From contig CBDCRU010000002.1 in assembly GCA_965221115.1 (NCBI GenBank), positions 452,045-516,044 on the forward strand: a stretch of 64,000 bases of DNA. The letters run 5' to 3'. The notes under the pieces are model-generated. The model ran no database searches. It was not told where the DNA came from and was given only the letters and a program-made list of their open reading frames with translations. The translations under genes were made by a program, and so were the position numbers. The stretch is from Alphaproteobacteria bacterium (GTDB lineage: Bacteria > Pseudomonadota > Alphaproteobacteria > SP197). Positions 1-64,000 of this stretch are shown piece by piece (position 1 is the stretch's first letter; each line of letters begins with the position of its first letter).

Positions 1-372
1 GGCGATCTGGTCGCATTCGATGTTCCGGAACACCGGTTTGCCGACACCCTGGCGGCGACGCTGCCCCTCGAACCGGATCTGGTGTGCGTGATGCACAGCG
101 ATGTCGACGTGACGGGCGATGCCATCGATGTCGTGAAGGAGCACTGGAACGGGCCGCTCGGCGTCTATCCCGAAGCGGGCTATTTCGAAAAGCCGCACTG
201 GCATTTCGTCGACGTGATCGCGCCTGATGCCCTTGTCGCCCGGGCCCAAAACTGGGCAAGCCAGGGCGTGACCCTCTTCGGAGGGTGCTGTGGCCTTGGA
301 CCTGAGCACATCAGCGCTCTGGATGCCGCCCGCGAGAGTCTCGAGGCAAGCCGCTCCCGTCACCTCGACTGA
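1..372 (+). CDS. homocysteine S-methyltransferase family protein, C-terminal part (5' end lies outside the window)
   Basis: The reading frame is open from base 1. The translation ...VMHSDVDVTGDAIDVVKEHWNGPLGVYPEAGYF...GGCCGLGPEHI is about 90% identical to the C-terminus of the complete gene at 867..1805. It has the Zn-binding GGCCG motif. Confidence 0.65.
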   Translation, partial: GDLVAFDVPEHRFADTLAATLPLEPDLVCVMHSDVDVTGDAIDVVKEHWNGPLGVYPEAGYFEKPHWHFVDVIAPDALVARAQNWASQGVTLFGGCCGLGPEHISALDAARESLEASRSRHLD

Positions 373-866
373 TCAGGAAGATCACGTGTCTGGAGGAACC
401 GGACCCCGATAGCGCCACGGCCCGTGACAAGTTCGTGGTCGACGATCAGGAGCAGTGCACGAAAGGCGGCACCTTCCGCTCCCTGGTTCGCGACGGTGTG
501 CTCGCCCGCAAGAGATGTCCACGCCGAGATCGGCGAGGTCTGTTGCGGCAGGAAGCCCGGGGCGCAGGAACGAGAGCGAGGGGATCACCTTCTGGCATCG
601 CGGCTTTGTCCTCAGCGACATCGTCCTCGGGCACCGCATTCACTCGCGGGCCCTGAAGGAGGGGCGGGGCCAGCGTCTCCCCCTGTAGGACGGCCCCGAC
701 GAGTGACGCTGGAGCGAGGGATGTGCAGGTGGTGAGCGTGATCCCTGGGACCGCGCCTCTCGAATGCGGTGATGCTCGCCGGCGGAACCTTTGAGCGGCG
801 GTCGCGAACCCTCGCGGAGGGCGCTTGGCGTGATAGTCTGCCGAACGGCAGGCACGAAAGCGCATC

Positions 867-1805
867 ATGACCGGGCTGAACGACAGGATTGCTGCGGGCG
901 ACATCATCGTCATCGACGGGGGGATGGGGACCGAGCTCGAGCGTCATGGTGTGCCCATGCACGCCCAGACGTGGGCGGGCGCGGCGTTGATCGAGTACCC
1001 CGACGCCGTGGTCGATGTGCATGCAGACTTCATCCGCGCAGGCGCGGAGGTCATCATCACCAACACGTTCGGCGCCTCACCCCACATGCTCCAGGCGATG
1101 GGCCATGGCGATGAGGCCGAGACGATCATCCGCGGTTCGGTCGATCTCGCCAGGCGTGCGCGCGACCGGGTCGGCCGCGATGTCGCCATCGCGGGATCGA
1201 TCTCGACCATGGCGGCCGGCGGAGATCTCGCGGATCCCGGCAACCGTCATTCCGATGACGAGATTGCCGACAGCCTGGGCCGCATGGCGCGAGCGCTTGC
1301 CGACGGCGGCTGCGACGTGATTGCTCTCGAGATGATGCAGGACACGGTTCGGGCACCCGTTGCCTTGCGCTGCGCTCAGGAAACGGGCCTGCCGGTCTGG
1401 CTTGGTCTGACGTGCGCACGGGAGAAGGACAGCGGCGATCTGGTCGCGTTCGACTTTCCCGACAACCGCTTTGCCGACATCCTGGCGGCGACGGTGCCGC
1501 TCGAACCGGACCTGGTATGCGTGATGCACAGCGATGTCGACGTGACGGGCGACGCCATCGATGCCGTAAAGGAGCACTGGAACGGGCCGCTCGGCGTCTA
1601 TCCCGAAGCGGGCTACTTCGAAATGCCGCACTGGCACTTCGTCGACGTGATTGCGCCCGATGCCCTTGTCGAGCGGGCCCGGACCTGGGCGAGCCAAGGC
1701 GCGACTGTTTTCGGAGGTTGCTGCGGTCTTGGCCCTGAGCACATTGCCGCCCTTGACGGCGCGCGGGAGAGTCTTGATGCAAGCCACGTCCGTCACCGGG
1801 GCTGA
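867..1805 (+). CDS. mmuM: homocysteine S-methyltransferase (MmuM/BHMT-like)
   Basis: 312-aa ORF. The N-terminus IIVIDGGMGTELERHG and the C-terminal GGCCGLGPEHI are the Hcy-binding family hallmarks. Confidence 0.7.
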   Translation: MTGLNDRIAAGDIIVIDGGMGTELERHGVPMHAQTWAGAALIEYPDAVVDVHADFIRAGAEVIITNTFGASPHMLQAMGHGDEAETIIRGSVDLARRARDRVGRDVAIAGSISTMAAGGDLADPGNRHSDDEIADSLGRMARALADGGCDVIALEMMQDTVRAPVALRCAQETGLPVWLGLTCAREKDSGDLVAFDFPDNRFADILAATVPLEPDLVCVMHSDVDVTGDAIDAVKEHWNGPLGVYPEAGYFEMPHWHFVDVIAPDALVERARTWASQGATVFGGCCGLGPEHIAALDGARESLDASHVRHRG

Positions 1806-1845
1806 CAGGAATATCACGTGTCTGGTGAACCGGATGTGGCCCGGG
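1434..1845 (+). repeat. second copy of a tandem duplication (about 90% nucleotide identity to 1..~415, including the 3' flank with ATCACGTGTCTGG)
   Basis: By-eye alignment of 1..415 against 1434..1845. Confidence 0.6.
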
Positions 1846-1900
1846 ACGCGGGTGACTTGGGTAGTGCCTCTGTTTCAAGTTAGCCTACCACCGACCTCCG

Positions 1901-2197
1901 ATGAGACCTGTGCTTCCCGCTAAGCATCGGAGGGTATCGGTGAACAGCGAAACGATGACGACGATCGAAGAGCTCGCCATAAGCGTTGGTGCGATTGTGG
2001 AGTGCCCAGTCTGCCATGAAAGCAACTTTCATGCTGGCGACGATTATGCAGAACGTATGACTTACGCTCGTGCCACCCAGGCTTTGAAGGATGAGGATCG
2101 AGGGCTCAGGGGCTTGCAGCGTGAGAAAGTGACTGGCTTCGTAAAGTCAGTGCTTGATCACGCGTCGTTCAAGTGCCCTAGGTGTGAGATCCACTGA
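1901..2197 (+). CDS. small zinc-ribbon protein (CPVC...CPRC); the likely start is the internal Met near 1955
   Basis: 98-aa ORF with two CxxC pairs. Local GC is lower than the flanks. Its stop overlaps the next ATG (TGATG). Confidence 0.4.
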   Translation: MRPVLPAKHRRVSVNSETMTTIEELAISVGAIVECPVCHESNFHAGDDYAERMTYARATQALKDEDRGLRGLQREKVTGFVKSVLDHASFKCPRCEIH

Positions 2198-2373
2198 TGC
2201 CCACTGGACCCAAGGGTCAGAAGCGCCCGCGCGACGTGATCGGCAACGCCGTCAAGGTCATGCGGATCGCGACCGGCGAGGAAGATGAAGAGTTCGAGGA
2301 TGATGGCAAGGACCCTGCCGCGAAGGCGCTGGGAGCGAGGGGTGGCAAGGCGTGCACGCCAAGAAACTGACCT
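2197..2373 (+). pseudogene. small Lys/Arg-rich protein, apparently frameshifted. The tail ...AKKLTLEQRSEIARKAVVRRWKRS continues in the +2 frame up to about 2436.
   Basis: Frame A ends ...GARGGKACTPRN*. The +2 frame immediately continues with a conserved-looking basic tail. Confidence 0.3.
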
Positions 2374-2477
2374 TAGAACAGCGCTCAGAGATCGCGCGAA
2401 AGGCCGTTGTCAGGCGCTGGAAAAGGAGCTGATTCCCAAGAATTGGTCGATGTGCTATGTCACGTTGACTTTGGGCG

Positions 2478-2566
2478 TGGCGGGGGCGGTGGGATTCGAA
2501 CCCACGAGACCTCGACAGTCCGGCGGTTTTAAAGACCGCTGCATTCGACCGCTCTGCCACGCCCCC
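2478..2566 (-). tRNA. Type II (long variable arm) Ser-like tRNA with anticodon 5'-UUA-3' (ochre-suppressor-like). CCA is encoded and the discriminator is G.
   Basis: Manual fold of the minus-strand sequence. 7-bp acceptor stem GGGGGCG/CGCCCCC. 3-bp D-stem with D-loop GAGCGGUCGAA. Anticodon stem GCGGU/ACCGC with loop CUUUAAA (U33, A37). 17-nt variable arm. T-arm GUGGG-UUCGAAU-CCCAC. Confidence 0.75.
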
Positions 2567-2658
2567 TTTTTCGCGCACGCTAGGCCGAGAAACAGAATCA
2601 GTCAAGCAAGTCGCGGTCTTGACTCCGTTACTCCTGTGGGTATGATCGTCTCACGACT

Positions 2659-3645
2659 GTGGAGACTATCATGACTGCATCTTCAAAGAAAACCCTTCGA
2701 AGCCCCTCGTATCCGAGCATGTCGTTGGAAGATGCAATAGGCGCTGTCAAGAAGATCGAGACGGTGTATCGGACGTCGCGCGTCGACAGGGGCGAGGCCG
2801 CCAAGCTGCTCAACTACAGCAGCTTGAGTGGCCCGGCGGCTAAAGCTCTGGCCGCCTTGGCCTCGTACGGCCTTGTTGAGCGAGCGGGAAAGGGGGAGGT
2901 TCGCGTAACCGAGAGGGCGAAAGCGATCCTTTATGCTGAATCTGACAAAGAACGCCGTGATGTCTTGAGGGATGCGGCACTAGAGCCTCCACTTTTTCGT
3001 GAGCTCAGGGACCGCTTTGAGGCAGCCATCGCGGCTGGCGTGCCCCTTCCGGAGAGTGGGGTCATCAGGCATTTGGAGCGGGAGAATTTCAACCCTAGTG
3101 CGGTGCGACCGGCGGCGCGGGCCTTTCTCAAGACCATAGAATTCCTAGCATCCGTGGGAGCAAGCGAGAGTAATGGCAATGAGCCATCGGACGATGTTGT
3201 ATCCCCGTCAACGGACACTGAGACGGCGACCGTGACCTACGGAGGCGCGCAAGTTGGCGACTATGTTCAGTGGGAATCCGGAGGCGACCTTCGCCTTCCT
3301 GAGCCCATGCGCGTCCGAGCCATACATGACGATGGCGAGTGGGTCTTCATTGACGGCCACAGAGCGGGGATTCCGATGAGCGAGGTGATTGTTCAAGAAC
3401 GCGAACCAGATACCTCTCCTCCAATACTGCCTCTAGAAGTGGGCACTGGCGACGCACCTATCAGCCAATCTGGTGAGCGCGAACAACTTGAGTACAAGCT
3501 GAGTGACACGACGCGCGTTCGGATCTCTGTGACAGGTGAGATTGGAACAAGAGAGCTGGGGCGATTGATTCGCTTGCTCCAAACCCAGAGGGACATTCTG
3601 AAGGACGAGGAGGAAGAGGAAGAAATACATGAACATTATACTTGA
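2659..3645 (+). CDS. hypothetical protein (328 aa, acidic Glu-rich C-terminus)
   Basis: Long ORF in a lower-GC islet. I recognise no motif. Confidence 0.5.
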   Translation: METIMTASSKKTLRSPSYPSMSLEDAIGAVKKIETVYRTSRVDRGEAAKLLNYSSLSGPAAKALAALASYGLVERAGKGEVRVTERAKAILYAESDKERRDVLRDAALEPPLFRELRDRFEAAIAAGVPLPESGVIRHLERENFNPSAVRPAARAFLKTIEFLASVGASESNGNEPSDDVVSPSTDTETATVTYGGAQVGDYVQWESGGDLRLPEPMRVRAIHDDGEWVFIDGHRAGIPMSEVIVQEREPDTSPPILPLEVGTGDAPISQSGEREQLEYKLSDTTRVRISVTGEIGTRELGRLIRLLQTQRDILKDEEEEEEIHEHYT

Positions 3646-3739
3646 CGTTAAGCATTAAGGTTCATTTATTTGGGGCATTAACAAACTGCCCCTAAAGACC
3701 CGCGCCCTGATCCTGAACATACTCTGCTAAGGCCAGTCC

Positions 3740-4549
3740 ATGCGGGCGACCGCACGGCTGGCCGATGTGAGTTTCAACACCGTTGCCAAACTGCTGATCG
3801 ATGCGGGGAAGGTCTGCGCCGATCTGCACGACGAACTGGTGCAGGGAGTCACGGCCAGCTGCATCCAGTGCGACGAAATCTGGTCGTTCACCTGCGCCAA
3901 ACAGAAGAACGTACCGAACGCCAAGACCGTTCCTGCGGAGGCGGGTGACACTTGGATCTGAACCGCTCTGGACAGCGACAGCAAGCCGAACGTGTCATGG
4001 CTGATAGGTGGTCGCGACGGCGAATATGCGATTGCCTTCATGAACGATCTGTGGTCCCGGCTGGTAAACCGCGTCCAACTCACCACGGACGGCCACAAGC
4101 CGTACCTGGAAGCCCTGGAAGGGGCATTCGGCGGGGGTGTGGACTGCGCTCAGCTCATCACGCTGTACGACGAGGCGCCAGACGCTGAGAAGCGAAACAG
4201 CCCACCGACCCGCATCGAAACTCGCAAGTGCCGTATCGAAGGGAAGCCGGATCGCCAGCACGTCTCAACTTGCCATGTTGAACGCCGCAATCTGAGTATG
4301 TGGATGCACATGCGGCGCTTCACCCGGCTGAACAATGCGTTCTCCAAGAAATTTGAGATTCACATGGTTGCGCTCTACACCCTCTGGTACAACTTCATCC
4401 GCATTCACGAGACGCTTCGCGTTACCCCGGCCATGGAAGCTGGGCTCACAGACACTTTGTGGGACATGGACGACTTGGTGCGGATCATGGATCAGCGTGC
4501 CCCCAAGCCCGGTCCGCGCGGCCCCTACAAAAGGCGCAATTCAAACTGA
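3740..4549 (+). pseudogene. DDE transposase of an IS element, N-terminally truncated and interrupted by an in-frame TGA
   Basis: ORFs 3740..3961 and 3992..4549 share one frame, separated by a TGA at 3959..3961 (DTWI*TALDSDSK, where related transposases have Trp). Motifs CDEIWSF, LTTDGHKPY and ERRNLSMWMHMRRFTRLNNAFSKK. There is no in-frame start upstream of the HTH segment. Confidence 0.6.
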
Positions 4550-4623
4550 CCCGCTACCGGGCCTTGACATCGGCGGCATCGCAAACCATACAGTACCATA
4601 CTGGTCCTGATTGGTAGGTCTTC

Positions 4624-5064
4624 ATGATCCGATTGTCCCGCATGACCGACTACGGTGTCGTCGTCATGACCTACATGGCGTGGCAGGGAAGCGAAACGCG
4701 CTCCGCGCACCAGGTGGCCACGGCCACCGGTCTGCCGGAAGCCACGGCCGGCAAGCTCCTCAAGCTCTTCGCCCGCGCCGGCCTCCTGAAGAGCCGGCGT
4801 GGCGCCCATGGCGGATACGCCCTGACCTCGAGCCCGGAAGAGATTTCGCTTGCCCGTGTCGTCGAGGCTGTCGAGGGTCCGATCGCCCTTACCCTGTGCG
4901 TCGATGACCACCCGGGTCACTGCGACGTCGAATCGCTCTGCCCCATGCGCGGGGGCTGGAACCAGATCAACACCGCCCTGCGCGACGCCTTCGAGGGCGT
5001 CTCCCTTGCCGCGATGACCGCACCCGTCATCCCCCTTGCGGGGCTTCAGCAGATGGAGGCCTGA
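4624..5064 (+). CDS. Rrf2-family transcriptional regulator (IscR/RirA-like) upstream of the suf operon
   Basis: N-terminal wHTH. Cys cluster CVDDHPGHCDVESLCP typical of Fe-S-sensing Rrf2 proteins. Sits immediately 5' of sufB. Confidence 0.8.
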   Translation: MIRLSRMTDYGVVVMTYMAWQGSETRSAHQVATATGLPEATAGKLLKLFARAGLLKSRRGAHGGYALTSSPEEISLARVVEAVEGPIALTLCVDDHPGHCDVESLCPMRGGWNQINTALRDAFEGVSLAAMTAPVIPLAGLQQMEA

Positions 5065-5067
5065 CCG

Positions 5068-6528
5068 ATGGCCATCGTCCAGGAAACCATCGATACCGTC
5101 CACGAGGCCACCGGCGCCTACAAGCACGGCTTTGTCACCGAGATCGAGACCGAACGGGCGCCCGAGGGGCTCTCGGAGGACACCATCCGCTTCATCTCGG
5201 CCAAGAAGGAGGAGCCCGACTGGCTTCTCGCGTGGCGCCTCGAGGCCTTCCGCCACTGGCTCACCATGAAGGAGCCGGTGTGGGCGAAGGTCGGCTATGC
5301 GCCGATCGACTACCAGGCGAGTTCCTACTACGCGGCGCCGAAGTCGGCCTCCGACGGGCCGCAGAGTCTCGACGAGGTCGATCCCGAACTCCTCGAGACC
5401 TATGCCAAGCTCGGTATCCCGCTCAAGGAACAGGAGGTCCTATCTGGGGTGCGCAACGTTGCCGTCGACGCCGTCTTCGACAGCGTCTCGGTGGCGACGA
5501 CCTTCCGCGAGCGCCTGGAGAAGGACGGCATCCTCTTCTGCTCGATCTCGGATGCCGTGAAGGAACACCCGGACCTCGTCCGCAAGTACCTGGGTTCCGT
5601 GGTGCCCGTCACCGACAACTTCTTTGCCACGCTCAATTCGGCGGTCTTCACCGACGGGTCGTTCTGCTACATCCCGCCCGGCACGCGCTGCCCGATGGAG
5701 CTTTCCACCTATTTCCGCATCAACGCCTCCCAGACGGGCCAGTTCGAGCGCACCCTGGTGATCGCCGACAAGGGGAGCTACGTCAGCTACCTGGAAGGCT
5801 GTACCGCGCCGCAGAGAGACGAGAACCAGCTGCACGCCGCCGTGGTCGAACTGGTGGCGCTTGACGATGCCGAGATCAAGTACTCGACCGTCCAGAACTG
5901 GTACCCCGGCGACGCGGAGGGCCAGGGCGGCATCTATAACTTCGTCACCAAGCGGGGGCTGTGCGAGAAGCGCGCCAGGATCTCGTGGACCCAGGTGGAA
6001 ACCGGATCCGCCATCACCTGGAAGTACCCCAGCTGCGTCCTCAAGGGTGACGACAGCGTCGGCGAGTTCTACTCCGTCGCCATCACCAACAATCGCCAGC
6101 AGGCCGATACCGGAACCAAGATGCTCCATGTCGGCAAGAACACCAGGAGCAGGGTCATCGCCAAGGGCGTCTCCGCCGGCCATTCGCAGAGCACCTACCG
6201 CGGCCGCATCCGCGTCAACCCCATGGCCCATGGCGCCCGGAACTACACCCAGTGCGATTCGCTGCTGATCGGCGACGAGTGCGCCGCCCACACCGTTCCC
6301 TATATCGAGGCGCGCAACCAGAGCGCCCAGGTCGAGCACGAGGCCACCACATCGAAGGTGTCGGAGGACCAGATCTTCTACTGCCGCCAGCGCGGCATCC
6401 CGGAAGAGGAAGCCCTCACCCTGATCATCAACGGCTTCTGCCGCGAGGTGCTCCAGGAACTGCCGATGGAGTTCGCCGTGGAAGCCCAGAAGCTCGTCGG
6501 CATCAGCCTCGAAGGCAGCGTGGGATGA
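5068..6528 (+). CDS. sufB: Fe-S cluster assembly protein SufB
   Basis: 486 aa. Strongly conserved SufB sequence. Its stop overlaps the sufC start (ATGA). Confidence 0.95.
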
Positions 6529-7301
6529 CGATGGAGAAGAACGCCGCCATGACCCTGCTTTCCATCAAGGACCTCCGCGTTGCCGTGGACGGAAAGGAGA
6601 TCCTCAAGGGAATCAACCTCTCCGTCGACTCAGGCGAGGTCCATGCCATCATGGGCCCCAACGGGTCGGGCAAGTCGACGCTTTCCCACGTCCTCGCCGG
6701 CCGTGACGGCTACGAGGTGACCGAAGGCCAGGTTCTCTACAAGGGAGAGGATCTCCTGGAGATGGAGCCCGAGGAGAGGGCCCAGTCGGGGCTCTTCCTC
6801 GCCTTCCAGTATCCCGTGGAGATTCCGGGCGTGCCCACCGTCAGCTTTCTCAAGCACGCCATGAACTCCGTGCGCAAGGCAAAGGGAGAGAGCCCGCTCG
6901 ATGCCTTCGAGTTCAAGAAGATCATGGACGCCCGGCTGGAGGATCTCAGGATCGACAACTCCATGGTGCGCCGGCCGCTCAACGCCGGGTTCTCCGGCGG
7001 CGAGAAGAAGCGCATGGAGATTCTCCAGATGGCGTTGCTGGAACCTGAGCTCACCATCCTCGATGAGACCGATTCCGGTCTCGACATCGATGCCCTCAAG
7101 GTGGTGGCCGACGGCGTCAACGCCATGCGCTCGCCGGATCGCGCCACGCTGGTCATCACCCACTACCAGCGCCTGTTGAACCACATCATCCCTGATCGCG
7201 TGCACGTCCTTGCCGGAGGCCGGATCGTCAGGAGCGGAGATCCGTCGCTCGCCCTCAAGCTCGAGGAGAGCGGATACGGCGACCTGGTGACGGCGGCCTG
7301 A
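6525..7301 (+). CDS. sufC: Fe-S cluster assembly ATPase SufC
   Basis: Walker [10 protein letters not shown], signature FSGGEKKR, Walker [11 protein letters not shown]. The real start MTMEKN overlaps the sufB stop. ORF-track 6252..7301 is an upstream extension in the same frame. Confidence 0.93.
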
Positions 7302-7303
7302 CC

Positions 7304-8566
7304 ATGACCGGCGAACCGACAGGCCTGCTCCATGCCGGGGATGCCGCGAGCCTTCCCGGCGCCGGCAACACGTGGATCGATTCCCTGCGCCAGGCCGGCG
7401 CCCGGAGATTCACCGGCCTGGGCCTGCCCACGCGCAAGGTCGAGGACTGGAAGTACACCGACCTCAGGGCGCTTTCCGGTTCGGCCTGGGACCATCCCGC
7501 GACGCCGGCTGATCCGGTGGAGACCGGGGAGGACGCGTCGGCGGTTCTCGTCAACGGCTGCTGGACGAGAGGCAACCGAGCGTTGCCTGACGGTGTCGAA
7601 CTGGTCTCCCTTGCCCGAGCCATCGAGAACGAGGATGACGTTGTCAGAACCCATCTCGGCAGTGTCGCCAGTCTCGCGCGCAAGCACTTCGTCGCTCTCA
7701 ACACCGCCTGGCTCGCCGACGGACTGGTCCTGAAGGTCGCCGATGGCGTCGCAATCGACGAACCGCTTCAGATCACCCTTGCCGGGGATCCCGGCGCCCA
7801 GCGCCTGGCATGGCATCCGCGCAACCTCATCGTGCTGGGTCGCGAGGCATCGCTTACCCTCGTCGTCCGTCACGTCGGCACCGGCGACTACCTTGCCAAC
7901 CTGGTCGAGGAAGTCGTGCTCGACCGCGGATCCCGGTTGCGTCACTACCGGGTGCAGGACGACTCGCCCGACGCTGTCAATGTCTCGACCACGGAAGTGA
8001 AGGTCGCCGGCGATGCCACATACGAGAGCTTCGTGCTGGCGACGGGAGCCGGAGTGGGGCGCAACCAGATCGCCGTCGAACTCGCTGAACCCGGCGCTTC
8101 GGTCCGCCTGGACGGAGCCTGCCTGGGCCGCCATCGCCAGCAGCTCGACACCACCACCGTCATCGACCATGCGGCGCCGCACTGCGCCAGCCGCGAGGCC
8201 TACCGCTACATCCTCGACGACAGTGCAAAGGGAATCTTCCAGGGGCGGGTCACCGTGCGCAAGCATGCAGGCGGCACCGACAGCCACCAGTCCAGCAAGA
8301 CCCTGCTCTTGTCCGGCAGGGCCGGGGTCGACGCCAAGCCGGAACTGGAAATCTATGCCGACGATGTCCGTTGCGGTCACGGAGCAACGGTCGGCGAAAT
8401 CGATCAGGACGCTCTCTTCTACCTGCGCAGCCGGGGCATCCCCGTCGACGAGGCGCGCGATCTCCTCATCGGCGCCTTCATCGAGGATGCCCTGGAGACC
8501 ATCGCATCACCGGTGGCGCAGGAGCTCTTGCGTGATCACGCCATGGCCTGGAGGACGCGGGCATGA
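7304..8566 (+). CDS. sufD: Fe-S cluster assembly protein SufD
   Basis: 420 aa. Position between sufC and sufS. SufB/D family C-terminal region. Confidence 0.88.
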   Translation: MTGEPTGLLHAGDAASLPGAGNTWIDSLRQAGARRFTGLGLPTRKVEDWKYTDLRALSGSAWDHPATPADPVETGEDASAVLVNGCWTRGNRALPDGVELVSLARAIENEDDVVRTHLGSVASLARKHFVALNTAWLADGLVLKVADGVAIDEPLQITLAGDPGAQRLAWHPRNLIVLGREASLTLVVRHVGTGDYLANLVEEVVLDRGSRLRHYRVQDDSPDAVNVSTTEVKVAGDATYESFVLATGAGVGRNQIAVELAEPGASVRLDGACLGRHRQQLDTTTVIDHAAPHCASREAYRYILDDSAKGIFQGRVTVRKHAGGTDSHQSSKTLLLSGRAGVDAKPELEIYADDVRCGHGATVGEIDQDALFYLRSRGIPVDEARDLLIGAFIEDALETIASPVAQELLRDHAMAWRTRA

Positions 8567-9816
8567 CGATGACCGCAGCCGTCGCCACAAACGACATCGC
8601 CTTCGACACTTCGCTGGTACGCGCGGACTTTCCCATACTCTCGCGCAAGGTGCGCGGCCGTCCGCTGGTCTATCTCGACAGCGCCGCCAGCGCCCAGAAG
8701 CCGCGCCAGGTGATCGATGCCGAACGCCGCCTCTACGAGGAGGAGTACGCAAATGTCCATCGCGGCGTGCACTGGCTCTCCCAGGCCGCGACCGAGAGGT
8801 TCGAGGAAGCACGGGATGCGGTCCGCCGCTTCATCAATGCCTCTGAAGACCGGGAAGTGGTCTTCGTGCGCGGCGGCACCGAGGGCATCAACCTGGTAGC
8901 GCAGTCCTGGGGCCGGACGAACCTCGAGGAAGGCGACAGGATCCTGATCTCGACCCTCGAGCACCACGCGAACATCGTGCCGTGGCACCTGCTAGCAGCC
9001 GAGAGAGGGCTCGTGGTCGAGGCGATTCCCATCTTCGACGACGGCCAGATCGACATGGAGGCCTATCGCCGCCTGCTCGACCGTCCGGTGAAGCTGGTGG
9101 CTCTCACACAGATGTCCAACGCGCTCGGCGTCATCACGCCCGCCGCCGAGATGATTCGCATGGCCCACGACGCCGGCGCCAGGGTCATGCTCGACAGCTG
9201 CCAGGCAATCAGCCACGGCGCGGTGGATGTCCAGGCCCTCGACTGCGATTTCATGGTCTTTTCCGGCCACAAGATCTACGGACCCACGGGCATCGGCGTC
9301 CTCTACGGCAAGGCCGAACTTCTCGAGTCGATGCCGCCCTGGCAGGGCGGCGGCGAGATGATCGCCCGGGTCACCCTGGAGCGCTCGACCTTCAAGGGGA
9401 TCCCCCACCGCTTCGAGGCCGGCACCCCGGCGATCGCCCAGGCCGTCGGGCTCAAGGCCGCCCTCGACTATGTCACCGCTCTCGGCATGGAGAGGATCGC
9501 CGACCACGAAGCCATGCTGCATGCCCTGGCCGTGGAGCGTCTTTCGGCCATCGAGGGTCTCACCATGCTGGGCACCCATCCCGCCAGGGCGGCCATCGTC
9601 TCCTTCAACCTGGACGGCATCCACCCCCACGATGTCGGCACCATCGTCGATCACGAGGGTGTCGCGGTGCGCGTCGGTCACCACTGCGCCCAGCCCCTGA
9701 TGGACCGTTTCGATGTCGCCGCCACGGTCCGCGCCTCATTCGCCCTCTACAACACGGCCGACGAGGTCGACGCCCTGGTGGCGGCGCTGGAAGAGGTCAG
9801 GAGATTGTTTTCGTGA
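8563..9816 (+). CDS. sufS: cysteine desulfurase SufS
   Basis: 417 aa class-V aminotransferase. PLP-Lys motif SGHKIYGPTGIGVLYG. Active-site Cys in RVGHHCAQP. Confidence 0.93.
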   Translation: MTMTAAVATNDIAFDTSLVRADFPILSRKVRGRPLVYLDSAASAQKPRQVIDAERRLYEEEYANVHRGVHWLSQAATERFEEARDAVRRFINASEDREVVFVRGGTEGINLVAQSWGRTNLEEGDRILISTLEHHANIVPWHLLAAERGLVVEAIPIFDDGQIDMEAYRRLLDRPVKLVALTQMSNALGVITPAAEMIRMAHDAGARVMLDSCQAISHGAVDVQALDCDFMVFSGHKIYGPTGIGVLYGKAELLESMPPWQGGGEMIARVTLERSTFKGIPHRFEAGTPAIAQAVGLKAALDYVTALGMERIADHEAMLHALAVERLSAIEGLTMLGTHPARAAIVSFNLDGIHPHDVGTIVDHEGVAVRVGHHCAQPLMDRFDVAATVRASFALYNTADEVDALVAALEEVRRLFS

Positions 9817-10265
9817 TGGACGACCTGCGCGAACTCTACCAGGAAGTGATCCTCGATCACGGCAGGCACCCGAGAAACTGCCGTCGGGTGGACGATCACA
9901 GCCACGCGGCGGAGGGCGACAACCCGATGTGCGGCGATCGCCTGTCGGTCTATCTCAAGATCGACGATGACGGAACCATCCGGGATGCAGCCTTCCAGGG
10001 ACGCGGCTGCGCCATTTCCATCGCCTCGGCCTCGATCATGACGGAGATGCTGCCGGGTCTGAGCGAGGCTGATGCGCGCCGCCTCTTCGACAACTTCCAC
10101 CTGCTCGTCACGGGCCAGGACATCAATGGAAGCGATGCGGGCCTCGACAAGCTGGTCGTCATGTCGGGCGTGCGCAACTTTCCCGTGCGCGTGAAGTGCG
10201 CGACCCTCGCCTGGCACGCGATGACCGCCGCCATGGACGGCGAGTCCACGGCAACGACGGAGTAG
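9816..10265 (+). CDS. SUF-system NifU-family Fe-S assembly/sulfur-acceptor protein (SufU/IscU-like)
   Basis: The start overlaps the sufS stop (TGATG). Motifs NPMCGD and GRGCAISIASAS. Confidence 0.8.
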   Translation: MDDLRELYQEVILDHGRHPRNCRRVDDHSHAAEGDNPMCGDRLSVYLKIDDDGTIRDAAFQGRGCAISIASASIMTEMLPGLSEADARRLFDNFHLLVTGQDINGSDAGLDKLVVMSGVRNFPVRVKCATLAWHAMTAAMDGESTATTE

Positions 10266-10268
10266 ACC

Positions 10269-10673
10269 ATGCAATCCGACAAGCCAGAGGGAATGACCCC
10301 CACCGGCCTCCACGAGAGCTGGACACCGGAAACGGAGGTCGATCCCCACAGCATTCCCCAGGCCGAGGGTGAGCCGCTGATCGGCGACATCGTCGATTCG
10401 ATTCGCACGGTCTATGATCCGGAGATTCCGGTGAACATCTACGATCTGGGTCTCGTCTATGCTATCGATTCAAAGCCTGACGGCTCGGTGCGCATCGAGA
10501 TGACGCTCACCACGCCGGGTTGTCCGGTGGCGGAAGACATCCCCGTGTGGATACGAGATGCCGTCTCGAAGGTGGAGGGCGCGAAGGACGTTGCGGTCGA
10601 CATCGTCTGGGATCCTCCCTGGGATCCGTCGATGATGTCGGACTACGCAAGGATCGAACTGGGCTTCTACTGA
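10269..10673 (+). CDS. SufT-like Fe-S assembly protein (DUF59/MIP18)
   Basis: 134 aa. Core GDIVDSIRTVYDPEIPVNIYDLGLVY...TLTTPGCP is typical of DUF59. Confidence 0.8.
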   Translation: MQSDKPEGMTPTGLHESWTPETEVDPHSIPQAEGEPLIGDIVDSIRTVYDPEIPVNIYDLGLVYAIDSKPDGSVRIEMTLTTPGCPVAEDIPVWIRDAVSKVEGAKDVAVDIVWDPPWDPSMMSDYARIELGFY

Positions 10674-10703
10674 GCCCCGATCAGGACTGGAGAGGAAGCA
10701 GCC

Positions 10704-11048
10704 ATGTTCGCAATACCCGGCAAGGATCTGATGACCCTGACCGATCGCGCCGCCGAGCGCGTCAAGGCGCTGATGCGCCTCAACGAGAAGGCAGTCGGGC
10801 TCAAGGTTGGAATCAAGATGGCCGGATGCAGCGGCTTTTCCTACACGATGGACTATGCCGAGGAAGAGACCGGCAAGGAGGACACGATCGAATCGAAGGG
10901 TGTCAGGCTCTTCATCGATCCTGCCGCCTCCATGTTCCTGCTCGGCACCGAGCTCGACTGGCACGAGGACCAGCTGGAGAGCCGCTTCGTCTTCAACAAT
11001 CCGAACGTGAAGGGCATGTGCGGTTGCGGTGAATCGTTCACCGTCTGA
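10704..11048 (+). CDS. sufA: A-type Fe-S carrier (SufA/IscA/ErpA, HesB family)
   Basis: 114 aa. Cys in GCSGFSY and C-terminal CGCGESF. Confidence 0.85.
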   Translation: MFAIPGKDLMTLTDRAAERVKALMRLNEKAVGLKVGIKMAGCSGFSYTMDYAEEETGKEDTIESKGVRLFIDPAASMFLLGTELDWHEDQLESRFVFNNPNVKGMCGCGESFTV

Positions 11049-11074
11049 ACACCCCGTCTGCAGAGTTTTCCGTC

Positions 11075-13009
11075 GTGCACCGTTGGCGTCTTGCCATCCT
11101 GGCGATCGTCTTCGCCCTGATCGTCCCGGCGCGGGCTGACACCGTACCTTTGGGCGAGGACGACATCGCCCATTACCGATCGGCCTTCTACCACGCCAAG
11201 AAGAACCAGTGGCGCGATGCGGAGATCTGGGCCTCCAGGGCGTCGGATCCGGTGCTGGTCGACGTCATCGCCTGGATGCGGATGAAGGACGACTGGCGGG
11301 CCTCCTTCGACGACATCCGGGCCTTCATGGAAACCCGTTCCGAGTGGCCGTTGCAGGACATGCTGCGCCGCAACGCCGAGGACGTCATGCCGGGCGATCT
11401 CAGAAACGCCGACGTGATCGCCCACTTCACGCGCTGGCCGCCCCTGACGGACGGGGGCGTCCTGCGCCATATCGAGGCCCTCCTCGATGCCGGCCGGGAG
11501 AGCGAGGCCCGAGCGGCGGTCCTCGATGCCTGGCAGCACCACACGTTCAGGGCAGCGGGAGAACGGTCCTTTCTCCGCAAACATGGGTCCTGGCTCACAC
11601 CCGAACAGCACCAGGAACGTGTCGACCGGCTGATCTGGCGGGGTGAGACCGCCGCAGCGCGTCGCATTCTCACCCGCCTGAAAGATGACGGCCTCGCCGC
11701 TCTCGGCGAAGCGCGCATACGCCTCAAGGGTCGGGAGTGGGGGGTGGATGCCGCGATCGCCAGGGTCCCGGCACACTTGCGTGACGACGAGGCACTGATC
11801 TTCGAGCGCGCCGACTGGCGCCTCGGACGTGGGCGCTACGACGCTGCACTGGAACTCGTTCTTGGCCTGCCGCACGACATCAGCCAGCCGGACCGCTGGG
11901 CCCTGCAGCGGCTCCGCATTGCCGGCGAGCTGATGGCCCGGGGCGACATGGAAGGGGCCTACGATGTCGTTGCCGATCATCGCCGCCACCATGGCGCCTT
12001 TCACCATCGCGCCGAGTGGCTGGCCGGATGGATTGCTCTGCGCCATCTCGATGACCCCGTCACCGCGCTGGGACACTTCTCCTGGTTCCAGGACCAGGTC
12101 AGCCAGCCCATCAGCCTGGCGCGTGGTGCCTACTGGTGCGCCAGGGCCGCGGAAGCCGGCGGTGATCCGGCGCTGGCGAGCGACTGGTTCGACCGGGCGG
12201 CAGAGCACCCGCAGACCTTCTACGGACAGCTTGCCGCCATGCGCCAGGGAACCGTGATCTCCCTGCCGGCACCGCCCGTCATCGAACGTGCGGACGCCGA
12301 TGAAGGGCTGTTCCTCATCGTCCGCCGGCTGACGGAGGTGAGGGAGTTGAGCCTGGCCGAGACCTTCCTCCAGCACATGGCGAGGACGGCCGAATCGTCT
12401 GAAGACCTGGAGGCCATAGCCGCCACTGCACTGGACCTCTATCTGCCTCACGCCGCCGTCAGGGTGGCCAAGATAGCGGCCACCAAGGGCGTGGTGATGC
12501 CGGCAGCCGGGTATCCCGTCATCGACCTGCCGGACACCGGGCGTGTCGATCCTGACCTGGTGCTGGCCGTCATCAACCGCGAGAGCGAGTTCAACAGGAT
12601 CGCCATCTCCGGCAGCGCGGCCTATGGCCTGATGCAGCTCCGCCTTGCCACCGCCCGCGCGACCGCCGCACGGCTCGGTGTCGAGACATCCCGGGAACTG
12701 CTTCTCGGGAACTCCCGGCACAACATCAGGCTGGGCACCGCCTACCTGCGGCGCCTGATCGGAAACTACCGCGGTTCCCTCGTTCTGGCTCTCGCCGCCT
12801 ACAACGGCGGATCGGGAAACGTCGGAGGGTGGATCGGGCGCTCGGGCCGCCCCGACGATCCCCATGTCGATGCCATCGACTGGATCGAGAGCATTCCCTT
12901 CCGCGAGACGCGAAACTACGTCCAGCGCGTGATCGAGGCCATGCAGGTCTATCGCGTGCTGCGGGGCGAGAAACCCCTCGACCTCTTCCCGGCGACGGGA
13001 AGCTCCTGA
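11075..13009 (+). CDS. soluble lytic murein transglycosylase (Slt family), GTG start, signal peptide
   Basis: 644 aa. N-terminal hydrophobic signal peptide. Catalytic-domain motifs ESEFN and AAYGLMQL...AYNGGSGNV. Confidence 0.85.
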   Translation: MHRWRLAILAIVFALIVPARADTVPLGEDDIAHYRSAFYHAKKNQWRDAEIWASRASDPVLVDVIAWMRMKDDWRASFDDIRAFMETRSEWPLQDMLRRNAEDVMPGDLRNADVIAHFTRWPPLTDGGVLRHIEALLDAGRESEARAAVLDAWQHHTFRAAGERSFLRKHGSWLTPEQHQERVDRLIWRGETAAARRILTRLKDDGLAALGEARIRLKGREWGVDAAIARVPAHLRDDEALIFERADWRLGRGRYDAALELVLGLPHDISQPDRWALQRLRIAGELMARGDMEGAYDVVADHRRHHGAFHHRAEWLAGWIALRHLDDPVTALGHFSWFQDQVSQPISLARGAYWCARAAEAGGDPALASDWFDRAAEHPQTFYGQLAAMRQGTVISLPAPPVIERADADEGLFLIVRRLTEVRELSLAETFLQHMARTAESSEDLEAIAATALDLYLPHAAVRVAKIAATKGVVMPAAGYPVIDLPDTGRVDPDLVLAVINRESEFNRIAISGSAAYGLMQLRLATARATAARLGVETSRELLLGNSRHNIRLGTAYLRRLIGNYRGSLVLALAAYNGGSGNVGGWIGRSGRPDDPHVDAIDWIESIPFRETRNYVQRVIEAMQVYRVLRGEKPLDLFPATGSS

Positions 13010-13043
13010 CCACGACACCTGGCGAGCCCCGGGGAGGCGACCC

Positions 13044-13649
13044 ATGACTGAAGCAGAGCTCAACATCATCGACGGAACGCCGCTCGACATGCTGGCAAGC
13101 CGCCGCTCGGTCCTTGCCGCGCGGCTGGATGACCCCGGGCCAGACGAGGAGGAGCTCCAACGCATGCTGGACGTGGCGGTGCGGGTTCCCGATCACGGGC
13201 GCGTCACGCCGTGGCGCCTGCAGGTCCTCTCGCGGCAGGCACAGAAGGAACTGGGAGACGCCTTCGCCGAGGAGTTCACGAGGCAGAACCCCGGTGTCCC
13301 GGAGGATCGCCTGCACCTCGAGTGGATTCGCCCGCAACGCTCTCCGGTTCTCGTCATCGTCTCCAGCCGCATCGTGCCGGACCGCGACGGCGTTCCTCCG
13401 GTCGAGCAGCTGCTGTCGTGCGGCAATGTCTGCTTCAACCTGCTGCATGCGGCTACGGCGTTGGGATACGGCGCCCAGTGGGTCACCAACTGGCCTGCCT
13501 ACAACGAGAACATCAAGGCGACGCTCGGCATTCCCGCAGACGACCACCTGGTCGGTTTCGTCCACATCGGCACCCCGAAAGGCCCTCCCCAGGAGCGCCA
13601 GCGTCCGGTGATCTCGGAGGTGGTCTCCCGCCTCGACAGCCTTCCCTGA
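13044..13649 (+). CDS. nitroreductase family protein
   Basis: 201 aa. RRS...LD and PDHGRVTPWRL core typical of NAD(P)H nitroreductases. Confidence 0.8.
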   Translation: MTEAELNIIDGTPLDMLASRRSVLAARLDDPGPDEEELQRMLDVAVRVPDHGRVTPWRLQVLSRQAQKELGDAFAEEFTRQNPGVPEDRLHLEWIRPQRSPVLVIVSSRIVPDRDGVPPVEQLLSCGNVCFNLLHAATALGYGAQWVTNWPAYNENIKATLGIPADDHLVGFVHIGTPKGPPQERQRPVISEVVSRLDSLP

Positions 13650-13659
13650 AGAGCCTCGC

Positions 13660-15216
13660 TCAAGCCGCCGCGACGGCCGAGGAGGGTGAGGTCACGAAGG
13701 CCGCGCCATATCTCATGCCGTCCAGGTCCTGCACCACATTGGGGCAGGCATAGGACGAGATCACCGAAGGCGGCAGTTCCACCGTCGGCCAGCGAGCGGC
13801 CAGCGCCGTCCGGACCTCCTGATCGAAGCGTGTGTCCACCGTCACGAGGTCGTCTCCGCTGACATCGATCCGCGGCGTGTGACACGCCTCCTCCAGCGTC
13901 ATGCCGAAATCCACAAGCAGCGACACCAACTGGAAGATCGCCGGGAAGATGCGGCGGCCGCCTGAGGCTCCGAGCGCCACGTTGCCGGCCGGCGATTCCG
14001 TCACGATGGTGGGGCACATGTTCGAGAGCGGTTTCCGGCCGGGCGCCAGGGAATTGGGCCGGCCGGGCCTCGGATCAAACCACATGACACCGTTGTTCAT
14101 GAGGAGACCCGTGCGGGGCAGCATGACGCGGCTTCCGAAGACGGAGAGCAGGGTCTGGGTGAGGGCGACCATGTTGCCCTTGCCATCAACCACGGAAAGG
14201 TGCGTCGTCGATCCTTTTCCTGAGTCCCAGCCCATGGTGGCGAGGCGGTGACGATAGGCGTCGAAGAGCGTGTCGGCCCACGCCTCGCACGCCGAGGCAC
14301 CGGGGGCCGTCTCCTCCCGGCTCCACGAGGCGGCGAGACGCGAGAGCGCATCGATGAGTGTCGGGCCGGCGTTGAGACCCGGCGGAACGTTGATCCCCGC
14401 GCCACGGTAGGTGGCCCCCAAGGCCGGCGCGATCGTCGCCTCACAGCGCCGCAGATCCTCGGAGCCGACCCGCGATCCCGCCTCCTCGAGATCGGCGACG
14501 AGGAGACGGGCGAGATCGCCCCGATAGAAATCCTCGAGCCCGGCATCGCGCAGCCGTTCGAGGGAGGCAACGAGAGCCTCGTTCTCGAGAATTGCGAGAT
14601 CGCCCTGATCGACGCTCGCCGCCGGCAGGCCCCCGGGAAGGAAGTGGTCGCGGCTCGTCTTGTAGGCCGCGAGGCCTGGCGCCTCGAGGGCGATCCTCAA
14701 GGTGGTGTGCCAGTCGACCTTGAGGCCCCTCCGTGCCAGATCGATGGCGGGAGACATGACATCGGCAAGCGGCATGGTACCGAAGCGCTCGAGCGCAGCG
14801 GCCATGCCGGCCGCCTGGGTCGGAACGGCGATCGAAAGCGGTCCCTGGACGTTGCGGTCGTCCAGCACCAGGGGCCAGCCGAAGAGATCGTCGTCCGCGC
14901 CACCCTCCTCCTTGAGGGGATAGTCTTGCGCATCGAGGGCAAGGGAAGCCCGGGTATGGAAGTCGACGGCGTGACAGTCGCCGCGTTCGGCGTCGAGGAC
15001 CATCATGTAGCCGCAGCCGCCCAGCCCGCTCATCCAGGGCTCGACCACGCCCAGCGCGAAGCTCGTCGCGACCGCGGCATCGACCGCATTGCCGCCGGCC
15101 TTGAGGATCTCCGCGCCGACAGCCGATGCCTCGTAGTGCTGGCTCGCGACCACGCCCTCCCGGCTGGAGACGGCCGGTTTGGTGATGCGCCAAGTTTCTT
15201 CAAGTGTCCACGTCAT
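13660..15216 (-). CDS. ggt: gamma-glutamyltransferase
   Basis: Catalytic Thr motif GSTTHLSVVDGKGNMVALTQTL and GASGGRRI. The start is taken at MTWTLEE. The longer ORF to 15372 is possible. Confidence 0.85.
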   Translation of the reverse strand: MTWTLEETWRITKPAVSSREGVVASQHYEASAVGAEILKAGGNAVDAAVATSFALGVVEPWMSGLGGCGYMMVLDAERGDCHAVDFHTRASLALDAQDYPLKEEGGADDDLFGWPLVLDDRNVQGPLSIAVPTQAAGMAAALERFGTMPLADVMSPAIDLARRGLKVDWHTTLRIALEAPGLAAYKTSRDHFLPGGLPAASVDQGDLAILENEALVASLERLRDAGLEDFYRGDLARLLVADLEEAGSRVGSEDLRRCEATIAPALGATYRGAGINVPPGLNAGPTLIDALSRLAASWSREETAPGASACEAWADTLFDAYRHRLATMGWDSGKGSTTHLSVVDGKGNMVALTQTLLSVFGSRVMLPRTGLLMNNGVMWFDPRPGRPNSLAPGRKPLSNMCPTIVTESPAGNVALGASGGRRIFPAIFQLVSLLVDFGMTLEEACHTPRIDVSGDDLVTVDTRFDQEVRTALAARWPTVELPPSVISSYACPNVVQDLDGMRYGAAFVTSPSSAVAAA

Positions 15217-15303
15217 GACTGCCAGGGCTCCGGATGGAAGAATGGAGGATGCACAATAGGTCGGGTATCGTTCGGCCGTCATCCCCCGTGACGGGAGTTC
15301 CCG

Positions 15304-16596
15304 ATGAGTCTCTTCGCCAGCGCCTTCAAGTCGGATCCCTACTGGTGGGAGGACGCAGCCCCCACCCGTCACGACACGAATGAACTCCCATCAGAAGTCG
15401 ACGTGGCGATCGTCGGCAGCGGCTACACCGGTCTCAATGCCGCCATCGTCCTGGCGCGGGCCGGGCGCAGCGTCATCATCCTCGAGGCCGAGGAGACCGC
15501 CTGGGGGTGCAGTTCACGCAACGGCGGCCAGATCAGCCCCGGCGTCAAGCCCGGCGTCGACACACTCGAACGGCGCTACGGGCGCGAGGCGGCCCACGCC
15601 ATCCTCCGCGAGGGACATGCCAGCCTCGAGTTCCTCGGCGATTTCGTCAAAGCAGAAGAGATCAACTGCGACTACCAGTACTGCGGCCGCTTCATCGGCG
15701 TCCACCGTCCCGGCCGCTACGATTCCCTGGCGGAGCATTTCAAGGAATCCTCATCCGTCGTCCCCTTCGAGTGGCACATGGTGCCCCCCGCCGAAACGAC
15801 AAGCGAACTCGGCACCGAGGCCTACCACGGAGGCGCCGTCATGCCGGCCCACGCCAGCCTCCATCCGGCGCGCTACGCCGCGGGCCTCGCCAGCCGCGCC
15901 ACCCAAGCCGGTGCCGTCATCGCCACCAGCACACACGTCGACGGCATCGCAACAGACGGCAATCGCGTCACGGTCCGCACCAGCCGCGGCACGATCCAGG
16001 CCCGGGACGTCATCGTCGCCACCAACGGCTACACGGGCGCCGCCACACCCGGACTGAGGCGGCGCGTCATTCCCATCGGCAGCTACGTCATCGCCACCGA
16101 GCCGCTGGACCCCGCCGTCATGCAGCGCATCATGCCGAAGAAGCGGGTGATCTCGGATACCCGCAAGGTGGTCTACTACTACCGGCCCTCGCCCGATCAC
16201 ACGAGGGTGGTGTTCGGCGGCCGCGTGGCCCTGGGCGAAACCGACCCGAAGGTGAGCGCGCCGCGCCTCCATAACGTCATGACCGGCCTCTTCCCGGAGC
16301 TCAAGGAGACCCGGATCTCGCACAGCTGGATGGGGTTCGTCGCCTACACCTTCGATGAAGTCCCGCACATCGGCACCCACGACGGCGTCTGGTTCGCGAC
16401 CGGCTACTGCGGGTCCGGCGTCGCCTGGGCGAGCTATCTCGGCCACAGCCTCGGCCACAAGGTCCTGGGCAACGCCGAGGGCAGGACGGCCTTCGACGAC
16501 ATGAGCTTCCCGACCCGCCCGCTCTACAACGGCCGACCCTGGTTCCTCGGCTTTGCCCTCGCCTGGCACAAGACGATGGACCGCTGGGGTCCCTGA
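15304..16596 (+). CDS. FAD-dependent oxidoreductase (DAO family; PuuB/D-amino-acid-oxidase-like)
   Basis: Rossmann motif VAIVGSGYTGLNAAIVLARAG. 430 aa. Confidence 0.75.
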   Translation: MSLFASAFKSDPYWWEDAAPTRHDTNELPSEVDVAIVGSGYTGLNAAIVLARAGRSVIILEAEETAWGCSSRNGGQISPGVKPGVDTLERRYGREAAHAILREGHASLEFLGDFVKAEEINCDYQYCGRFIGVHRPGRYDSLAEHFKESSSVVPFEWHMVPPAETTSELGTEAYHGGAVMPAHASLHPARYAAGLASRATQAGAVIATSTHVDGIATDGNRVTVRTSRGTIQARDVIVATNGYTGAATPGLRRRVIPIGSYVIATEPLDPAVMQRIMPKKRVISDTRKVVYYYRPSPDHTRVVFGGRVALGETDPKVSAPRLHNVMTGLFPELKETRISHSWMGFVAYTFDEVPHIGTHDGVWFATGYCGSGVAWASYLGHSLGHKVLGNAEGRTAFDDMSFPTRPLYNGRPWFLGFALAWHKTMDRWGP

Positions 16597-16638
16597 GGCA
16601 GTGGAAAGCCGACAGCCAAGCGGATAGGGTCCGGGCCC

Positions 16639-19600
16639 ATGTACTTCGACCGTCGCCTATGGGCGTTCACCGAAGGGGTGCGCGGCCGCATGGCGTTCTC
16701 CGTCATTGTCGGCCTCGCCGCGGCCTGCGTCGGCGTTGCCCGCCTTGCACTGCTGGGCTGGCTCATCGCCATGGTCTTCGAGGGCCGCCCCTTCGCGGAC
16801 CTCATCGTGCCGATCGCCATCGTCGGCGGCGTAATGGTGGCCCGCGGCCTCCTCGAATACGTGCGCGTCATGGTCGCCCACGAGACGGCGGCCCGTGTCC
16901 AGATCGCCATCCGCAAGAGGATCTATGACAAGGCCGTGATCCTGGGCCCCGCCTGGTTCGGCCAGCAGCGTACCGGGGACGTGGTGCTCTCGGTGGTCGA
17001 CGGCGTGGAACAGCTCGAGACCTATTTCGGCGAGTTCCTTCCCACCCTTCTCATCGCCATCGTCACCCCGGTCGCCATCTTCGCCTTCGTCGCCTTTCTC
17101 GACCTGCCGGTCGCCGCCGTCCTCGTCACTGGCGCCGTCCTCGCCCTCGTCCTGCCGATGGCCTTCCACCGCCTCGACTACCAGGCAAGCATCAACCGCT
17201 CCCGGGCCTACGGCGAGTTCGGCGCCGAGTTCCTCGATGCCGTGCAGGGTCTCGCCACACTCAAGGCCTTCGGCCAGAGCACGGCACGGGCCATCGCCCT
17301 GGCAGCGAAGGCCAAGGCTCTCGCCTTCGGCACCCTGTGGGTGACGGCCGTGAATTCGCTGGGCCGCGGCATCACCGATGCCTCGATCGCCATCGCCGCG
17401 GCGGCAGCGCTCGGCTACGGCGCCTTTCGCGTCGAGGCCGGTCTCATGGAGCTCTCCACCCTTCTCATTGTGCTGATGATGGGGATCGAGCTCTTCCGCC
17501 CCTTGCGCGACATGAGAACCCAGCTCCACACCGGCATGCTCGGACAATCGGCGACCGAGGCCATCTTCCGGGTCCTGGATGCCAGCCCCCTCGTCCACGA
17601 GCCCGCCACCCCCACTCCAACATCTAACGACGACACCATCTCTGAGGGCCTCGCCTTCGAGGACGTCACCTTCACCTATCCGGGCGAGGCCGACACCACC
17701 CACGAGAATCTCTCGTTCTCCCTCCAGAAGGGCGAGAGCGTCGGCGTCGTCGGACCGTCGGGCGCCGGCAAGTCGTCGATCGTGCGCCTGCTGCTGCGGT
17801 TCTGGGATCCGGAGAAGGGCGCCATCACCATCGGCGGCCGCGACATCCGGACCATGACGACAGACGATCACCGCCGACAGATCGCGGTCGTCAACCAGGA
17901 CACCTACCTCTTTCACGGCACCGTCGAGGACAACCTGAAGTTCGGCAAGCCCGACGCGACCGAAGACGAGATGGAGGAAGCCTGCCGCCTCGCCAACGCC
18001 CACGACTTCATCTCCACCCTGCCGTCGGGCTACCAGACCGTGGTCGGGGAGCGCGGCATCAGGCTCTCCGGCGGCCAGCGCCAGAGGATCGCCATCGCCC
18101 GCGCCGTCTTGCGCGATGCGCCCATCCTCGTCCTCGACGAGGCGCTCTCGGCCGTCGATGCCGAAAACGAGGCCGTCATCCAGCAGGCGCTCTTCCGCCT
18201 CATGCAGGACCGCACGACCCTGATCCTCGCCCATCGCCTTTCGAGCGTCATCCGGGCGGACAGGATTCTCGTCCTCGACGATGGCAAGGTCGTCGAGGAG
18301 GGCCCCCACGACGACCTGATGGAGCGTCGCGGCGTCTACTGGACGCTCATGCACGAACAGGCCTCCGCGCCTGCGGCGAGAAGCGACGACTTCATCGCGC
18401 CCGACGAGGTGGTGTCCGCCGACAGGGACCGGGACATGGCGGCCCGGGCCGCCGCCGAGGCCGAACCGACACACGGGATCCTGCGCGCCGAGGGCCTGGG
18501 CTGGGCGGGAGCGGCGGAGGTCCTTCTCTCCTTCGTCTCCAGCGAGCGCCTGCGACTTTTCCTCACCTTCATCTTCGGCGTGAGCCGCGTCGTCAGCTTC
18601 ATCGGCGTGGGCGTATTTTCGGCCCTCGTGGTGGCGCGCATCGCCAACGGGGAGGACTGGTCGGGGCTCCTGGTCTGGCTTGCCATTGCCGCGCCGCTCG
18701 CCGGTATCCTGCACTGGCTCGAATCGTGGTTCGCCCACGACATGGCGTTTCGCCTGCTGGCCCGCATGCGGATCAGGCTCTTCGACAAGATCGACAGCCT
18801 GGCCCCGGCCTACCTCCTGCGCCGGCGCACCGGCGATCTCTCGGCCATGGCGACGCAGGACATCGAGACCATCGAATCCTTCTATGCCCACACCGTGGCC
18901 CCGGCCTTCGTGGCGGTGCTCACTCCGGCCATCGTGATCGGCGTCCTGGTGTCGTTCGGCTGGCCCATGGCGGTGGCTCTCGTCCCCTTCCTCGCCATCG
19001 TCGCGCTCTCCCCGGTCATGCTGCGCGGCCGCCTCGACCGGCTGGGCTCACAGGCCCGCGAGGCCCTGGGCGAGCTCAACGCCTTCACCGCCGATTCGAT
19101 CCAGGGCCTGGGCGAGATTCTGGCCTTCCGCCAGATCCGCGAGCGCCGCAACAACTTCATCACCATCGCCAGCGCGGTCTACCAAGCGCGCCTTCCCTTC
19201 TTCCGCGATCTCACGGTCCAGATGGCCATCCTCGAGGTGGCGACGGGTCTGGGCGGCCTTGCGATCATCGTCACCGGTGCCGCGATGGTGACCTCGGGCA
19301 ACCTCGACGGGAGCCTCCTTCCCTTCTTCACGCTCTTGGCCATGGCGTCCTTCCTGCCGGTGAGCGAGATCGCCCACGTCGGCCGCCAGCTCGCCGATAC
19401 CCTGGGCGCCGCACGGCGCCTCCACGCGGTCGACCGCGAGCCCGTGACCATCGCCGATGGGCCGGGCATCAACACCACACGCACCAGCGGCGGCGCGGCG
19501 ATCACCCTGGAACACGCGTCCTACACCTATCCCGGCCGCATCGAGCCCGCCGTCTCGGACGTCGACATCGCAATTCCGGCGGGCTCCACCGTCGCCCTCG

Positions 19601-20235
19601 TCGGCCCCAGCGGCGCCGGCAAGACAACCATGGCCCACCTCCTGATGCGCTTCTGGGACTGCGACGAGGGCCGCATCACCCTCGACGGCGACGACATCAA
19701 GGACTACCGGCTCGATGACCTGAGATCACACACGGCCCTGGTCGCCCAGGACACCTTCCTCTTCAACGACACGCTCAAGGCCAACATCCTCATCGCCCGC
19801 CCCGACGCCAGCGACGATGACCTCAAAGACGCAATCGCCAACGCCTCCCTCGAGGACGTCGTGGCAAGTCTCAGGGACGGTCTCGACACCCGTCTCGGAG
19901 AGCGCGGCGCCCGCCTATCCGGCGGCCAGCGCCAGCGCGTCGCCATCGCCCGCGCCTTCCTCAAGGACGCCCCGATCCTCATTCTCGACGAGGCGACAAG
20001 CCATCTCGATGCCGTCAACGAGATGGCGGTCCGCCGCGCCCTCACCAGGCTCATGACCGACCGCACCACCCTCGTCATCGCCCACCGCCTCTCCACCATC
20101 CGCAATGCTGACATCATCGTCGCCATGGAGAACGGTCGCATCGTCGAGCAGGGAAGCCACGACGACCTCGCCTCTGGCGACGGCCTCTACTCTCGCCTCG
20201 TGAGACACCAGATGGCCACCGCCCGCGCTGCCTGA
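16639..20235 (+). CDS. fused ABC exporter, TMD-NBD-TMD-NBD (CydDC-like thiol/glutathione exporter type)
   Basis: 1198 aa. Two NBDs with Walker A GPSGAGKS/T, signatures LSGGQRQRIAIARA and LSGGQRQRVAIARA, and Walker B ILVLDEA/ILILDEA. Each NBD is preceded by a six-helix TMD. Confidence 0.85.
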   Translation: MYFDRRLWAFTEGVRGRMAFSVIVGLAAACVGVARLALLGWLIAMVFEGRPFADLIVPIAIVGGVMVARGLLEYVRVMVAHETAARVQIAIRKRIYDKAVILGPAWFGQQRTGDVVLSVVDGVEQLETYFGEFLPTLLIAIVTPVAIFAFVAFLDLPVAAVLVTGAVLALVLPMAFHRLDYQASINRSRAYGEFGAEFLDAVQGLATLKAFGQSTARAIALAAKAKALAFGTLWVTAVNSLGRGITDASIAIAAAAALGYGAFRVEAGLMELSTLLIVLMMGIELFRPLRDMRTQLHTGMLGQSATEAIFRVLDASPLVHEPATPTPTSNDDTISEGLAFEDVTFTYPGEADTTHENLSFSLQKGESVGVVGPSGAGKSSIVRLLLRFWDPEKGAITIGGRDIRTMTTDDHRRQIAVVNQDTYLFHGTVEDNLKFGKPDATEDEMEEACRLANAHDFISTLPSGYQTVVGERGIRLSGGQRQRIAIARAVLRDAPILVLDEALSAVDAENEAVIQQALFRLMQDRTTLILAHRLSSVIRADRILVLDDGKVVEEGPHDDLMERRGVYWTLMHEQASAPAARSDDFIAPDEVVSADRDRDMAARAAAEAEPTHGILRAEGLGWAGAAEVLLSFVSSERLRLFLTFIFGVSRVVSFIGVGVFSALVVARIANGEDWSGLLVWLAIAAPLAGILHWLESWFAHDMAFRLLARMRIRLFDKIDSLAPAYLLRRRTGDLSAMATQDIETIESFYAHTVAPAFVAVLTPAIVIGVLVSFGWPMAVALVPFLAIVALSPVMLRGRLDRLGSQAREALGELNAFTADSIQGLGEILAFRQIRERRNNFITIASAVYQARLPFFRDLTVQMAILEVATGLGGLAIIVTGAAMVTSGNLDGSLLPFFTLLAMASFLPVSEIAHVGRQLADTLGAARRLHAVDREPVTIADGPGINTTRTSGGAAITLEHASYTYPGRIEPAVSDVDIAIPAGSTVALVGPSGAGKTTMAHLLMRFWDCDEGRITLDGDDIKDYRLDDLRSHTALVAQDTFLFNDTLKANILIARPDASDDDLKDAIANASLEDVVASLRDGLDTRLGERGARLSGGQRQRVAIARAFLKDAPILILDEATSHLDAVNEMAVRRALTRLMTDRTTLVIAHRLSTIRNADIIVAMENGRIVEQGSHDDLASGDGLYSRLVRHQMATARAA

Positions 20236-20793
20236 TAACCCCGTCAACCTCGGCGGATGGCGTCTGACAAAAAGGGTCCGGTTCAAAACAACGTGCTTCA
20301 ACAGTATCCAGGATGGTTTCATTCAGACCGGTAGTTTGATGCGACCAACTTCTTTCGAGAGCGACCTTCCCGGAAGCGCAACCGCTTACCCACTTCTTCA
20401 GCGAAAATCGGATTCAGATGTTAGTTGCAGTCCTCAAGTTTGTGTGTCGTTTCTCCGACTGAGCGCCAGTCTGCGGCTGGGGTCCATCTCTGCACATAGT
20501 GAAGCATGTGAAGCACAGGTCTTCACTGCTCATGGTTTCCTCTATTGCCTCCTTCTGGGCCATGTGTTCCCGGCTGGCACGAACGATGTCTTATCTCGCA
20601 GGGACAACCACTCCATCTCTATCCATCGGCCGACTGTTACGGGCAGACATCGGACGATGAAGGACGGAGAAGCAAAGCAGTATGACGGAACTCAGACAGT
20701 CTAGACGTAATGCGAACGACTTGACAAAGAGATAGCAACGATATATGTTGTGCGCAACACTCTATATTTGGATCCACGAGGAGAAGAAGAACA

Positions 20794-21486
20794 ATGACAA
20801 ACCGATTCAACGAAATGTCGGACTCCAAGACATGGAACATCCTTGTCCGCGCCGCGAGGCATGCGCTGGAGGAAAATGGCCTGTCACCCTCACGCATGCC
20901 TGGTCGCGGAAGATCGAACATATGGGAAATCGAGGAAGAGGGCCGCCGCAAGAAGGTGTCCATCCGGACCACAAAGAACAGGTGGTTCGCCTTTCCGCCT
21001 GTGCATGGAGGCGCCGAATGGAAGACGCTGGACAAGGTGGAGATTGTGGTGGTCGCGGCTGTCGATGATCGTGAATTCCCACAGAGTGTCGAAGTGTACC
21101 GGTTCGACGCCGATGAGGTCCGGAAGCGGTTCGACGCGTCATACGAGGCGCGCATCGAAGCGGGTCACATCGTCAGAGAGAATTTCGGCATGTGGGTGAA
21201 CCTCGACGTCGATGATCGTGAGCTTCCGGTGTGCGTCGGGGCGGGACTTGCAAACGAACATGCCCCTATCGCCGTTTACCAGCTTGAGGATGTGATCAAG
21301 GAGAGTAGCACGGAGAGAGTCGAGGTCGCGGCCGGCGGGGAGGAAGGAGGCGATAACGAGAGCGGTCCCTTCAGTGCGGCACCCGACACAATCGCGGACG
21401 TTATGGAGTGGGCGCGGAAACGTATCGCGACGATTTCCGGAATGCGCTTGGAAGCAGTGAAGTTGGATTGCCGCCTAGAGACGTGA
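20794..21486 (+). CDS. hypothetical protein (230 aa), first gene inside the accessory island
   Basis: ORF with a plausible start. No motif recognised. Confidence 0.4.
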   Translation: MTNRFNEMSDSKTWNILVRAARHALEENGLSPSRMPGRGRSNIWEIEEEGRRKKVSIRTTKNRWFAFPPVHGGAEWKTLDKVEIVVVAAVDDREFPQSVEVYRFDADEVRKRFDASYEARIEAGHIVRENFGMWVNLDVDDRELPVCVGAGLANEHAPIAVYQLEDVIKESSTERVEVAAGGEEGGDNESGPFSAAPDTIADVMEWARKRIATISGMRLEAVKLDCRLET

Positions 21487-22251
21487 GATGAGGCGGTAGA
21501 GAGGGGTAAGACTGTTCGCAGACCACACCGTCGACGACCCCCGGCGCGCATGTAGGAACGGGTCAGATGGCCAAACGGCACTGGTGCGACGTCGCGGCGG
21601 AGTCGCCCGTTCAAGCAAAGACCAAGTCAGTAGAGTCGTGGCCTGTGGACTGCTCGCTCCGGCGCAGGGACCTCGCGGTGGTCCACAGAAAGAGACAGCG
21701 TTTGCGTTTGGAGAAGACGACTCGGGCAGCAAATCAGCCGCGGTTCATAGGCGGAAGCCAGAAGCCGGCGTTGAGAGCATGTTTTCTGCCACCACTCAAC
21801 GGTTCATCGTGGCCGCAACTGGAGTCAGGTTGAGCAGGTCCGACGCGAAGGGCTTTGGAGGGCGAAAGGCCATGTCTGCTCATGCTTCGTGCGCCACAAG
21901 TTTGACTAGCGTGATACCGGGCTCGACAAATACGAACAGCAGTGTGACGTTCTATTCGTTTTGTTTGTCCCTGTCGAATGGCGGCTCGACCGTCACAGTT
22001 GAAGTGGCCTCGACCCGATGGCTGATCCTCAGCCTTAGTCGACCGGGTCCGGACTCGGGAGGGGTACAGTTGGCGTTGGTGCAACGAAGGGCTCAAGGGG
22101 TGCCGACCGAGACGTCAGTCCGCAAGCGGTAGGACCGCTGGAAGGACAGATCCGGGGGAATCCGGTCGATCTTGCAGTTTCAAGTGAATTCTCCTTCAGG
22201 AATGGAAATTCGGAGAACAAGTCTGACGGGCAGTAGTTAGGGAGCAGTGAA

Positions 22252-22794
22252 TTGACAAACATCGCGTGCCTTGGTTGGGGCTCACTGATCTGGGATCCTC
22301 GGGGCCTGCCTGTCCGGCGAGGCTGGTTCGATGATGGCCCACTGGTTCCTGTAGAATTCGCGCGGCTATCCCAAGATGGGCGGATCACCGTAGTCGTGGT
22401 GGATTCGGCTCGACCGCTGCGCTCTTTGTGGGCGTTGATGGACGGGGAAGACCTGCAGGAGGCGAGAGTACGCCTCCAGGAACGCGAGGGTGTGAGTAAT
22501 CGGGAATACATAGGGAGCTGGACGCGTGGCGATGGCGACTCCCCTTCTCTGCAGGGTCTCGCCGAATGGGCGTTCACCCGGAATATTGATGCGGTCGTTT
22601 GGACGGCGTTGCCGCCCAAGTTCGACAAGAGAAATGGGAGGCTGCCCACGGAAGATGAAGTGATCGCGTATCTCCAAGCGCTCAGGGGCGCAAAACGCGA
22701 CGAGGCCGAACGCTACATTCGGCTCGCGCCGCGCCAGATCGATACTGCGTATCGACGTCGAATCGAAGCGGAGCTCAATTGGGCGCCGGAATGA
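22252..22794 (+). CDS. gamma-glutamyl cyclotransferase-like (GGCT/ChaC/AIG2-fold) protein
   Basis: The N-terminal CLGWGSLIWDPRG resembles the ChaC/GGCT start [YF]GYGSL[IM]W. 180 aa. Confidence 0.4.
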   Translation: MTNIACLGWGSLIWDPRGLPVRRGWFDDGPLVPVEFARLSQDGRITVVVVDSARPLRSLWALMDGEDLQEARVRLQEREGVSNREYIGSWTRGDGDSPSLQGLAEWAFTRNIDAVVWTALPPKFDKRNGRLPTEDEVIAYLQALRGAKRDEAERYIRLAPRQIDTAYRRRIEAELNWAPE

Positions 22795-23159
22795 GTCTTG
22801 AGATCATTTGCAACACGCAACGTGGAGATTCTCGAAACGTGTCTCGATGCGAGTGCCCAAATGAGGGAGTGGAACTGAAGATAGTGGGACTCGGAGAACA
22901 TCGATGAACTTCCGATCCAGGGGATGGTTCGGATGCACCGCGCTCGTGACCACCGCCTTTTGGCGAGTAACCGGAGCGGTGACAGTCGAAGATTCGAGAA
23001 GTGTTGGCCGTTGTCGGCCAATAGGTCAGAGCGTGGATGCTGTCAAACTGAAACATGGACCATACTCAAGGCTTCGGACGGTGGCAGTGACTAACAGTTG
23101 GAGTCATGAAATGGCCAAGCGAAGAAGGGTTGACCTGACCAAGGGCATGCGGGGAAAAG

Positions 23160-23834
23160 TTGATGCCAAGAAGAGCAGATCTCAGACGATTCTATAGTTT
23201 GGTGCGAAGGCTCGCGCCCAACATGGACGACAGGCACCTGCTTGGCCAACTTGAAAGTAGGGACTGCCCAAACCGAGGCGTTTACTTCTTCTTCGAGGAT
23301 GGCGAGCGGAGATCAGGCAGCGGAAATGGCGATCGCGTGGTTCGAGTGGGATCCCATGCACTGAACGCCGGAGAGACCACAACCTTGTGGGACAGGCTGT
23401 ACGATCACCGAGGTGCCGATTCACCACGTCAACGACAAAGCGGGTCGGTATTTCGAAATTGCGTTGGGAATGCCATCTGCCGTCGCAATCGTACTTTGGG
23501 GCCCGTGGATTGGCCGCACGACTCGAATCACGGAGATGTCGTTCGAATAGAAAGACTGATAAACCGCCATATGTGGCAGATGCCCGTCATTTTCATTCCA
23601 GTAAACCACCGCGTCCACCGCAGGTACATTGAGCGTAACGCAGTCGCGCTGCTGAGCGAGTATGGAGAAGAGAATCCTATAGATTGTCAATCCGGACGCT
23701 GGCTCGGTCGGCGGTGTAGCACGGAAAAGGTGAGGGAGTCCGGTCTCTGGCAAAGCGAATATGTCAACCACTATCACCGACCAGAATTTCTCGACCTGCT
23801 AGAAATGTATGTGGACCGGACCCTATGTCGCTAG
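23160..23834 (+). CDS. GIY-YIG-like nuclease-domain protein
   Basis: The N-terminal region RGVYFFFEDGERRSGSGNGDRVVRVGSHAL...LWDRLYDH matches GIY...YIG...R..H spacing. 224 aa. Confidence 0.4.
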   Translation: MMPRRADLRRFYSLVRRLAPNMDDRHLLGQLESRDCPNRGVYFFFEDGERRSGSGNGDRVVRVGSHALNAGETTTLWDRLYDHRGADSPRQRQSGSVFRNCVGNAICRRNRTLGPVDWPHDSNHGDVVRIERLINRHMWQMPVIFIPVNHRVHRRYIERNAVALLSEYGEENPIDCQSGRWLGRRCSTEKVRESGLWQSEYVNHYHRPEFLDLLEMYVDRTLCR

Positions 23835-23864
23835 CAAGTAGAACTGTCCGGTTATCGTAGCACA

Positions 23865-24893
23865 TCAATTGGCTGCTTCTGTTGGGGTTGCTGGCCCTGT
23901 GGGGAAGTGGTCAGGCGCGGAGCGGCTGTCCACTTGTCCACAGGGCGCCTTCGGGTCGCGTCGTAGCGGGTCACGCGGCCTTCCGGGTGTGAGTGTCGAT
24001 GGGGACTGCGTTGCTCCGGTACCGGGCGAGGCATCGTGGTCCATGGAAGACGGCCAGGGTGCCGTCGGGGTACTCGTGGATCCGGACGTGCGCCTTGACG
24101 TAATGGGGGCGATCCGGGCCAGCGGGGAGCTGCAGGATCCGTCTGCCGTAGCGCACGGTGTTGTCGCGGCCGACGATGCGCTGTGCGTGGAGGCACAGGA
24201 TGTCGTCGATCTGGTCGGGCCGGAGCAGCGGCACGAAGGCTGAGTCTTCAAGCTCGGGCGGGATCGCGAAGTGGCGGTTGTGGTCGGGCAAGTAGGTGTC
24301 CTCGATGAAGCGGTTGGCGGCCTCGATGGTGGTGATACCGGCGAGATCGAGTTCCGTGACCAAGCGGTCCTGGAGGGTGCCGAAGACGCGCTCCGAGCAA
24401 CCCCTCGCCTCGGGAGAGTAGGCGGCGATGTGCTCGATGCCGAGCTGATGGAGCGCCCTTCCGACCTGGGTGCGCCGGTCCCTGTCCACCTTGTCGCCGG
24501 CTTCGGGGGTGTGGAAGTAGTGGCTGCCGCGGTCGGTGTAGAGCGCGCCTGGCAGGCCCTGGGCCGTGAACACCTGCTTGAGCGCCCGGAAGGTGGACGC
24601 GGTGCCTCCCTCGCCGAAACCTTGCCGAGCCGGCGATCGAACAGTCCCTCCAAGCCTTCCTCCTCGTAACGCTGCCGGTAGTGCCGGAAGTTGCGCTCCG
24701 ACATCCCCAGCAACTCCGCCGCATCCATCGCCGAGAGACGCTTCTCCTCAAAGCGTTCCAGCTCATCCCGAAACTTCTCCATCCTGCGTTCCTGAAGCCA
24801 TGCCGTCCGGTTCATCAGGGCGCCTCCCACCGGGACACCTAACCGGACAACTCGTGTGCTACCTAAACTGGACAGATCATGTGCTACCGACAC
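23865..24893 (-). pseudogene. IS481/ISNCY-like DDE (rve) transposase, frameshifted and internally deleted
   Basis: The HTH N-terminus frame (...GLFDRRLGKVSAREAP) switches to the catalytic frame (ALYTDRGSHYF...YSPEARGCSERVFGTLQDRL) near 24600. About 100 residues including the first catalytic Asp region appear to be missing. Confidence 0.65.
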
Positions 24894-24944
24894 CTTTCCT
24901 CAGCAGGTGTTGCGAGCAGCGTAATGCTGCGTTAAACTGCTCCA

Positions 24945-25145
24945 ATGGCAAGACCTCGAGGAAAACAGAAGACTGAGCGGGTGACCATCAACCTAGATCC
25001 TCGCTCCTATGAGATTTTGCTCAACGTGGCCAAACGCAATCAGGCACCCGTCGCACAAGTCGCACGGAGAGCGGTGGTGGAATTTCTTCGGCGAGAAGAA
25101 CCATCCATGGATCAATGGACGCTACCGCTGGAACCACAGGCATGA
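24945..25145 (+). CDS. ribbon-helix-helix (CopG/Arc-like) DNA-binding protein, candidate controller of the methyltransferase operon
   Basis: 66 aa. TINLDPRSYEILLNVAKRN...VARRAVVEFL is a typical RHH. Its stop overlaps the M1 start (ATGA). Confidence 0.6.
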   Translation: MARPRGKQKTERVTINLDPRSYEILLNVAKRNQAPVAQVARRAVVEFLRREEPSMDQWTLPLEPQA

Positions 25146-26365
25146 GTCCATGGGAGCGGGTTGGTGCGTCCGCGGCCTTGGAGCAACTCAACATGGACTT
25201 CGGACCGGTGACGGAAGACTTCGAGTCCGAAACTGCCCGCGACTTCGATATGTCCCCGGAGGAAGTACTCCAAACCGTAGATTGGGACTTTCCCGAACGT
25301 AGCGTCCAGGAGCCATTGGAAGCCATCCATCCCTATCCCGCTAGGTTCATCTCTGAAATTCCGCGCTCTCTGCTGGACGCACTGCCGTTACCATCGGGAG
25401 CCATTGTCCTCGACCCATTCTGCGGCAGCGGAACCACGCTAGTCGAATGTCAGCGCCGTGGAATTCCTGCGATCGGCATCGATCTCAATCCGATCGCCTG
25501 CCTCATGAGCCGTGTCAAAACTACACCAATTGCTGCAGGTCTTCGGGCTCACGCACTTGCCGTAGCCGAACGTGCGAGGACGGGGCCTGCAGTCGCCATT
25601 CCCGACATTCCCAACCTGGATCACTGGTTCCAGCCAGACATTCAAGACCAGTTGGCAAGACTCCTGGATGCCATCGATTCCTTGCCTGTTCCCGAACAAG
25701 ACAGCTTGAAGCTTGCCCTGTCGAGCATCATTGTGCGCGTGTCGAATCAGGAGAGTGATACGCGGTACGCGGCGGTCTCGAAGGACGTAGGCCCGGATGC
25801 TGTGCGGTCCTTGTTTCTGAGGGCGACAGAACGCTTAGAAACGGCGTTGCGCGCACGGCGCTATCGACTGAGTTCCGTGAGTGTGATCCAAGGGGATACT
25901 CTCAGTGTAGAACCTTCAAAAATTCGGGCTCCCGTGGGACTCGTCATCACATCGCCACCGTACCCAAACGCGTACGAGTACTGGCTGTATCACAAGTACC
26001 GCATGTGGTGGTTGGGATTCGACGCGCTGAATGTCAAAGAGCGAGAAATCGGTGCTCGGGCTCATTTTTTCAAGAAGAACCACCATACGCCGGAAGATTT
26101 TTCCCGCCAGATGCGCCAAACATTCGCACTGTTGGAATGCATTGTGATGCCGGGTGGGTATGTCTGTTTCGTTGTAGGGCGTTCGCAGATCCACGGGCGA
26201 ATTGTCGACAACGCGAAAATCATCTCCGAGGCTGGCGCGACGTGTGGGTTCAGCGCCTATTTCGCCACCGACCGCCTCCTTGCGGCCCATCGTAAGTCGT
26301 TCAATCTCTCTCACGCAAACATCAAGAAGGAGACGATCCTAATCCTGAGGAAGGAACCCTTCTGA
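25142..26365 (+). CDS. DNA amino-methyltransferase M1 (N6-adenine or N4-cytosine)
   Basis: Motif I VLDPFCGSGTT precedes motif IV SPPYPNAY. Translationally coupled on both sides. Confidence 0.8.
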   Translation: MSPWERVGASAALEQLNMDFGPVTEDFESETARDFDMSPEEVLQTVDWDFPERSVQEPLEAIHPYPARFISEIPRSLLDALPLPSGAIVLDPFCGSGTTLVECQRRGIPAIGIDLNPIACLMSRVKTTPIAAGLRAHALAVAERARTGPAVAIPDIPNLDHWFQPDIQDQLARLLDAIDSLPVPEQDSLKLALSSIIVRVSNQESDTRYAAVSKDVGPDAVRSLFLRATERLETALRARRYRLSSVSVIQGDTLSVEPSKIRAPVGLVITSPPYPNAYEYWLYHKYRMWWLGFDALNVKEREIGARAHFFKKNHHTPEDFSRQMRQTFALLECIVMPGGYVCFVVGRSQIHGRIVDNAKIISEAGATCGFSAYFATDRLLAAHRKSFNLSHANIKKETILILRKEPF

Positions 26366-27852
26366 TGCGTCTAACCTGGCATGGATACGCCTACTACCCG
26401 TACGAGCGGGAACTTGCGACCAGAGAGATAGCGGCCTTGCTCGGAAACGGCAACATGCAGACGGTCAGCGACGGCATTGAACTACGCGGAACAGTTTCCG
26501 CTGGCCCGGCCGAACGTCTCACTTACTTCTCCGGACGGATCAACGGTAGCGGTTTCGAGCCGACCATCCAAGCAAAGCTGGAACAAGCGGCACGCATTGG
26601 CGAGAAGAAACAGGCAACCCGCTATTCGGTCCATGGCTTGCACGAATACAAAGGCAAGTTCAATCCACAAGTCGTACGGGCGCTGCTGAACATCTTCCAG
26701 GTCGAACCAGGGCAACGCGTCATGGACCCGTTTTGCGGAAGCGGGACGACACTTGTGGAGTGTGCACACTTGGGGGCGTTCGCAGTCGGCATGGACATCA
26801 ACCCGCTGGCTACCCTCATCGCACGCGCCAAGCTGAACGCGCTTTGCACTCCGGTCGGGAAGCTCGAGAGAGAATTCGCGCGTCTCTCGCGATGGGCGCT
26901 GCAGCCCACGCTCACGAACGACGATGTACGTCGCGACGGCCGGATCGAATATCTAGAACGGTGGTTCAATGTCGGGATACTCGAGCAAATCGAGCTAGTG
27001 CGTTCCGCCATCGAGCGCGTCGATTCCGTGAGCGCCCGGCTCGTTTTTCTGACAATAGCCAGCAATTTGCTGCGCGACTACTCCCAACAGGATCCTAACG
27101 ACCTGCGTACGCGACGGCGCAAGTCCCCGCTTCCAGAGCTTCCGTTCACAGTCGCATTCCTCAAGGCCGTCCCCCCATTCCTGAAACGAGTCCAAGCGGC
27201 CCAGGATGTGCTCGGCTCCAATCTCCCTCGAGGACACGTGATACAGCGTGATACCACGGCAATTGCGATGGAGGAGGCAGGAGCGCCCTTCGACGCAGCA
27301 GTCAGCAGCCCCCCGTATGCGATGGCCCTCCCGTACATCGACACCCAGCGATTGTCTCTGGTTTGGCTGGGCCTGTGTCTACCCGATCAACTGGCAGACC
27401 TGGAAGCGCGGATGATCGGCAGCCGTGAAATGCGTGGCCAAGCACACCGCGTGTTGCTGCGGCGGCTAAAGGACAATGCCGACAACCTGCCTAGCTCCGA
27501 ATTCGACATTTGCCTCAAGCTACACCGGACTCTTGGCGAGAACGACGGCTTTCGCCGCAAAGCCGTGCCGCTCTTGCTGTACCGCTACTTCGCATCCATG
27601 CAGGCGAGTTTCCGAAGACTTCGAACCATGATGAAACCAGGGGCTCCTTACGGCCTGATTGTGGGGCACAATCACACGACAATCGGCGGTGTCCGGCACG
27701 AACTCAATACCCCTATGCACTTGGCCAGACTGGCAGGTGCAGAAGGGTGGAACATAGACGAACTGATCCCCCTGCAGACGTATCGGCGATACGGATACCA
27801 CGCGAGTAACGCGGTCTCCGCGGAAAGCCTGGTCATTCTGCGTAACGCGTAA
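26365..27852 (+). CDS. DNA amino-methyltransferase M2 (paralogue of M1)
   Basis: Motif I MDPFCGSGTT, motif IV SSPPYAMALPY. Same architecture as M1. Its start overlaps the M1 stop (TGATG). Confidence 0.8.
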   Translation: MRLTWHGYAYYPYERELATREIAALLGNGNMQTVSDGIELRGTVSAGPAERLTYFSGRINGSGFEPTIQAKLEQAARIGEKKQATRYSVHGLHEYKGKFNPQVVRALLNIFQVEPGQRVMDPFCGSGTTLVECAHLGAFAVGMDINPLATLIARAKLNALCTPVGKLEREFARLSRWALQPTLTNDDVRRDGRIEYLERWFNVGILEQIELVRSAIERVDSVSARLVFLTIASNLLRDYSQQDPNDLRTRRRKSPLPELPFTVAFLKAVPPFLKRVQAAQDVLGSNLPRGHVIQRDTTAIAMEEAGAPFDAAVSSPPYAMALPYIDTQRLSLVWLGLCLPDQLADLEARMIGSREMRGQAHRVLLRRLKDNADNLPSSEFDICLKLHRTLGENDGFRRKAVPLLLYRYFASMQASFRRLRTMMKPGAPYGLIVGHNHTTIGGVRHELNTPMHLARLAGAEGWNIDELIPLQTYRRYGYHASNAVSAESLVILRNA

Positions 27853-28024
27853 CAATTTACAGACTGCATTCCAGCGTCGTGTAGCGGCCGACTAGCTTGG
27901 TACCGGCGGCAAGTGACCCGGGAAAAGCCAGCATGCGCCTCGACCGACCAATTCCTTGCGTTGTTGGGCGGCATTGAACACATGTTGCAACGCTTCAAAC
28001 AAGTGCGACGCTTCGTCAACAAAC

Positions 28025-30048
28025 GTTAACCCGACTTCCGCAACTCGTCGCGCGATTCGACTGATTTGACGGTTTTCCGGCCCGAGAAGCGGCGGTTTTC
28101 CGTGCGTTGTCTCTCCGGAACGGCGTGTAGTGCCGACCTACCCCCTTGATTGGGCTGGCGAAGATCCGGACTCTGCGCCCATGTTCGTGCGCTGCAAGAG
28201 ACGCTTCAAGGACGGCAAGGAGCACCGCTACTGGAGCGTGGTGGAGAACGTCCGGGTCCACGGCGGCCGGGTTGTTCAGCGTCAGGTGCTCTATCTCGGC
28301 GAGATCAACGACAGCCAGCGCGCGGCGTGGTGCCGCTCGATCGAGGTGGTGGAGGGCAAGTCACGATCGCGGCAGATGGCGCTGTTTCCCGAAGACCGGG
28401 AGGCGCCGGCACTGGCCTGCGAAGTGGTGAAGATCAACCTTGCGCAGGTGGCGCTTCACGACCCGCGCCAGTGGGGAGCGTGCTGGCTGGCGCTATCCTT
28501 GTGGGATCGCCTGGACCTGGACCGCTTCTGGGATGAGCGTCTGCCGCCGAGCCGGCAAGGCACGCGGTGGCTGGACATCCTGAAGATCCAGGTCTGCTAC
28601 CGGCTGATCGACCCGGGCAGCGAGTGGCGGCTTCACCGTCACTGGTACGAGCACAGCGCGCTTCGCGATCTTCTGGGCAGCGAGCGGGCGATCGCCGACG
28701 ACACGCTCTATCGCTGTCTCGACAAGCTTCTGGCGCACAAGCAGGACTTCTTCTCGTTCTTGCGCGACCGCTGGGCGACCCTGTTCGAGGCGCGCTTCGA
28801 CGTGTTGCTCTATGACCTGACCTCGACCTACTTCGAGAGCGATCCTGCGTTCGATGACAAGCGCCGCTTCGGCTACAGCCGGGACAAGCGGCCCGACTGC
28901 GTGCAGGTGGTGATTGCGCTGATCGTCACGCCGGAGGGCTTTCCGCTGGCCTATGAGGTGATGCCGGGGAACACCTCCGACGACGCCACGCTGGCGGCGT
29001 TCCTCGAGAAGATCGAGGATCAGTATGGCCGCTCCGACCGGGTGTGGATCATGGACCGCGGCATCCCCACCGAGGAGACGCTGGCCGCGATGCGCGAGGG
29101 CGATGCGCCGGTGCGCTACCTGGTGGGCACGCCCAAGGGCCGGCTGACGCGGCTCGAGAAGGTGTTCCTGGGCCTGCCCTGGCAGGAGGTGCGCCAGTCG
29201 GTGAACGTCAAGCTTCTGGTCGAGGATGGCGAACTCTACGTCCTGGTGCACAGCGAGGGGCGACAGGTGAAGGAACGCGGCATGCGCCGGCGCCGGCTGA
29301 AGAGACTGTGGCGTCGACTGGTCGAGTTGCAGGGACAGTCGAACAGCCGGGATCAGTTGTTGCTCAAGCTCGGCGGCGCCAGGAAGGAGGCGGGCCGGGC
29401 CTGGAGCCTGGTCGACATCGCCGTGCCCGGGACCGACAGGGAACTCGCCGCCAACGGCTTCTCATTCCGCCTGCGGCGCGACCGGCTGCGCCGGGTCCGC
29501 CGCCGCGAGGGCCGTTACCTGCTGCGATCCAACATGGTCGCCGAAGACCCCGCCACGCTGTGGCATCTGTACATGAAGCTCGTCGAGATCGAGCAGGCAT
29601 TCAAGGAACTCAAGCACGACCTCGCAATCCGCCCCATCTTCCATCAACGCGAGGAGCGCATCGAGGCGCACATCTTCGTCTCGTTCATCGCCTACTGTCT
29701 GCTGGTGACCCTGAAGAACCTCGCCCGGCCGCGCGCCTCGGGCCTCACCCCGCGCGCCATCCTCGAGGCCTTCGCCACCATCCAGATGGTGGACGTCCAT
29801 CTGCCCACCACCGACGGCCGGCACCTCGTGCTGCCGCGCCACACTCGACCGAACAAGGAGCACCAGCTACTGCTGCACCAGCTCGGCATGACCCTGCCGC
29901 AACAGCCTGCGCCGCGGATCTCCGCCTGACGACGAGCGGGGCCGCCTCTCCGTTCGGTCCCGTGTAGTGCCGACCTTCGGAGGGCCGATCAAGACTATTC
30001 AATGAGTTAGCATCCTCACGACCCCCGAGTTGCGGAAGTCGGGTTAAC
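28025..30048 (+). mobile_element. IS1634-family insertion sequence (IS4 superfamily) with perfect 23-bp terminal inverted repeats
   Basis: IR-L GTTAACCCGACTTCCGCAACTCG at 28025..28047 is the exact reverse complement of IR-R at 30026..30048. Subterminal direct motif CGTGTAGTGCCGACCT at both ends. Confidence 0.85.
28130..29929 (+). CDS. IS1634-family transposase
   Basis: 599 aa. Motifs LYDLTSTYFES, DKRPDCVQVVIALIVTPEGFPLAYEVMPGNTSD and DRGIPTEETL. Confidence 0.85.
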   Translation: MPTYPLDWAGEDPDSAPMFVRCKRRFKDGKEHRYWSVVENVRVHGGRVVQRQVLYLGEINDSQRAAWCRSIEVVEGKSRSRQMALFPEDREAPALACEVVKINLAQVALHDPRQWGACWLALSLWDRLDLDRFWDERLPPSRQGTRWLDILKIQVCYRLIDPGSEWRLHRHWYEHSALRDLLGSERAIADDTLYRCLDKLLAHKQDFFSFLRDRWATLFEARFDVLLYDLTSTYFESDPAFDDKRRFGYSRDKRPDCVQVVIALIVTPEGFPLAYEVMPGNTSDDATLAAFLEKIEDQYGRSDRVWIMDRGIPTEETLAAMREGDAPVRYLVGTPKGRLTRLEKVFLGLPWQEVRQSVNVKLLVEDGELYVLVHSEGRQVKERGMRRRRLKRLWRRLVELQGQSNSRDQLLLKLGGARKEAGRAWSLVDIAVPGTDRELAANGFSFRLRRDRLRRVRRREGRYLLRSNMVAEDPATLWHLYMKLVEIEQAFKELKHDLAIRPIFHQREERIEAHIFVSFIAYCLLVTLKNLARPRASGLTPRAILEAFATIQMVDVHLPTTDGRHLVLPRHTRPNKEHQLLLHQLGMTLPQQPAPRISA

Positions 30049-31244
30049 TTGAAGGACGGGTCAGCTGGAGTCGGCCATTCCAAGATCATCGGGTCACCCG
30101 TCGTTGGAATGTGAGACCGATGTTGTTCCGCGAAATCACGGATGGCCGTCACCGGGCGCTTGGGGAGCACCATCCGGACATCCCCATGCCCGGTCTCTCC
30201 GGGGGCGTGGCCGTACACCATCACATTAGTTTCGACGAGCTGTTCACAATGGAGCCCGCGGTCGTCGGCATAGCGCAAGAGCATCGGAAACTCGCAGCGC
30301 GGACGTTCGAACCTACCTTGAAAGATCCCGAAACGCATGGTTGAGAGTGTCGCCACCGGGATGCTCACATTGGCGGTCCCGCCCCGTCCTTCGAAGTGCC
30401 GCGCGCTATCGCGGTTGAGCAGGGCAATCAACCCGATCGCACCACCCGGAAGCGGCGAGCCTGTAAGGGCGTTTGGGCCACGCGTCGGATCGGTCGCATT
30501 GGGATCGAGGAGGACATACGATGGAGCTATCTGTGGGTTTGGAACTGACACCATTCCACCCGTCCCGACCGGAGGGAATCGGACTAGGGGAACAAGTCCA
30601 ACCAACAGTCCAGCGGTAGCGCCTTGCGCGACAACGGGTGGACGGATTCGTGACGATCGAGTGCGCCTCAAGATGCCGACCGCTGCCAATGCGGCAATAT
30701 CGCTGGGTTTGCTGACGATATGGGCGCCGCCTGTAGATTCATCAAACCAAACATCGACAGCGGACGCGATCTCAGCAAGGATGCGGCCCGAATCTCCTTT
30801 GGCCGTGTCAAGGATGATTCCAGCTTCAACGTTCAGGCCGGATACACCCGAAGATGTTAAGTTCGCAGAGCCCACATATGCGGTTTGTGTGCCATCGGTC
30901 CGAACCGCGTGATAGACCTTCGGGTGATACAAGCCGGTCGAATAACTGACGACGGCTATGTTTGCGTCCCTGCGCGGCCAGCCGATTAGGTCCGCCAGAT
31001 TTTCCAAATCCGGCTGTGCCGTGTCGCCTCCATTGGATCCCAAGACGCAACGGATTGCCATGTCGTGTTCGGTGAGGCTTTGCAGGAGCGGCATCAACGG
31101 AGCAAGCCCTTCGGAAGAGAAGTACCCTGATTGGAAGCGAAAGTAGGAAATGTCCTGGTCACACAAACTCTTTAGCCACGTACCCACGGCATGGGCGGGA
31201 TTCCTGCTGCCAGTATCAATGTACCACATCTCGGCTTCTCCCAA
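30049..31244 (-). pseudogene. PLD-family (HKD) nuclease, candidate restriction endonuclease, 3' end cut by the IS1634 insertion
   Basis: Single HKD motif LYHPKVYHAVRTDGTQTAYVGSANLTSSG about 100 residues from the N-terminus. The ORF reads straight into IR-R (...PADPSFK|LTRLPQL). Joining across the IS restores about 50 more codons ending near 27897. Confidence 0.55.
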
Positions 31245-31530
31245 TCACTGCTCCGGCGATATCTTAGAGCACGGCGTCAGTCCGAGATCATGACTTCTCC
31301 CGTGCGTTCGTACCATCCCTCGGCCCCAACCGGCGGAGATTGGGTTGCAGACACAGTACATTGCCACAACGCTTAAGATTGATGCCATTGAGCCAATCTG
31401 GCCGAATTCGCACCCTCTCGATCATCTCGGCTTCCAAGCCAAGGCGATTGACCTTAAGCAAGTCGCAAAAGTGATTACCATTGATTGGGGCGATCGCAAT
31501 CGCGCCAGTTCGGGCAGCTTCGTCAGAAGC

Positions 31531-31760
31531 CTAGCTGTTGAAGTGATCCGTCATGATGAACAGGCCCTTATCTGCGCCTCCCTGTAAGGCACCGCCAAAC
31601 TCTCGGATTTCTTTGGCACCAACGCTCCCACTCCACCGCTTGCACCAGAAACAGATCCGAAACGAAACAAGGTTCACACGAAGCACGCCAACACTATCGA
31701 TTCCTCCATCGCCTGACTTTCCGTGCACACATCGACTCCGGCGAATCCCCCTTCGCGCCA
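31531..31760 (-). pseudogene. Mrr-family restriction endonuclease catalytic-domain remnant
   Basis: The C-terminal GDGGIDSVGVLRVNLVSFRICFWCKRWSGSVGAKEIREFGGALQGGADKGLFIMTDHF matches the Mrr_cat core. The N-terminal part is absent. Confidence 0.5.
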
Positions 31761-32277
31761 GGGCCTCTGCGACAGCCGTGCGAATGCGCCCGGCAACATC
31801 GCTCCCAGTACAGCTCTGAGAGATGGTTTCCGGTTCTCCTCCCACTCTGGGGTACCCTCCTCTGGTTCCACGACGTCCAATTCTGCCACCTGCACGGCAT
31901 CGACCCCTACCCGAGGGCGCTCGATGTCCTTCAGCGGGCCTCGATCCATCTCGACCCAGCTTTGGCCCAGCTAACGCCGCGCCTGTGGCAAGACCACTTC
32001 GCCGATGACCCGATGACATCCGATGTCACCAGGGCCGTATCCGCGAAGGTGCTGCAGGCAGCCTGAATTACAGACTGGCCAGTCGGTCGGGACTCCCGGT
32101 ATCAAGGCATCGCTAAATGTGCATATACGTCGGAACTCCAGCCACGCTCCTTCACGATCAGTACCAAATACGTCCAAGTCCACAACACGAGCCGCCCTAT
32201 TCCTCAACGTCGTTCGGTGGCATCATACCTATCCCCATACTCAAACACCGAACTATACCTTACAAGGAACTTAACCA

Positions 32278-34446
32278 ATGCAGCGAGTGACGATCAATCT
32301 CGAGAACTGCTACGGCATAAGAAGTCTTCATAGAAGGCTCGATTATTCTGCCACTCAGGCATTTGCCCTGTACGCGCCAAACGGAGTGATGAAATCTTCT
32401 TTGGCAAAAACATTTCAAGATGCCGCCGAGGAACGGGATTCGCAAGACCGCATTTTTCCAAATAGAACGACCTTCCGCCAGATTTCTGATGAGAACAACC
32501 AAGAAATACAAGGAAGACGTATTTTAGTGGTATTTCCTTATGACGAGGACTTGGGTGTCAATGAGCAGACCTCCACGTTGCTTTTGGATCCAACATTAAA
32601 GAAAGAGTACGATGATCTGCTTCGAGCCACCGCTGAAGCCAAATCCATTTTGCTCAAGCAAATTAAAGAACAATCAAACTCCAAATTAGACATGGAAACA
32701 GAGATATCCTCTGCAATCATGCCCACTCCGAATGAATTCGACGCGGCGCTGATCCGCGTCAAAAGAGAAGTTGAGGAGCAGAAAGATGCTGTATTTTCAG
32801 ACTTACAGTATGACAAAGTATTCAATGAAAAGGTTCTGAAAGCTCTAAATGCGAGAGACCTAAAGAACGCCATACACGAGTATGCTCAACGCTACAATGA
32901 ACTGTTAGCCGCATCTATCTATTTCAAGAAGGGTACATTCGACTATTACAACGCCGCACAAATCGCGAAGAGTCTCTCAGACAACGGATTTTTCGATGCA
33001 AGGCATTCAGTTAGTCTCAATGCGGATACTGGTAATCAGGAAATCACAGACAGAGATCAATTAGAAGAAATAATTTCGCAAGAAAAGAATGCAATCCTCG
33101 CAGACGTCGCACTTCGCAGAAAATTTGACGACGTTGCGCGTCAATTAATGCGAAATGCTGAATTGCGGGAGTTCTACAGTTACGTCCGCGACAACGAGGC
33201 AATTTTATCGCGACTAAACAACCCCGAAGGGCTCAGGCAGGACGTACTCAAGGATTACCTTAAAGTTCATGAAGCACTCTATAGCGATTGGATGACCAAG
33301 TATGATGCCGCCCAGAAACGTCGCAAAGAGCTAGAAGATGAAGCGCACGCACAGAGAACCCAGTGGGAAGCGGTAATTGACATATTCAACGAACGCTTCT
33401 TTGTCCCGTTTAAGCTGGAAGCCAAGAACAAGACGGATGTTATGCTTGGTCGTACATCAATCATTAATCTTGGCTTTACCTACATTGATGGAGACGACAG
33501 CGCTGAACTTAATCACAACGAACTGCTCCAGTCTTTGAGTACTGGAGAAAGAAAAGCCTTGTACGTGTTAAATGTAATTTTTGAGATCGAAACTCGGAAA
33601 ACCGCAGGGCAAGAAACACTCATAGTAGTGGATGATCTGGCGGACTCATTCGACTACCGAAACAAGTATGCGATTATTCAATACTTACGAGATATATCTG
33701 GTGAGGGTCTATTCAAATTACTCATTATGACGCATAACTTTGATTTTCTTCGGACTATAGAGAGTAGATTTGTTGGGTATTCGAACTGTCTTATGGCGTC
33801 GAAGGATGAGACTGGTATAACGATCTCCAGAGCGTCTGGTATACGAAACATATTTGCAAGAGATTGGAAGCGTCACTTTTTTGACGACCCAAAGAAGAAA
33901 ATAGCCTCCATACCTTTCTTGCGTAACTTAGTAGAAATGACTACCGGCGAGGATGATGCGCGTTATGGGGAACTCACATCCATGCTCCATTGGAAAGATG
34001 GATCGGATACTATCACCGTAGGTCAATTGGACACAATATATAACAGCATTTGTCAGGAAGACGGACAATCGACAGCGCCGGCGCAGTTGGTGTTTGATCT
34101 GATAGTGGAGGAAGGAGATAAATGCTTAGGCACGCACTCCGGGGTCCAGATGGAAAACAAAATCGTTTTGGCAATCGCAATACGTCTATTATCTGAGCGC
34201 TTTATGATTGATAAAATTGCAGATCCAGCGTTTGTAGCAACGTTGACTGCAAATCAGGCCCATGGTTTGACAGAGGAGTTTAAGCGGCGTTTTTCTGGTG
34301 AAGACAGCACAATAAGTGTTCTTGATCGTGTCAGTCTTATGACACCTGAAAATATACATGTAAATTCTTTCATGTATGAACCCATAATCGATATGTCTGA
34401 TGACCATCTGCGAAAGTTGTATTCGGATGTCAAGAGATTGAAGTAG
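32278..34446 (+). CDS. AAA_13 / RloC-PrrC-like ABC ATPase with a long coiled-coil insertion and a C-terminal effector-like domain (722 aa)
   Basis: Markedly AT-rich. N-terminal ITINLENCYGIRSL then a degenerate P-loop YAPNGVMKSS. About 370-aa helical insertion. Signature LSTGERKALYVL, Walker B LIVVDDLADSFD, H-loop LLIMTHNF. The C-terminal about 230 aa has an R-x3-E ... H arrangement (IRLLSE...ANQAHG). Confidence 0.6.
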   Translation: MQRVTINLENCYGIRSLHRRLDYSATQAFALYAPNGVMKSSLAKTFQDAAEERDSQDRIFPNRTTFRQISDENNQEIQGRRILVVFPYDEDLGVNEQTSTLLLDPTLKKEYDDLLRATAEAKSILLKQIKEQSNSKLDMETEISSAIMPTPNEFDAALIRVKREVEEQKDAVFSDLQYDKVFNEKVLKALNARDLKNAIHEYAQRYNELLAASIYFKKGTFDYYNAAQIAKSLSDNGFFDARHSVSLNADTGNQEITDRDQLEEIISQEKNAILADVALRRKFDDVARQLMRNAELREFYSYVRDNEAILSRLNNPEGLRQDVLKDYLKVHEALYSDWMTKYDAAQKRRKELEDEAHAQRTQWEAVIDIFNERFFVPFKLEAKNKTDVMLGRTSIINLGFTYIDGDDSAELNHNELLQSLSTGERKALYVLNVIFEIETRKTAGQETLIVVDDLADSFDYRNKYAIIQYLRDISGEGLFKLLIMTHNFDFLRTIESRFVGYSNCLMASKDETGITISRASGIRNIFARDWKRHFFDDPKKKIASIPFLRNLVEMTTGEDDARYGELTSMLHWKDGSDTITVGQLDTIYNSICQEDGQSTAPAQLVFDLIVEEGDKCLGTHSGVQMENKIVLAIAIRLLSERFMIDKIADPAFVATLTANQAHGLTEEFKRRFSGEDSTISVLDRVSLMTPENIHVNSFMYEPIIDMSDDHLRKLYSDVKRLK

Positions 34447-34567
34447 GTTTGGTTCTGCAGAGAGTGTTCAGGTTCGGAGAACGGCCGTGTCAGCTGATAG
34501 CAGACCTGATTAGACGTTAAGCGAGATCACGAGACGCTAATGTCTCCCGATTTGCGTTTCGTGGTTC

Positions 34568-34592
34568 GAGGCTGCGGGGGCGTGGCAGCCTC
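34568..34592. terminator. GC-rich hairpin between convergent genes (GAGGCTGC-loop-GCAGCCTC), overlapping the stop of the minus-strand ATPase gene
   Basis: Perfect 8-bp stem seen in the sequence. No U-tract. Confidence 0.25.
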
Positions 34593-37500
34593 AACTTCCT
34601 ACGGTGGACGGTTGCCAACTGTGTTGGGCCTGTGTTTCTACTGGATCCGGTAGTTCGTGAATTCTGACTGCCGAACAAACGTCTTTGGCAATGGCGCAAA
34701 GATGTTGATGGTGCCCGAGATAGACGACCTGGCCGACCCTTGCCATGTCAGCAAAAACACGGAATGCTTCTCTTGCGCGGAAGTCGTCCGAGGTCTCGAG
34801 AATGTCGTCGGCGATGAAAGGGACCGGGCCGTGCTGGTCGACGAACTCCAGATAGCCCGCTACGCGCAAGGCGAGATAGAGCTGGAAACGAGCACCCTTT
34901 GACATCTGCGAGGCAATCTTAGCGTCTCCGCCGGCACTGATGCCGAGCAGCACTTCTCCCTTATCCGTCAACTGGGACTCCAACCGGGAATAGGCGCCTC
35001 GGCTGATTGTGCGGAAAGCCTCGGAGGCACGTTCCATCATGGTGCTGCGATGTTCGTCTCGATAGGTCTGCAACGCACGATCGGCGGCCTCGATGCCGAT
35101 TCGGGTGAGAACGTAGTCCAGTGCGCGCTCCTGGATGTCGAGAATACACGTGCGACGCTCCCCTTCGAGCCGAGCTACGGCTCCGTCACCACCTATCGCG
35201 TTGATAGCCTCTTTGGCGGTTTCCATTTCGTGATAGAGCTTCTGCGTTCGCTCCGAGATGTCGGCGAGGCGGGCCCCGGTCTCGGCAATCCTGTTCTCAA
35301 GGTCATCGTCGCTTGCGTCCGTGAGAGCGGCTTCCGCCGCGTCCAGCGATTCCACCTTCATCGCTTCGACCAAGCCGGCCTCGCGTTGGGACAGATCTTC
35401 GCGGAGGGTCTTGCGCCGTGATACCTGTTGCAGTTTCTCGTCCACTGCCCGAAGAGAATCCACGCCGAATGCCTCGAACATCGGAGAAGCAAGCGCGTGC
35501 AGCTCGGCCAGACCGCCTTCTACCGATGTGATTTCTTCAGAGAGAGCGGAGATTCTTTTGTTCAGCCCTTCGCGGGAGGTTTGATTGGCGACCGCCGCTA
35601 CCAAGCGAGCCTTGAGAGCATCACCCTGCACCACGGGGCGCTCGGGTTCGAATTCGCCGCCAAGTTCCTCCACCAGACCTCTTACCTCATCTGCGTAGGC
35701 GGCCTGATCGCTTTCCATTCGGACCACGCGGTTCTGAAGCTCGTCGCGTTTGGTCAGGGTGGAGTCGAGGAGCGTGACCTCTTCGAGTATTCGGCGGACC
35801 GCAGAGGTGGTGGGTTGGGGATCGAGATCTGCCAGCCAGGAACCGGACAGCCCTATCGTCCATTCCTCGCGCCAGGCTGCATCGTCATCGCCAGCTCGAC
35901 GCGCATCGCGTTGCCGACGGACCAGTTCGGCCTTTGCCCTGTCAAGATGTTCCTTCGCAGCGGTCGTCGCGGCTCGTCGTTCGGTGAAGAGCGCAAGGGC
36001 TCGGCGCGCGATCTCAATGAGCTCCTTTGGTTCACCGTCTGGATTGTGCGCAAGACTGGCTGCGGTCAAAGCTTCGCTGAGCCTTTGCCGATGGTCGAGG
36101 GCATCCCGCCGAGCGCGATCAATCTCCGCGCTCTCGCGACCCAGGCGGGCGAGCGTCTCCAGAATTCCGGCACGGCGCTCCATCCAACCCGACAATTTGG
36201 CAAGTGAGATGTCGGAGGGCATATCACCGGCGCCTGTACGGGACATGACAGCGACAGCGGAAGCAATCCGGCCTAGCACCGCCTGCTGGTTTCCGCGCGC
36301 CTGCACGAGTTCTTCTTCATTGCGTGCGATCTCCGTCTCCAAGTTCCGCAGCGCTTCGGCGGCTTGCCTTAACTCGGCCAACCCCGTCGCATGGGCGATA
36401 CGCCCGGATGTGGCTGCATCGTCGTCCTTCAACCGTTCTTCGAATGTGTCGGCGGACTCTTCGTCCAACACAGCGCGGTGAAGAGTCCATGCCTCGTCCC
36501 TCAGGACGCGCAGGCGCTCGGCCTCTTCATCTCCGACGACGCCGGTCTCCGCCGTTCGACGTTCGGCCTGTTCCGATAGGCGGCGGCTCTCCGCGGCAAG
36601 CCTGGTCTTTTCGCGGGCGATGCGCTCGATTTCCCGATGCGCTTCGTCGAGAGCAGAACTCCAATTCTGCATCTCCTCTTGTTCGGGAACATGAACGCCC
36701 GCCAGAGCTTCGGCTTCGCCACTCCAGGGATGAAGTTGCGCGAGTTGCTCGTCAATCTGGGCCTTTAGGTCGCGGCACTGCTTGTCGTGGAGCGCGAATC
36801 GCGCGGCGAAGTCGTCGGACTGTATCTCCTTCATGACCTCGTTCAGACGTCCGATCACATCGTCATTCGTGTCAGCGCCGTTCGAGGTCTTGGCGAATTC
36901 ACCAGTAGCAGTCGCGGCCGTGTCCTTTGCAGCTTCCAGTTCTTCGGCAGATGCCCTTACTCGTTCTTCGATCCCGGACCGCTGTTCAATAAGTTCATAC
37001 AGCACTCCCACCGTACCGGCGGGAATGACAAGGGTTCGGGAATCGGTGTCGGCGGCCTTGTTCAACCGCCGGACGACGGCTTCGATGGTGCCCACGTGTT
37101 CGGCGAGGTTCGTGCGGCGCTTCGGAAGGTCGTCTTCGGCTGTCACGTATCGGGCGCGCCCCTTGTCGAGCGAAGCGAGGCGGTCCTTCAGTTGGAGGAT
37201 CGCTTCGTCAGGAACCAGAGCTTCCCGCTCTTCGTGGCGGTTTCGTTGCTGGTCCCGTAGCCCTTTGACTCTCTCGGTGAGCTTGGGTTCATCGGCTATG
37301 AGGTTGGAGATCTGCGTGAACCAGAGCTCCGGCACCTCTGGCAATCCTTGCAAATCGGCAAGCTCTTCCCGTATGGGACGGATTTGCGCGAGTTGGCGCA
37401 AACCATCCATGCGACGCACGGCCTCTTCCCGACCCGCTTCAAGCTTGGCGCGTAGGGTCATCGCTTCGTCATAGGCGCTGCTGGCGGCGTCGCGTTCGGC

Positions 37501-38136
37501 AGCCAGACGGGCATGGGCGCTCGCGGCGGTGTCTAGCGTTTTCTTCTCACGTTCAAGCTGTTCAAGTCGGACCTTGAGCTCGTGGAGCTCAGTACTGCGG
37601 CTTCTCACCTTATGAAAGCTCTCGGCGGAGTCGCGAAGCCGGTTCAGGGTTTCGCTGAGTTCGACAAGTCCGGCACCCGTCGCGAAGAGGAGCTGACCCA
37701 GATTGCCCTTGCTTCGGAGGATTTGTTCTCCGCCCGCTTCCAGGCTGTCGTCGTCGAGCGAGAACATGGCCCTGTAGATTTCGCGGTTCATGCCTCCCAG
37801 GGCGTTGACAAGCAGGTCGTCCGACACCGATCTGCCGCTTTCGTCAAGGAGGCTGCCCTGGCGCCTTCTGATACGGACGAGACGCCGGACCGTGCCGCCG
37901 ATATTCAGGTCGGCCTCGACCTGCATAGCTTCGTAGCCATGCGCAAAGCCGTAGGGACTGCGGTGCTCAAATGCGAAGAGTAAGTCGAGGAAGCCTGCAA
38001 GGGCCGTGGACTTCCCGGATTCGTTGGGACCGTAGACCACGTGCAAGTCAGGTTTGCCTTGGATGGGTTCGCCGAAGTCGATGACGCGGTCAGAGAATAT
38101 TCCGTAACGGGTCAGAGCAAGACGGTCCAAGCGCAT
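34591..38136 (-). CDS. SbcC/YhaN-like coiled-coil ABC ATPase (about 1181 aa from the coupled ATG)
   Basis: N-terminal Walker A GPNESGKST. Very long Ala/Glu/Arg-rich coiled coil without a CxxC hook. C-terminal signature LSKGARFQLYLAL, Walker B FIADDILETSDD, H-loop VYLGHHQH. Its start overlaps the stop of the upstream phosphoesterase gene (ATGA). Confidence 0.8.
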   Translation of the reverse strand: MRLDRLALTRYGIFSDRVIDFGEPIQGKPDLHVVYGPNESGKSTALAGFLDLLFAFEHRSPYGFAHGYEAMQVEADLNIGGTVRRLVRIRRRQGSLLDESGRSVSDDLLVNALGGMNREIYRAMFSLDDDSLEAGGEQILRSKGNLGQLLFATGAGLVELSETLNRLRDSAESFHKVRSRSTELHELKVRLEQLEREKKTLDTAASAHARLAAERDAASSAYDEAMTLRAKLEAGREEAVRRMDGLRQLAQIRPIREELADLQGLPEVPELWFTQISNLIADEPKLTERVKGLRDQQRNRHEEREALVPDEAILQLKDRLASLDKGRARYVTAEDDLPKRRTNLAEHVGTIEAVVRRLNKAADTDSRTLVIPAGTVGVLYELIEQRSGIEERVRASAEELEAAKDTAATATGEFAKTSNGADTNDDVIGRLNEVMKEIQSDDFAARFALHDKQCRDLKAQIDEQLAQLHPWSGEAEALAGVHVPEQEEMQNWSSALDEAHREIERIAREKTRLAAESRRLSEQAERRTAETGVVGDEEAERLRVLRDEAWTLHRAVLDEESADTFEERLKDDDAATSGRIAHATGLAELRQAAEALRNLETEIARNEEELVQARGNQQAVLGRIASAVAVMSRTGAGDMPSDISLAKLSGWMERRAGILETLARLGRESAEIDRARRDALDHRQRLSEALTAASLAHNPDGEPKELIEIARRALALFTERRAATTAAKEHLDRAKAELVRRQRDARRAGDDDAAWREEWTIGLSGSWLADLDPQPTTSAVRRILEEVTLLDSTLTKRDELQNRVVRMESDQAAYADEVRGLVEELGGEFEPERPVVQGDALKARLVAAVANQTSREGLNKRISALSEEITSVEGGLAELHALASPMFEAFGVDSLRAVDEKLQQVSRRKTLREDLSQREAGLVEAMKVESLDAAEAALTDASDDDLENRIAETGARLADISERTQKLYHEMETAKEAINAIGGDGAVARLEGERRTCILDIQERALDYVLTRIGIEAADRALQTYRDEHRSTMMERASEAFRTISRGAYSRLESQLTDKGEVLLGISAGGDAKIASQMSKGARFQLYLALRVAGYLEFVDQHGPVPFIADDILETSDDFRAREAFRVFADMARVGQVVYLGHHQHLCAIAKDVCSAVRIHELPDPVETQAQHSWQPSTVGS

Positions 38137-39401
38137 CAGTCGGCTCCGTCCGCGCGGGTTTCTTGCAAGTGTGCCAGAACGATCTGACACCCCTCCTCGA
38201 TCAGTTGGTCAAGGATTTCGTTGCGCCTCTGCTCGCTGTCGCCAAAGACATCGCGCGCCGCGGGCGGCAGGGCCTTTTCGATCTCGTCGAGCACTTCGAG
38301 GGCCGAACGCCGGAAAGAGTCCGACGGCGCGATCTTGCTGCGAATCGTGTCCGCGACTTCCCCGATGGGTCCTACGGTGGGATCCCCTGGTGCGGTCACC
38401 TCCAGTGCGATTTTCTCGATCCAGGTTTGGCCTATCAGCTCAGCGCGGTGCAACGCTTCTGCTCGCACGAGCTCCGGATCGCGACGCAACCGCCACGCCA
38501 GCTCGGTTTCGCCTCGCATTTCGAGGCGTACCACCAGGTGATCCGACTGAGCCGCAGTCCGTGCGTCTGCCAGCTCCGCGGCGATACGCTCCACCATGGC
38601 GCGCTGGTCGGAAACGCCGCCCAAGTCGATTTGTATGCGTTCGAACTGGGCAACGCTTGTGGTGTGGGAACGGCAATCAATCGCACCGTCGTCTGCAACG
38701 CGAACAAGCGTCACTGATTTTGGTCCGGCCTCGCCGATATCGCGACCTTGCGGCATGCCGGGCATCACAATGTACGGCCTTCGGCTGTACACTTCGCGTG
38801 TATGGAGATGCCCCAGACACCAATAGTCGAAGCCAGTGCCGGCGACATCGGAAACGCTGCAAGGCGCATAGTCGTCGTGGTCGGCGGAACCCGCCAAGCT
38901 TGTATGAAGAAGGCCGATATTGAAGGCGTCTGGAACAGGGCTCCGGAAGCGAGGTATCAGGCTCTCCGGGGCATGGGGCCTTGCGAAGCTGATGCCGTGA
39001 ATGGCTACAGGGATCGTGCCACGGTCGTAGTCAAGCTCGACGGTCTCGGCTCGACCGCCGAAAACCTTCACGCCTTCCGGAAGAGTGAGCTCGCGCGTGA
39101 TCCGTGATTGGGCGTCGTGATTGCCGCGGATGATGAAGGTACGAATGCCGGCCTCGGTCAATCGCTGAAGCTGCGCGGCCAGAAACAGGGCGGTCTTCAT
39201 CGATGTCTGATCGCCATCGTAGAGGTCGCCCGCGATCATCAACGCATCCACTCGTTCGTCGAGGCAAAGATCGATGGTCCGCTCGAAGGCGAGACGGGTC
39301 GCATCGCCGATCAGTTCTGCAAGATCGGGATTTAGCAACGCGAGCGAGCGCAGCGGCGAGTCGAGATGGACATCCGCAGTGTGAACGAAGCTGAAAGACA
39401 T
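38136..39401 (-). CDS. SbcD/Mre11/YhaO-like metallophosphoesterase (DNA repair exonuclease family)
   Basis: Motif I FVHTADVHLD, IAGDLYD, GNHD and the later His motifs. About 421 aa from MSFSFVH. Confidence 0.8.
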   Translation of the reverse strand: MSFSFVHTADVHLDSPLRSLALLNPDLAELIGDATRLAFERTIDLCLDERVDALMIAGDLYDGDQTSMKTALFLAAQLQRLTEAGIRTFIIRGNHDAQSRITRELTLPEGVKVFGGRAETVELDYDRGTIPVAIHGISFARPHAPESLIPRFRSPVPDAFNIGLLHTSLAGSADHDDYAPCSVSDVAGTGFDYWCLGHLHTREVYSRRPYIVMPGMPQGRDIGEAGPKSVTLVRVADDGAIDCRSHTTSVAQFERIQIDLGGVSDQRAMVERIAAELADARTAAQSDHLVVRLEMRGETELAWRLRRDPELVRAEALHRAELIGQTWIEKIALEVTAPGDPTVGPIGEVADTIRSKIAPSDSFRRSALEVLDEIEKALPPAARDVFGDSEQRRNEILDQLIEEGCQIVLAHLQETRADGAD

Positions 39402-39513
39402 GGCGGGCCTAGTGTCAGTTCGTGACCTGCTCTTCACCACACTGGCGTCGTGGCGGGTACCCTTACGAGTTCGCCCGCATCATGGGTCAGCTCAGGCTGT
39501 ATCGGCAATTCAA

Positions 39514-39627
39514 TCAGTTACGGAATGCGGCTTCGACTAATAGTCTGAGTACTTCATTGGTGATCCTGTTCCACGGAACGACCGAAGTCGTCGTTTCCGA
39601 TTCTATGAGTTTGTCAACTGTGATCAA
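39514..39627 (-). pseudogene. truncated VapC (PIN) toxin remnant, 37 codons
   Basis: TTG start overlaps the VapB stop. The translation LITVDKLIESE matches the VapC N-terminus (MIVLDTNVLSE-type) and then stops. Confidence 0.4.
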
Positions 39628-39865
39628 TCGCGCCCGTCCATCATCTCGTACAGCAGGCCGCGATTGTCGAGATCTACGCCAGCGACCGCCGATCCCCGCT
39701 TAGTCAGAAGCTCAGCGCTGAAATCGCGCTTGGAACCGCGTGCGGTCCGGAGATCGTCCCGCAAGACGCGCTCGATCACACGGCTCAGCGTTTTGCCGTT
39801 CCGATCGGCATGTGCCTCGGCTTCGCGGATCAGGCGATCATCGACGTTCAGGGCCGTCTTCATGC
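39624..39865 (-). CDS. VapB-family (RHH/AbrB-like) type II antitoxin
   Basis: MKTALNVDDRLIREAEAHADRNGKTLSRVIERVLRD is a typical VapB N-terminus. Confidence 0.55.
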
Positions 39866-40106
39866 AGAGAGTTGTATTCGCGCTGCCGCTCGAGTCAACT
39901 TGCTCGACGACACGGCCAACATCCGCAAGCCGCAAGCTACTAAAGTAGCGGAGATGTCAACGCGCCGTGTAAGGTCGCTGCTCGGGAACTACCGTTGATC
40001 CGCGCTCCGCGGCCCAGAGCGTGCCACCGAACTCCATGCAACAACACTCCTGTACCGCCTGTCGCGGAAGGAATCCATGGCTATTCGCTCTCGATCGCCC
40101 CACGCC

Positions 40107-41230
40107 CTATCCGTCCATGGCCTTCTTGAGGGAGAAGGCGATGTGATCCGATAGGTTCTGCAGGGGATCGTCGGAGAGATGCGCGTAACGGGCGGTAGTC
40201 TGGGCTTGGGTATGACCGAGAATCCGTCCCACCATCGGCAGGCTCTCGCCCGCCGTCACTGCCTCTGAAGCTAAAGAGTCACGTAGATCGTGAATCCGCA
40301 CGTCCTCGAGTCCGGCGGCCTTGCGCACCCGACGCAAGGGTTTCTGCAGATCCTGCAGACAGACGCCTACTCTGGTGCCCTCGATGACATAGGGATTGCC
40401 CTCCACCCGCTCTGCGTTGGCCAGGACCTCGAGGCCCGGACCGCTGAGCGGGATCGTCTTGGCACCCGCCTTAGTGACGGGCAAGTGAATCCGATTGCCC
40501 CGGATGAGTTCCCATTTCAGGGGCTAGATTTCCGACAGCCGCGCACTCGTGTAGAGCAAGAGCCGGTATGCCGTCCTCGCCGCGAGCGCCAAGACCTCCT
40601 CCTCGTCCAGGGTCTTTCCGAGACGCTTTAGCTCTTCCGCCGTCAGGAACCGCTCACGCTTGCCCTCCTTGTACTTGCCGACGTGGTAGCAGGGATTGGA
40701 ACGATCCGGCCGCAGATTTCAAGCCTCCGCCAGGTTCCTCATCTTGGGCGGCACCCCCAGGGTGCGGCTTGCCTGGTAGGGTTTGTCCTTCTATTCCTGA
40801 TGCAACGCCGCCTCCTCCTCGCGCCTCAGCGCCACCACCCTGATCGACCCCAGTGCCCGCAGGATGTAGCGGTTCACTGCATGCCTGTACTCCACCTAGG
40901 TACGCGCCTTGCGGTGGACGGGCACATATTCTTCCAGGAATCGCCCAGCCAGTTACGCCACCGCGGGCGAGAGCTGCTCGGCCTCCTTCCCCTTGTTTTG
41001 GTTCCTGTGTCGTCATCGATGCCGGCGATGATCTTGCGGGCGCGCGTCTTGGCCTCCTCGAAGGACAGGGCACCGTGGCGTCCGATCTGGACACGGATGG
41101 TCTTTCCCCTGCGGGAGGCCTGAGCGACGCATCGCTTGCCGTCATTGGGATAGACACGAGCGCCGAAGCCCTTCAGCGTGTCGTCCCAGACGAAGTACTC
41201 CTTTTCGTGGAAGCGAAGGCTGTCGATTTA
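40107..41230 (-). pseudogene. phage-type tyrosine integrase, degraded (internal stops) and 5'-truncated by an IS insertion
   Basis: The intact C-terminal catalytic segment 40107..40484 (RIHDLRDS...LGHTQAQTTARYAHL) has R/H/R/Y positions. Upstream arm-binding/SAM segments (...SLRFHEKEYFVWDD, GRHGALSFEEAKTRARK) are spread over frames with in-frame TAG/TAA. The N-terminus abuts the IS end at 41231. Confidence 0.7.
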
Positions 41231-43253
41231 GCCGGAACTTCATCGGCGCTCAACTGACCCAACTCGCTGAATTGGTTGTGCAATCTGCGTGAATGGGGCG
41301 TGTTATTTGGCAATGTGTTCCCATAATGATGAGAGGATATGTTGGGGGTGGGGGGTGTTGACACGCGATATGTGGGAATGTAGTGTCTGTTTGATGTTCC
41401 CATAACGGGTGCCCCATGGCCTTCAACATCGAACGCGTCCCCAACCAGGCCGGCAAACCCGCCGTGCTCCTCAGGCAGGCCTGGCGCGAGGGTTCCAGGA
41501 TCCGCAAGAAGACCATCGCCAACCTCTCCATGCTCCCCGAGCATGTCGTCGAGGGCTTCCGCACCGTTCTCAAGGGCGGCGTCGCCGTCGGTGACCTCGG
41601 CGATCTCATGACCGTCGAGCGCTCGCTGGCCCACGGCCATGTCATGGCCGTGCTCGGCACCTGCCGCAGGCTCGGCTTCGAACGCCTGCTGCATCGCCAT
41701 GAAAGCCGCCAGCGGCAGCTGGCGCTGGCCGCCGTCGTCGCCCGGGTGCTGAACCCGGACTCCAAGCTTGCCACCGCCCGGCGGCTGTCGCCGGAGACCG
41801 CCACCAGCAGTCTCGGGGCCCTGCTCTCCCTGGGGCCCGTGACAGGCAACGAGATGCTGGCCATGCTCGACTGGCTGCTCGCACGCCAGCGCTGGATCGA
41901 GCGGGTCCTGGCGCGGCGCCACCTGGAGGATGCGACGCTCATCCTCTACGACGTGTCGAGTTCCTACATGGAGGGCCGGATGTGCCCCCTGGCCGGCTTC
42001 GGTCACAACCGTGACGGCAAGCGGGGCAAGCAGCAGGTGGTGTTCGGCCTGTTGTGCAGTTCGAAGGGGTGTCCCATTGCGGTGGAGGTGTTTGCCGGCA
42101 ACACGGGGGACCCGGCGACCCTGGGCTCCCGGGTGGCGCGGATCCGCCGTCGCTTCTCCATGGCCCGCGTGGCCCTGGTGGGGGACCGCGGCATGATCAC
42201 CACGGCGCGCATCCGCGAGGACCTCGAGCCGGCGGGTCTGGCCTGGGTCTCGGCCCTGAAGGCGTCCGACCTGCGGCGGCTCGCCCGTGGGCCCGAGCCG
42301 GCGCTCTCGCCGGAGGCCCTGGTGGCGGACCAGGTGGCCGAGATCACCAGTCCCGACTTCCCCGGGGAGAGGCTCATGGTGTGCCTCAACCCGCGCCTGC
42401 GCGAGGACCGCCGGCGCAAGCGCGAGGCCCTGCTGGAGGCCACCGAGGAGGTGCTGGAGGGGATCGCCGCATCGGTCCGTGCCGGAACCCTGAAAGGGGC
42501 GGCGAGGATCGGCCACCGGGTGGGCCGCGAGGCCAACCGCCGCAAGGTCGAGAAGCACTTCGACATCACCATCACCGACACCTCCTTCACCTGGCGCCGC
42601 CTTGAGGAGAGGATCGACCGGGAGGCCCGCTTCGACGGGGTCTACGTCGTCCGCACCAGCCTCGAGGACATCGCGCCTGACGCCGCTGTCGAGGCCTACA
42701 AGAGCCTGGCCACCGTGGAGCGCGCCTTCCGCGTCGCCAAGAGCGATCTGAAGATCCGGCCGGTTTGCGTCTACACCGAGGACCACGTCCGCGGGCACGT
42801 GTTCCTGTGCATGCTGGCGTACTACGTGGAATGGCACATGCGCCGGCGCCTGGCGCCGCTGCTCTTCGAGGACGATGACCGCGAGGCGGCGCGGCGCCAG
42901 CGCGCGACGCCGGTGGAGAAGGCTCAGGTCTCGCCGTCGGCCAGACGCAAGGCGCAGGCCAAGGCCACCCCCGACGGTCTGCCGGTGCACAGCTTCCGCA
43001 CCCTCATCGACGATCTGGCCAGCGTCGTCGTCAACGTCATCCGCCTGCCCGGCACCGGCACGGAACGCACGACCATCGTCACGCAGCGGACCAGGCTGCA
43101 GAACCACGCCTTCGAACTCCTGGAAGTCAACCCCGACCGCACTGTTCCCATAAACATGACAGGTTGAAACCGGGTTCATCAGCCCAACAATGACGTCAAA
43201 TCAGGATGTTGGAAGACGCTCGGCCACTTGTGAGCCGATGAAGTTCCGTCTAA
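41231..43253 (+). mobile_element. second IS1634-family-like element (ends approximate)
   Basis: 17-bp terminal inverted repeat GCCGGAACTTCATCGGC (41231..41247) and GCCGATGAAGTTCCGTC (43237..43253). Repeated GTTCCCATAA motifs near both ends. Confidence 0.6.
41416..43167 (+). CDS. IS1634-family transposase (583 aa)
   Basis: Motifs parallel the 28130 transposase: LYDVSSSYMEG, GHNRDGKRGKQQVV...AVEVFAGNTGD, DRGMITTARI. Confidence 0.8.
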   Translation: MAFNIERVPNQAGKPAVLLRQAWREGSRIRKKTIANLSMLPEHVVEGFRTVLKGGVAVGDLGDLMTVERSLAHGHVMAVLGTCRRLGFERLLHRHESRQRQLALAAVVARVLNPDSKLATARRLSPETATSSLGALLSLGPVTGNEMLAMLDWLLARQRWIERVLARRHLEDATLILYDVSSSYMEGRMCPLAGFGHNRDGKRGKQQVVFGLLCSSKGCPIAVEVFAGNTGDPATLGSRVARIRRRFSMARVALVGDRGMITTARIREDLEPAGLAWVSALKASDLRRLARGPEPALSPEALVADQVAEITSPDFPGERLMVCLNPRLREDRRRKREALLEATEEVLEGIAASVRAGTLKGAARIGHRVGREANRRKVEKHFDITITDTSFTWRRLEERIDREARFDGVYVVRTSLEDIAPDAAVEAYKSLATVERAFRVAKSDLKIRPVCVYTEDHVRGHVFLCMLAYYVEWHMRRRLAPLLFEDDDREAARRQRATPVEKAQVSPSARRKAQAKATPDGLPVHSFRTLIDDLASVVVNVIRLPGTGTERTTIVTQRTRLQNHAFELLEVNPDRTVPINMTG

Positions 43254-43480
43254 CGAGCGCAACAGCAACCGATCAAAGTGGAAGCATGAAGGTCCTCCCG
43301 GGAAGCGTGGTTCAGGGCATGGTGCTGCCACTGACAAGGGGGTAAAAAGGGTTAGGAAACGAGGCCGATAGGACAGGCGGGCATTCGCAGGAAGAAAAAA
43401 TCGATGCCGCCCGCTCGGAAGGACATGAAGACCTGCAAGACGGCAGGCGCTGTTCACACTCCAGTAGGGGGCTACCCACA

Positions 43481-43561
43481 ATGCAGATTGACCGCGTCGT
43501 TATTCGTAACTTTCGCTCATTCGCTCATCTTGACGTAGACATTGCTCCAGGTAGCACCTGC
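43481..43561 (+). pseudogene. gajA: gajA 5' fragment (first 27 codons MQIDRVVIRNFRSFAHLDVDIAPGSTC), separated from the rest of the gene by an IS21-family insertion
   Basis: Classic OLD/ABC N-terminus (IxNFRSF). Has an SD (AGGGGG) upstream. The frame ends inside the IS inverted repeat. Splicing to 47613 gives ...GSTC-VIGENNSGKTN. Confidence 0.7.
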
Positions 43562-43978
43562 TGTTGGTGGTGGTGAGGAAGCGCGTGATATCGGCTTCGA
43601 GCCGCGCTTTGGTGTGATGCACTGTCGGTCCGCATCGTTTTCTTCCCCATTGTGAACATTCTATTGGGCCGGTCTGGCGGCCTTGCAGGCCTGGTGTGCC
43701 GGGCGACCTGCGAGGCGTGCTGTCCCGGGGCGGTTGCGGTGTGCTCTCGCCGCCGGCACGCCCGGGATGTGACGGGCGCTCGTGGATGGCGTCCGGGGTC
43801 TGGCCGGTGTGCCGGAGATGGGGGAGGATCGGCGCCCTGGGAAGAGTGATGCGGCACCGGCATCCTGTGGAATGGACATGACCGGCGCCGCACCCGACGA
43901 GCTGGTCATGGGGACCGCGCTCTGCCTTGAGTATCAGGCGGTTGGGGAGTCGGGTCCACCCCATTCTTCAGGCGCCGG

Positions 43979-44419
43979 ATGTGTCGTGAGGGTCGGGTCT
44001 TCAGGTGCGGCCTGTGCCGCCGCCAGGTGGTTCTGTGCGAGGCCTGCGATCGCGGCCATCTGTATTGCTCGAAGACCTGCAGCATGGAGGCGCGCCGGGC
44101 GCGCCGCCGTGCCTCCAACCGGCGCCATGCGAAGAGCCCGAAGGGACGCCGGGGCAACCGGGAGCGTCAGCGCCGGTTCCGCCTGCGCCGTTGGGAGAGG
44201 GCGCGTGCGAAGGCTCGTGTCTCCACCGCCCGTCACCGTGTCGCGCAAAAAACCGTAACGGACCATGGCTTGGCCGGGGCGAAGGCGCCGGTTCATGGTG
44301 GCCGGCACGTGCTCGAGGACCCCGAACGGGGGTCCCGTTGCGCGGCATGTGGCCGGTTGTGCCCGTTCCTTGTGACGACGAGCCAGTGGCCACGGCCGAC
44401 ACGCCGGACGAGAGAGTGA
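43979..44419 (+). CDS. Cys-rich zinc-ribbon-like ORF upstream of istA inside the IS (may be spurious)
   Basis: 146 aa with CGLC, CEAC and CSKTC, then an Arg-rich tail. High-GC context makes chance ORFs likely. Confidence 0.25.
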   Translation: MCREGRVFRCGLCRRQVVLCEACDRGHLYCSKTCSMEARRARRRASNRRHAKSPKGRRGNRERQRRFRLRRWERARAKARVSTARHRVAQKTVTDHGLAGAKAPVHGGRHVLEDPERGSRCAACGRLCPFLVTTSQWPRPTRRTRE

Positions 44420-44422
44420 GAG

Positions 44423-45895
44423 ATGGCCATTGACGATCACACGCGGGCCGAGGTCGTGCGTCTTCACAGGGCCGAGGGGTGGTCCGTGGGGGCCATCGCC
44501 CGCCATCTCGGCATCCATCACAGCACGGTCAGGCGGGCCCTCGAGGCCGCCAGGGTGACGCCGCGGCGGCGGCCGCGGCAGATCGATCCGTGGATCCCGT
44601 TCATCGAGGAGGAACTGCGCAAGAACCCCGACATCCTGGCCTCCAACCTCTACCGCATGGTGCACAACCGGGGCTACACCGGAGGCAGCGACCACTTCCG
44701 CCACATCGTCGGCGCCATGAGGCCGCGGCGGGCGTCCCGGGCGGCGATGCAGCTCACCTTCTATCCGGGGGAACAGGGCCAGGTCGACTGGGGGGACTTC
44801 GGTCCTGTCACGATCGGCCGCGCCGAGCGCCGGCTGATGGGCTTCGTGCTGACGCTCAGCTACTCCCGGCGCATCGTCCTGCGCTTCTCTTACGGCACCA
44901 CGATGAGCCACTTCCTGGCCGGTCACATCGCCGCCTTCGAGACCCTGAACGGCGTTCCCAGGAGCCTGCTCTACGACAACCTCCGAAGCGTCGTGACGGC
45001 CCGCCGCGGCCGCGCCATCACCTACAATCCCACGTTCATCGACTTCTTCCGACACTATGCCTTCGAGGCCCCGGCCGCATGGCCCCGCAATCCCCGTCAC
45101 AAGGGACGCGTGGAGCGGAGTATCGGATACGTCCGCACGGCCTTCATGCCCCACGTGCGTGCCGATGAGCCGCTCGACGCGCTCAACGAGGCGGCGCGGG
45201 CATGGTGCGACGGACCGGCCCTCGAGCGGCCCTGGCCCGGGGATCGCACGCGCACGGTCCGGGAGGCCTTCGAGAAGGAGCGGCGCTTCCTCACGCCCCT
45301 GCCCGACACGCCCTTCCCGGCCGAGGAGATGCGCCCCGCCCGGGTCGGCGCCACACCGTTCGTTCTCTTCGACAAGAACAGCTACAGCGTGCCGCCCGGG
45401 ACTGTCCACTCGACCGTCACCGTCGCCGCCAGCCCCGACACCGTGCGCATCCTCGACGGCGCCACGGTGATCGGCGTCCATCAACGCTGCTACGGCAGGC
45501 AGGAGGTCATCGAGGATCCCGACCACATCGCCGCCCTCACCAGGAGGTCGCAGGCGGCGCGGCGGCGCCACGCGAGAGACCGCCTGCTGCGCGCCGTGCC
45601 CGCTCTCGAGGACCTGTTCGCCGCCAGCTCCGGCCATGTCGGGCTCAGCGCCCGGGCCTTCATCCGGCTGCTCGACATCCATGGCGCCGCGGCGCTCGCC
45701 GGCGCCGTCGACGAGGCCCTCAAGCGCTCATCCCCCCACGTCCACACCGTCCGCCACATCCTCGAGGAACGCCATCACGACCACGGCCGGCCGCCCTGGC
45801 CCGTCGACATCACCGATCCCCGGGCACGGAGCGCCACGGTGCGTCCATCCGGCCTCGACGCCTACGACACGACACGCAAGGGAGACGACACGTGA
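44423..45895 (+). CDS. istA: IS21-family transposase IstA
   Basis: N-terminal HTH, DDE core (QVDWGDF, YDN, KGRVER). 490 aa. Confidence 0.9.
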   Translation: MAIDDHTRAEVVRLHRAEGWSVGAIARHLGIHHSTVRRALEAARVTPRRRPRQIDPWIPFIEEELRKNPDILASNLYRMVHNRGYTGGSDHFRHIVGAMRPRRASRAAMQLTFYPGEQGQVDWGDFGPVTIGRAERRLMGFVLTLSYSRRIVLRFSYGTTMSHFLAGHIAAFETLNGVPRSLLYDNLRSVVTARRGRAITYNPTFIDFFRHYAFEAPAAWPRNPRHKGRVERSIGYVRTAFMPHVRADEPLDALNEAARAWCDGPALERPWPGDRTRTVREAFEKERRFLTPLPDTPFPAEEMRPARVGATPFVLFDKNSYSVPPGTVHSTVTVAASPDTVRILDGATVIGVHQRCYGRQEVIEDPDHIAALTRRSQAARRRHARDRLLRAVPALEDLFAASSGHVGLSARAFIRLLDIHGAAALAGAVDEALKRSSPHVHTVRHILEERHHDHGRPPWPVDITDPRARSATVRPSGLDAYDTTRKGDDT

Positions 45896-46596
45896 CCACA
45901 CTCAAGGAACGCGCCCGGGCGCTCAGGCTCCATGGCCTCGTCTCCCGCTGGGACGAGATCGCCGAGGCCGACTGGCTCTGTGACCTCATCGACCGGGAAG
46001 AAAAGGAGCGCTCCGCGCGCAGCCTCGAACGGCGCCGCGCCGCCGCCCACATCCCCGCCTTCACGCCCCTGGCCGACTTCAACTGGTCATGGCCGCGGGC
46101 CATCGACGCCGAGGCCGTCAACAGGCTGATGGCCCTCGACTTCATCGATGAGCGCACCAACGCAGTGCTGATCGGCGGACAGGGAACCGGCAAGACCATG
46201 ATCGCCGCCAACATCGCCCACCAGGCCCTCGTCCACGGCCATACCGTGCGCTTCGCCAACGCTCCCGGCCTGCTCGCCCGGCTCGCCAGCCTCGACAGCC
46301 GGCAACTCCTGCTGCATCACCTCACCCTCATCGCCAGGCCCCGCCTGCTCGTCCTCGACGAAATCGGATATCTCACGCTCGACCGCCACCAGGGAGACCT
46401 CCTCTACGCCATCATCACCCGGCGCTACCAGCGACGCTCCACCCTGCTCACCACCTCCCTGGGCTTCGCCCAGTGGGACCACATCTTCCCCTCCACCAGC
46501 TCGATCGCCGGAACCGTCGACCGCCTCGTCCACAACGCCACCATCGTCACCATCGACGGCGACTCCTTCCGCCTGGGACGCAAGGGTGGCCGATGA
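45892..46596 (+). CDS. istB: IS21-family helper ATPase IstB
   Basis: GTG start overlaps the istA stop. Walker A GGQGTGKT, Walker B LLVLDEIGY. Confidence 0.88.
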   Translation: MTTLKERARALRLHGLVSRWDEIAEADWLCDLIDREEKERSARSLERRRAAAHIPAFTPLADFNWSWPRAIDAEAVNRLMALDFIDERTNAVLIGGQGTGKTMIAANIAHQALVHGHTVRFANAPGLLARLASLDSRQLLLHHLTLIARPRLLVLDEIGYLTLDRHQGDLLYAIITRRYQRRSTLLTTSLGFAQWDHIFPSTSSIAGTVDRLVHNATIVTIDGDSFRLGRKGGR

Positions 46597-47446
46597 CGCC
46601 TTCAGGAGGGACCTCGAGGCCGTCAAGCGCATGCCGCTGGAGACCATCGCCGCGCGATGGGGATACGTCCGCGACACACACGCCTCGACGCCCATGAACC
46701 CCGTGCTGCGGGGACCCGGCCTCCCCAAGCTCGTCCTCAAGCGCCAGGACAACGGACACTGGACCTACTTCAATACCCAGGACGCCGACGACAACGGCAC
46801 CGCTGTCGACTTCATGAAGAACCGAGGCCTCTCCTTCGCCGCCATCCGCGCCACCAGACGCGCAACCTTCCTCGACACATGGCGCCGCGCCCGGGAACAC
46901 CCCGCTCCCCCATGGCTCATCCGGCGCGGCATCCGGCGCTCCACACTCGACACCTGGAAACCCCTCATCCGATGCGATGACAGGGGCCACGTCCTGTTCG
47001 CACACCGCAACGCAAGGCGCATCATCACCGGCTTCGAAATCGCCCCGCCCGACGGACCCCGGCGCTTCGCCACAGGGGGACGCCGCGCCCTCTTCGCCCT
47101 CGCCAGTCGCACCCCTGACGCCATCGCCGCCCTCGTCATCACCGAAGGCGCCGTCAACGCGCTCAGCCTCGCCCAGATCGACGGATGCCCCACCGAGCAC
47201 GCCTTCCTCTCCACCGCAGGCGCTCCCGCCGCGGCGCAGTGCGCCCAGATCAGCCACGCCGCCCGCATCCTGCCCGCACTCACCACCATCATCCTCGCCC
47301 AGGACGGCGATACAGCCGGCGACCGGCAGGCCGACACGCTCCGCTCCAGGATCGACATCCCGGCCCACGTCCGCATGACACGGCGCAGGCCGCCCGACAA
47401 CACCGACTGGAACGACATCCTGCGCAACCGGGATCAGGACGACTGA
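46586..47446 (+). CDS. DUF3991/Toprim-like protein (primase-like passenger gene)
   Basis: Start overlaps the istB stop. C-terminal Toprim-like ITEGAVNALS ... ILAQDGDTAGD. 286 aa. Confidence 0.45.
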   Translation: MADDAFRRDLEAVKRMPLETIAARWGYVRDTHASTPMNPVLRGPGLPKLVLKRQDNGHWTYFNTQDADDNGTAVDFMKNRGLSFAAIRATRRATFLDTWRRAREHPAPPWLIRRGIRRSTLDTWKPLIRCDDRGHVLFAHRNARRIITGFEIAPPDGPRRFATGGRRALFALASRTPDAIAALVITEGAVNALSLAQIDGCPTEHAFLSTAGAPAAAQCAQISHAARILPALTTIILAQDGDTAGDRQADTLRSRIDIPAHVRMTRRRPPDNTDWNDILRNRDQDD

Positions 47447-47612
47447 GCGAAAACGCTCGATCGCCAGCGTCGCCATCGCTCCGTCACGGGCAGCGACCAC
47501 GCCAGCCAACCCGATAGGGCAATCACAATGGGGAAAAAGCCAATCAAGGCCTCATCAAAAGCGCGGCTCGAAGCCGATATCACGCGCTTCTACAAAACCG
47601 CCAACAACCTGC

Positions 47613-49349
47613 GTCATAGGAGAGAACAATTCCGGGAAAACTAACGTCCTGCATGCTATCCGCCTGTGCATTGATACAGGACTTTCGTCTACGTACCGAT
47701 CCCTTTCCCCAAATGATATTCATTCCGCCGTCGATATCGCGCATCCTGAGCAAGTACTCATCGGCCTGGAGATAGCGGACTTTGCCGGAAGAACGAACGA
47801 AGAGGCACTAGTCGGCGCGTGGCAGCACAAGCCTGGTCTTGCGCGGCTAATTTATCGCTACAGGCCGAAACTCAGTGTGCGTGAGGATCTTGAGGTCGGG
47901 GAAATCGAGGCGGGCAAACTTACGCACGAAGACTATCACTGGGAGATTACCGGGGGCGGCGATCCTGCACACGATCTTGCCGACATACCGTGGAATCAGG
48001 ATGTCGGCTCGTCCATCCGGTTTTCAGATCTTCAGTCATTTCTGGTGGTCTTTCTGCCGGCCCTTCGTGATGTTGAGGGGGACCTGCGGCAGTTCCGCAG
48101 TTCTCCGCTGGCGCGTCTGATCGACGCGATGGAGATTGGACCCAACGCGCAGGAAGAGCTGCTTGACGCGCTGCGTAAGGCGAATGAGGAAATCGCAACA
48201 GCTGAAACCATTGACGAAATCGCCAAAGCGATCGACGCATCATTTGAGAGGGTGACAGGACCGGCGTTCAACATGAATGTTGCACTCGGCCTTGCGGAGC
48301 CGTCCTTTCAGTCGATCATCCGCGCCTTGCGCATCTTGCTCACCAACGCCGCGATGCAGGATTTCGATCCGTCCTCAAACGGAATGGGGCTCAATAACAT
48401 TCTCTATGTCTCTATTCTCATTGAGTACTTCCACAAGCGCGTTGCGCGGCAGAAGTCAGCCGGACAGATCATCCTTTTCGAAGAGCCTGAAGCGCACTTG
48501 CATCCGCAACTACAACTCACATTGTTCAAGGCCCTTAGTGCCTTGCCGTTCCAGTCAATACTAACCACTCACAGCACACATATCACGGCCAATGCGCCGC
48601 TCGGCTCATATGTAGTTCTGTCGCAGACGGGCCGCCCGGCAATAGCTTCATGCATGCCCGCTGAAGATGCGAGACTGGAACAGGCAGAAATCGACGATCT
48701 TGAGCGCTACCTAGACGCCACACGATCCAATTTGCTGTTCGCCCGCAAAGTGATGCTTGTCGAAGGGCCTGCAGAACTGTTCCTAATTCCCGCCCTGCTC
48801 AAGCATGTGATGGATTTCGACTTTGACCGAGACGGTATATCGCTCATACCGATCTACGGTGTACATTTCCACGTCTACGCCAAGCTCTTTTCTGGACAGG
48901 CACTACCGAAGAAGTGCGCCATCATCACGGACGGCGACTTAAGGCCCAGCGATGCTGACCCCGAACTGGAAGGGGAAGACGACTTCCCGCCACCGCCTGA
49001 TCTTGAGGCCTTGCAAAATGAGTTCGTACGCGTGTTTGCCTGCAAGACAACCTTCGAACGGGCTCTCGTGTTCGAAGGGACGCTCGAAATGTTTGCATTG
49101 ACCGCCGAGGATATTGGCGCCCCCATCGTCGCCAGACGGCTGAGGGATGGCACCGAACAACTGGACAACGACGATCTTGGCGATGACGAGAAGAGCAAGA
49201 TACTGAGACCGCTCCGCAAAATGGTCCTAAACACCGCCAAGCGGTACGGAAAGGCCCGCTTCGCTCAGGTCACCGCTCGCCATGCCGATAAGGCCGAGGT
49301 CGTCCCCAGATATCTAGTCGATGCTGCAGAATGGTTGCGCTCACCATGA
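47613..49349 (+). pseudogene. gajA: gajA remainder (OLD-family ABC ATPase + Toprim nuclease), lacking its own start because of the IS21 insertion
   Basis: The P-loop VIGENNSGKTN at 47613.. is in frame with ORF 47877..49349 but has no in-frame start back to the stop at 47445. Downstream: Walker B ILFEEPEAHLHP, H-loop TTHSTH, Toprim KVMLVEGPAE and AIITDGD. Confidence 0.8.
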
Positions 49350-51118
49350 GGTTGACCGACGAACAAAGGGAAGCGGTGCGCTGTGCAGACGATCTCATGC
49401 TGACTGCTTGTCCCGGTAGCGGAAAAACTCGGGTTATCATCTCCAAACTGTCGCGCACAATCGAAGAGGTAAGAGGCACGCCCCGTGCTGTGGCCTGCAT
49501 CACCTATACAAACGCCGCGATGCACGAAATAGAAGCTCGGCTGCGCCATCATATCCAGCCGGGCGACGACGCCTACTACGATGTCTGCACCATCCATTCG
49601 TTTTGCCTGAACAATGTATTCCGGCCGTATTGTCACCTAATCAAGGGCTACAAAGGCGGCTTTAGAGTACTGACACCGGACAGCGCCGATTTTGAGCGGC
49701 TGGTTACGGCAACTTGTGAGCGGCATAACCGATTTAATCTCACGTTCAGGGACTTTGAGGACTTTACTCAACTGCGTATGAGTGTGAAGGGGGAGCCAGT
49801 TGGTCACGCCCTTGATCGCGGCGCCCTGACGGCGGAGATGGCGCAGGAGTTCTGGAATCGTATCCGGGAGGAGGGGTTCGTTGATTTTGCCAATATAATC
49901 TTTTACGCATATCTTCTTCTGAAGACGCGCCCGGAAATCCTCAGCTACATCTCGGCAAAGTTCGCTTGGATTCTCGTTGACGAGTTCCAAGATACAACCA
50001 GCCTACAGGTGGAAATCCTCTCGCTGATTGCCGATGCAGGTCGGACGCACTTTCTCCTCGTCGGCGATCCATGTCAGTCGATCTTCCGGTTTGCCGGAGC
50101 GCGGCCCGATCTTGCCGACGAGTTTGCCGAACGCATAGGAGCGCGCACGGATTTGCAGCTCTCCGGAAATTTCCGGTCAAGTCCGCCGGTGATTGCCCAC
50201 GCCAACAACCTGTATCCTCGCACACCCCCGATGAAAGCCGTCGGACGCGCGAAGAAGTACACCAACAAACCGGTTTGGCTAAGCGGTGAAACAGCTTTTG
50301 AGGTCATCGCGGACTATTTTCTGCCAGCCCTTGAGGGGCTGGACATTCCGGTCGGTGACGCCGCCATTCTCGCGCCGACCTGGTATTCACTGTTTCCCCT
50401 TGGGCGTCGGCTTCGGGAGTACGGTGTGAGCATCGTCGGTCCCGGTGCGCGACCTTACCGCCGTAATCGTCTTTTTGCGCCTCTTGCTGAGCAGGTGTGT
50501 GCCTACATGATGGAACCCGATCCGGAGGCCATCATCGGGATCGAGCGCACCCTGTTTAACACTGTGTTGAATGCGACGGGGCGAACTTGTTTCGATCTCT
50601 TCTCGTACCGCGGGCGCATCATCGTCTTTCGTCTCCTCGACAGCGCCCGGCATCTTCATGATGCTCACATGGGTGGCATCGCTTGGCTCGAGGCCGGCGC
50701 CCGCGCGTTCACTGAAGTTCTGATCGATGAGGAGTATCTAAGTCCAGCGGAAAGCGATCTCTTCGCGATGTCTGCCGAAGAAATGAAGGCGGACATGCGC
50801 AACAACAAAGTGGATTTAGCTAACATGACAATGTCCGATCTCGGTATCTACGCGAGTCCCGAGGCGGCACTCAAGCTTTCAACGCTCCACAACGCGAAGG
50901 GCCGGGAGTACCGCGCTGTCGCCATGATCGACCTCCATGAAGGGCGAATTCCCTTTTACCAGGCCATGACCGACGAGGAAGTTGCGGAAGCTAAACGGCT
51001 CTTTTACGTCGGCGTAACCAGATCCGAGCAATTCCTGCTCTACGTCACCGATAGAAGCCACTACCGTAATACGCCGACCCGCTTTCTTCGGGTCGCGAGT
51101 GGCGTAGGCATGTGTTAG
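49346..51118 (+). CDS. gajB: Gabija GajB, UvrD-like SF1 helicase
   Basis: ATG overlaps the gajA stop (ATGA). Motif I ACPGSGKT, motif II VDEFQD, Q-motif LTDEQREAV. 590 aa. Confidence 0.8.
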   Translation: MRLTDEQREAVRCADDLMLTACPGSGKTRVIISKLSRTIEEVRGTPRAVACITYTNAAMHEIEARLRHHIQPGDDAYYDVCTIHSFCLNNVFRPYCHLIKGYKGGFRVLTPDSADFERLVTATCERHNRFNLTFRDFEDFTQLRMSVKGEPVGHALDRGALTAEMAQEFWNRIREEGFVDFANIIFYAYLLLKTRPEILSYISAKFAWILVDEFQDTTSLQVEILSLIADAGRTHFLLVGDPCQSIFRFAGARPDLADEFAERIGARTDLQLSGNFRSSPPVIAHANNLYPRTPPMKAVGRAKKYTNKPVWLSGETAFEVIADYFLPALEGLDIPVGDAAILAPTWYSLFPLGRRLREYGVSIVGPGARPYRRNRLFAPLAEQVCAYMMEPDPEAIIGIERTLFNTVLNATGRTCFDLFSYRGRIIVFRLLDSARHLHDAHMGGIAWLEAGARAFTEVLIDEEYLSPAESDLFAMSAEEMKADMRNNKVDLANMTMSDLGIYASPEAALKLSTLHNAKGREYRAVAMIDLHEGRIPFYQAMTDEEVAEAKRLFYVGVTRSEQFLLYVTDRSHYRNTPTRFLRVASGVGMC

Positions 51119-51185
51119 GCGTGAAGGCTGTTCCCGTGGAAATCATCAGAGCCGAGATCACGGCAAAACTCACAGTGGAGCCTGC

Positions 51186-51791
51186 ATGGTGCTCGTAGCA
51201 GAACTCCCAATATCGGAGGTGATTTTCCGGATCGAAACGCTGAACAGTCAGCTCGCTAAATTCTGGTCGCAAAGCGACGGTTGGGCACCGGTCGCGGCAG
51301 CCGCATTGCTGAGCAAGTCGCGCCTTGACTGGCAGGTGTCATTGTCCGGCTCACTAGGCATCTGGATACGCGACCCGGCTGAAGCGCTAACGCCCGCCGA
51401 ACTTATTCTCGCATGGGTCAATCTCGGAAGTTTGATCGAGGGCACGATCAAGCTGTTCCTGTCCGTGTACTACGACACATTCAAGGCGGACATCGAGAAT
51501 CTCAAGAAAGTTGATTCCTACAAAAAGAAGAAGCAGGAGGCGCTGTCGCCCGACGGTCTTACCCTGGAACCGCTGCGGCAGTATTGCAAGCTCCGCAGGG
51601 TCCTGGATAACGAGGACTTGGCACTTGTCGAACTCGTACAGCAACGCCGCAATGCTATCCATGCTTTCAAAGATCGGCCTATAGGCGAAAAGGCCGAGTT
51701 TGAGGAAGCGGTGCGGAGCTATCTACAAATGTTGCGGAACGTCATTACCCGGCTGCCTTATCCAAGTGACGAATACGTGCCAAGTGAATAA
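51186..51791 (+). CDS. hypothetical helical protein with an Rx4H (HEPN-like) motif
   Basis: 201 aa. QQRRNAIHAF matches the HEPN R-x4-6-H signature. Immediately downstream of gajB. Confidence 0.35.
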   Translation: MVLVAELPISEVIFRIETLNSQLAKFWSQSDGWAPVAAAALLSKSRLDWQVSLSGSLGIWIRDPAEALTPAELILAWVNLGSLIEGTIKLFLSVYYDTFKADIENLKKVDSYKKKKQEALSPDGLTLEPLRQYCKLRRVLDNEDLALVELVQQRRNAIHAFKDRPIGEKAEFEEAVRSYLQMLRNVITRLPYPSDEYVPSE

Positions 51792-52236
51792 CCTGACCGA
51801 CAGCAGATCACTTGCTTATGGTGCAGTCGCGCATGCGTCTGAATTCCTCCTGCGGGATGGGTTGGTTCAAGCCCAAGTCTCGAGTAATGATCTTCACGGT
51901 CTCAAATCTGTCTGATTTTGGGGCAGTTCGCAGGTAAGCATCCGCCGAGGTCGGCTTCGGGACCGCACGGTCTACGCACACGGGGTGAACATGGACGTGT
52001 TGAATGACAGCGTTTTCTTATCTGTTCGAACAAAAACGAGGAAACAGGGTCAATTCGGCTCGATCACGGGGCAGCCACTTCACACCAGCCTCATGGCATA
52101 CATTCTTGCTCTTGAAGTCGGTCCCCTGGTTCAAGAGGATGCGGCAGCTCATTGACCCTGACTCCTGGACAAACGTCGGTGGCAATGTTGCAGAGATGCT
52201 GAAGGTGGCGGGGATGGATTGCCTGTCCTACCTTAG

Positions 52237-52408
52237 TCATGTCAGCCAAGCCACGGAATGTCTTTCGCGTCGTGCGCGAAAGTCGTCCGAGGTTTCGAGA
52301 TTGCCATCAGAGATGAAAGGCACCGGACTGCGCAGGTGGACGAACTCCAGATTGCCAGCTACACGCAAGGTGAGATAGAGCTGGAAACGCGCATCCCTTG
52401 ACAACCGA
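52237..52408 (-). pseudogene. fragment homologous to the signature/Walker-B region of the SbcC/YhaN-like ATPase gene (about 80% nucleotide identity to 34744..34912)
   Basis: By-eye alignment. It translates as ...SRDARFQLYLTLRVAGNLEFV...PFISDGNLETSDDFRAR, against KGARFQLYLALRVAGYLEFV...PFIADDILETSDDFRAR in the full gene. Flanks are unrelated. Confidence 0.6.
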
Positions 52409-52419
52409 CGGCGTGTCTT

Positions 52420-52776
52420 CTGGGAACGAAGGAGCCGAACGAGCGGAGAATCAGCGACAAGGTGAAGGAAATCTACGACGTACGGTCGGACATCGTTCAC
52501 AACCGACTGCACAGGTGGGCGCCTGAAAAGGCTCGCTCAGCATACGTCGAAGGCCTCGACCTCACACGGGAGGCCCTGTCCAAGCTGCCGCGGGAGGGAC
52601 CGCCGTGGGTCTGGACGGTGGCACTTGAGGCCGCGCAGGTTTGCAGCAGATCACTTCTCAGTCGGGCGATCAGGACGTGGCAGTCGGATTACACGGTGCT
52701 CCTGCCCCAACACGAAATTCGCACGCGGTTTGAACACCTGGCGAAACCCGGGCCACGGCGTGGGACGCGAGGGTGA
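52420..52776 (+). pseudogene. HEPN-like C-terminal fragment (IYDVRSDIVHNRLH)
   Basis: The open frame begins without a start right after the ATPase fragment. RSDIVH is an Rx4H motif of the RiboL-PSP/Abi HEPN type. Confidence 0.3.
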
Positions 52777-53127
52777 GCGGGCACATGCTCGGACACTTGA
52801 TTGAGGCCGGTTTTCTGCTAATGAGCAATGTCGGCGTTGTTGCGCCTGACCCTTCATGGTATCGAGCGTGAGGGGCTTTGTAGAACGGAGAAACGGAGAA
52901 ACACCCTTTGACTCCTCTTTTTGACAAGGATTGCAATCACGTCGCATGGATGAGCAATGATGGTCGGAACCTGTTCGACACTGCGATGAACTGGGTTGCC
53001 TATATCTCGAGCGGACACGCTTGGTCCGCCTCTTCGGGCAATTGGATGGGAGGCGTGGTGGGCTACAACTGCCTCGACCAATCGGGACGTCCGGTTCTAT
53101 GGAACCCGCGAAATCCCGTGCGCGGGA

Positions 53128-53218
53128 CGGTCCGTCCGGCAAGGCCGGCTCGCGCCGCGAGGCAACCGCGTCCTGCCCGGCCGCCTCGCCCTCCACGGCC
53201 GGCACGGCCGGCGAGACC
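53128..53218 (+). repeat. imperfect 9-bp tandem repeat (about 10 units, CGNCCNGCN) encoding an (RPA)n / Pro-Arg-rich tract inside ORF 52908..53276
   Basis: The periodicity is visible as cgtccggca aggccggct cgcgccgcg aggcaaccg cgtcctgcc cggccgcct cgccctcca cggccggca cggccggcg. Confidence 0.5.
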
Positions 53219-53331
53219 TGCGACACCAGTGGGAGGATGGTCAAGCCTCCACATGGATGCTTGGATTGCTCAGTGATCGGATAGTGCTGCGAATCCGCAC
53301 TAGTGCTGTTGGGCCAGAAATGAGGTGAGCG

Positions 53332-53922
53332 ATGGTGTTTGATCGGCTCTTGACAGACACTGTAACTTTGATCAAGCGGGACGGAACAACCGTCGATGCT
53401 ATAAGCGCGAGCGTTCAATCAGAAAATATCTATATTCAGCGCCACGATCTACTGATCGAAACAGGAGACCTCGTGCAACGGAAGATGTCCAATGGCGGCG
53501 AAGAGACCTATGAAGTGATCGATCCAGGGTTTCATGAGAAATTCCACAGGATTCCGGCTGGATACCAGATGGTTGTGCGTAAACTAGGTATTCCGGAGGC
53601 AAAGAGCGCCATTCGAAGCGTTACTTTCAACGTCACCGGAAATAATGCTCGAATCAACCAGAACTCTGTTGATCAATCCATCAATGTTGTTCAAATGAGT
53701 TCTGATGTCCCCGATCATATCGAGGCGCTTAGGAACGAGATTATCCGGACAATTGAAAAAGAACCGCAGCGCACCGAAGCTCTTGAGATCCTGGACGGTA
53801 TCGAGCAAGAGTTCAAGTCTGGTTCGCCCAAGCGTTCTGTTGTTGGAGCTCTCGTGCAAGGGCTGCCGGCGACCAGTGCGATCGCTTCTATAGGTTCATT
53901 TCTGTTATCGTGCCTTAAGTAG
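53332..53922 (+). CDS. hypothetical protein (196 aa, AT-rich)
   Basis: Clean ORF with low GC relative to its surroundings. No motif recognised. Confidence 0.4.
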   Translation: MVFDRLLTDTVTLIKRDGTTVDAISASVQSENIYIQRHDLLIETGDLVQRKMSNGGEETYEVIDPGFHEKFHRIPAGYQMVVRKLGIPEAKSAIRSVTFNVTGNNARINQNSVDQSINVVQMSSDVPDHIEALRNEIIRTIEKEPQRTEALEILDGIEQEFKSGSPKRSVVGALVQGLPATSAIASIGSFLLSCLK

Positions 53923-54099
53923 CGGAGCAGGCATCTTCAGGATTGGGCAAGAAAGCTGCTTGGTGCGGTGTTCGTCAACCCTCTCGCCTGTCGCCCCGGC
54001 GGTGGGGACGATCAAAGCCTCGGGTGAGTGACTGTTGATGATCGGTAAGTGCATGGGCCACTGAAGGGTGTAGAAGAAGGCATGTTCACAATCCCTATC

Positions 54100-54760
54100 T
54101 GGCTATGTCATTGGAAATCTAGGCATGTTTGATTCGAATCCGGTGTCAACGGGCGCCGCTGCAACAGTGCGTCGAGCACCTCGTTGTAGGCAGGCGCGGA
54201 ACCCTTCCAAGGCGTGCAACCTCCTTTACCGAAAGGAACCGCTCCCGCTTGTGCGCTTTGTAGCGCTTCACGTGCAGGCACGGGTTTGAGCCGGCCTGGT
54301 GCCTGCCCCACACCTCCGCCAGGTTGAAGGGCTTCGAAAGCACCCCTAGGGTCCCGTTGGCTTGCTAGGGCCTGTCCCGCTGGCCGTGATGCAGGGCGGC
54401 GATGTCCTTGCGCTAAACACCTCCGAGACCCGCATCTCCTCGATCACCGGGTCGATGAAAAACTTCACCGAACCGCGGTACTCCTGCTGGGTGCTCGGCT
54501 TGCAATGATCGAGCACACGCTCCTTGAAGAACCGTGCGGTCAACCCGGCCTCACGCTTGGCCTCTATGTCCCGGGGGTCGATGCCCTTCTTCGCAAGCTA
54601 CAGGATCTCCAACGTCCAAGCCCGGCCCACGCTCACCACCCTGGGGGCGCCGATGGTGTGCCAGCGAAACTTCCCATCGACGTGGGTTTGGACGAATCAC
54701 GCCTATCGCCCCAATTGCCTCACTCGCAGCCCAAAGCCGGTAAGTTCACTGTGCCAGTAG
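54100..54760 (-). pseudogene. N-terminal remnants of a second tyrosine integrase at the island edge
   Basis: Fragments FFKERVLDHCKPSTQQEYRGSVKFFIDPVI and KRERFLSVKEVARLG lie in different frames. There is no catalytic domain. Confidence 0.45.
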
Positions 54761-54800
54761 ACAGTATCTCTGTCCGCCTGCCGGATTGGGAGTAGCCGGA

Positions 54801-56912
54801 TCAGGTGGAGAGGCCGAGGTCGCGTTTCTTGCTGGCGGCCCAGGCCTGGATGATGCGGTCGGCGATCATGGCCATGAGGGCCATGGAACCGCCGGCGATG
54901 ACGCCCTGGCCGAAGCGGGCGTTGGTGAGGCTGTCGTAGACCCACTGGCCGAGGCCCTTGGTGCCGACGAGGGCGGCGATGACGAGCATGGCGAGGGCGA
55001 ACATCACCACCTGGTTGAGGCCCACCATGATCTCGGGGATGGCGAGGGGGAGCTTCACCTTCCAGAGGATCTGCCTCTCGGTGCAGCCCATCATGCGGGC
55101 GGCCTCGATGGCCACCGGATCGACGTGGCGGATGCCGTGTTCGGTGTAGCGGATCGCCGGCACGATGGCGTACATGATGATGGCGAGAAGCGCCGAGAAA
55201 TCGCCTACCAGGAAGACCATCACCACGGGGATGAGGAAGACGAAGAGCGGCATGGTCTGGAGCGTGTCGTTGATCGGCCTCAGGACGGCTGAGACGCGGT
55301 CGTTCTGCGCCGCCCATATCCCGAGGGCCCCGCCGGCCACGAAGCAGATGATGACCGAGGTGGCGGTGAGGTAGAAGGAGAGCATGGCCCGTGGCCAGGC
55401 GCCGCTCACCAGCATGAAGAGCATGCCGAGGAAGGAGAAAAGCGCCACCTTCCAGCCCCCGACCTGGAAGGCGATGAGGGTGACGGCGGCGATGAAGACG
55501 GGCCACGGGGTTCCCGATGAGCCGTAGTAGAAGAGGATGCCGAGAAGGGCGACGGCGACGACGGCGCGCCAGCCGCCCAGCCTTGCGGCGAGAGAGCCGA
55601 TGGCGATGAGGATCATCCAGTAGATGACGGAGGCAAGAGCCGTCATCTCGAAGCCCCACGAGGTGGGCCGCGCGATGCGCTCGAGGCCCGCCTTCATGGG
55701 CAGCATGAAGAAATAGAGCGTGTAGGTCTTGATGGCGTCCGTGGTGTCGAAGAAGTTGCGGGTGAACCAGGAGACCGCCGTGTTGAGGCCCTCGGCCGGG
55801 TAGATGATCCACGCATCGGGATAGGCGTTGAAGACGGGCACCGCCCAGGCAAGGAGCGAGCCGGCGACGACCGCCGTCGCCATGGAGACGAGCATGGGAT
55901 GGCGCGCGAAGTAGTTCCCCGAACGATGCACGTGGATCTCTCCGGAGCGTTCGGCGAAGCCGCGGCTGATGCGGTCCATCATCATGGCGATCAGCACGAT
56001 GACGAGGCCGGCAAGCAGGCTCTGGCCGGTCTGGGCCTTGCGCATCGTCGAGAGCACTTCCCAGCCGATGTCGGCGAATCCACCGATGATGGCGGCGATG
56101 ATCACCATGGCGAGGGCCGCCATGATGGTCTGGTTGACGCCGATCATGATCGTGTGCATGGCCGCCGGGACGCGCACCATGAAGAGGAGCTGGAAACCGT
56201 TGCAGCCGGACATCTGGCCGCTCTCGATCACGTTGTCCGGAACCCTCTGGAGTCCCAGCATGAGATTGCGGACCATGGGCGGGCTGGCGTAGATGGCTGA
56301 CGCCACCATGCCGACCACCGGCCCGATGCCGAAGAGGATCAGGATGGGAATGAGGTAGGCGAAGGTCGGCACCGTCTGCATGACATCGAGCGTCGGTTCG
56401 ATGACGCGCCGGGCCCAGCGGAACTGGAAACCGAGCAGTCCCATGACGAGCCCGATGAGGATCGAGAGCGGCACGGACATGCAGACCAGCGCCAGGGTCG
56501 ACATGCTCTCGTCCCAGTATCCGACGACCACCATGTAGAGGAGCGAGGCGATGCAGAAGAGGGCGAGACGCCAGCCCTTGGCGGCGTAGGCGATGATCGC
56601 CACGATGGCGATCGTCACCGGCCACGGCGATGTCTGCAGCACGAACTGGATGCCCCTCATCGGCCATTCGAGAGCATCGGAAATCAGGCGGAATATCGGC
56701 TTGAAGTGAGCCGTGAACCAGTCCATCAGGAACTCGAGGCCGGCCTCGATGGGGAGGATCCAGTCCTTCGGGTACTTGACGAGCCATTTGAAGTCGTCAC
56801 GCAGCACCAGGCAGAGAATCGCCAGGACCCCGAAGACCATCCAGACCAGGAGCCTGGGCGAGATCCGGCGCACGCTCATCAACGCACCCGATTCCCGTGC
56901 AGCCACGCTCAC
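54801..56912 (-). CDS. ABC transporter permease with two fused permease domains (ProW/OpuAB-like; betaine/choline/carnitine type)
   Basis: 703 aa, about 12+ TM segments, two EAA-like loops (PAIRYTEHGIRHVDP). Start overlaps the stop of the upstream ATPase gene. The antisense ORF 54703..56787 is spurious. Confidence 0.85.
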   Translation of the reverse strand: MSVAARESGALMSVRRISPRLLVWMVFGVLAILCLVLRDDFKWLVKYPKDWILPIEAGLEFLMDWFTAHFKPIFRLISDALEWPMRGIQFVLQTSPWPVTIAIVAIIAYAAKGWRLALFCIASLLYMVVVGYWDESMSTLALVCMSVPLSILIGLVMGLLGFQFRWARRVIEPTLDVMQTVPTFAYLIPILILFGIGPVVGMVASAIYASPPMVRNLMLGLQRVPDNVIESGQMSGCNGFQLLFMVRVPAAMHTIMIGVNQTIMAALAMVIIAAIIGGFADIGWEVLSTMRKAQTGQSLLAGLVIVLIAMMMDRISRGFAERSGEIHVHRSGNYFARHPMLVSMATAVVAGSLLAWAVPVFNAYPDAWIIYPAEGLNTAVSWFTRNFFDTTDAIKTYTLYFFMLPMKAGLERIARPTSWGFEMTALASVIYWMILIAIGSLAARLGGWRAVVAVALLGILFYYGSSGTPWPVFIAAVTLIAFQVGGWKVALFSFLGMLFMLVSGAWPRAMLSFYLTATSVIICFVAGGALGIWAAQNDRVSAVLRPINDTLQTMPLFVFLIPVVMVFLVGDFSALLAIIMYAIVPAIRYTEHGIRHVDPVAIEAARMMGCTERQILWKVKLPLAIPEIMVGLNQVVMFALAMLVIAALVGTKGLGQWVYDSLTNARFGQGVIAGGSMALMAMIADRIIQAWAASKKRDLGLST

Positions 56913-57970
56913 GCCGCATCCCCCGCGGCATGGCTGTCGGCAAGGGCGCTCAGAACCTTCTGGGCGGTGATGCTTCCGACGATGGCGCCCTCCCCGCTCT
57001 TGACGGCAATGACATCAGCGCCGCCGGCAAACCGCGGCATGATCTCTTCGAGCGTGGCGTGTTCGTCGACCACGTCATCGGTCTGGGGAACGTCACCGGT
57101 GGCGATGTCGCCGGCGGTGATCACCTTCACCCGCGGCACGTCCTGGGTGAACTCGCTGACGTAGTCGTCGGCCGGCTGCATCACCACTTCTGCGGGCGTG
57201 CCGATCTGCACGATCCGGCCATCCTTCATGATGGCGATCCGGTCCGCCAGACGAAGGGCCTCGAGGAAGTCGTGGGTGATGAAGACGATGGTCTTGTGAA
57301 GCAGCTGCTGGAGACGCAGGAACTCGTCCTGCATCTGCCGGCGGATCAGGGGATCGAGAGCGGAAAAGGGCTCATCCAGGAACCACAGCTCCGGTTCGAC
57401 GGCGAGGCTCCTGGCGATCCCGACACGCTGCTGCTGACCGCCCGAGAGCTGGCGCGGATAGCTCGTCTCGCGCCCCGACAGTCCGACGAGATCGATCATC
57501 TCCATCGCCCGGGCGCGTCTTTCTTCCTTGGAGATGCCCTGGATCTGCAGGGGAAACGCGACGTTCTCGAGCACCGAGAGGTGCGGCAGGAGACCGAAGT
57601 TCTGGAACACCATGCCCATCTTGTGGCGGCGGATGTCGATCAGCTTGTCCCTGGAGACCTGCAGGAGGTCCTCGCCATCGAGAATCACCTCGCCGGCGGT
57701 CGGCTCGACGAGCCGGGAAAGGCAGCGGACGATGGTCGACTTGCCCGAACCAGAGAGCCCCATGATGACGAAGATCTCGCCGATGTGGACATCGAAGCTG
57801 ACATCGCAGGCGGCACCGATGTGGCCGGACTGGTTGATGGTCTCGACCAGGTCCGCGGTATCGGCCACATCGCCGTTGCCGGCGGTGAAGAACCTGTCGG
57901 CTTCGGGACCGTACACCTTCCAGACATGCCTGCAGGTCAGCTTGACTTCCTGGTCATCGGTTCCCGTCAT
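56909..57970 (-). CDS. ABC transporter ATP-binding protein (ProV/OpuAA-like) with C-terminal CBS-like region
   Basis: Walker A GLSGSGKST, Q-loop, signature LSGGQQQRVGIARS, Walker B LWFLDEPFSALD. Start MTGTDDQEVKL. Confidence 0.85.
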   Translation of the reverse strand: MTGTDDQEVKLTCRHVWKVYGPEADRFFTAGNGDVADTADLVETINQSGHIGAACDVSFDVHIGEIFVIMGLSGSGKSTIVRCLSRLVEPTAGEVILDGEDLLQVSRDKLIDIRRHKMGMVFQNFGLLPHLSVLENVAFPLQIQGISKEERRARAMEMIDLVGLSGRETSYPRQLSGGQQQRVGIARSLAVEPELWFLDEPFSALDPLIRRQMQDEFLRLQQLLHKTIVFITHDFLEALRLADRIAIMKDGRIVQIGTPAEVVMQPADDYVSEFTQDVPRVKVITAGDIATGDVPQTDDVVDEHATLEEIMPRFAGGADVIAVKSGEGAIVGSITAQKVLSALADSHAAGDAA

Positions 57971-58060
57971 GATCTCCTCGCATGGGCCATGCCTCGATAC
58001 CGGACTGTCCCACCTTCTCCCCAATATGGGACAATCTATCCCCTCGGACCGCAAAACGCC

Positions 58061-59278
58061 ATGATCCGGGCCAGCGGTCTCGACCGCTCCCGCGAAGAGG
58101 TGCAATATGGCGGCGCAACCTCTTGGGAGTCTGCACGTAAGGCCATGCTCAGGACCGAGGACATCGAGGGTCTTCGTCGCCCGACGGGCGAGGCCCGTGG
58201 CTTGCCGGGACGCGTCTACACCTGCGAGGACTTCGCCCGCGAGGAGCATGCGCGTCTCTTCGCGCGGACCTGGACATTTGCCGGATACGCCCACGAGGTG
58301 CCGGAGACCGGATCCGTCATGCCAAGGACGCTGGCCGGCGTCCCGCTCCTCTTCACGCGCACCCGCACTGGCGAGGTCCGGTGCTTCCACAACATCTGCA
58401 CCCACCGCGGTTCGCTCCTCGTCGACGAGGCGGCGGGCGGCCTTGCCACCCTGCGCTGCCGCTATCACGGCTGGACCTTCGATCTCGACGGAGAACTGCG
58501 CCTGACACCCCACTGGGGCGGTCACAACCAGGGACAGGCTGAGGGGTTCGACAAGTCCTGCCATGGTTTGAAGCCCGTCCGCATGGCGCGCTGGCTCGAC
58601 TGGATCTTCGTCAACGTCGATGGCGAGGCCGAACCCTTTGACGACTACGCCCGTCCCTTCATGGCCCATCTTTCCGAGTACGGCCTCGATGATGCCACCT
58701 GGGCGCTCACCCTCCACTACGACATCGCCGGCAACTGGAAGCTGGTGGCCGAGAACTACCTCGAGACGCTCCATCTCAATTTCGTGCACACCCTGCTCGC
58801 CGAGGCAGCCCCCTTCGAGCAGCACGAGGTCATCACTGAAGGCGCCTGTCTCGGCACCATCATCGACGTCGGTTTGCCCGCCACCTGGACCGGGGATGAG
58901 TCATTGCCACGCTGGCCGGGCATCGATGGCGCCAACAGGACGGCCAAGAACCTGGCGCTCTTTCCCAACTTCAAGTTCGTGGTCGGCCCCGATCATGCCT
59001 GCACCATGGTGGAGTTTCCGGATGGCGCCGGTCATTCCCACCAGCGCTGGGATTTCTACTTCCACGGCGAAGGCGCCACGGCGCCGGCCTATGCCGATGC
59101 GAGGAAGGCGATCATCGACTTCTTCGACACCACCAACGTCGAGGACTTCAACGCCGTGGAGGCGGTGCACAGGGGGCATGCGTCTCCGGCCATGCAGGGT
59201 GCCCGCTTCAACGGCATCTGGGAGGGGGGCGTGCACCACTTCCAGAAACTCGTTGCCCACTACATGAGCGAGCCATGA
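58061..59278 (+). CDS. Rieske [2Fe-2S] non-haem iron oxygenase alpha subunit (GbcA/CntA/stachydrine-demethylase-like)
   Basis: Rieske motif CFHNICTHRG ... CRYHGWTF. The start is uncertain (58061 or the ATG near 58145). ORF-track 56897..59278 is an antisense extension over the transporter genes. Confidence 0.78.
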   Translation: MIRASGLDRSREEVQYGGATSWESARKAMLRTEDIEGLRRPTGEARGLPGRVYTCEDFAREEHARLFARTWTFAGYAHEVPETGSVMPRTLAGVPLLFTRTRTGEVRCFHNICTHRGSLLVDEAAGGLATLRCRYHGWTFDLDGELRLTPHWGGHNQGQAEGFDKSCHGLKPVRMARWLDWIFVNVDGEAEPFDDYARPFMAHLSEYGLDDATWALTLHYDIAGNWKLVAENYLETLHLNFVHTLLAEAAPFEQHEVITEGACLGTIIDVGLPATWTGDESLPRWPGIDGANRTAKNLALFPNFKFVVGPDHACTMVEFPDGAGHSHQRWDFYFHGEGATAPAYADARKAIIDFFDTTNVEDFNAVEAVHRGHASPAMQGARFNGIWEGGVHHFQKLVAHYMSEP

Positions 59279-60156
59279 ACACTGACGTCTTCATCACCTG
59301 CGCCGTGACCGGCGCCGGCGACACCACGGACAAAAGCCACCTCGTGCCGGTGACGCCCGAGGCCATCGCCGATGCGGCCATCGAGGCCGCCCGTGCCGGC
59401 GCCGCCATCGCCCACATTCACGTGCGTGACGTGAAGACCGGCAAGGGCAACCGGGACAGGGACGCCTTCCGCGAGGTCGTGGCAAGGGTGCGCGACAGCG
59501 AGTGCGACGTCGTTCTCAACCTGACCACGGGCATGGGTGGCGACTACGTCCCCGACGCAGACGATCCGGGGCACGCGTCTCCTGGAAGCGACATGGCATC
59601 GCCCGAGGAGCGGGTGCTCCACGTCGAGGAACTGCTCCCGGAGATCTGCAGCCTCGATGTCGCCACCATGAACTTCACCGACGGCGCCTTCATCAACGTC
59701 CCCGATCACCTGAGGGTCATGGGCGAGCGCATCGCCAAGGCCGGCGTCAAGCCGGAACTCGAGTGCTTCGATCTGGGTCATGTCAGGCTGGCCAACCAGC
59801 TCATCTCCGAGGGGGTCATCGAGGAACCGCCGCTCTTCCAGATCTGCCTGGGCGTTCCCTGGGGGGCTCCGGCGGATCCCGAATCGCTGATCGCCATGCG
59901 CAACCTGCTTCCCGACAATGCCCACTGGTCGGCCTTCGGGATCAGCCGCATGCAGATCCCCATGGCGGCGCAGGCCGTGATCTCGGGCGGCAACGTGCGC
60001 GTCGGCCTCGAGGACAATCTCTACCTTTCGCGAGGCGTGCTTGCGACCAACGGCCAGCTCGTGGAGCGTGCCGTCGAGGTCGTCGAACGCCTCGGCGCGC
60101 GGATCATGAGCCCCGCCGAGACGCGCCAGAAACTGGGTTTGACGAAGCAGTTCTAA
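59275..60156 (+). CDS. beta-keto acid cleavage enzyme (BKACE/DUF849, 3-keto-5-aminohexanoate cleavage enzyme family)
   Basis: 293 aa. The N-terminal [11 protein letters not shown] and the HIHVRD motif are typical of BKACE. Confidence 0.78.
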
Positions 60157-60163
60157 CGGCAGG

Positions 60164-60586
60164 TTGCGGACCATGGTCGAGAAGATCGTCAGGACCGATG
60201 AAGAGTGGCAGGCCCAACTGACCGAAGAGCAGTTCAGGGTGACGAGGCGTGCCGGAACGGAAAGGCCGTTCACCGGGTCCTATCACGGAACCGGCGAACC
60301 GGGTCTCTATCGTTGTGTCTGCTGCGATGCGGTGCTCTTCGACTCGGCGACCAAGTTCGAGTCAGGCACGGGGTGGCCGAGCTTCTGGGCTCCGATCGAC
60401 GACGAGGCGGTCGAGCTCAAGTCCGACAGGAGCATCTTCTTCATGCCCCGAACGGAAGTGGTCTGCGCCCGCTGCGACGCCCATCTCGGCCATGTCTTCC
60501 CCGACGGACCGCCCCCGACCCACCAGCGCTACTGCTTGAACTCGGCCGCCCTCACTCACGAGAAGGCGAGCGACGGCGGAACGTGA
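60164..60586 (+). CDS. msrB: peptide-methionine (R)-S-oxide reductase MsrB
   Basis: CVCC...C Zn site. GWPSF. Catalytic [14 protein letters not shown]. Confidence 0.9.
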
Positions 60587-61590
60587 AGCCCGGACCGCTC
60601 AACCTCATCACAGATGTCGATGGCATCCTCGTCGGTCAGGCGGAGGATCACCATGTCAGGACCGGTGTCACCGCCATCGTCCCTTCAGAACGCGTCACCG
60701 CCGCCGCCGACGTGAGGGGCGGCGCCCCGGGCACTCGCGAGACCGGCACGCTCCATGTCGCCAGCCTCGTTGACGCCGTGGATGCGGTCGTGCTCTCCGG
60801 CGGCTCGGTCTTCGGTCTCGATGCGGCAGGCGGCGCCGTGGCACGGCTGGCCGAAGAGGGACGGGGTTTTCCGACCTCCGCCGGCAGGGTTCCGGTGGTG
60901 CCGGCGGCCATCCTCTTCGATCTCGCGAACGGCGGCCACAAGGCGTGGGGCCAGCATTCTCCCTACCCTGACCTGGGGTACCGGGCGGTCCAGGCGGCGG
61001 GATGCCGTTTCGATCTCGGCAATACCGGTGCCGGTCTCGGCGCCACCGCCGGCGCCCTGAAGGGCGGAACCGGCAGCGCCTCGGCGGTAACCGACGACGG
61101 TCTCCAGGTGGGAGCCATCGTCGCGGTCAATGCCGTCGGATCGACGGTGATCCCCGGCACCTCGACGCTCTGGGCGGCTCTCCTTGAACAGGCCGGCGAG
61201 ATGGGAATGCCGCCACGCTCGCTGCCCGAAGGACCTCTGAACCTCGATGACCGGCTCAAGGGCTTCGCCGGCGAGAACACCACCATCGGCGTCGTTGCAA
61301 CCAACGCGACCCTCGACAAGGGGGCCCTCAACCGCATGGCCATCATGGCCCATGATGGCCTCGCCCGGGCCATCCGGCCCGTTCACACGCCCTTCGATGG
61401 CGACACCATCTTCGCGCTCGCCACGGCCAGGCAACCGGACACCATCGATGCCGTCACGCTCGCACGCCTGGGCTCGATGGCGTCAGATTGCGTGACGAGG
61501 GCAACGGGACGGGCCATGGTGGCGGCGGAAAGCCTTGACGGCATGACGAGCTACAGCGACTGGAGGGATGGCAGGTGCCAACAGCAGTGA
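60583..61590 (+). CDS. P1/S58-family peptidase (DmpA/L-aminopeptidase-like)
   Basis: GTG start overlaps the msrB stop. N-terminal [13 protein letters not shown] and the Gly/Thr-rich autoprocessing region. Confidence 0.7.
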
Positions 61591-62261
61591 TCACGGGGGC
61601 AAGCCGGGGGATCGGCCTCGAACTCACCAGGCAGTACCTTGCCGACGGCTGGCTGGTCCATGCCGGAGCCCGCCAGCCCGACGAGGCGACGGGGTTGTCG
61701 GAACTGGCGTGTCCAAAGCTTGTCGTCCACCGGCTCGACGTGACGAGGAGCGCGGATGCGGCCTCCCTTGCCGCATCGCTCGGCGGGGCGCCGGTCGATC
61801 TCCTCATCAACAACGCCGGCATCTGGTTCGGTGATGACGAGCTCTATGGCCGGTTCAGCGACGAGGCATGGATCGAGCAGTTCCGTGTCCACGTGTTCGG
61901 CGTCATGACCATGGTGGCGGCACTCAAGGACAATGTTGCGGCGAGCGAGGGGCGCACCATCATCAACATCTCCAGCGGCAGCGGCAGCTTCGGCTGGAAA
62001 GCAAAGTCGCCCGACTACCCCTACAACTCCTCGAAGGCGGCGCTCAACATGCTGGCGAAGGGGCTGGCCGTGGATTTCCGGGCACGAGGGATCATCGTCG
62101 TCAACCTGACACCGGGGTTCGTCGCAACCGACATGACGGGCCATGACGCGGACCTCGACCCCGCCACCAGCGTTGCCGGCATGCGCCAGGTCATCGCCGG
62201 GCTCGACAGCGCCGCCAGCGGCTCGTTCCTGCGCTACAACGGCGAGGTCGCGCCATGGTAA
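61575..62261 (+). CDS. SDR-family oxidoreductase
   Basis: [10 protein letters not shown] Rossmann motif. NNAG. YxxxK (YNSSKAALN). Confidence 0.8.
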   Translation: MPTAVITGASRGIGLELTRQYLADGWLVHAGARQPDEATGLSELACPKLVVHRLDVTRSADAASLAASLGGAPVDLLINNAGIWFGDDELYGRFSDEAWIEQFRVHVFGVMTMVAALKDNVAASEGRTIINISSGSGSFGWKAKSPDYPYNSSKAALNMLAKGLAVDFRARGIIVVNLTPGFVATDMTGHDADLDPATSVAGMRQVIAGLDSAASGSFLRYNGEVAPW

Positions 62262-62929
62262 AATCCGTTCTCATCACCGGCACAAGCCGCGGCATCGGCT
62301 TCGAATTCGCGGCTCAGTATGCCGCCGCCGGCTGGAAGGTCCACGCCTGCTGCCGCCGACCCGACGATGTCTCCTTCGACCGTGGCATCGACGTGCATGC
62401 ACTCGATGTGACCGACCAGGCGTCGATCGAGGCTCTCGCCTCATCCCTCGATGACACGGCCATCGATCTTCTCATCAACAACGCCGGAATCTTCGGCGGT
62501 CCCCGCCAGGATGTCGGCGAGACGCGTGACGATGACTGGGAACTGGTGATGCGCACCAACGTCATCGCTCCCTTCAGGGTGACCGATGCGCTGAGGGGAC
62601 ATCTTGCCCGTGCGCCCCACGCTACTGTCGTCCACATCTCGAGCCTCGCCGGTTCCATCGCCGACAACCATTCCGGAGGCATCCACCTCTACCGGACCAG
62701 CAAGACGGCGCTCAACATGGTGGCGGCGAACCAGGCCCGTGACCTCGCCGGAGACGACATCACGGTCCTCGCTCTTCATCCGGGGTGGGTCAGGACGGAC
62801 ATGGGGGGCCAATCCGCGCCGCTCTCCACCAAGGAGAGCGTGGCAGGCATGCGCCAGGTGATCGCGTCGGCCTCCACGGAGATGAGCGGCGGGTTTTTCA
62901 ACTACAACGGCGATTCCCTGCCCTGGTAG
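62255..62929 (+). CDS. SDR-family oxidoreductase (tandem paralogue)
   Basis: LITGTSRGIG, NNAG, YRTSKTALN. Confidence 0.8.
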   Translation: MVKSVLITGTSRGIGFEFAAQYAAAGWKVHACCRRPDDVSFDRGIDVHALDVTDQASIEALASSLDDTAIDLLINNAGIFGGPRQDVGETRDDDWELVMRTNVIAPFRVTDALRGHLARAPHATVVHISSLAGSIADNHSGGIHLYRTSKTALNMVAANQARDLAGDDITVLALHPGWVRTDMGGQSAPLSTKESVAGMRQVIASASTEMSGGFFNYNGDSLPW

Positions 62930-62958
62930 GCCGCCCGGACCTCCAGGCGCCGCCGTCT

Positions 62959-64000
62959 TCAGGAAACAGTGGCGCCGGTCTTTTGTCCGGAGGTGGCGGC
63001 GATCCTGCCGTGGCACTGCTTGTACTTGCGCCCGGAACCGCAGGGACAGCGTTCATTGCGCCCTACCCTGCCCCATGTCGACGGATCGGCGGGGTTGCGG
63101 TCACTCTGCCTGACGCGGCGCATCGCGGCCGGCATCGGCCGCCACCCGCCGCGCCCGGACGACGGCATCTCGGGGGTGCCGCGTGATTCCAGCATGCGCC
63201 GCCGCGCCTCCTCCTGGCGCTGCGCCTCCATCTCCGCCGACGAACGGATCTCGACGCGCATCAGAAGCTGGGTGACCGATTCGCGCACGGAGATGAGCAG
63301 GTCGTCGAACAGGTTGAAGGCTTCCCGCTGGTACTCCCGCAGCGGATCCCTCTGTGCATAGCTTCTCAACCCGACAGACTGCCGCAGGTGGTCGAGAGCA
63401 AGCAAGTGGTCACGCCATTTCTGGTCGATGACCTGAAGGAGCAGGCTCTTCTCGGCGATTCTCATCACCTCCGGCGTGAATTCCGTCTCCTTGCGGTCCA
63501 TGGCCCCGTCGGCTGCGCCGAGAAGGCGGTCGAGCACTTCCTCCTCGGCCATGCCCTCTTCTGCCGCCCATGCGGCGACCGGAAGATCGATCCCGAGAAT
63601 GCGCCGGACGTCGTTCTCGAGACCCTCGATGTCCCACTGCTCGGGGTAGGTGTCGGCGGGAATGGCGCCGTTCACGCAGTCCTCGATGACTTCCCGGCGC
63701 ATGTCCTTGATGGTGTCGGCAACCTCGGTCGCGGCCATCAGGTCGCGGCGCTGCTCATAGACCACCTTGCGCTGGTCGTTCATGACGTTGTCGAAGCGCA
63801 GCAGCGTCTTGCGGATCTCGAAGTTGCGCGCCTCGACCTTGCCTTGCGCCCTCTCGATCGCCTTGTTGACCCAGGAATGGGCGATCGCCTCGCCTTCCTC
63901 GAGGCCAAGCTTCTGGAGCATGGAATCGAGCTTGTCGGATCCGAAGATGCGCATCAGGTCATCTTCGAGGGAGAGCAGGAAGGTTGACGCTCCCGGGTCG
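62959..64000 (-). CDS. secA: preprotein translocase ATPase SecA, C-terminal part (gene continues beyond the window)
   Basis: C-terminal Zn-binding tail CPCGSGRKYKQCHG. Conserved SecA helical scaffold/wing region. Confidence 0.88.
   Translation of the reverse strand, partial: DPGASTFLLSLEDDLMRIFGSDKLDSMLQKLGLEEGEAIAHSWVNKAIERAQGKVEARNFEIRKTLLRFDNVMNDQRKVVYEQRRDLMAATEVADTIKDMRREVIEDCVNGAIPADTYPEQWDIEGLENDVRRILGIDLPVAAWAAEEGMAEEEVLDRLLGAADGAMDRKETEFTPEVMRIAEKSLLLQVIDQKWRDHLLALDHLRQSVGLRSYAQRDPLREYQREAFNLFDDLLISVRESVTQLLMRVEIRSSAEMEAQRQEEARRRMLESRGTPEMPSSGRGGWRPMPAAMRRVRQSDRNPADPSTWGRVGRNERCPCGSGRKYKQCHGRIAATSGQKTGATVS

What the first reader, a model, noticed from the sequence alone, without database searches (positions are those of the whole stretch)
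43481..49349. Gabija gajA split 27 codons in by a 4.05-kb IS21-family element with a 6-bp target-site duplication
A ribosome-binding site plus ORF at 43481 encodes MQIDRVVIRNFRSFAHLDVDIAPGSTC and then runs into foreign sequence. About 4 kb downstream, the GajA P-loop VIGENNSGKTN lies in frame with ORF 47877..49349 but has no start codon. The hexamer ACCTGC occurs at 43556..43561 and again at 47607..47612. The sequence between them is bounded by about 50-bp imperfect inverted repeats beginning TGTTGG. It contains istA and istB. Removing 43562..47612 gives a seamless OLD-family N-terminus ...DIAPGSTCVIGENNSGKTNVLHAIRL. The product would be an ATPase plus Toprim (EGxxE, DGD) protein of about 605 aa, followed by an intact UvrD-like gajB with an ATGA overlap. 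This is an insertion-inactivated Gabija system. The ATG at 47528 that appears to start the ORF is in another frame and lies inside the IS inverted repeat.
Basis: seen in the sequence. Interest (0 to 1): 0.8.

Follow-up and report, generated by a model that had tools for sequence, protein, structure and literature searches.

The report
Gabija defence gene split by transposon
A mobile DNA element has jumped into the first gene of a two-gene anti-phage system (Gabija) in an uncultured alphaproteobacterium and almost certainly switched it off. That is an ordinary event, but the element is an unusual four-gene relative of IS21 that carries its own primase-like gene.

Summary
gajA starts at 43481 and runs 27 codons. 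A 4,045-bp element (43562-47606) interrupts it. The element has 49-nt terminal inverted repeats (TGTTGG...CCAACA, 90% complementary) and a perfect 6-bp target duplication, ACCTGC.

Removing 43562-47612 gives a stop-free 605-aa protein. It matches a PADLOC GajA model end to end (943 bits) and aligns without a gap across the junction to intact 605-aa homologues of up to 90% identity. A homologous intact locus (L001, 89% nucleotide identity) carries a single ACCTGC at that exact spot, so it shows the empty site. gajB (590 aa, ATGA overlap) is intact.

IS insertion into a defence gene is a known, ordinary kind of event.

Inside its repeats are four tightly packed genes: a Cys-rich 146-aa ORF, istA, istB, and a 286-aa T7 gp4/DnaG-like primase-core (Toprim) protein. 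The istA-istB-Toprim order recurs in all 76 related genome loci found, and the Cys-rich ORF was found in every lineage checked. These elements are multi-copy (at least 30 per genome), 4.1-5.3 kb long, and make 5-7-bp duplications. I found no description of this architecture in the searchable literature.

The parts
43481..43561 (+). gajA 5' fragment: 27 codons. It then reads CWWW-stop into the IS, so at most a 31-aa peptide is made.
   Evidence: aligns to residues 1-27 of intact GajA homologues
43556..43561 (.). Left copy of the 6-bp target-site duplication, ACCTGC
   Evidence: present once in intact locus L001
43562..47606 (+). IS21-family element, 4,045 bp, four co-directional genes, GC about 0.64-0.72 against 0.52-0.57 for gajAB
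   Evidence: an independent full-length copy, 92.5% identical end to end, lies at another site with its own 5-bp duplication (L002)
43562..43610 (+). Left terminal inverted repeat (TGTTGG...)
   Evidence: I1: 49 nt, 90%
43640..43668 (+). Left subterminal repeat (second conserved block of the bipartite end)
   Evidence: (I2)
43979..44419 (+). orf146: Cys-rich, Arg-rich protein with 9 invariant Cys. It has no Pfam, NCBIfam or PDB match. It ends 3 nt before istA.
44423..45895 (+). istA, IS21-family DDE transposase, 490 aa
45892..46596 (+). istB, AAA+ helper ATPase, 234 aa, with a GTGA overlap with istA
46586..47446 (+). Toprim/DUF3991 protein, 286 aa, similar to the T7 gp4/DnaG primase RNA-polymerase domain. 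It overlaps istB by 11 nt.
47510..47538 (+). Right subterminal repeat; it contains the out-of-frame ATG at 47528
47558..47606 (+). Right terminal inverted repeat (...CCAACA)
47607..47612 (.). Right copy of the target-site duplication, ACCTGC
47613..49349 (+). gajA 3' fragment, codons 28-605. It holds the P-loop GENNSGKT, EGPAE and DGD. There is no canonical in-frame start before GTG 47877.
49346..51118 (+). gajB, an intact UvrD-like SF1 helicase of 590 aa, with an ATGA overlap with the gajA stop
   Evidence: same 590-aa gene and 4-bp overlap in L001
41228..43253 (+). Second, unrelated IS (DDE_Tnp_1 transposase at 41416-43167) 228 bp upstream of gajA. It has 32-nt inverted repeats and no visible target duplication.

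Best explanation
A type-II OLD-family/UvrD defence operon, Gabija gajA-gajB, lies in a chromosomal defence island of an uncultured alphaproteobacterium. An IS21-family transposable element has knocked it out.

**Shown**
- The element inserted between codons 27 and 28 of gajA.
- It made a 6-bp staggered-cut duplication (ACCTGC).
- This separates the promoter, ribosome-binding site, start codon and first 27 codons from the rest of the gene, which begins just before the Walker A loop.
- Only a 31-aa peptide can be made from the 5' part.
- The 3' part has no canonical start before codon 116.
- gajB and the remainder of gajA carry no other lesion.

**Inferred**
- No full-length GajA is made, so the GajA4:GajB4 complex cannot form and the defence is lost.
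- The insertion is evolutionarily recent, or at least not yet followed by decay.
- Insertion followed the usual IS21 route. An IstA tetramer synapses the bipartite ends, and IstB on the target DNA recruits it.

**The element itself**
- It belongs to a lineage that always carries two extra genes inside the inverted repeats: a Cys-rich ORF upstream of istA and a primase-core-like Toprim protein downstream of istB.
- This lineage has expanded to dozens of copies in closely related genomes.
For: **Anatomy**
- Searches give the coordinates, repeats, duplication and the stop-free rejoined ORF.

**Family assignments**
- Pfam and NCBIfam identify IstA and IstB.
- PADLOC identifies GajA (943 bits, one stretch, residues 1-603) and GajB (941 bits).

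**Intact relatives and the empty site**
- 1,564 GajA relatives scored E <= 1e-50. Nearly all of the best 120 listed are 603-607 aa.
- The alignment has no gap at the junction, and T26 and C27 are invariant.
- In L001, an intact gajA is followed by a 590-aa gajB with a 4-bp overlap.
- Window 43280-43561 and 47607-51303 map to L001 9801-10081 and 10076-13772. They share 6 bp, and L001 reads AGCACCTGCGTCATC, with a single ACCTGC.

**Element boundaries**
- An independent copy of the same IS, end to end at 92.5% identity, lies in another locus with its own GAGAT duplication.
- Family members in other genomes are 98.5-100% identical between copies, start TGT, and make 5-7-bp duplications.

**Published support**
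- A GajA truncated to its Toprim part has no nuclease activity (PMC8136825, read).
- GajA forms the tetrameric core of the complex through its ATPase domain (PMC10781630).
Against: - No expression or phenotype data exist.
- Read-through from the IS operon, which runs in the same direction, could still transcribe gajA' and gajB.
- A 490-aa N-terminally truncated GajA from GTG 47877 cannot be excluded by sequence alone.
- The assembly is probably a metagenome-assembled genome, so the insertion may be present in only part of the population.
- The published K35A Walker-A mutant of B. cereus GajA kept nuclease activity in vitro. Loss of the P-loop alone is therefore not proof of inactivity. The argument rests on loss of the start codon and of 115 residues of the ATPase fold.
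Confidence: 0.93

Rival explanations
1. The locus keeps partial function. Transcription reading out of the IS, or a hybrid promoter at its right end, drives a truncated GajA (from GTG 47877, 490 aa) together with GajB, and these still act in defence or as a toxic or regulatory remnant.
For: The four IS genes point the same way as gajA, and no convincing terminator lies between 47446 and 47613. IS21 right ends are reported to carry an outward -35 box (PMC10122671). The 3' gajA fragment and gajB have no further lesions.
Against: The truncated product would lack residues 1-115, including the Walker A loop and the first strands of the ABC fold. A Toprim-only GajA is inactive (PMC8136825). No sigma-70-like promoter was found at the right junction. 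Intactness is equally explained by a recent insertion.
Confidence: 0.05
2. The insertion is an assembly artefact: a repeat-induced chimera in a metagenome-assembled genome, not a real allele.
For: The related genomes are MAGs and this IS family is multi-copy in them. Repeats are classic sites of misjoins.
Against: A misjoin would not create a perfect 6-bp duplication flanking complete inverted repeats, with both gajA halves in the same orientation and frame on either side.
Confidence: 0.02
3. The interrupted gene pair is not Gabija but another OLD-family ATPase-nuclease plus helicase pairing, such as a class 1 OLD, a PARIS-like system or a retron-associated OLD.
For: OLD-family proteins share the ATPase plus Toprim plan. 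PADLOC also reports weaker hits to AriA and Old.
Against: The best 23 PADLOC hits are all GajA models. The top one is full length at 943 bits, against about 112 bits for AriA and Old. The neighbour is a full-length GajB (941 bits) with the 4-bp overlap seen in intact loci.
Confidence: 0.01

Closest known systems
Gabija system (GajA/GajB of Bacillus cereus VD045; PMC8136825, PMC10781630)
   Same: It has an N-terminal ABC-type ATPase-like domain with a dimerisation insert and a C-terminal OLD-type Toprim nuclease with conserved Glu and DxD. A UvrD-like SF1 helicase gene follows and overlaps the stop. It matches GajA and GajB profiles over their full length.
   Different: Here gajA is physically split by a 4-kb transposable element, so the system is predicted to be non-functional. 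The proteins belong to an alphaproteobacterial/environmental clade of 605-aa GajA and 590-aa GajB, not to the Bacillus proteins.
IS21 / IS5376 (IS21 family: istA plus istB between bipartite terminal inverted repeats; PMC10122671, PMC11208146)
   Same: It has an IstA DDE transposase and an IstB AAA+ helper with overlapping stop and start. Its ends begin TG. Each end has two conserved blocks over about 110 nt. It makes a short target duplication (6 bp here, 5-7 bp in the lineage).
   Different: It is 4,045 bp with four genes. The family is described as two ORFs (PMC10122671). The usual size of roughly 2-2.6 kb is from my memory of ISfinder summaries and was not checked. The two extra genes are conserved across the lineage.
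IS transposition into cas genes inactivating CRISPR-Cas (PMC10359306)
   Same: It is the same kind of event: an insertion sequence lands in a gene of an immune system and disables it.
   Different: The immune system (Gabija) and the IS family are different. Here there is only genomic evidence and no selection experiment.
T7 gp4 primase domain / DnaG RNA-polymerase domain, and the DUF3991-Toprim proteins of conjugative elements
   Same: A profile of the IS-borne protein matches T7 gp4 residues 58-218 (E = 1.6e-7), with the Toprim Glu and DxD aligned. Foldseek's best PDB matches are 1nui and 5guj. Relatives at 33-36% identity sit next to T4SS and topoisomerase genes.
   Different: It has no zinc-binding domain and no helicase or helicase-binding domain in the same polypeptide. 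It is located inside an insertion sequence. Primase activity is untested, and the structural model is only of moderate confidence (pLDDT 71.6, pTM 0.48).

Membership tests
Gabija (GajA) | ABC/AAA_15-type ATPase-like N-terminal domain plus OLD-type Toprim C-terminal domain in one protein of about 580-610 aa | tested here: met
   Tested on the rejoined ORF: AAA_15 1.5e-31, AAA_21, and OLD-like_TOPRIM 1.4e-17 at residues 402-469
Gabija (GajA) | Full-length match to a curated GajA profile, better than to other OLD-family defence proteins | tested here: met
   PDLC00092 at 942.7 bits, residues 1-603 against model positions 1-602 of 604. AriA and Old score about 112 bits
Gabija (GajA) | Conserved Walker A Lys, Toprim Glu and DxD | tested here: met
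   K36, E411, D467 and D469 are invariant in an 11-sequence alignment
Gabija (system) | Adjacent co-directional UvrD-like SF1 helicase GajB | tested here: met
   UvrD-helicase 1.4e-45 plus UvrD_C; PDLC00130 at 940.7 bits, full length; ATGA overlap
Gabija (system) | Uninterrupted, translatable gajA | tested here: not met
   A 4,045-bp insertion follows codon 27, and there is no in-frame start before codon 116. It is a disrupted member.
Gabija (system) | Protection against phage | not testable with these tools
   Needs cloning and phage challenge
IS21 family | IstA: HTH plus DDE (rve) plus Mu-transposase-C-type barrel | tested here: met
   NCBIfam transpos_IS21 at 230 bits (cut-off 160); Pfam Mu-transpos_C_2 8e-23, HTH_23, and a weak rve hit
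IS21 family | IstB AAA+ helper encoded immediately downstream of istA | tested here: met
   Pfam IstB_IS21 at 174 bits (cut-off 24). NCBIfam IS21_help_AAA scores 191 bits, just under its cut-off of 200. There is a GTGA overlap.
IS21 family | Terminal inverted repeats starting TG, with more than one conserved block per end, and a short target duplication | tested here: met
   A 49-nt inverted repeat plus a second block about 80-115 nt in; 6-bp duplication here and 5-7 bp in relatives
IS21 family | Only two ORFs (istA, istB), as the family is described | tested here: not met
   Four conserved ORFs lie inside the inverted repeats. 'Two open reading frames' is quoted from PMC10122671. It is a derived member, not a typical one.
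IS21 family | Demonstrated mobility | tested here: met
   The evidence is indirect but strong. Near-identical copies lie at many sites in single genomes, each with its own duplication. An empty site exists for the window copy.
DnaG/T7 gp4-type primase core (for the 286-aa IS protein) | Toprim fold with catalytic Glu and DxD, preceded by the N-terminal subdomain of the RNA-polymerase domain | tested here: inconclusive
   The profile hits 1nui at E = 1.6e-7 over residues 58-218 with Glu and DxD aligned, and E187, D240 and D242 are invariant. Foldseek TM is only about 0.3 and the model is poor in residues 141-182.
DnaG/T7 gp4-type primase core (for the 286-aa IS protein) | Zinc-binding domain and primer synthesis activity | not testable with these tools
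   There is no zinc-binding domain in this polypeptide. The separate Cys-rich orf146 is a candidate partner, but only by inference.

The most novel reading that the evidence does not exclude
The inserted element represents an undescribed, actively proliferating lineage of IS21-family transposons. Its transposition module has four conserved genes: a zinc-ribbon-like Cys-rich protein, IstA, IstB, and a T7 gp4/DnaG-like primase core recruited from conjugative-element DUF3991-Toprim proteins. In this reading the element-encoded primase, perhaps with the Cys-rich protein as a separate zinc-binding module, primes DNA synthesis at the transposition intermediate. That would make it a bacterial insertion sequence that brings its own priming enzyme, alongside a DnaC-like loader homologue (IstB).
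Probability: 0.3. Interest if true: 0.6.

Novelty: new variant of a known kind. Interest (0 to 1): 0.38.

Why it matters
The Gabija disruption matters mainly for annotation. Gene callers report a 490-aa orphan 'ATP-dependent endonuclease' (P0020), and defence-system finders would score the genome wrongly. It is also one more natural example of insertion sequences eroding immune islands: this island carries at least three IS elements.

The more interesting point is the element. The istA-istB-Toprim order is present in all 76 related genome loci found, and the Cys-rich ORF was found in every lineage checked. The copies reach dozens per genome. Two accessory genes, one primase-like, have therefore become part of an IS21-type transposition unit.

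If these genes act in transposition, they would bear on how IS21/Mu/Tn7-like DDE plus AAA+ systems handle the DNA-synthesis step. If they are cargo, they are an unusually stable cargo for an IS.

Tried and rejected
**Searches that found nothing**
- Exact-protein look-ups of GajB (590 and 595 aa) and of the truncated GajA (P0020), meant to find the source contig, found nothing. The source record is therefore unnamed.
- A megablast of the IS against PLSDB plasmids gave no match.
- No second copy of the IS or of its proteins lies in the window.
- The sigma-70 promoter and terminator scan across both junctions showed nothing above shuffle expectation that would explain gajB expression.
- Rfam found no RNA family in 40000-53000.
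- The metagenome scan for near-identical uninterrupted alleles of the same strain found only relatives of 82% identity or less. Population polymorphism could not be shown.
- A search among those metagenome loci for other gajA genes split by an IS found none. It found only in-frame stops and truncations.
- orf146 has no Pfam, NCBIfam, PADLOC or PDB match.
- Literature searches for IS21 with Toprim, DUF3991, primase or passenger genes returned nothing relevant.

**Ideas dropped**
- I considered that this IS family prefers defence genes. A copy in L006 abuts a gene that Pfam labels DruA, but PADLOC does not recognise that gene or its neighbour.
- I considered target-sequence specificity. The duplications seen (ACCTGC, GAGAT, GCCAAGA, TGGCTC, GTCGT, GATGT, AGTCG, ACGATCC, GTGAT, CCAGG) share no motif.


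Full report
**1. Observation**

- ATG at 43481 follows TAGGGGG by 9 nt. It opens 27 codons (MQIDRVVIRNFRSFAHLDVDIAPGSTC) ending at 43561.
- From 43562 the sequence reads TGTTGG..., and in the gajA frame it gives CWWW-stop.
- ACCTGC occupies 43556-43561 and 47607-47612.
- Between them lie 4,045 bp whose ends are 49-nt inverted repeats, 90% complementary (43562-43610 and 47558-47606). A second conserved block lies further in (43640-43668 and 47510-47538).
- The terminal repeat has no other match in the window and none in 100 shuffles.
- Downstream of 47612 the frame continues VIGENNSGKTNVLHAIRL.
- Joining 43481-43561 to 47613-49349 gives 605 codons without a stop.
- The gajA frame has no ATG, GTG or TTG between the preceding stop inside the IS and GTG 47877.
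- The ATG at 47528 is in another frame and terminates after 38 codons.

**2. What the interrupted genes are**

- The rejoined protein has AAA_15/AAA_21 ATPase and OLD-like Toprim domains.
- It matches PADLOC GajA model PDLC00092 in a single stretch, residues 1-603 against model positions 1-602 of 604, at 943 bits. Other OLD-family defence proteins score about 112 bits.
- The following ORF (49346-51118, 590 aa, ATGA overlap) is a UvrD-like helicase. It matches GajB model PDLC00130 over its full length at 941 bits.
- A database search returned 1,564 relatives at E <= 1e-50. Nearly all of the best 120 listed are 603-607 aa, and the closest are 90% identical over 100% of the query. The only 100%-identical entry is the 490-aa truncated ORF that gene callers see (P0020).
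- An 11-sequence alignment is gapless across the junction. T26, C27, I29, G30, E31, N32 and N33 are invariant there, as are the Walker A Lys (K36), the Toprim Glu (E411) and the DxD (D467, D469).

**3. Empty site**

- One 90%-identical homologue lies in a 185-kb metagenomic contig (L001). There an intact 605-aa gajA is followed by a 590-aa gajB with the same 4-bp overlap.
- Window 43280-43561 aligns to L001 9801-10081, and window 47607-51303 aligns to L001 10076-13772. The two alignments share exactly 6 bp of L001.
- L001 reads AGCACCTGCGTCATC there, with a single ACCTGC.
- Together with the perfect duplication and complete inverted repeats, this is the signature of a real transposition, not of an assembly error.

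**4. The inserted element**

- It encodes IstA (44423-45895, 490 aa). NCBIfam IS21 transposase scores 230 bits against a cut-off of 160, and Pfam gives Mu-transpos_C_2 and HTH.
- It encodes IstB (45892-46596, 234 aa; Pfam IstB_IS21, 174 bits). The two genes have a GTGA overlap.
- Two further ORFs lie inside the repeats.
  - The first is a 146-aa Cys- and Arg-rich ORF (43979-44419) that ends 3 nt before istA.
  - The second is a 286-aa Toprim/DUF3991 protein (46586-47446) that overlaps istB by 11 nt.
- A full-length copy of the same element, 92.5% identical from first to last base, lies at an unrelated site in contig L002, flanked by its own GAGAT duplication.
- Homologues of the Toprim protein are few, 61 clusters in total. 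Several sit on contigs of about 4 kb, as expected for a repeat that breaks assemblies.
- Scanning one genome per species with an alignment of these proteins gave 76 loci.
  - All show istA-istB-Toprim in that order.
  - The Cys-rich ORF is present in every lineage examined, once ORFs were inspected directly.
  - Nearly all are Alphaproteobacteria or Paracoccaceae MAGs. One genome has at least 30 copies and another at least 17.
  - Within a genome the copies are 98.5-100% identical over 4.1-5.3 kb. They begin TGT and carry individual 5-7-bp duplications.
- The four-gene unit is therefore what transposes.
- The published description of the family is two ORFs between bipartite terminal repeats (PMC10122671). 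This lineage is a derived variant.

**5. The two extra genes**

- In the Toprim protein, Glu187 and Asp240/Asp242 are invariant across 26 homologues down to 35% identity.
- A profile of the family matches the T7 gp4 primase fragment (1nui, residues 58-218) at E = 1.6e-7, with the catalytic Glu and DxD aligned.
- An AlphaFold model is of moderate quality (pLDDT 71.6, pTM 0.48). Its best Foldseek PDB hits are 1nui and B. subtilis DnaG (probability 0.89-0.96, TM about 0.3).
- The protein is thus a primase-core-like Toprim protein without a zinc-binding or helicase domain. Activity is untested.
- Its more distant relatives (33-36% identity) sit beside type IV secretion and topoisomerase genes, that is, in conjugative elements. 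This suggests where the gene came from.
- The Cys-rich ORF has nine invariant cysteines (C-x7-C-x2-C-x6-C-x2-C-x6-C-x3-C ... C-x2-C) and a basic middle. It has no match in Pfam, NCBIfam, PADLOC or PDB.
- That it might supply the missing zinc-binding module of a primase is my inference only.

**6. Context**

- The window is chromosomal: a suf operon, gamma-glutamyltranspeptidase and ABC transporters.
That genome carries at least 30 copies of a related IS. Named relatives are Rhodospirillaceae/Rhodospirillales.
- Between about 20 and 54 kb lies a defence-type island containing:
  - two DNA methylase genes;
  - a DDE_Tnp_1 IS (transposase gene at 28130-29929);
  - the candidate system PDC-S46 (32278-34446, 868 bits);
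  - an AAA_27 plus Metallophos pair (34591-39440);
  - a second DDE_Tnp_1 IS (41228-43253, 32-nt inverted repeats, no duplication);
  - the split Gabija.
- GC is 0.52-0.57 in gajAB, about 0.64-0.72 in the IS and 0.60-0.65 in the flanks.
- Relative to L001 the AAA_27/Metallophos block has moved from downstream of gajB to upstream of gajA. A 77%-identical remnant of its 3' end is left at 52137-52403. The IS without a duplication sits at the new joint, which suggests IS-mediated rearrangement.

**7. Mechanism and consequence**

Shown:
- The insertion geometry is established.
- The start codon and N-terminus are lost to the main reading frame.
- The rest of the operon is intact.

Inferred from established knowledge:
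- IstA synapses the ends and IstB delivers the target (PMC10122671, PMC11208146).
- GajA needs its ATPase-like domain for nuclease activity and for the tetramer that binds GajB (PMC8136825, PMC10781630). The system is therefore off.
- The absence of any further lesion in 3.5 kb of gajA' and gajB suggests a recent event.

Whether the loss was selected (relief of autoimmunity, or uptake of foreign DNA) or is collateral damage of an IS expansion cannot be told from the sequence.

**8. Comparison and novelty**

- IS insertion that disables an immune system is documented for CRISPR-Cas (PMC10359306). Decayed gajA homologues also occur in metagenomes. The Gabija part is correct but ordinary.
- The four-gene IS21 derivative with a primase-like gene is the unusual part. 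I found no description of it in the searchable literature, but I could not query ISfinder.

**9. Verdict**

- Interest is modest for the Gabija knockout and moderate for the element.

Noticed in passing
window 43979-44419 and 46586-47446; loci L002-L082: The IS in gajA belongs to a multi-copy alphaproteobacterial IS21 lineage that always carries two extra genes inside its inverted repeats. One is a Cys-rich 146-aa ORF. The other is a T7 gp4/DnaG-like Toprim protein. Elements are 4.1-5.3 kb and make 5-7-bp duplications.
   Followed up: yes
window 41228-43253: A second, unrelated IS (583-aa DDE_Tnp_1 transposase, 32-nt inverted repeats at 84%) sits 228 bp upstream of the gajA start. It has no recognisable target duplication, and it lies at the joint of a rearrangement relative to the intact locus L001.
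   Followed up: partly
window 34591-39440 and 52137-52403; L001 14139-18920: An AAA_27 (1,199 aa) plus Metallophos (434 aa) gene pair lies downstream of gajB in L001 but upstream of gajA in the window. A 267-bp remnant of the AAA_27 3' end, 77% identical, remains downstream of gajB. This points to mosaic reshuffling of the island.
   Followed up: partly
window 32278-34446: A 722-aa protein with low GC3 (0.46) matches the PADLOC candidate defence family PDC-S46 over its full length (868 bits).
   Followed up: no
window 25115-29929: Two adjacent DNA methyltransferase genes (N6_N4_Mtase) are followed by a third IS-type transposase (DDE_Tnp_1, 599 aa). The island therefore carries at least three IS elements.
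   Followed up: no
window 1-403 and 1434-1834: A direct repeat of about 400 bp at 86% identity lies near the start of the window. Its nature is unknown.
   Followed up: no
L006 3916-8531 and about 13150-14864 (OZ241893.1): Two copies of a related IS in inverted orientation flank pyruvate-ferredoxin-oxidoreductase-type genes (POR, TPP_enzyme_C), an arrangement like a composite transposon. The gene next to the left copy is labelled DruA by Pfam, but no PADLOC model recognises it.
   Followed up: partly
L033-L062 (OZ219747.1): The variant of the IS in the genome closest to the window's host is 5.3 kb. About 850 bp downstream of the Toprim gene it carries an extra stretch with 41% similarity to residues 110-179 of the Toprim protein, possibly a fifth gene or a duplicated fragment. 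Several copies are nested or truncated by one another.
   Followed up: no
L108, L122, L133, L134, L142, L145 (JGI metagenome contigs): Some gajA homologues in metagenomes carry in-frame stops or end abruptly inside contigs. Decay of this gene is not rare, though none of these was seen to be split by an IS.
   Followed up: partly
L151-L153: Relatives of the IS-borne Toprim protein at 33-36% identity (DUF3991 plus Toprim_2, about 326 aa) are conserved next to topoisomerase III, TrbI/CagX and a TraF-like peptidase. These are conjugative-element backbones.
   Followed up: partly
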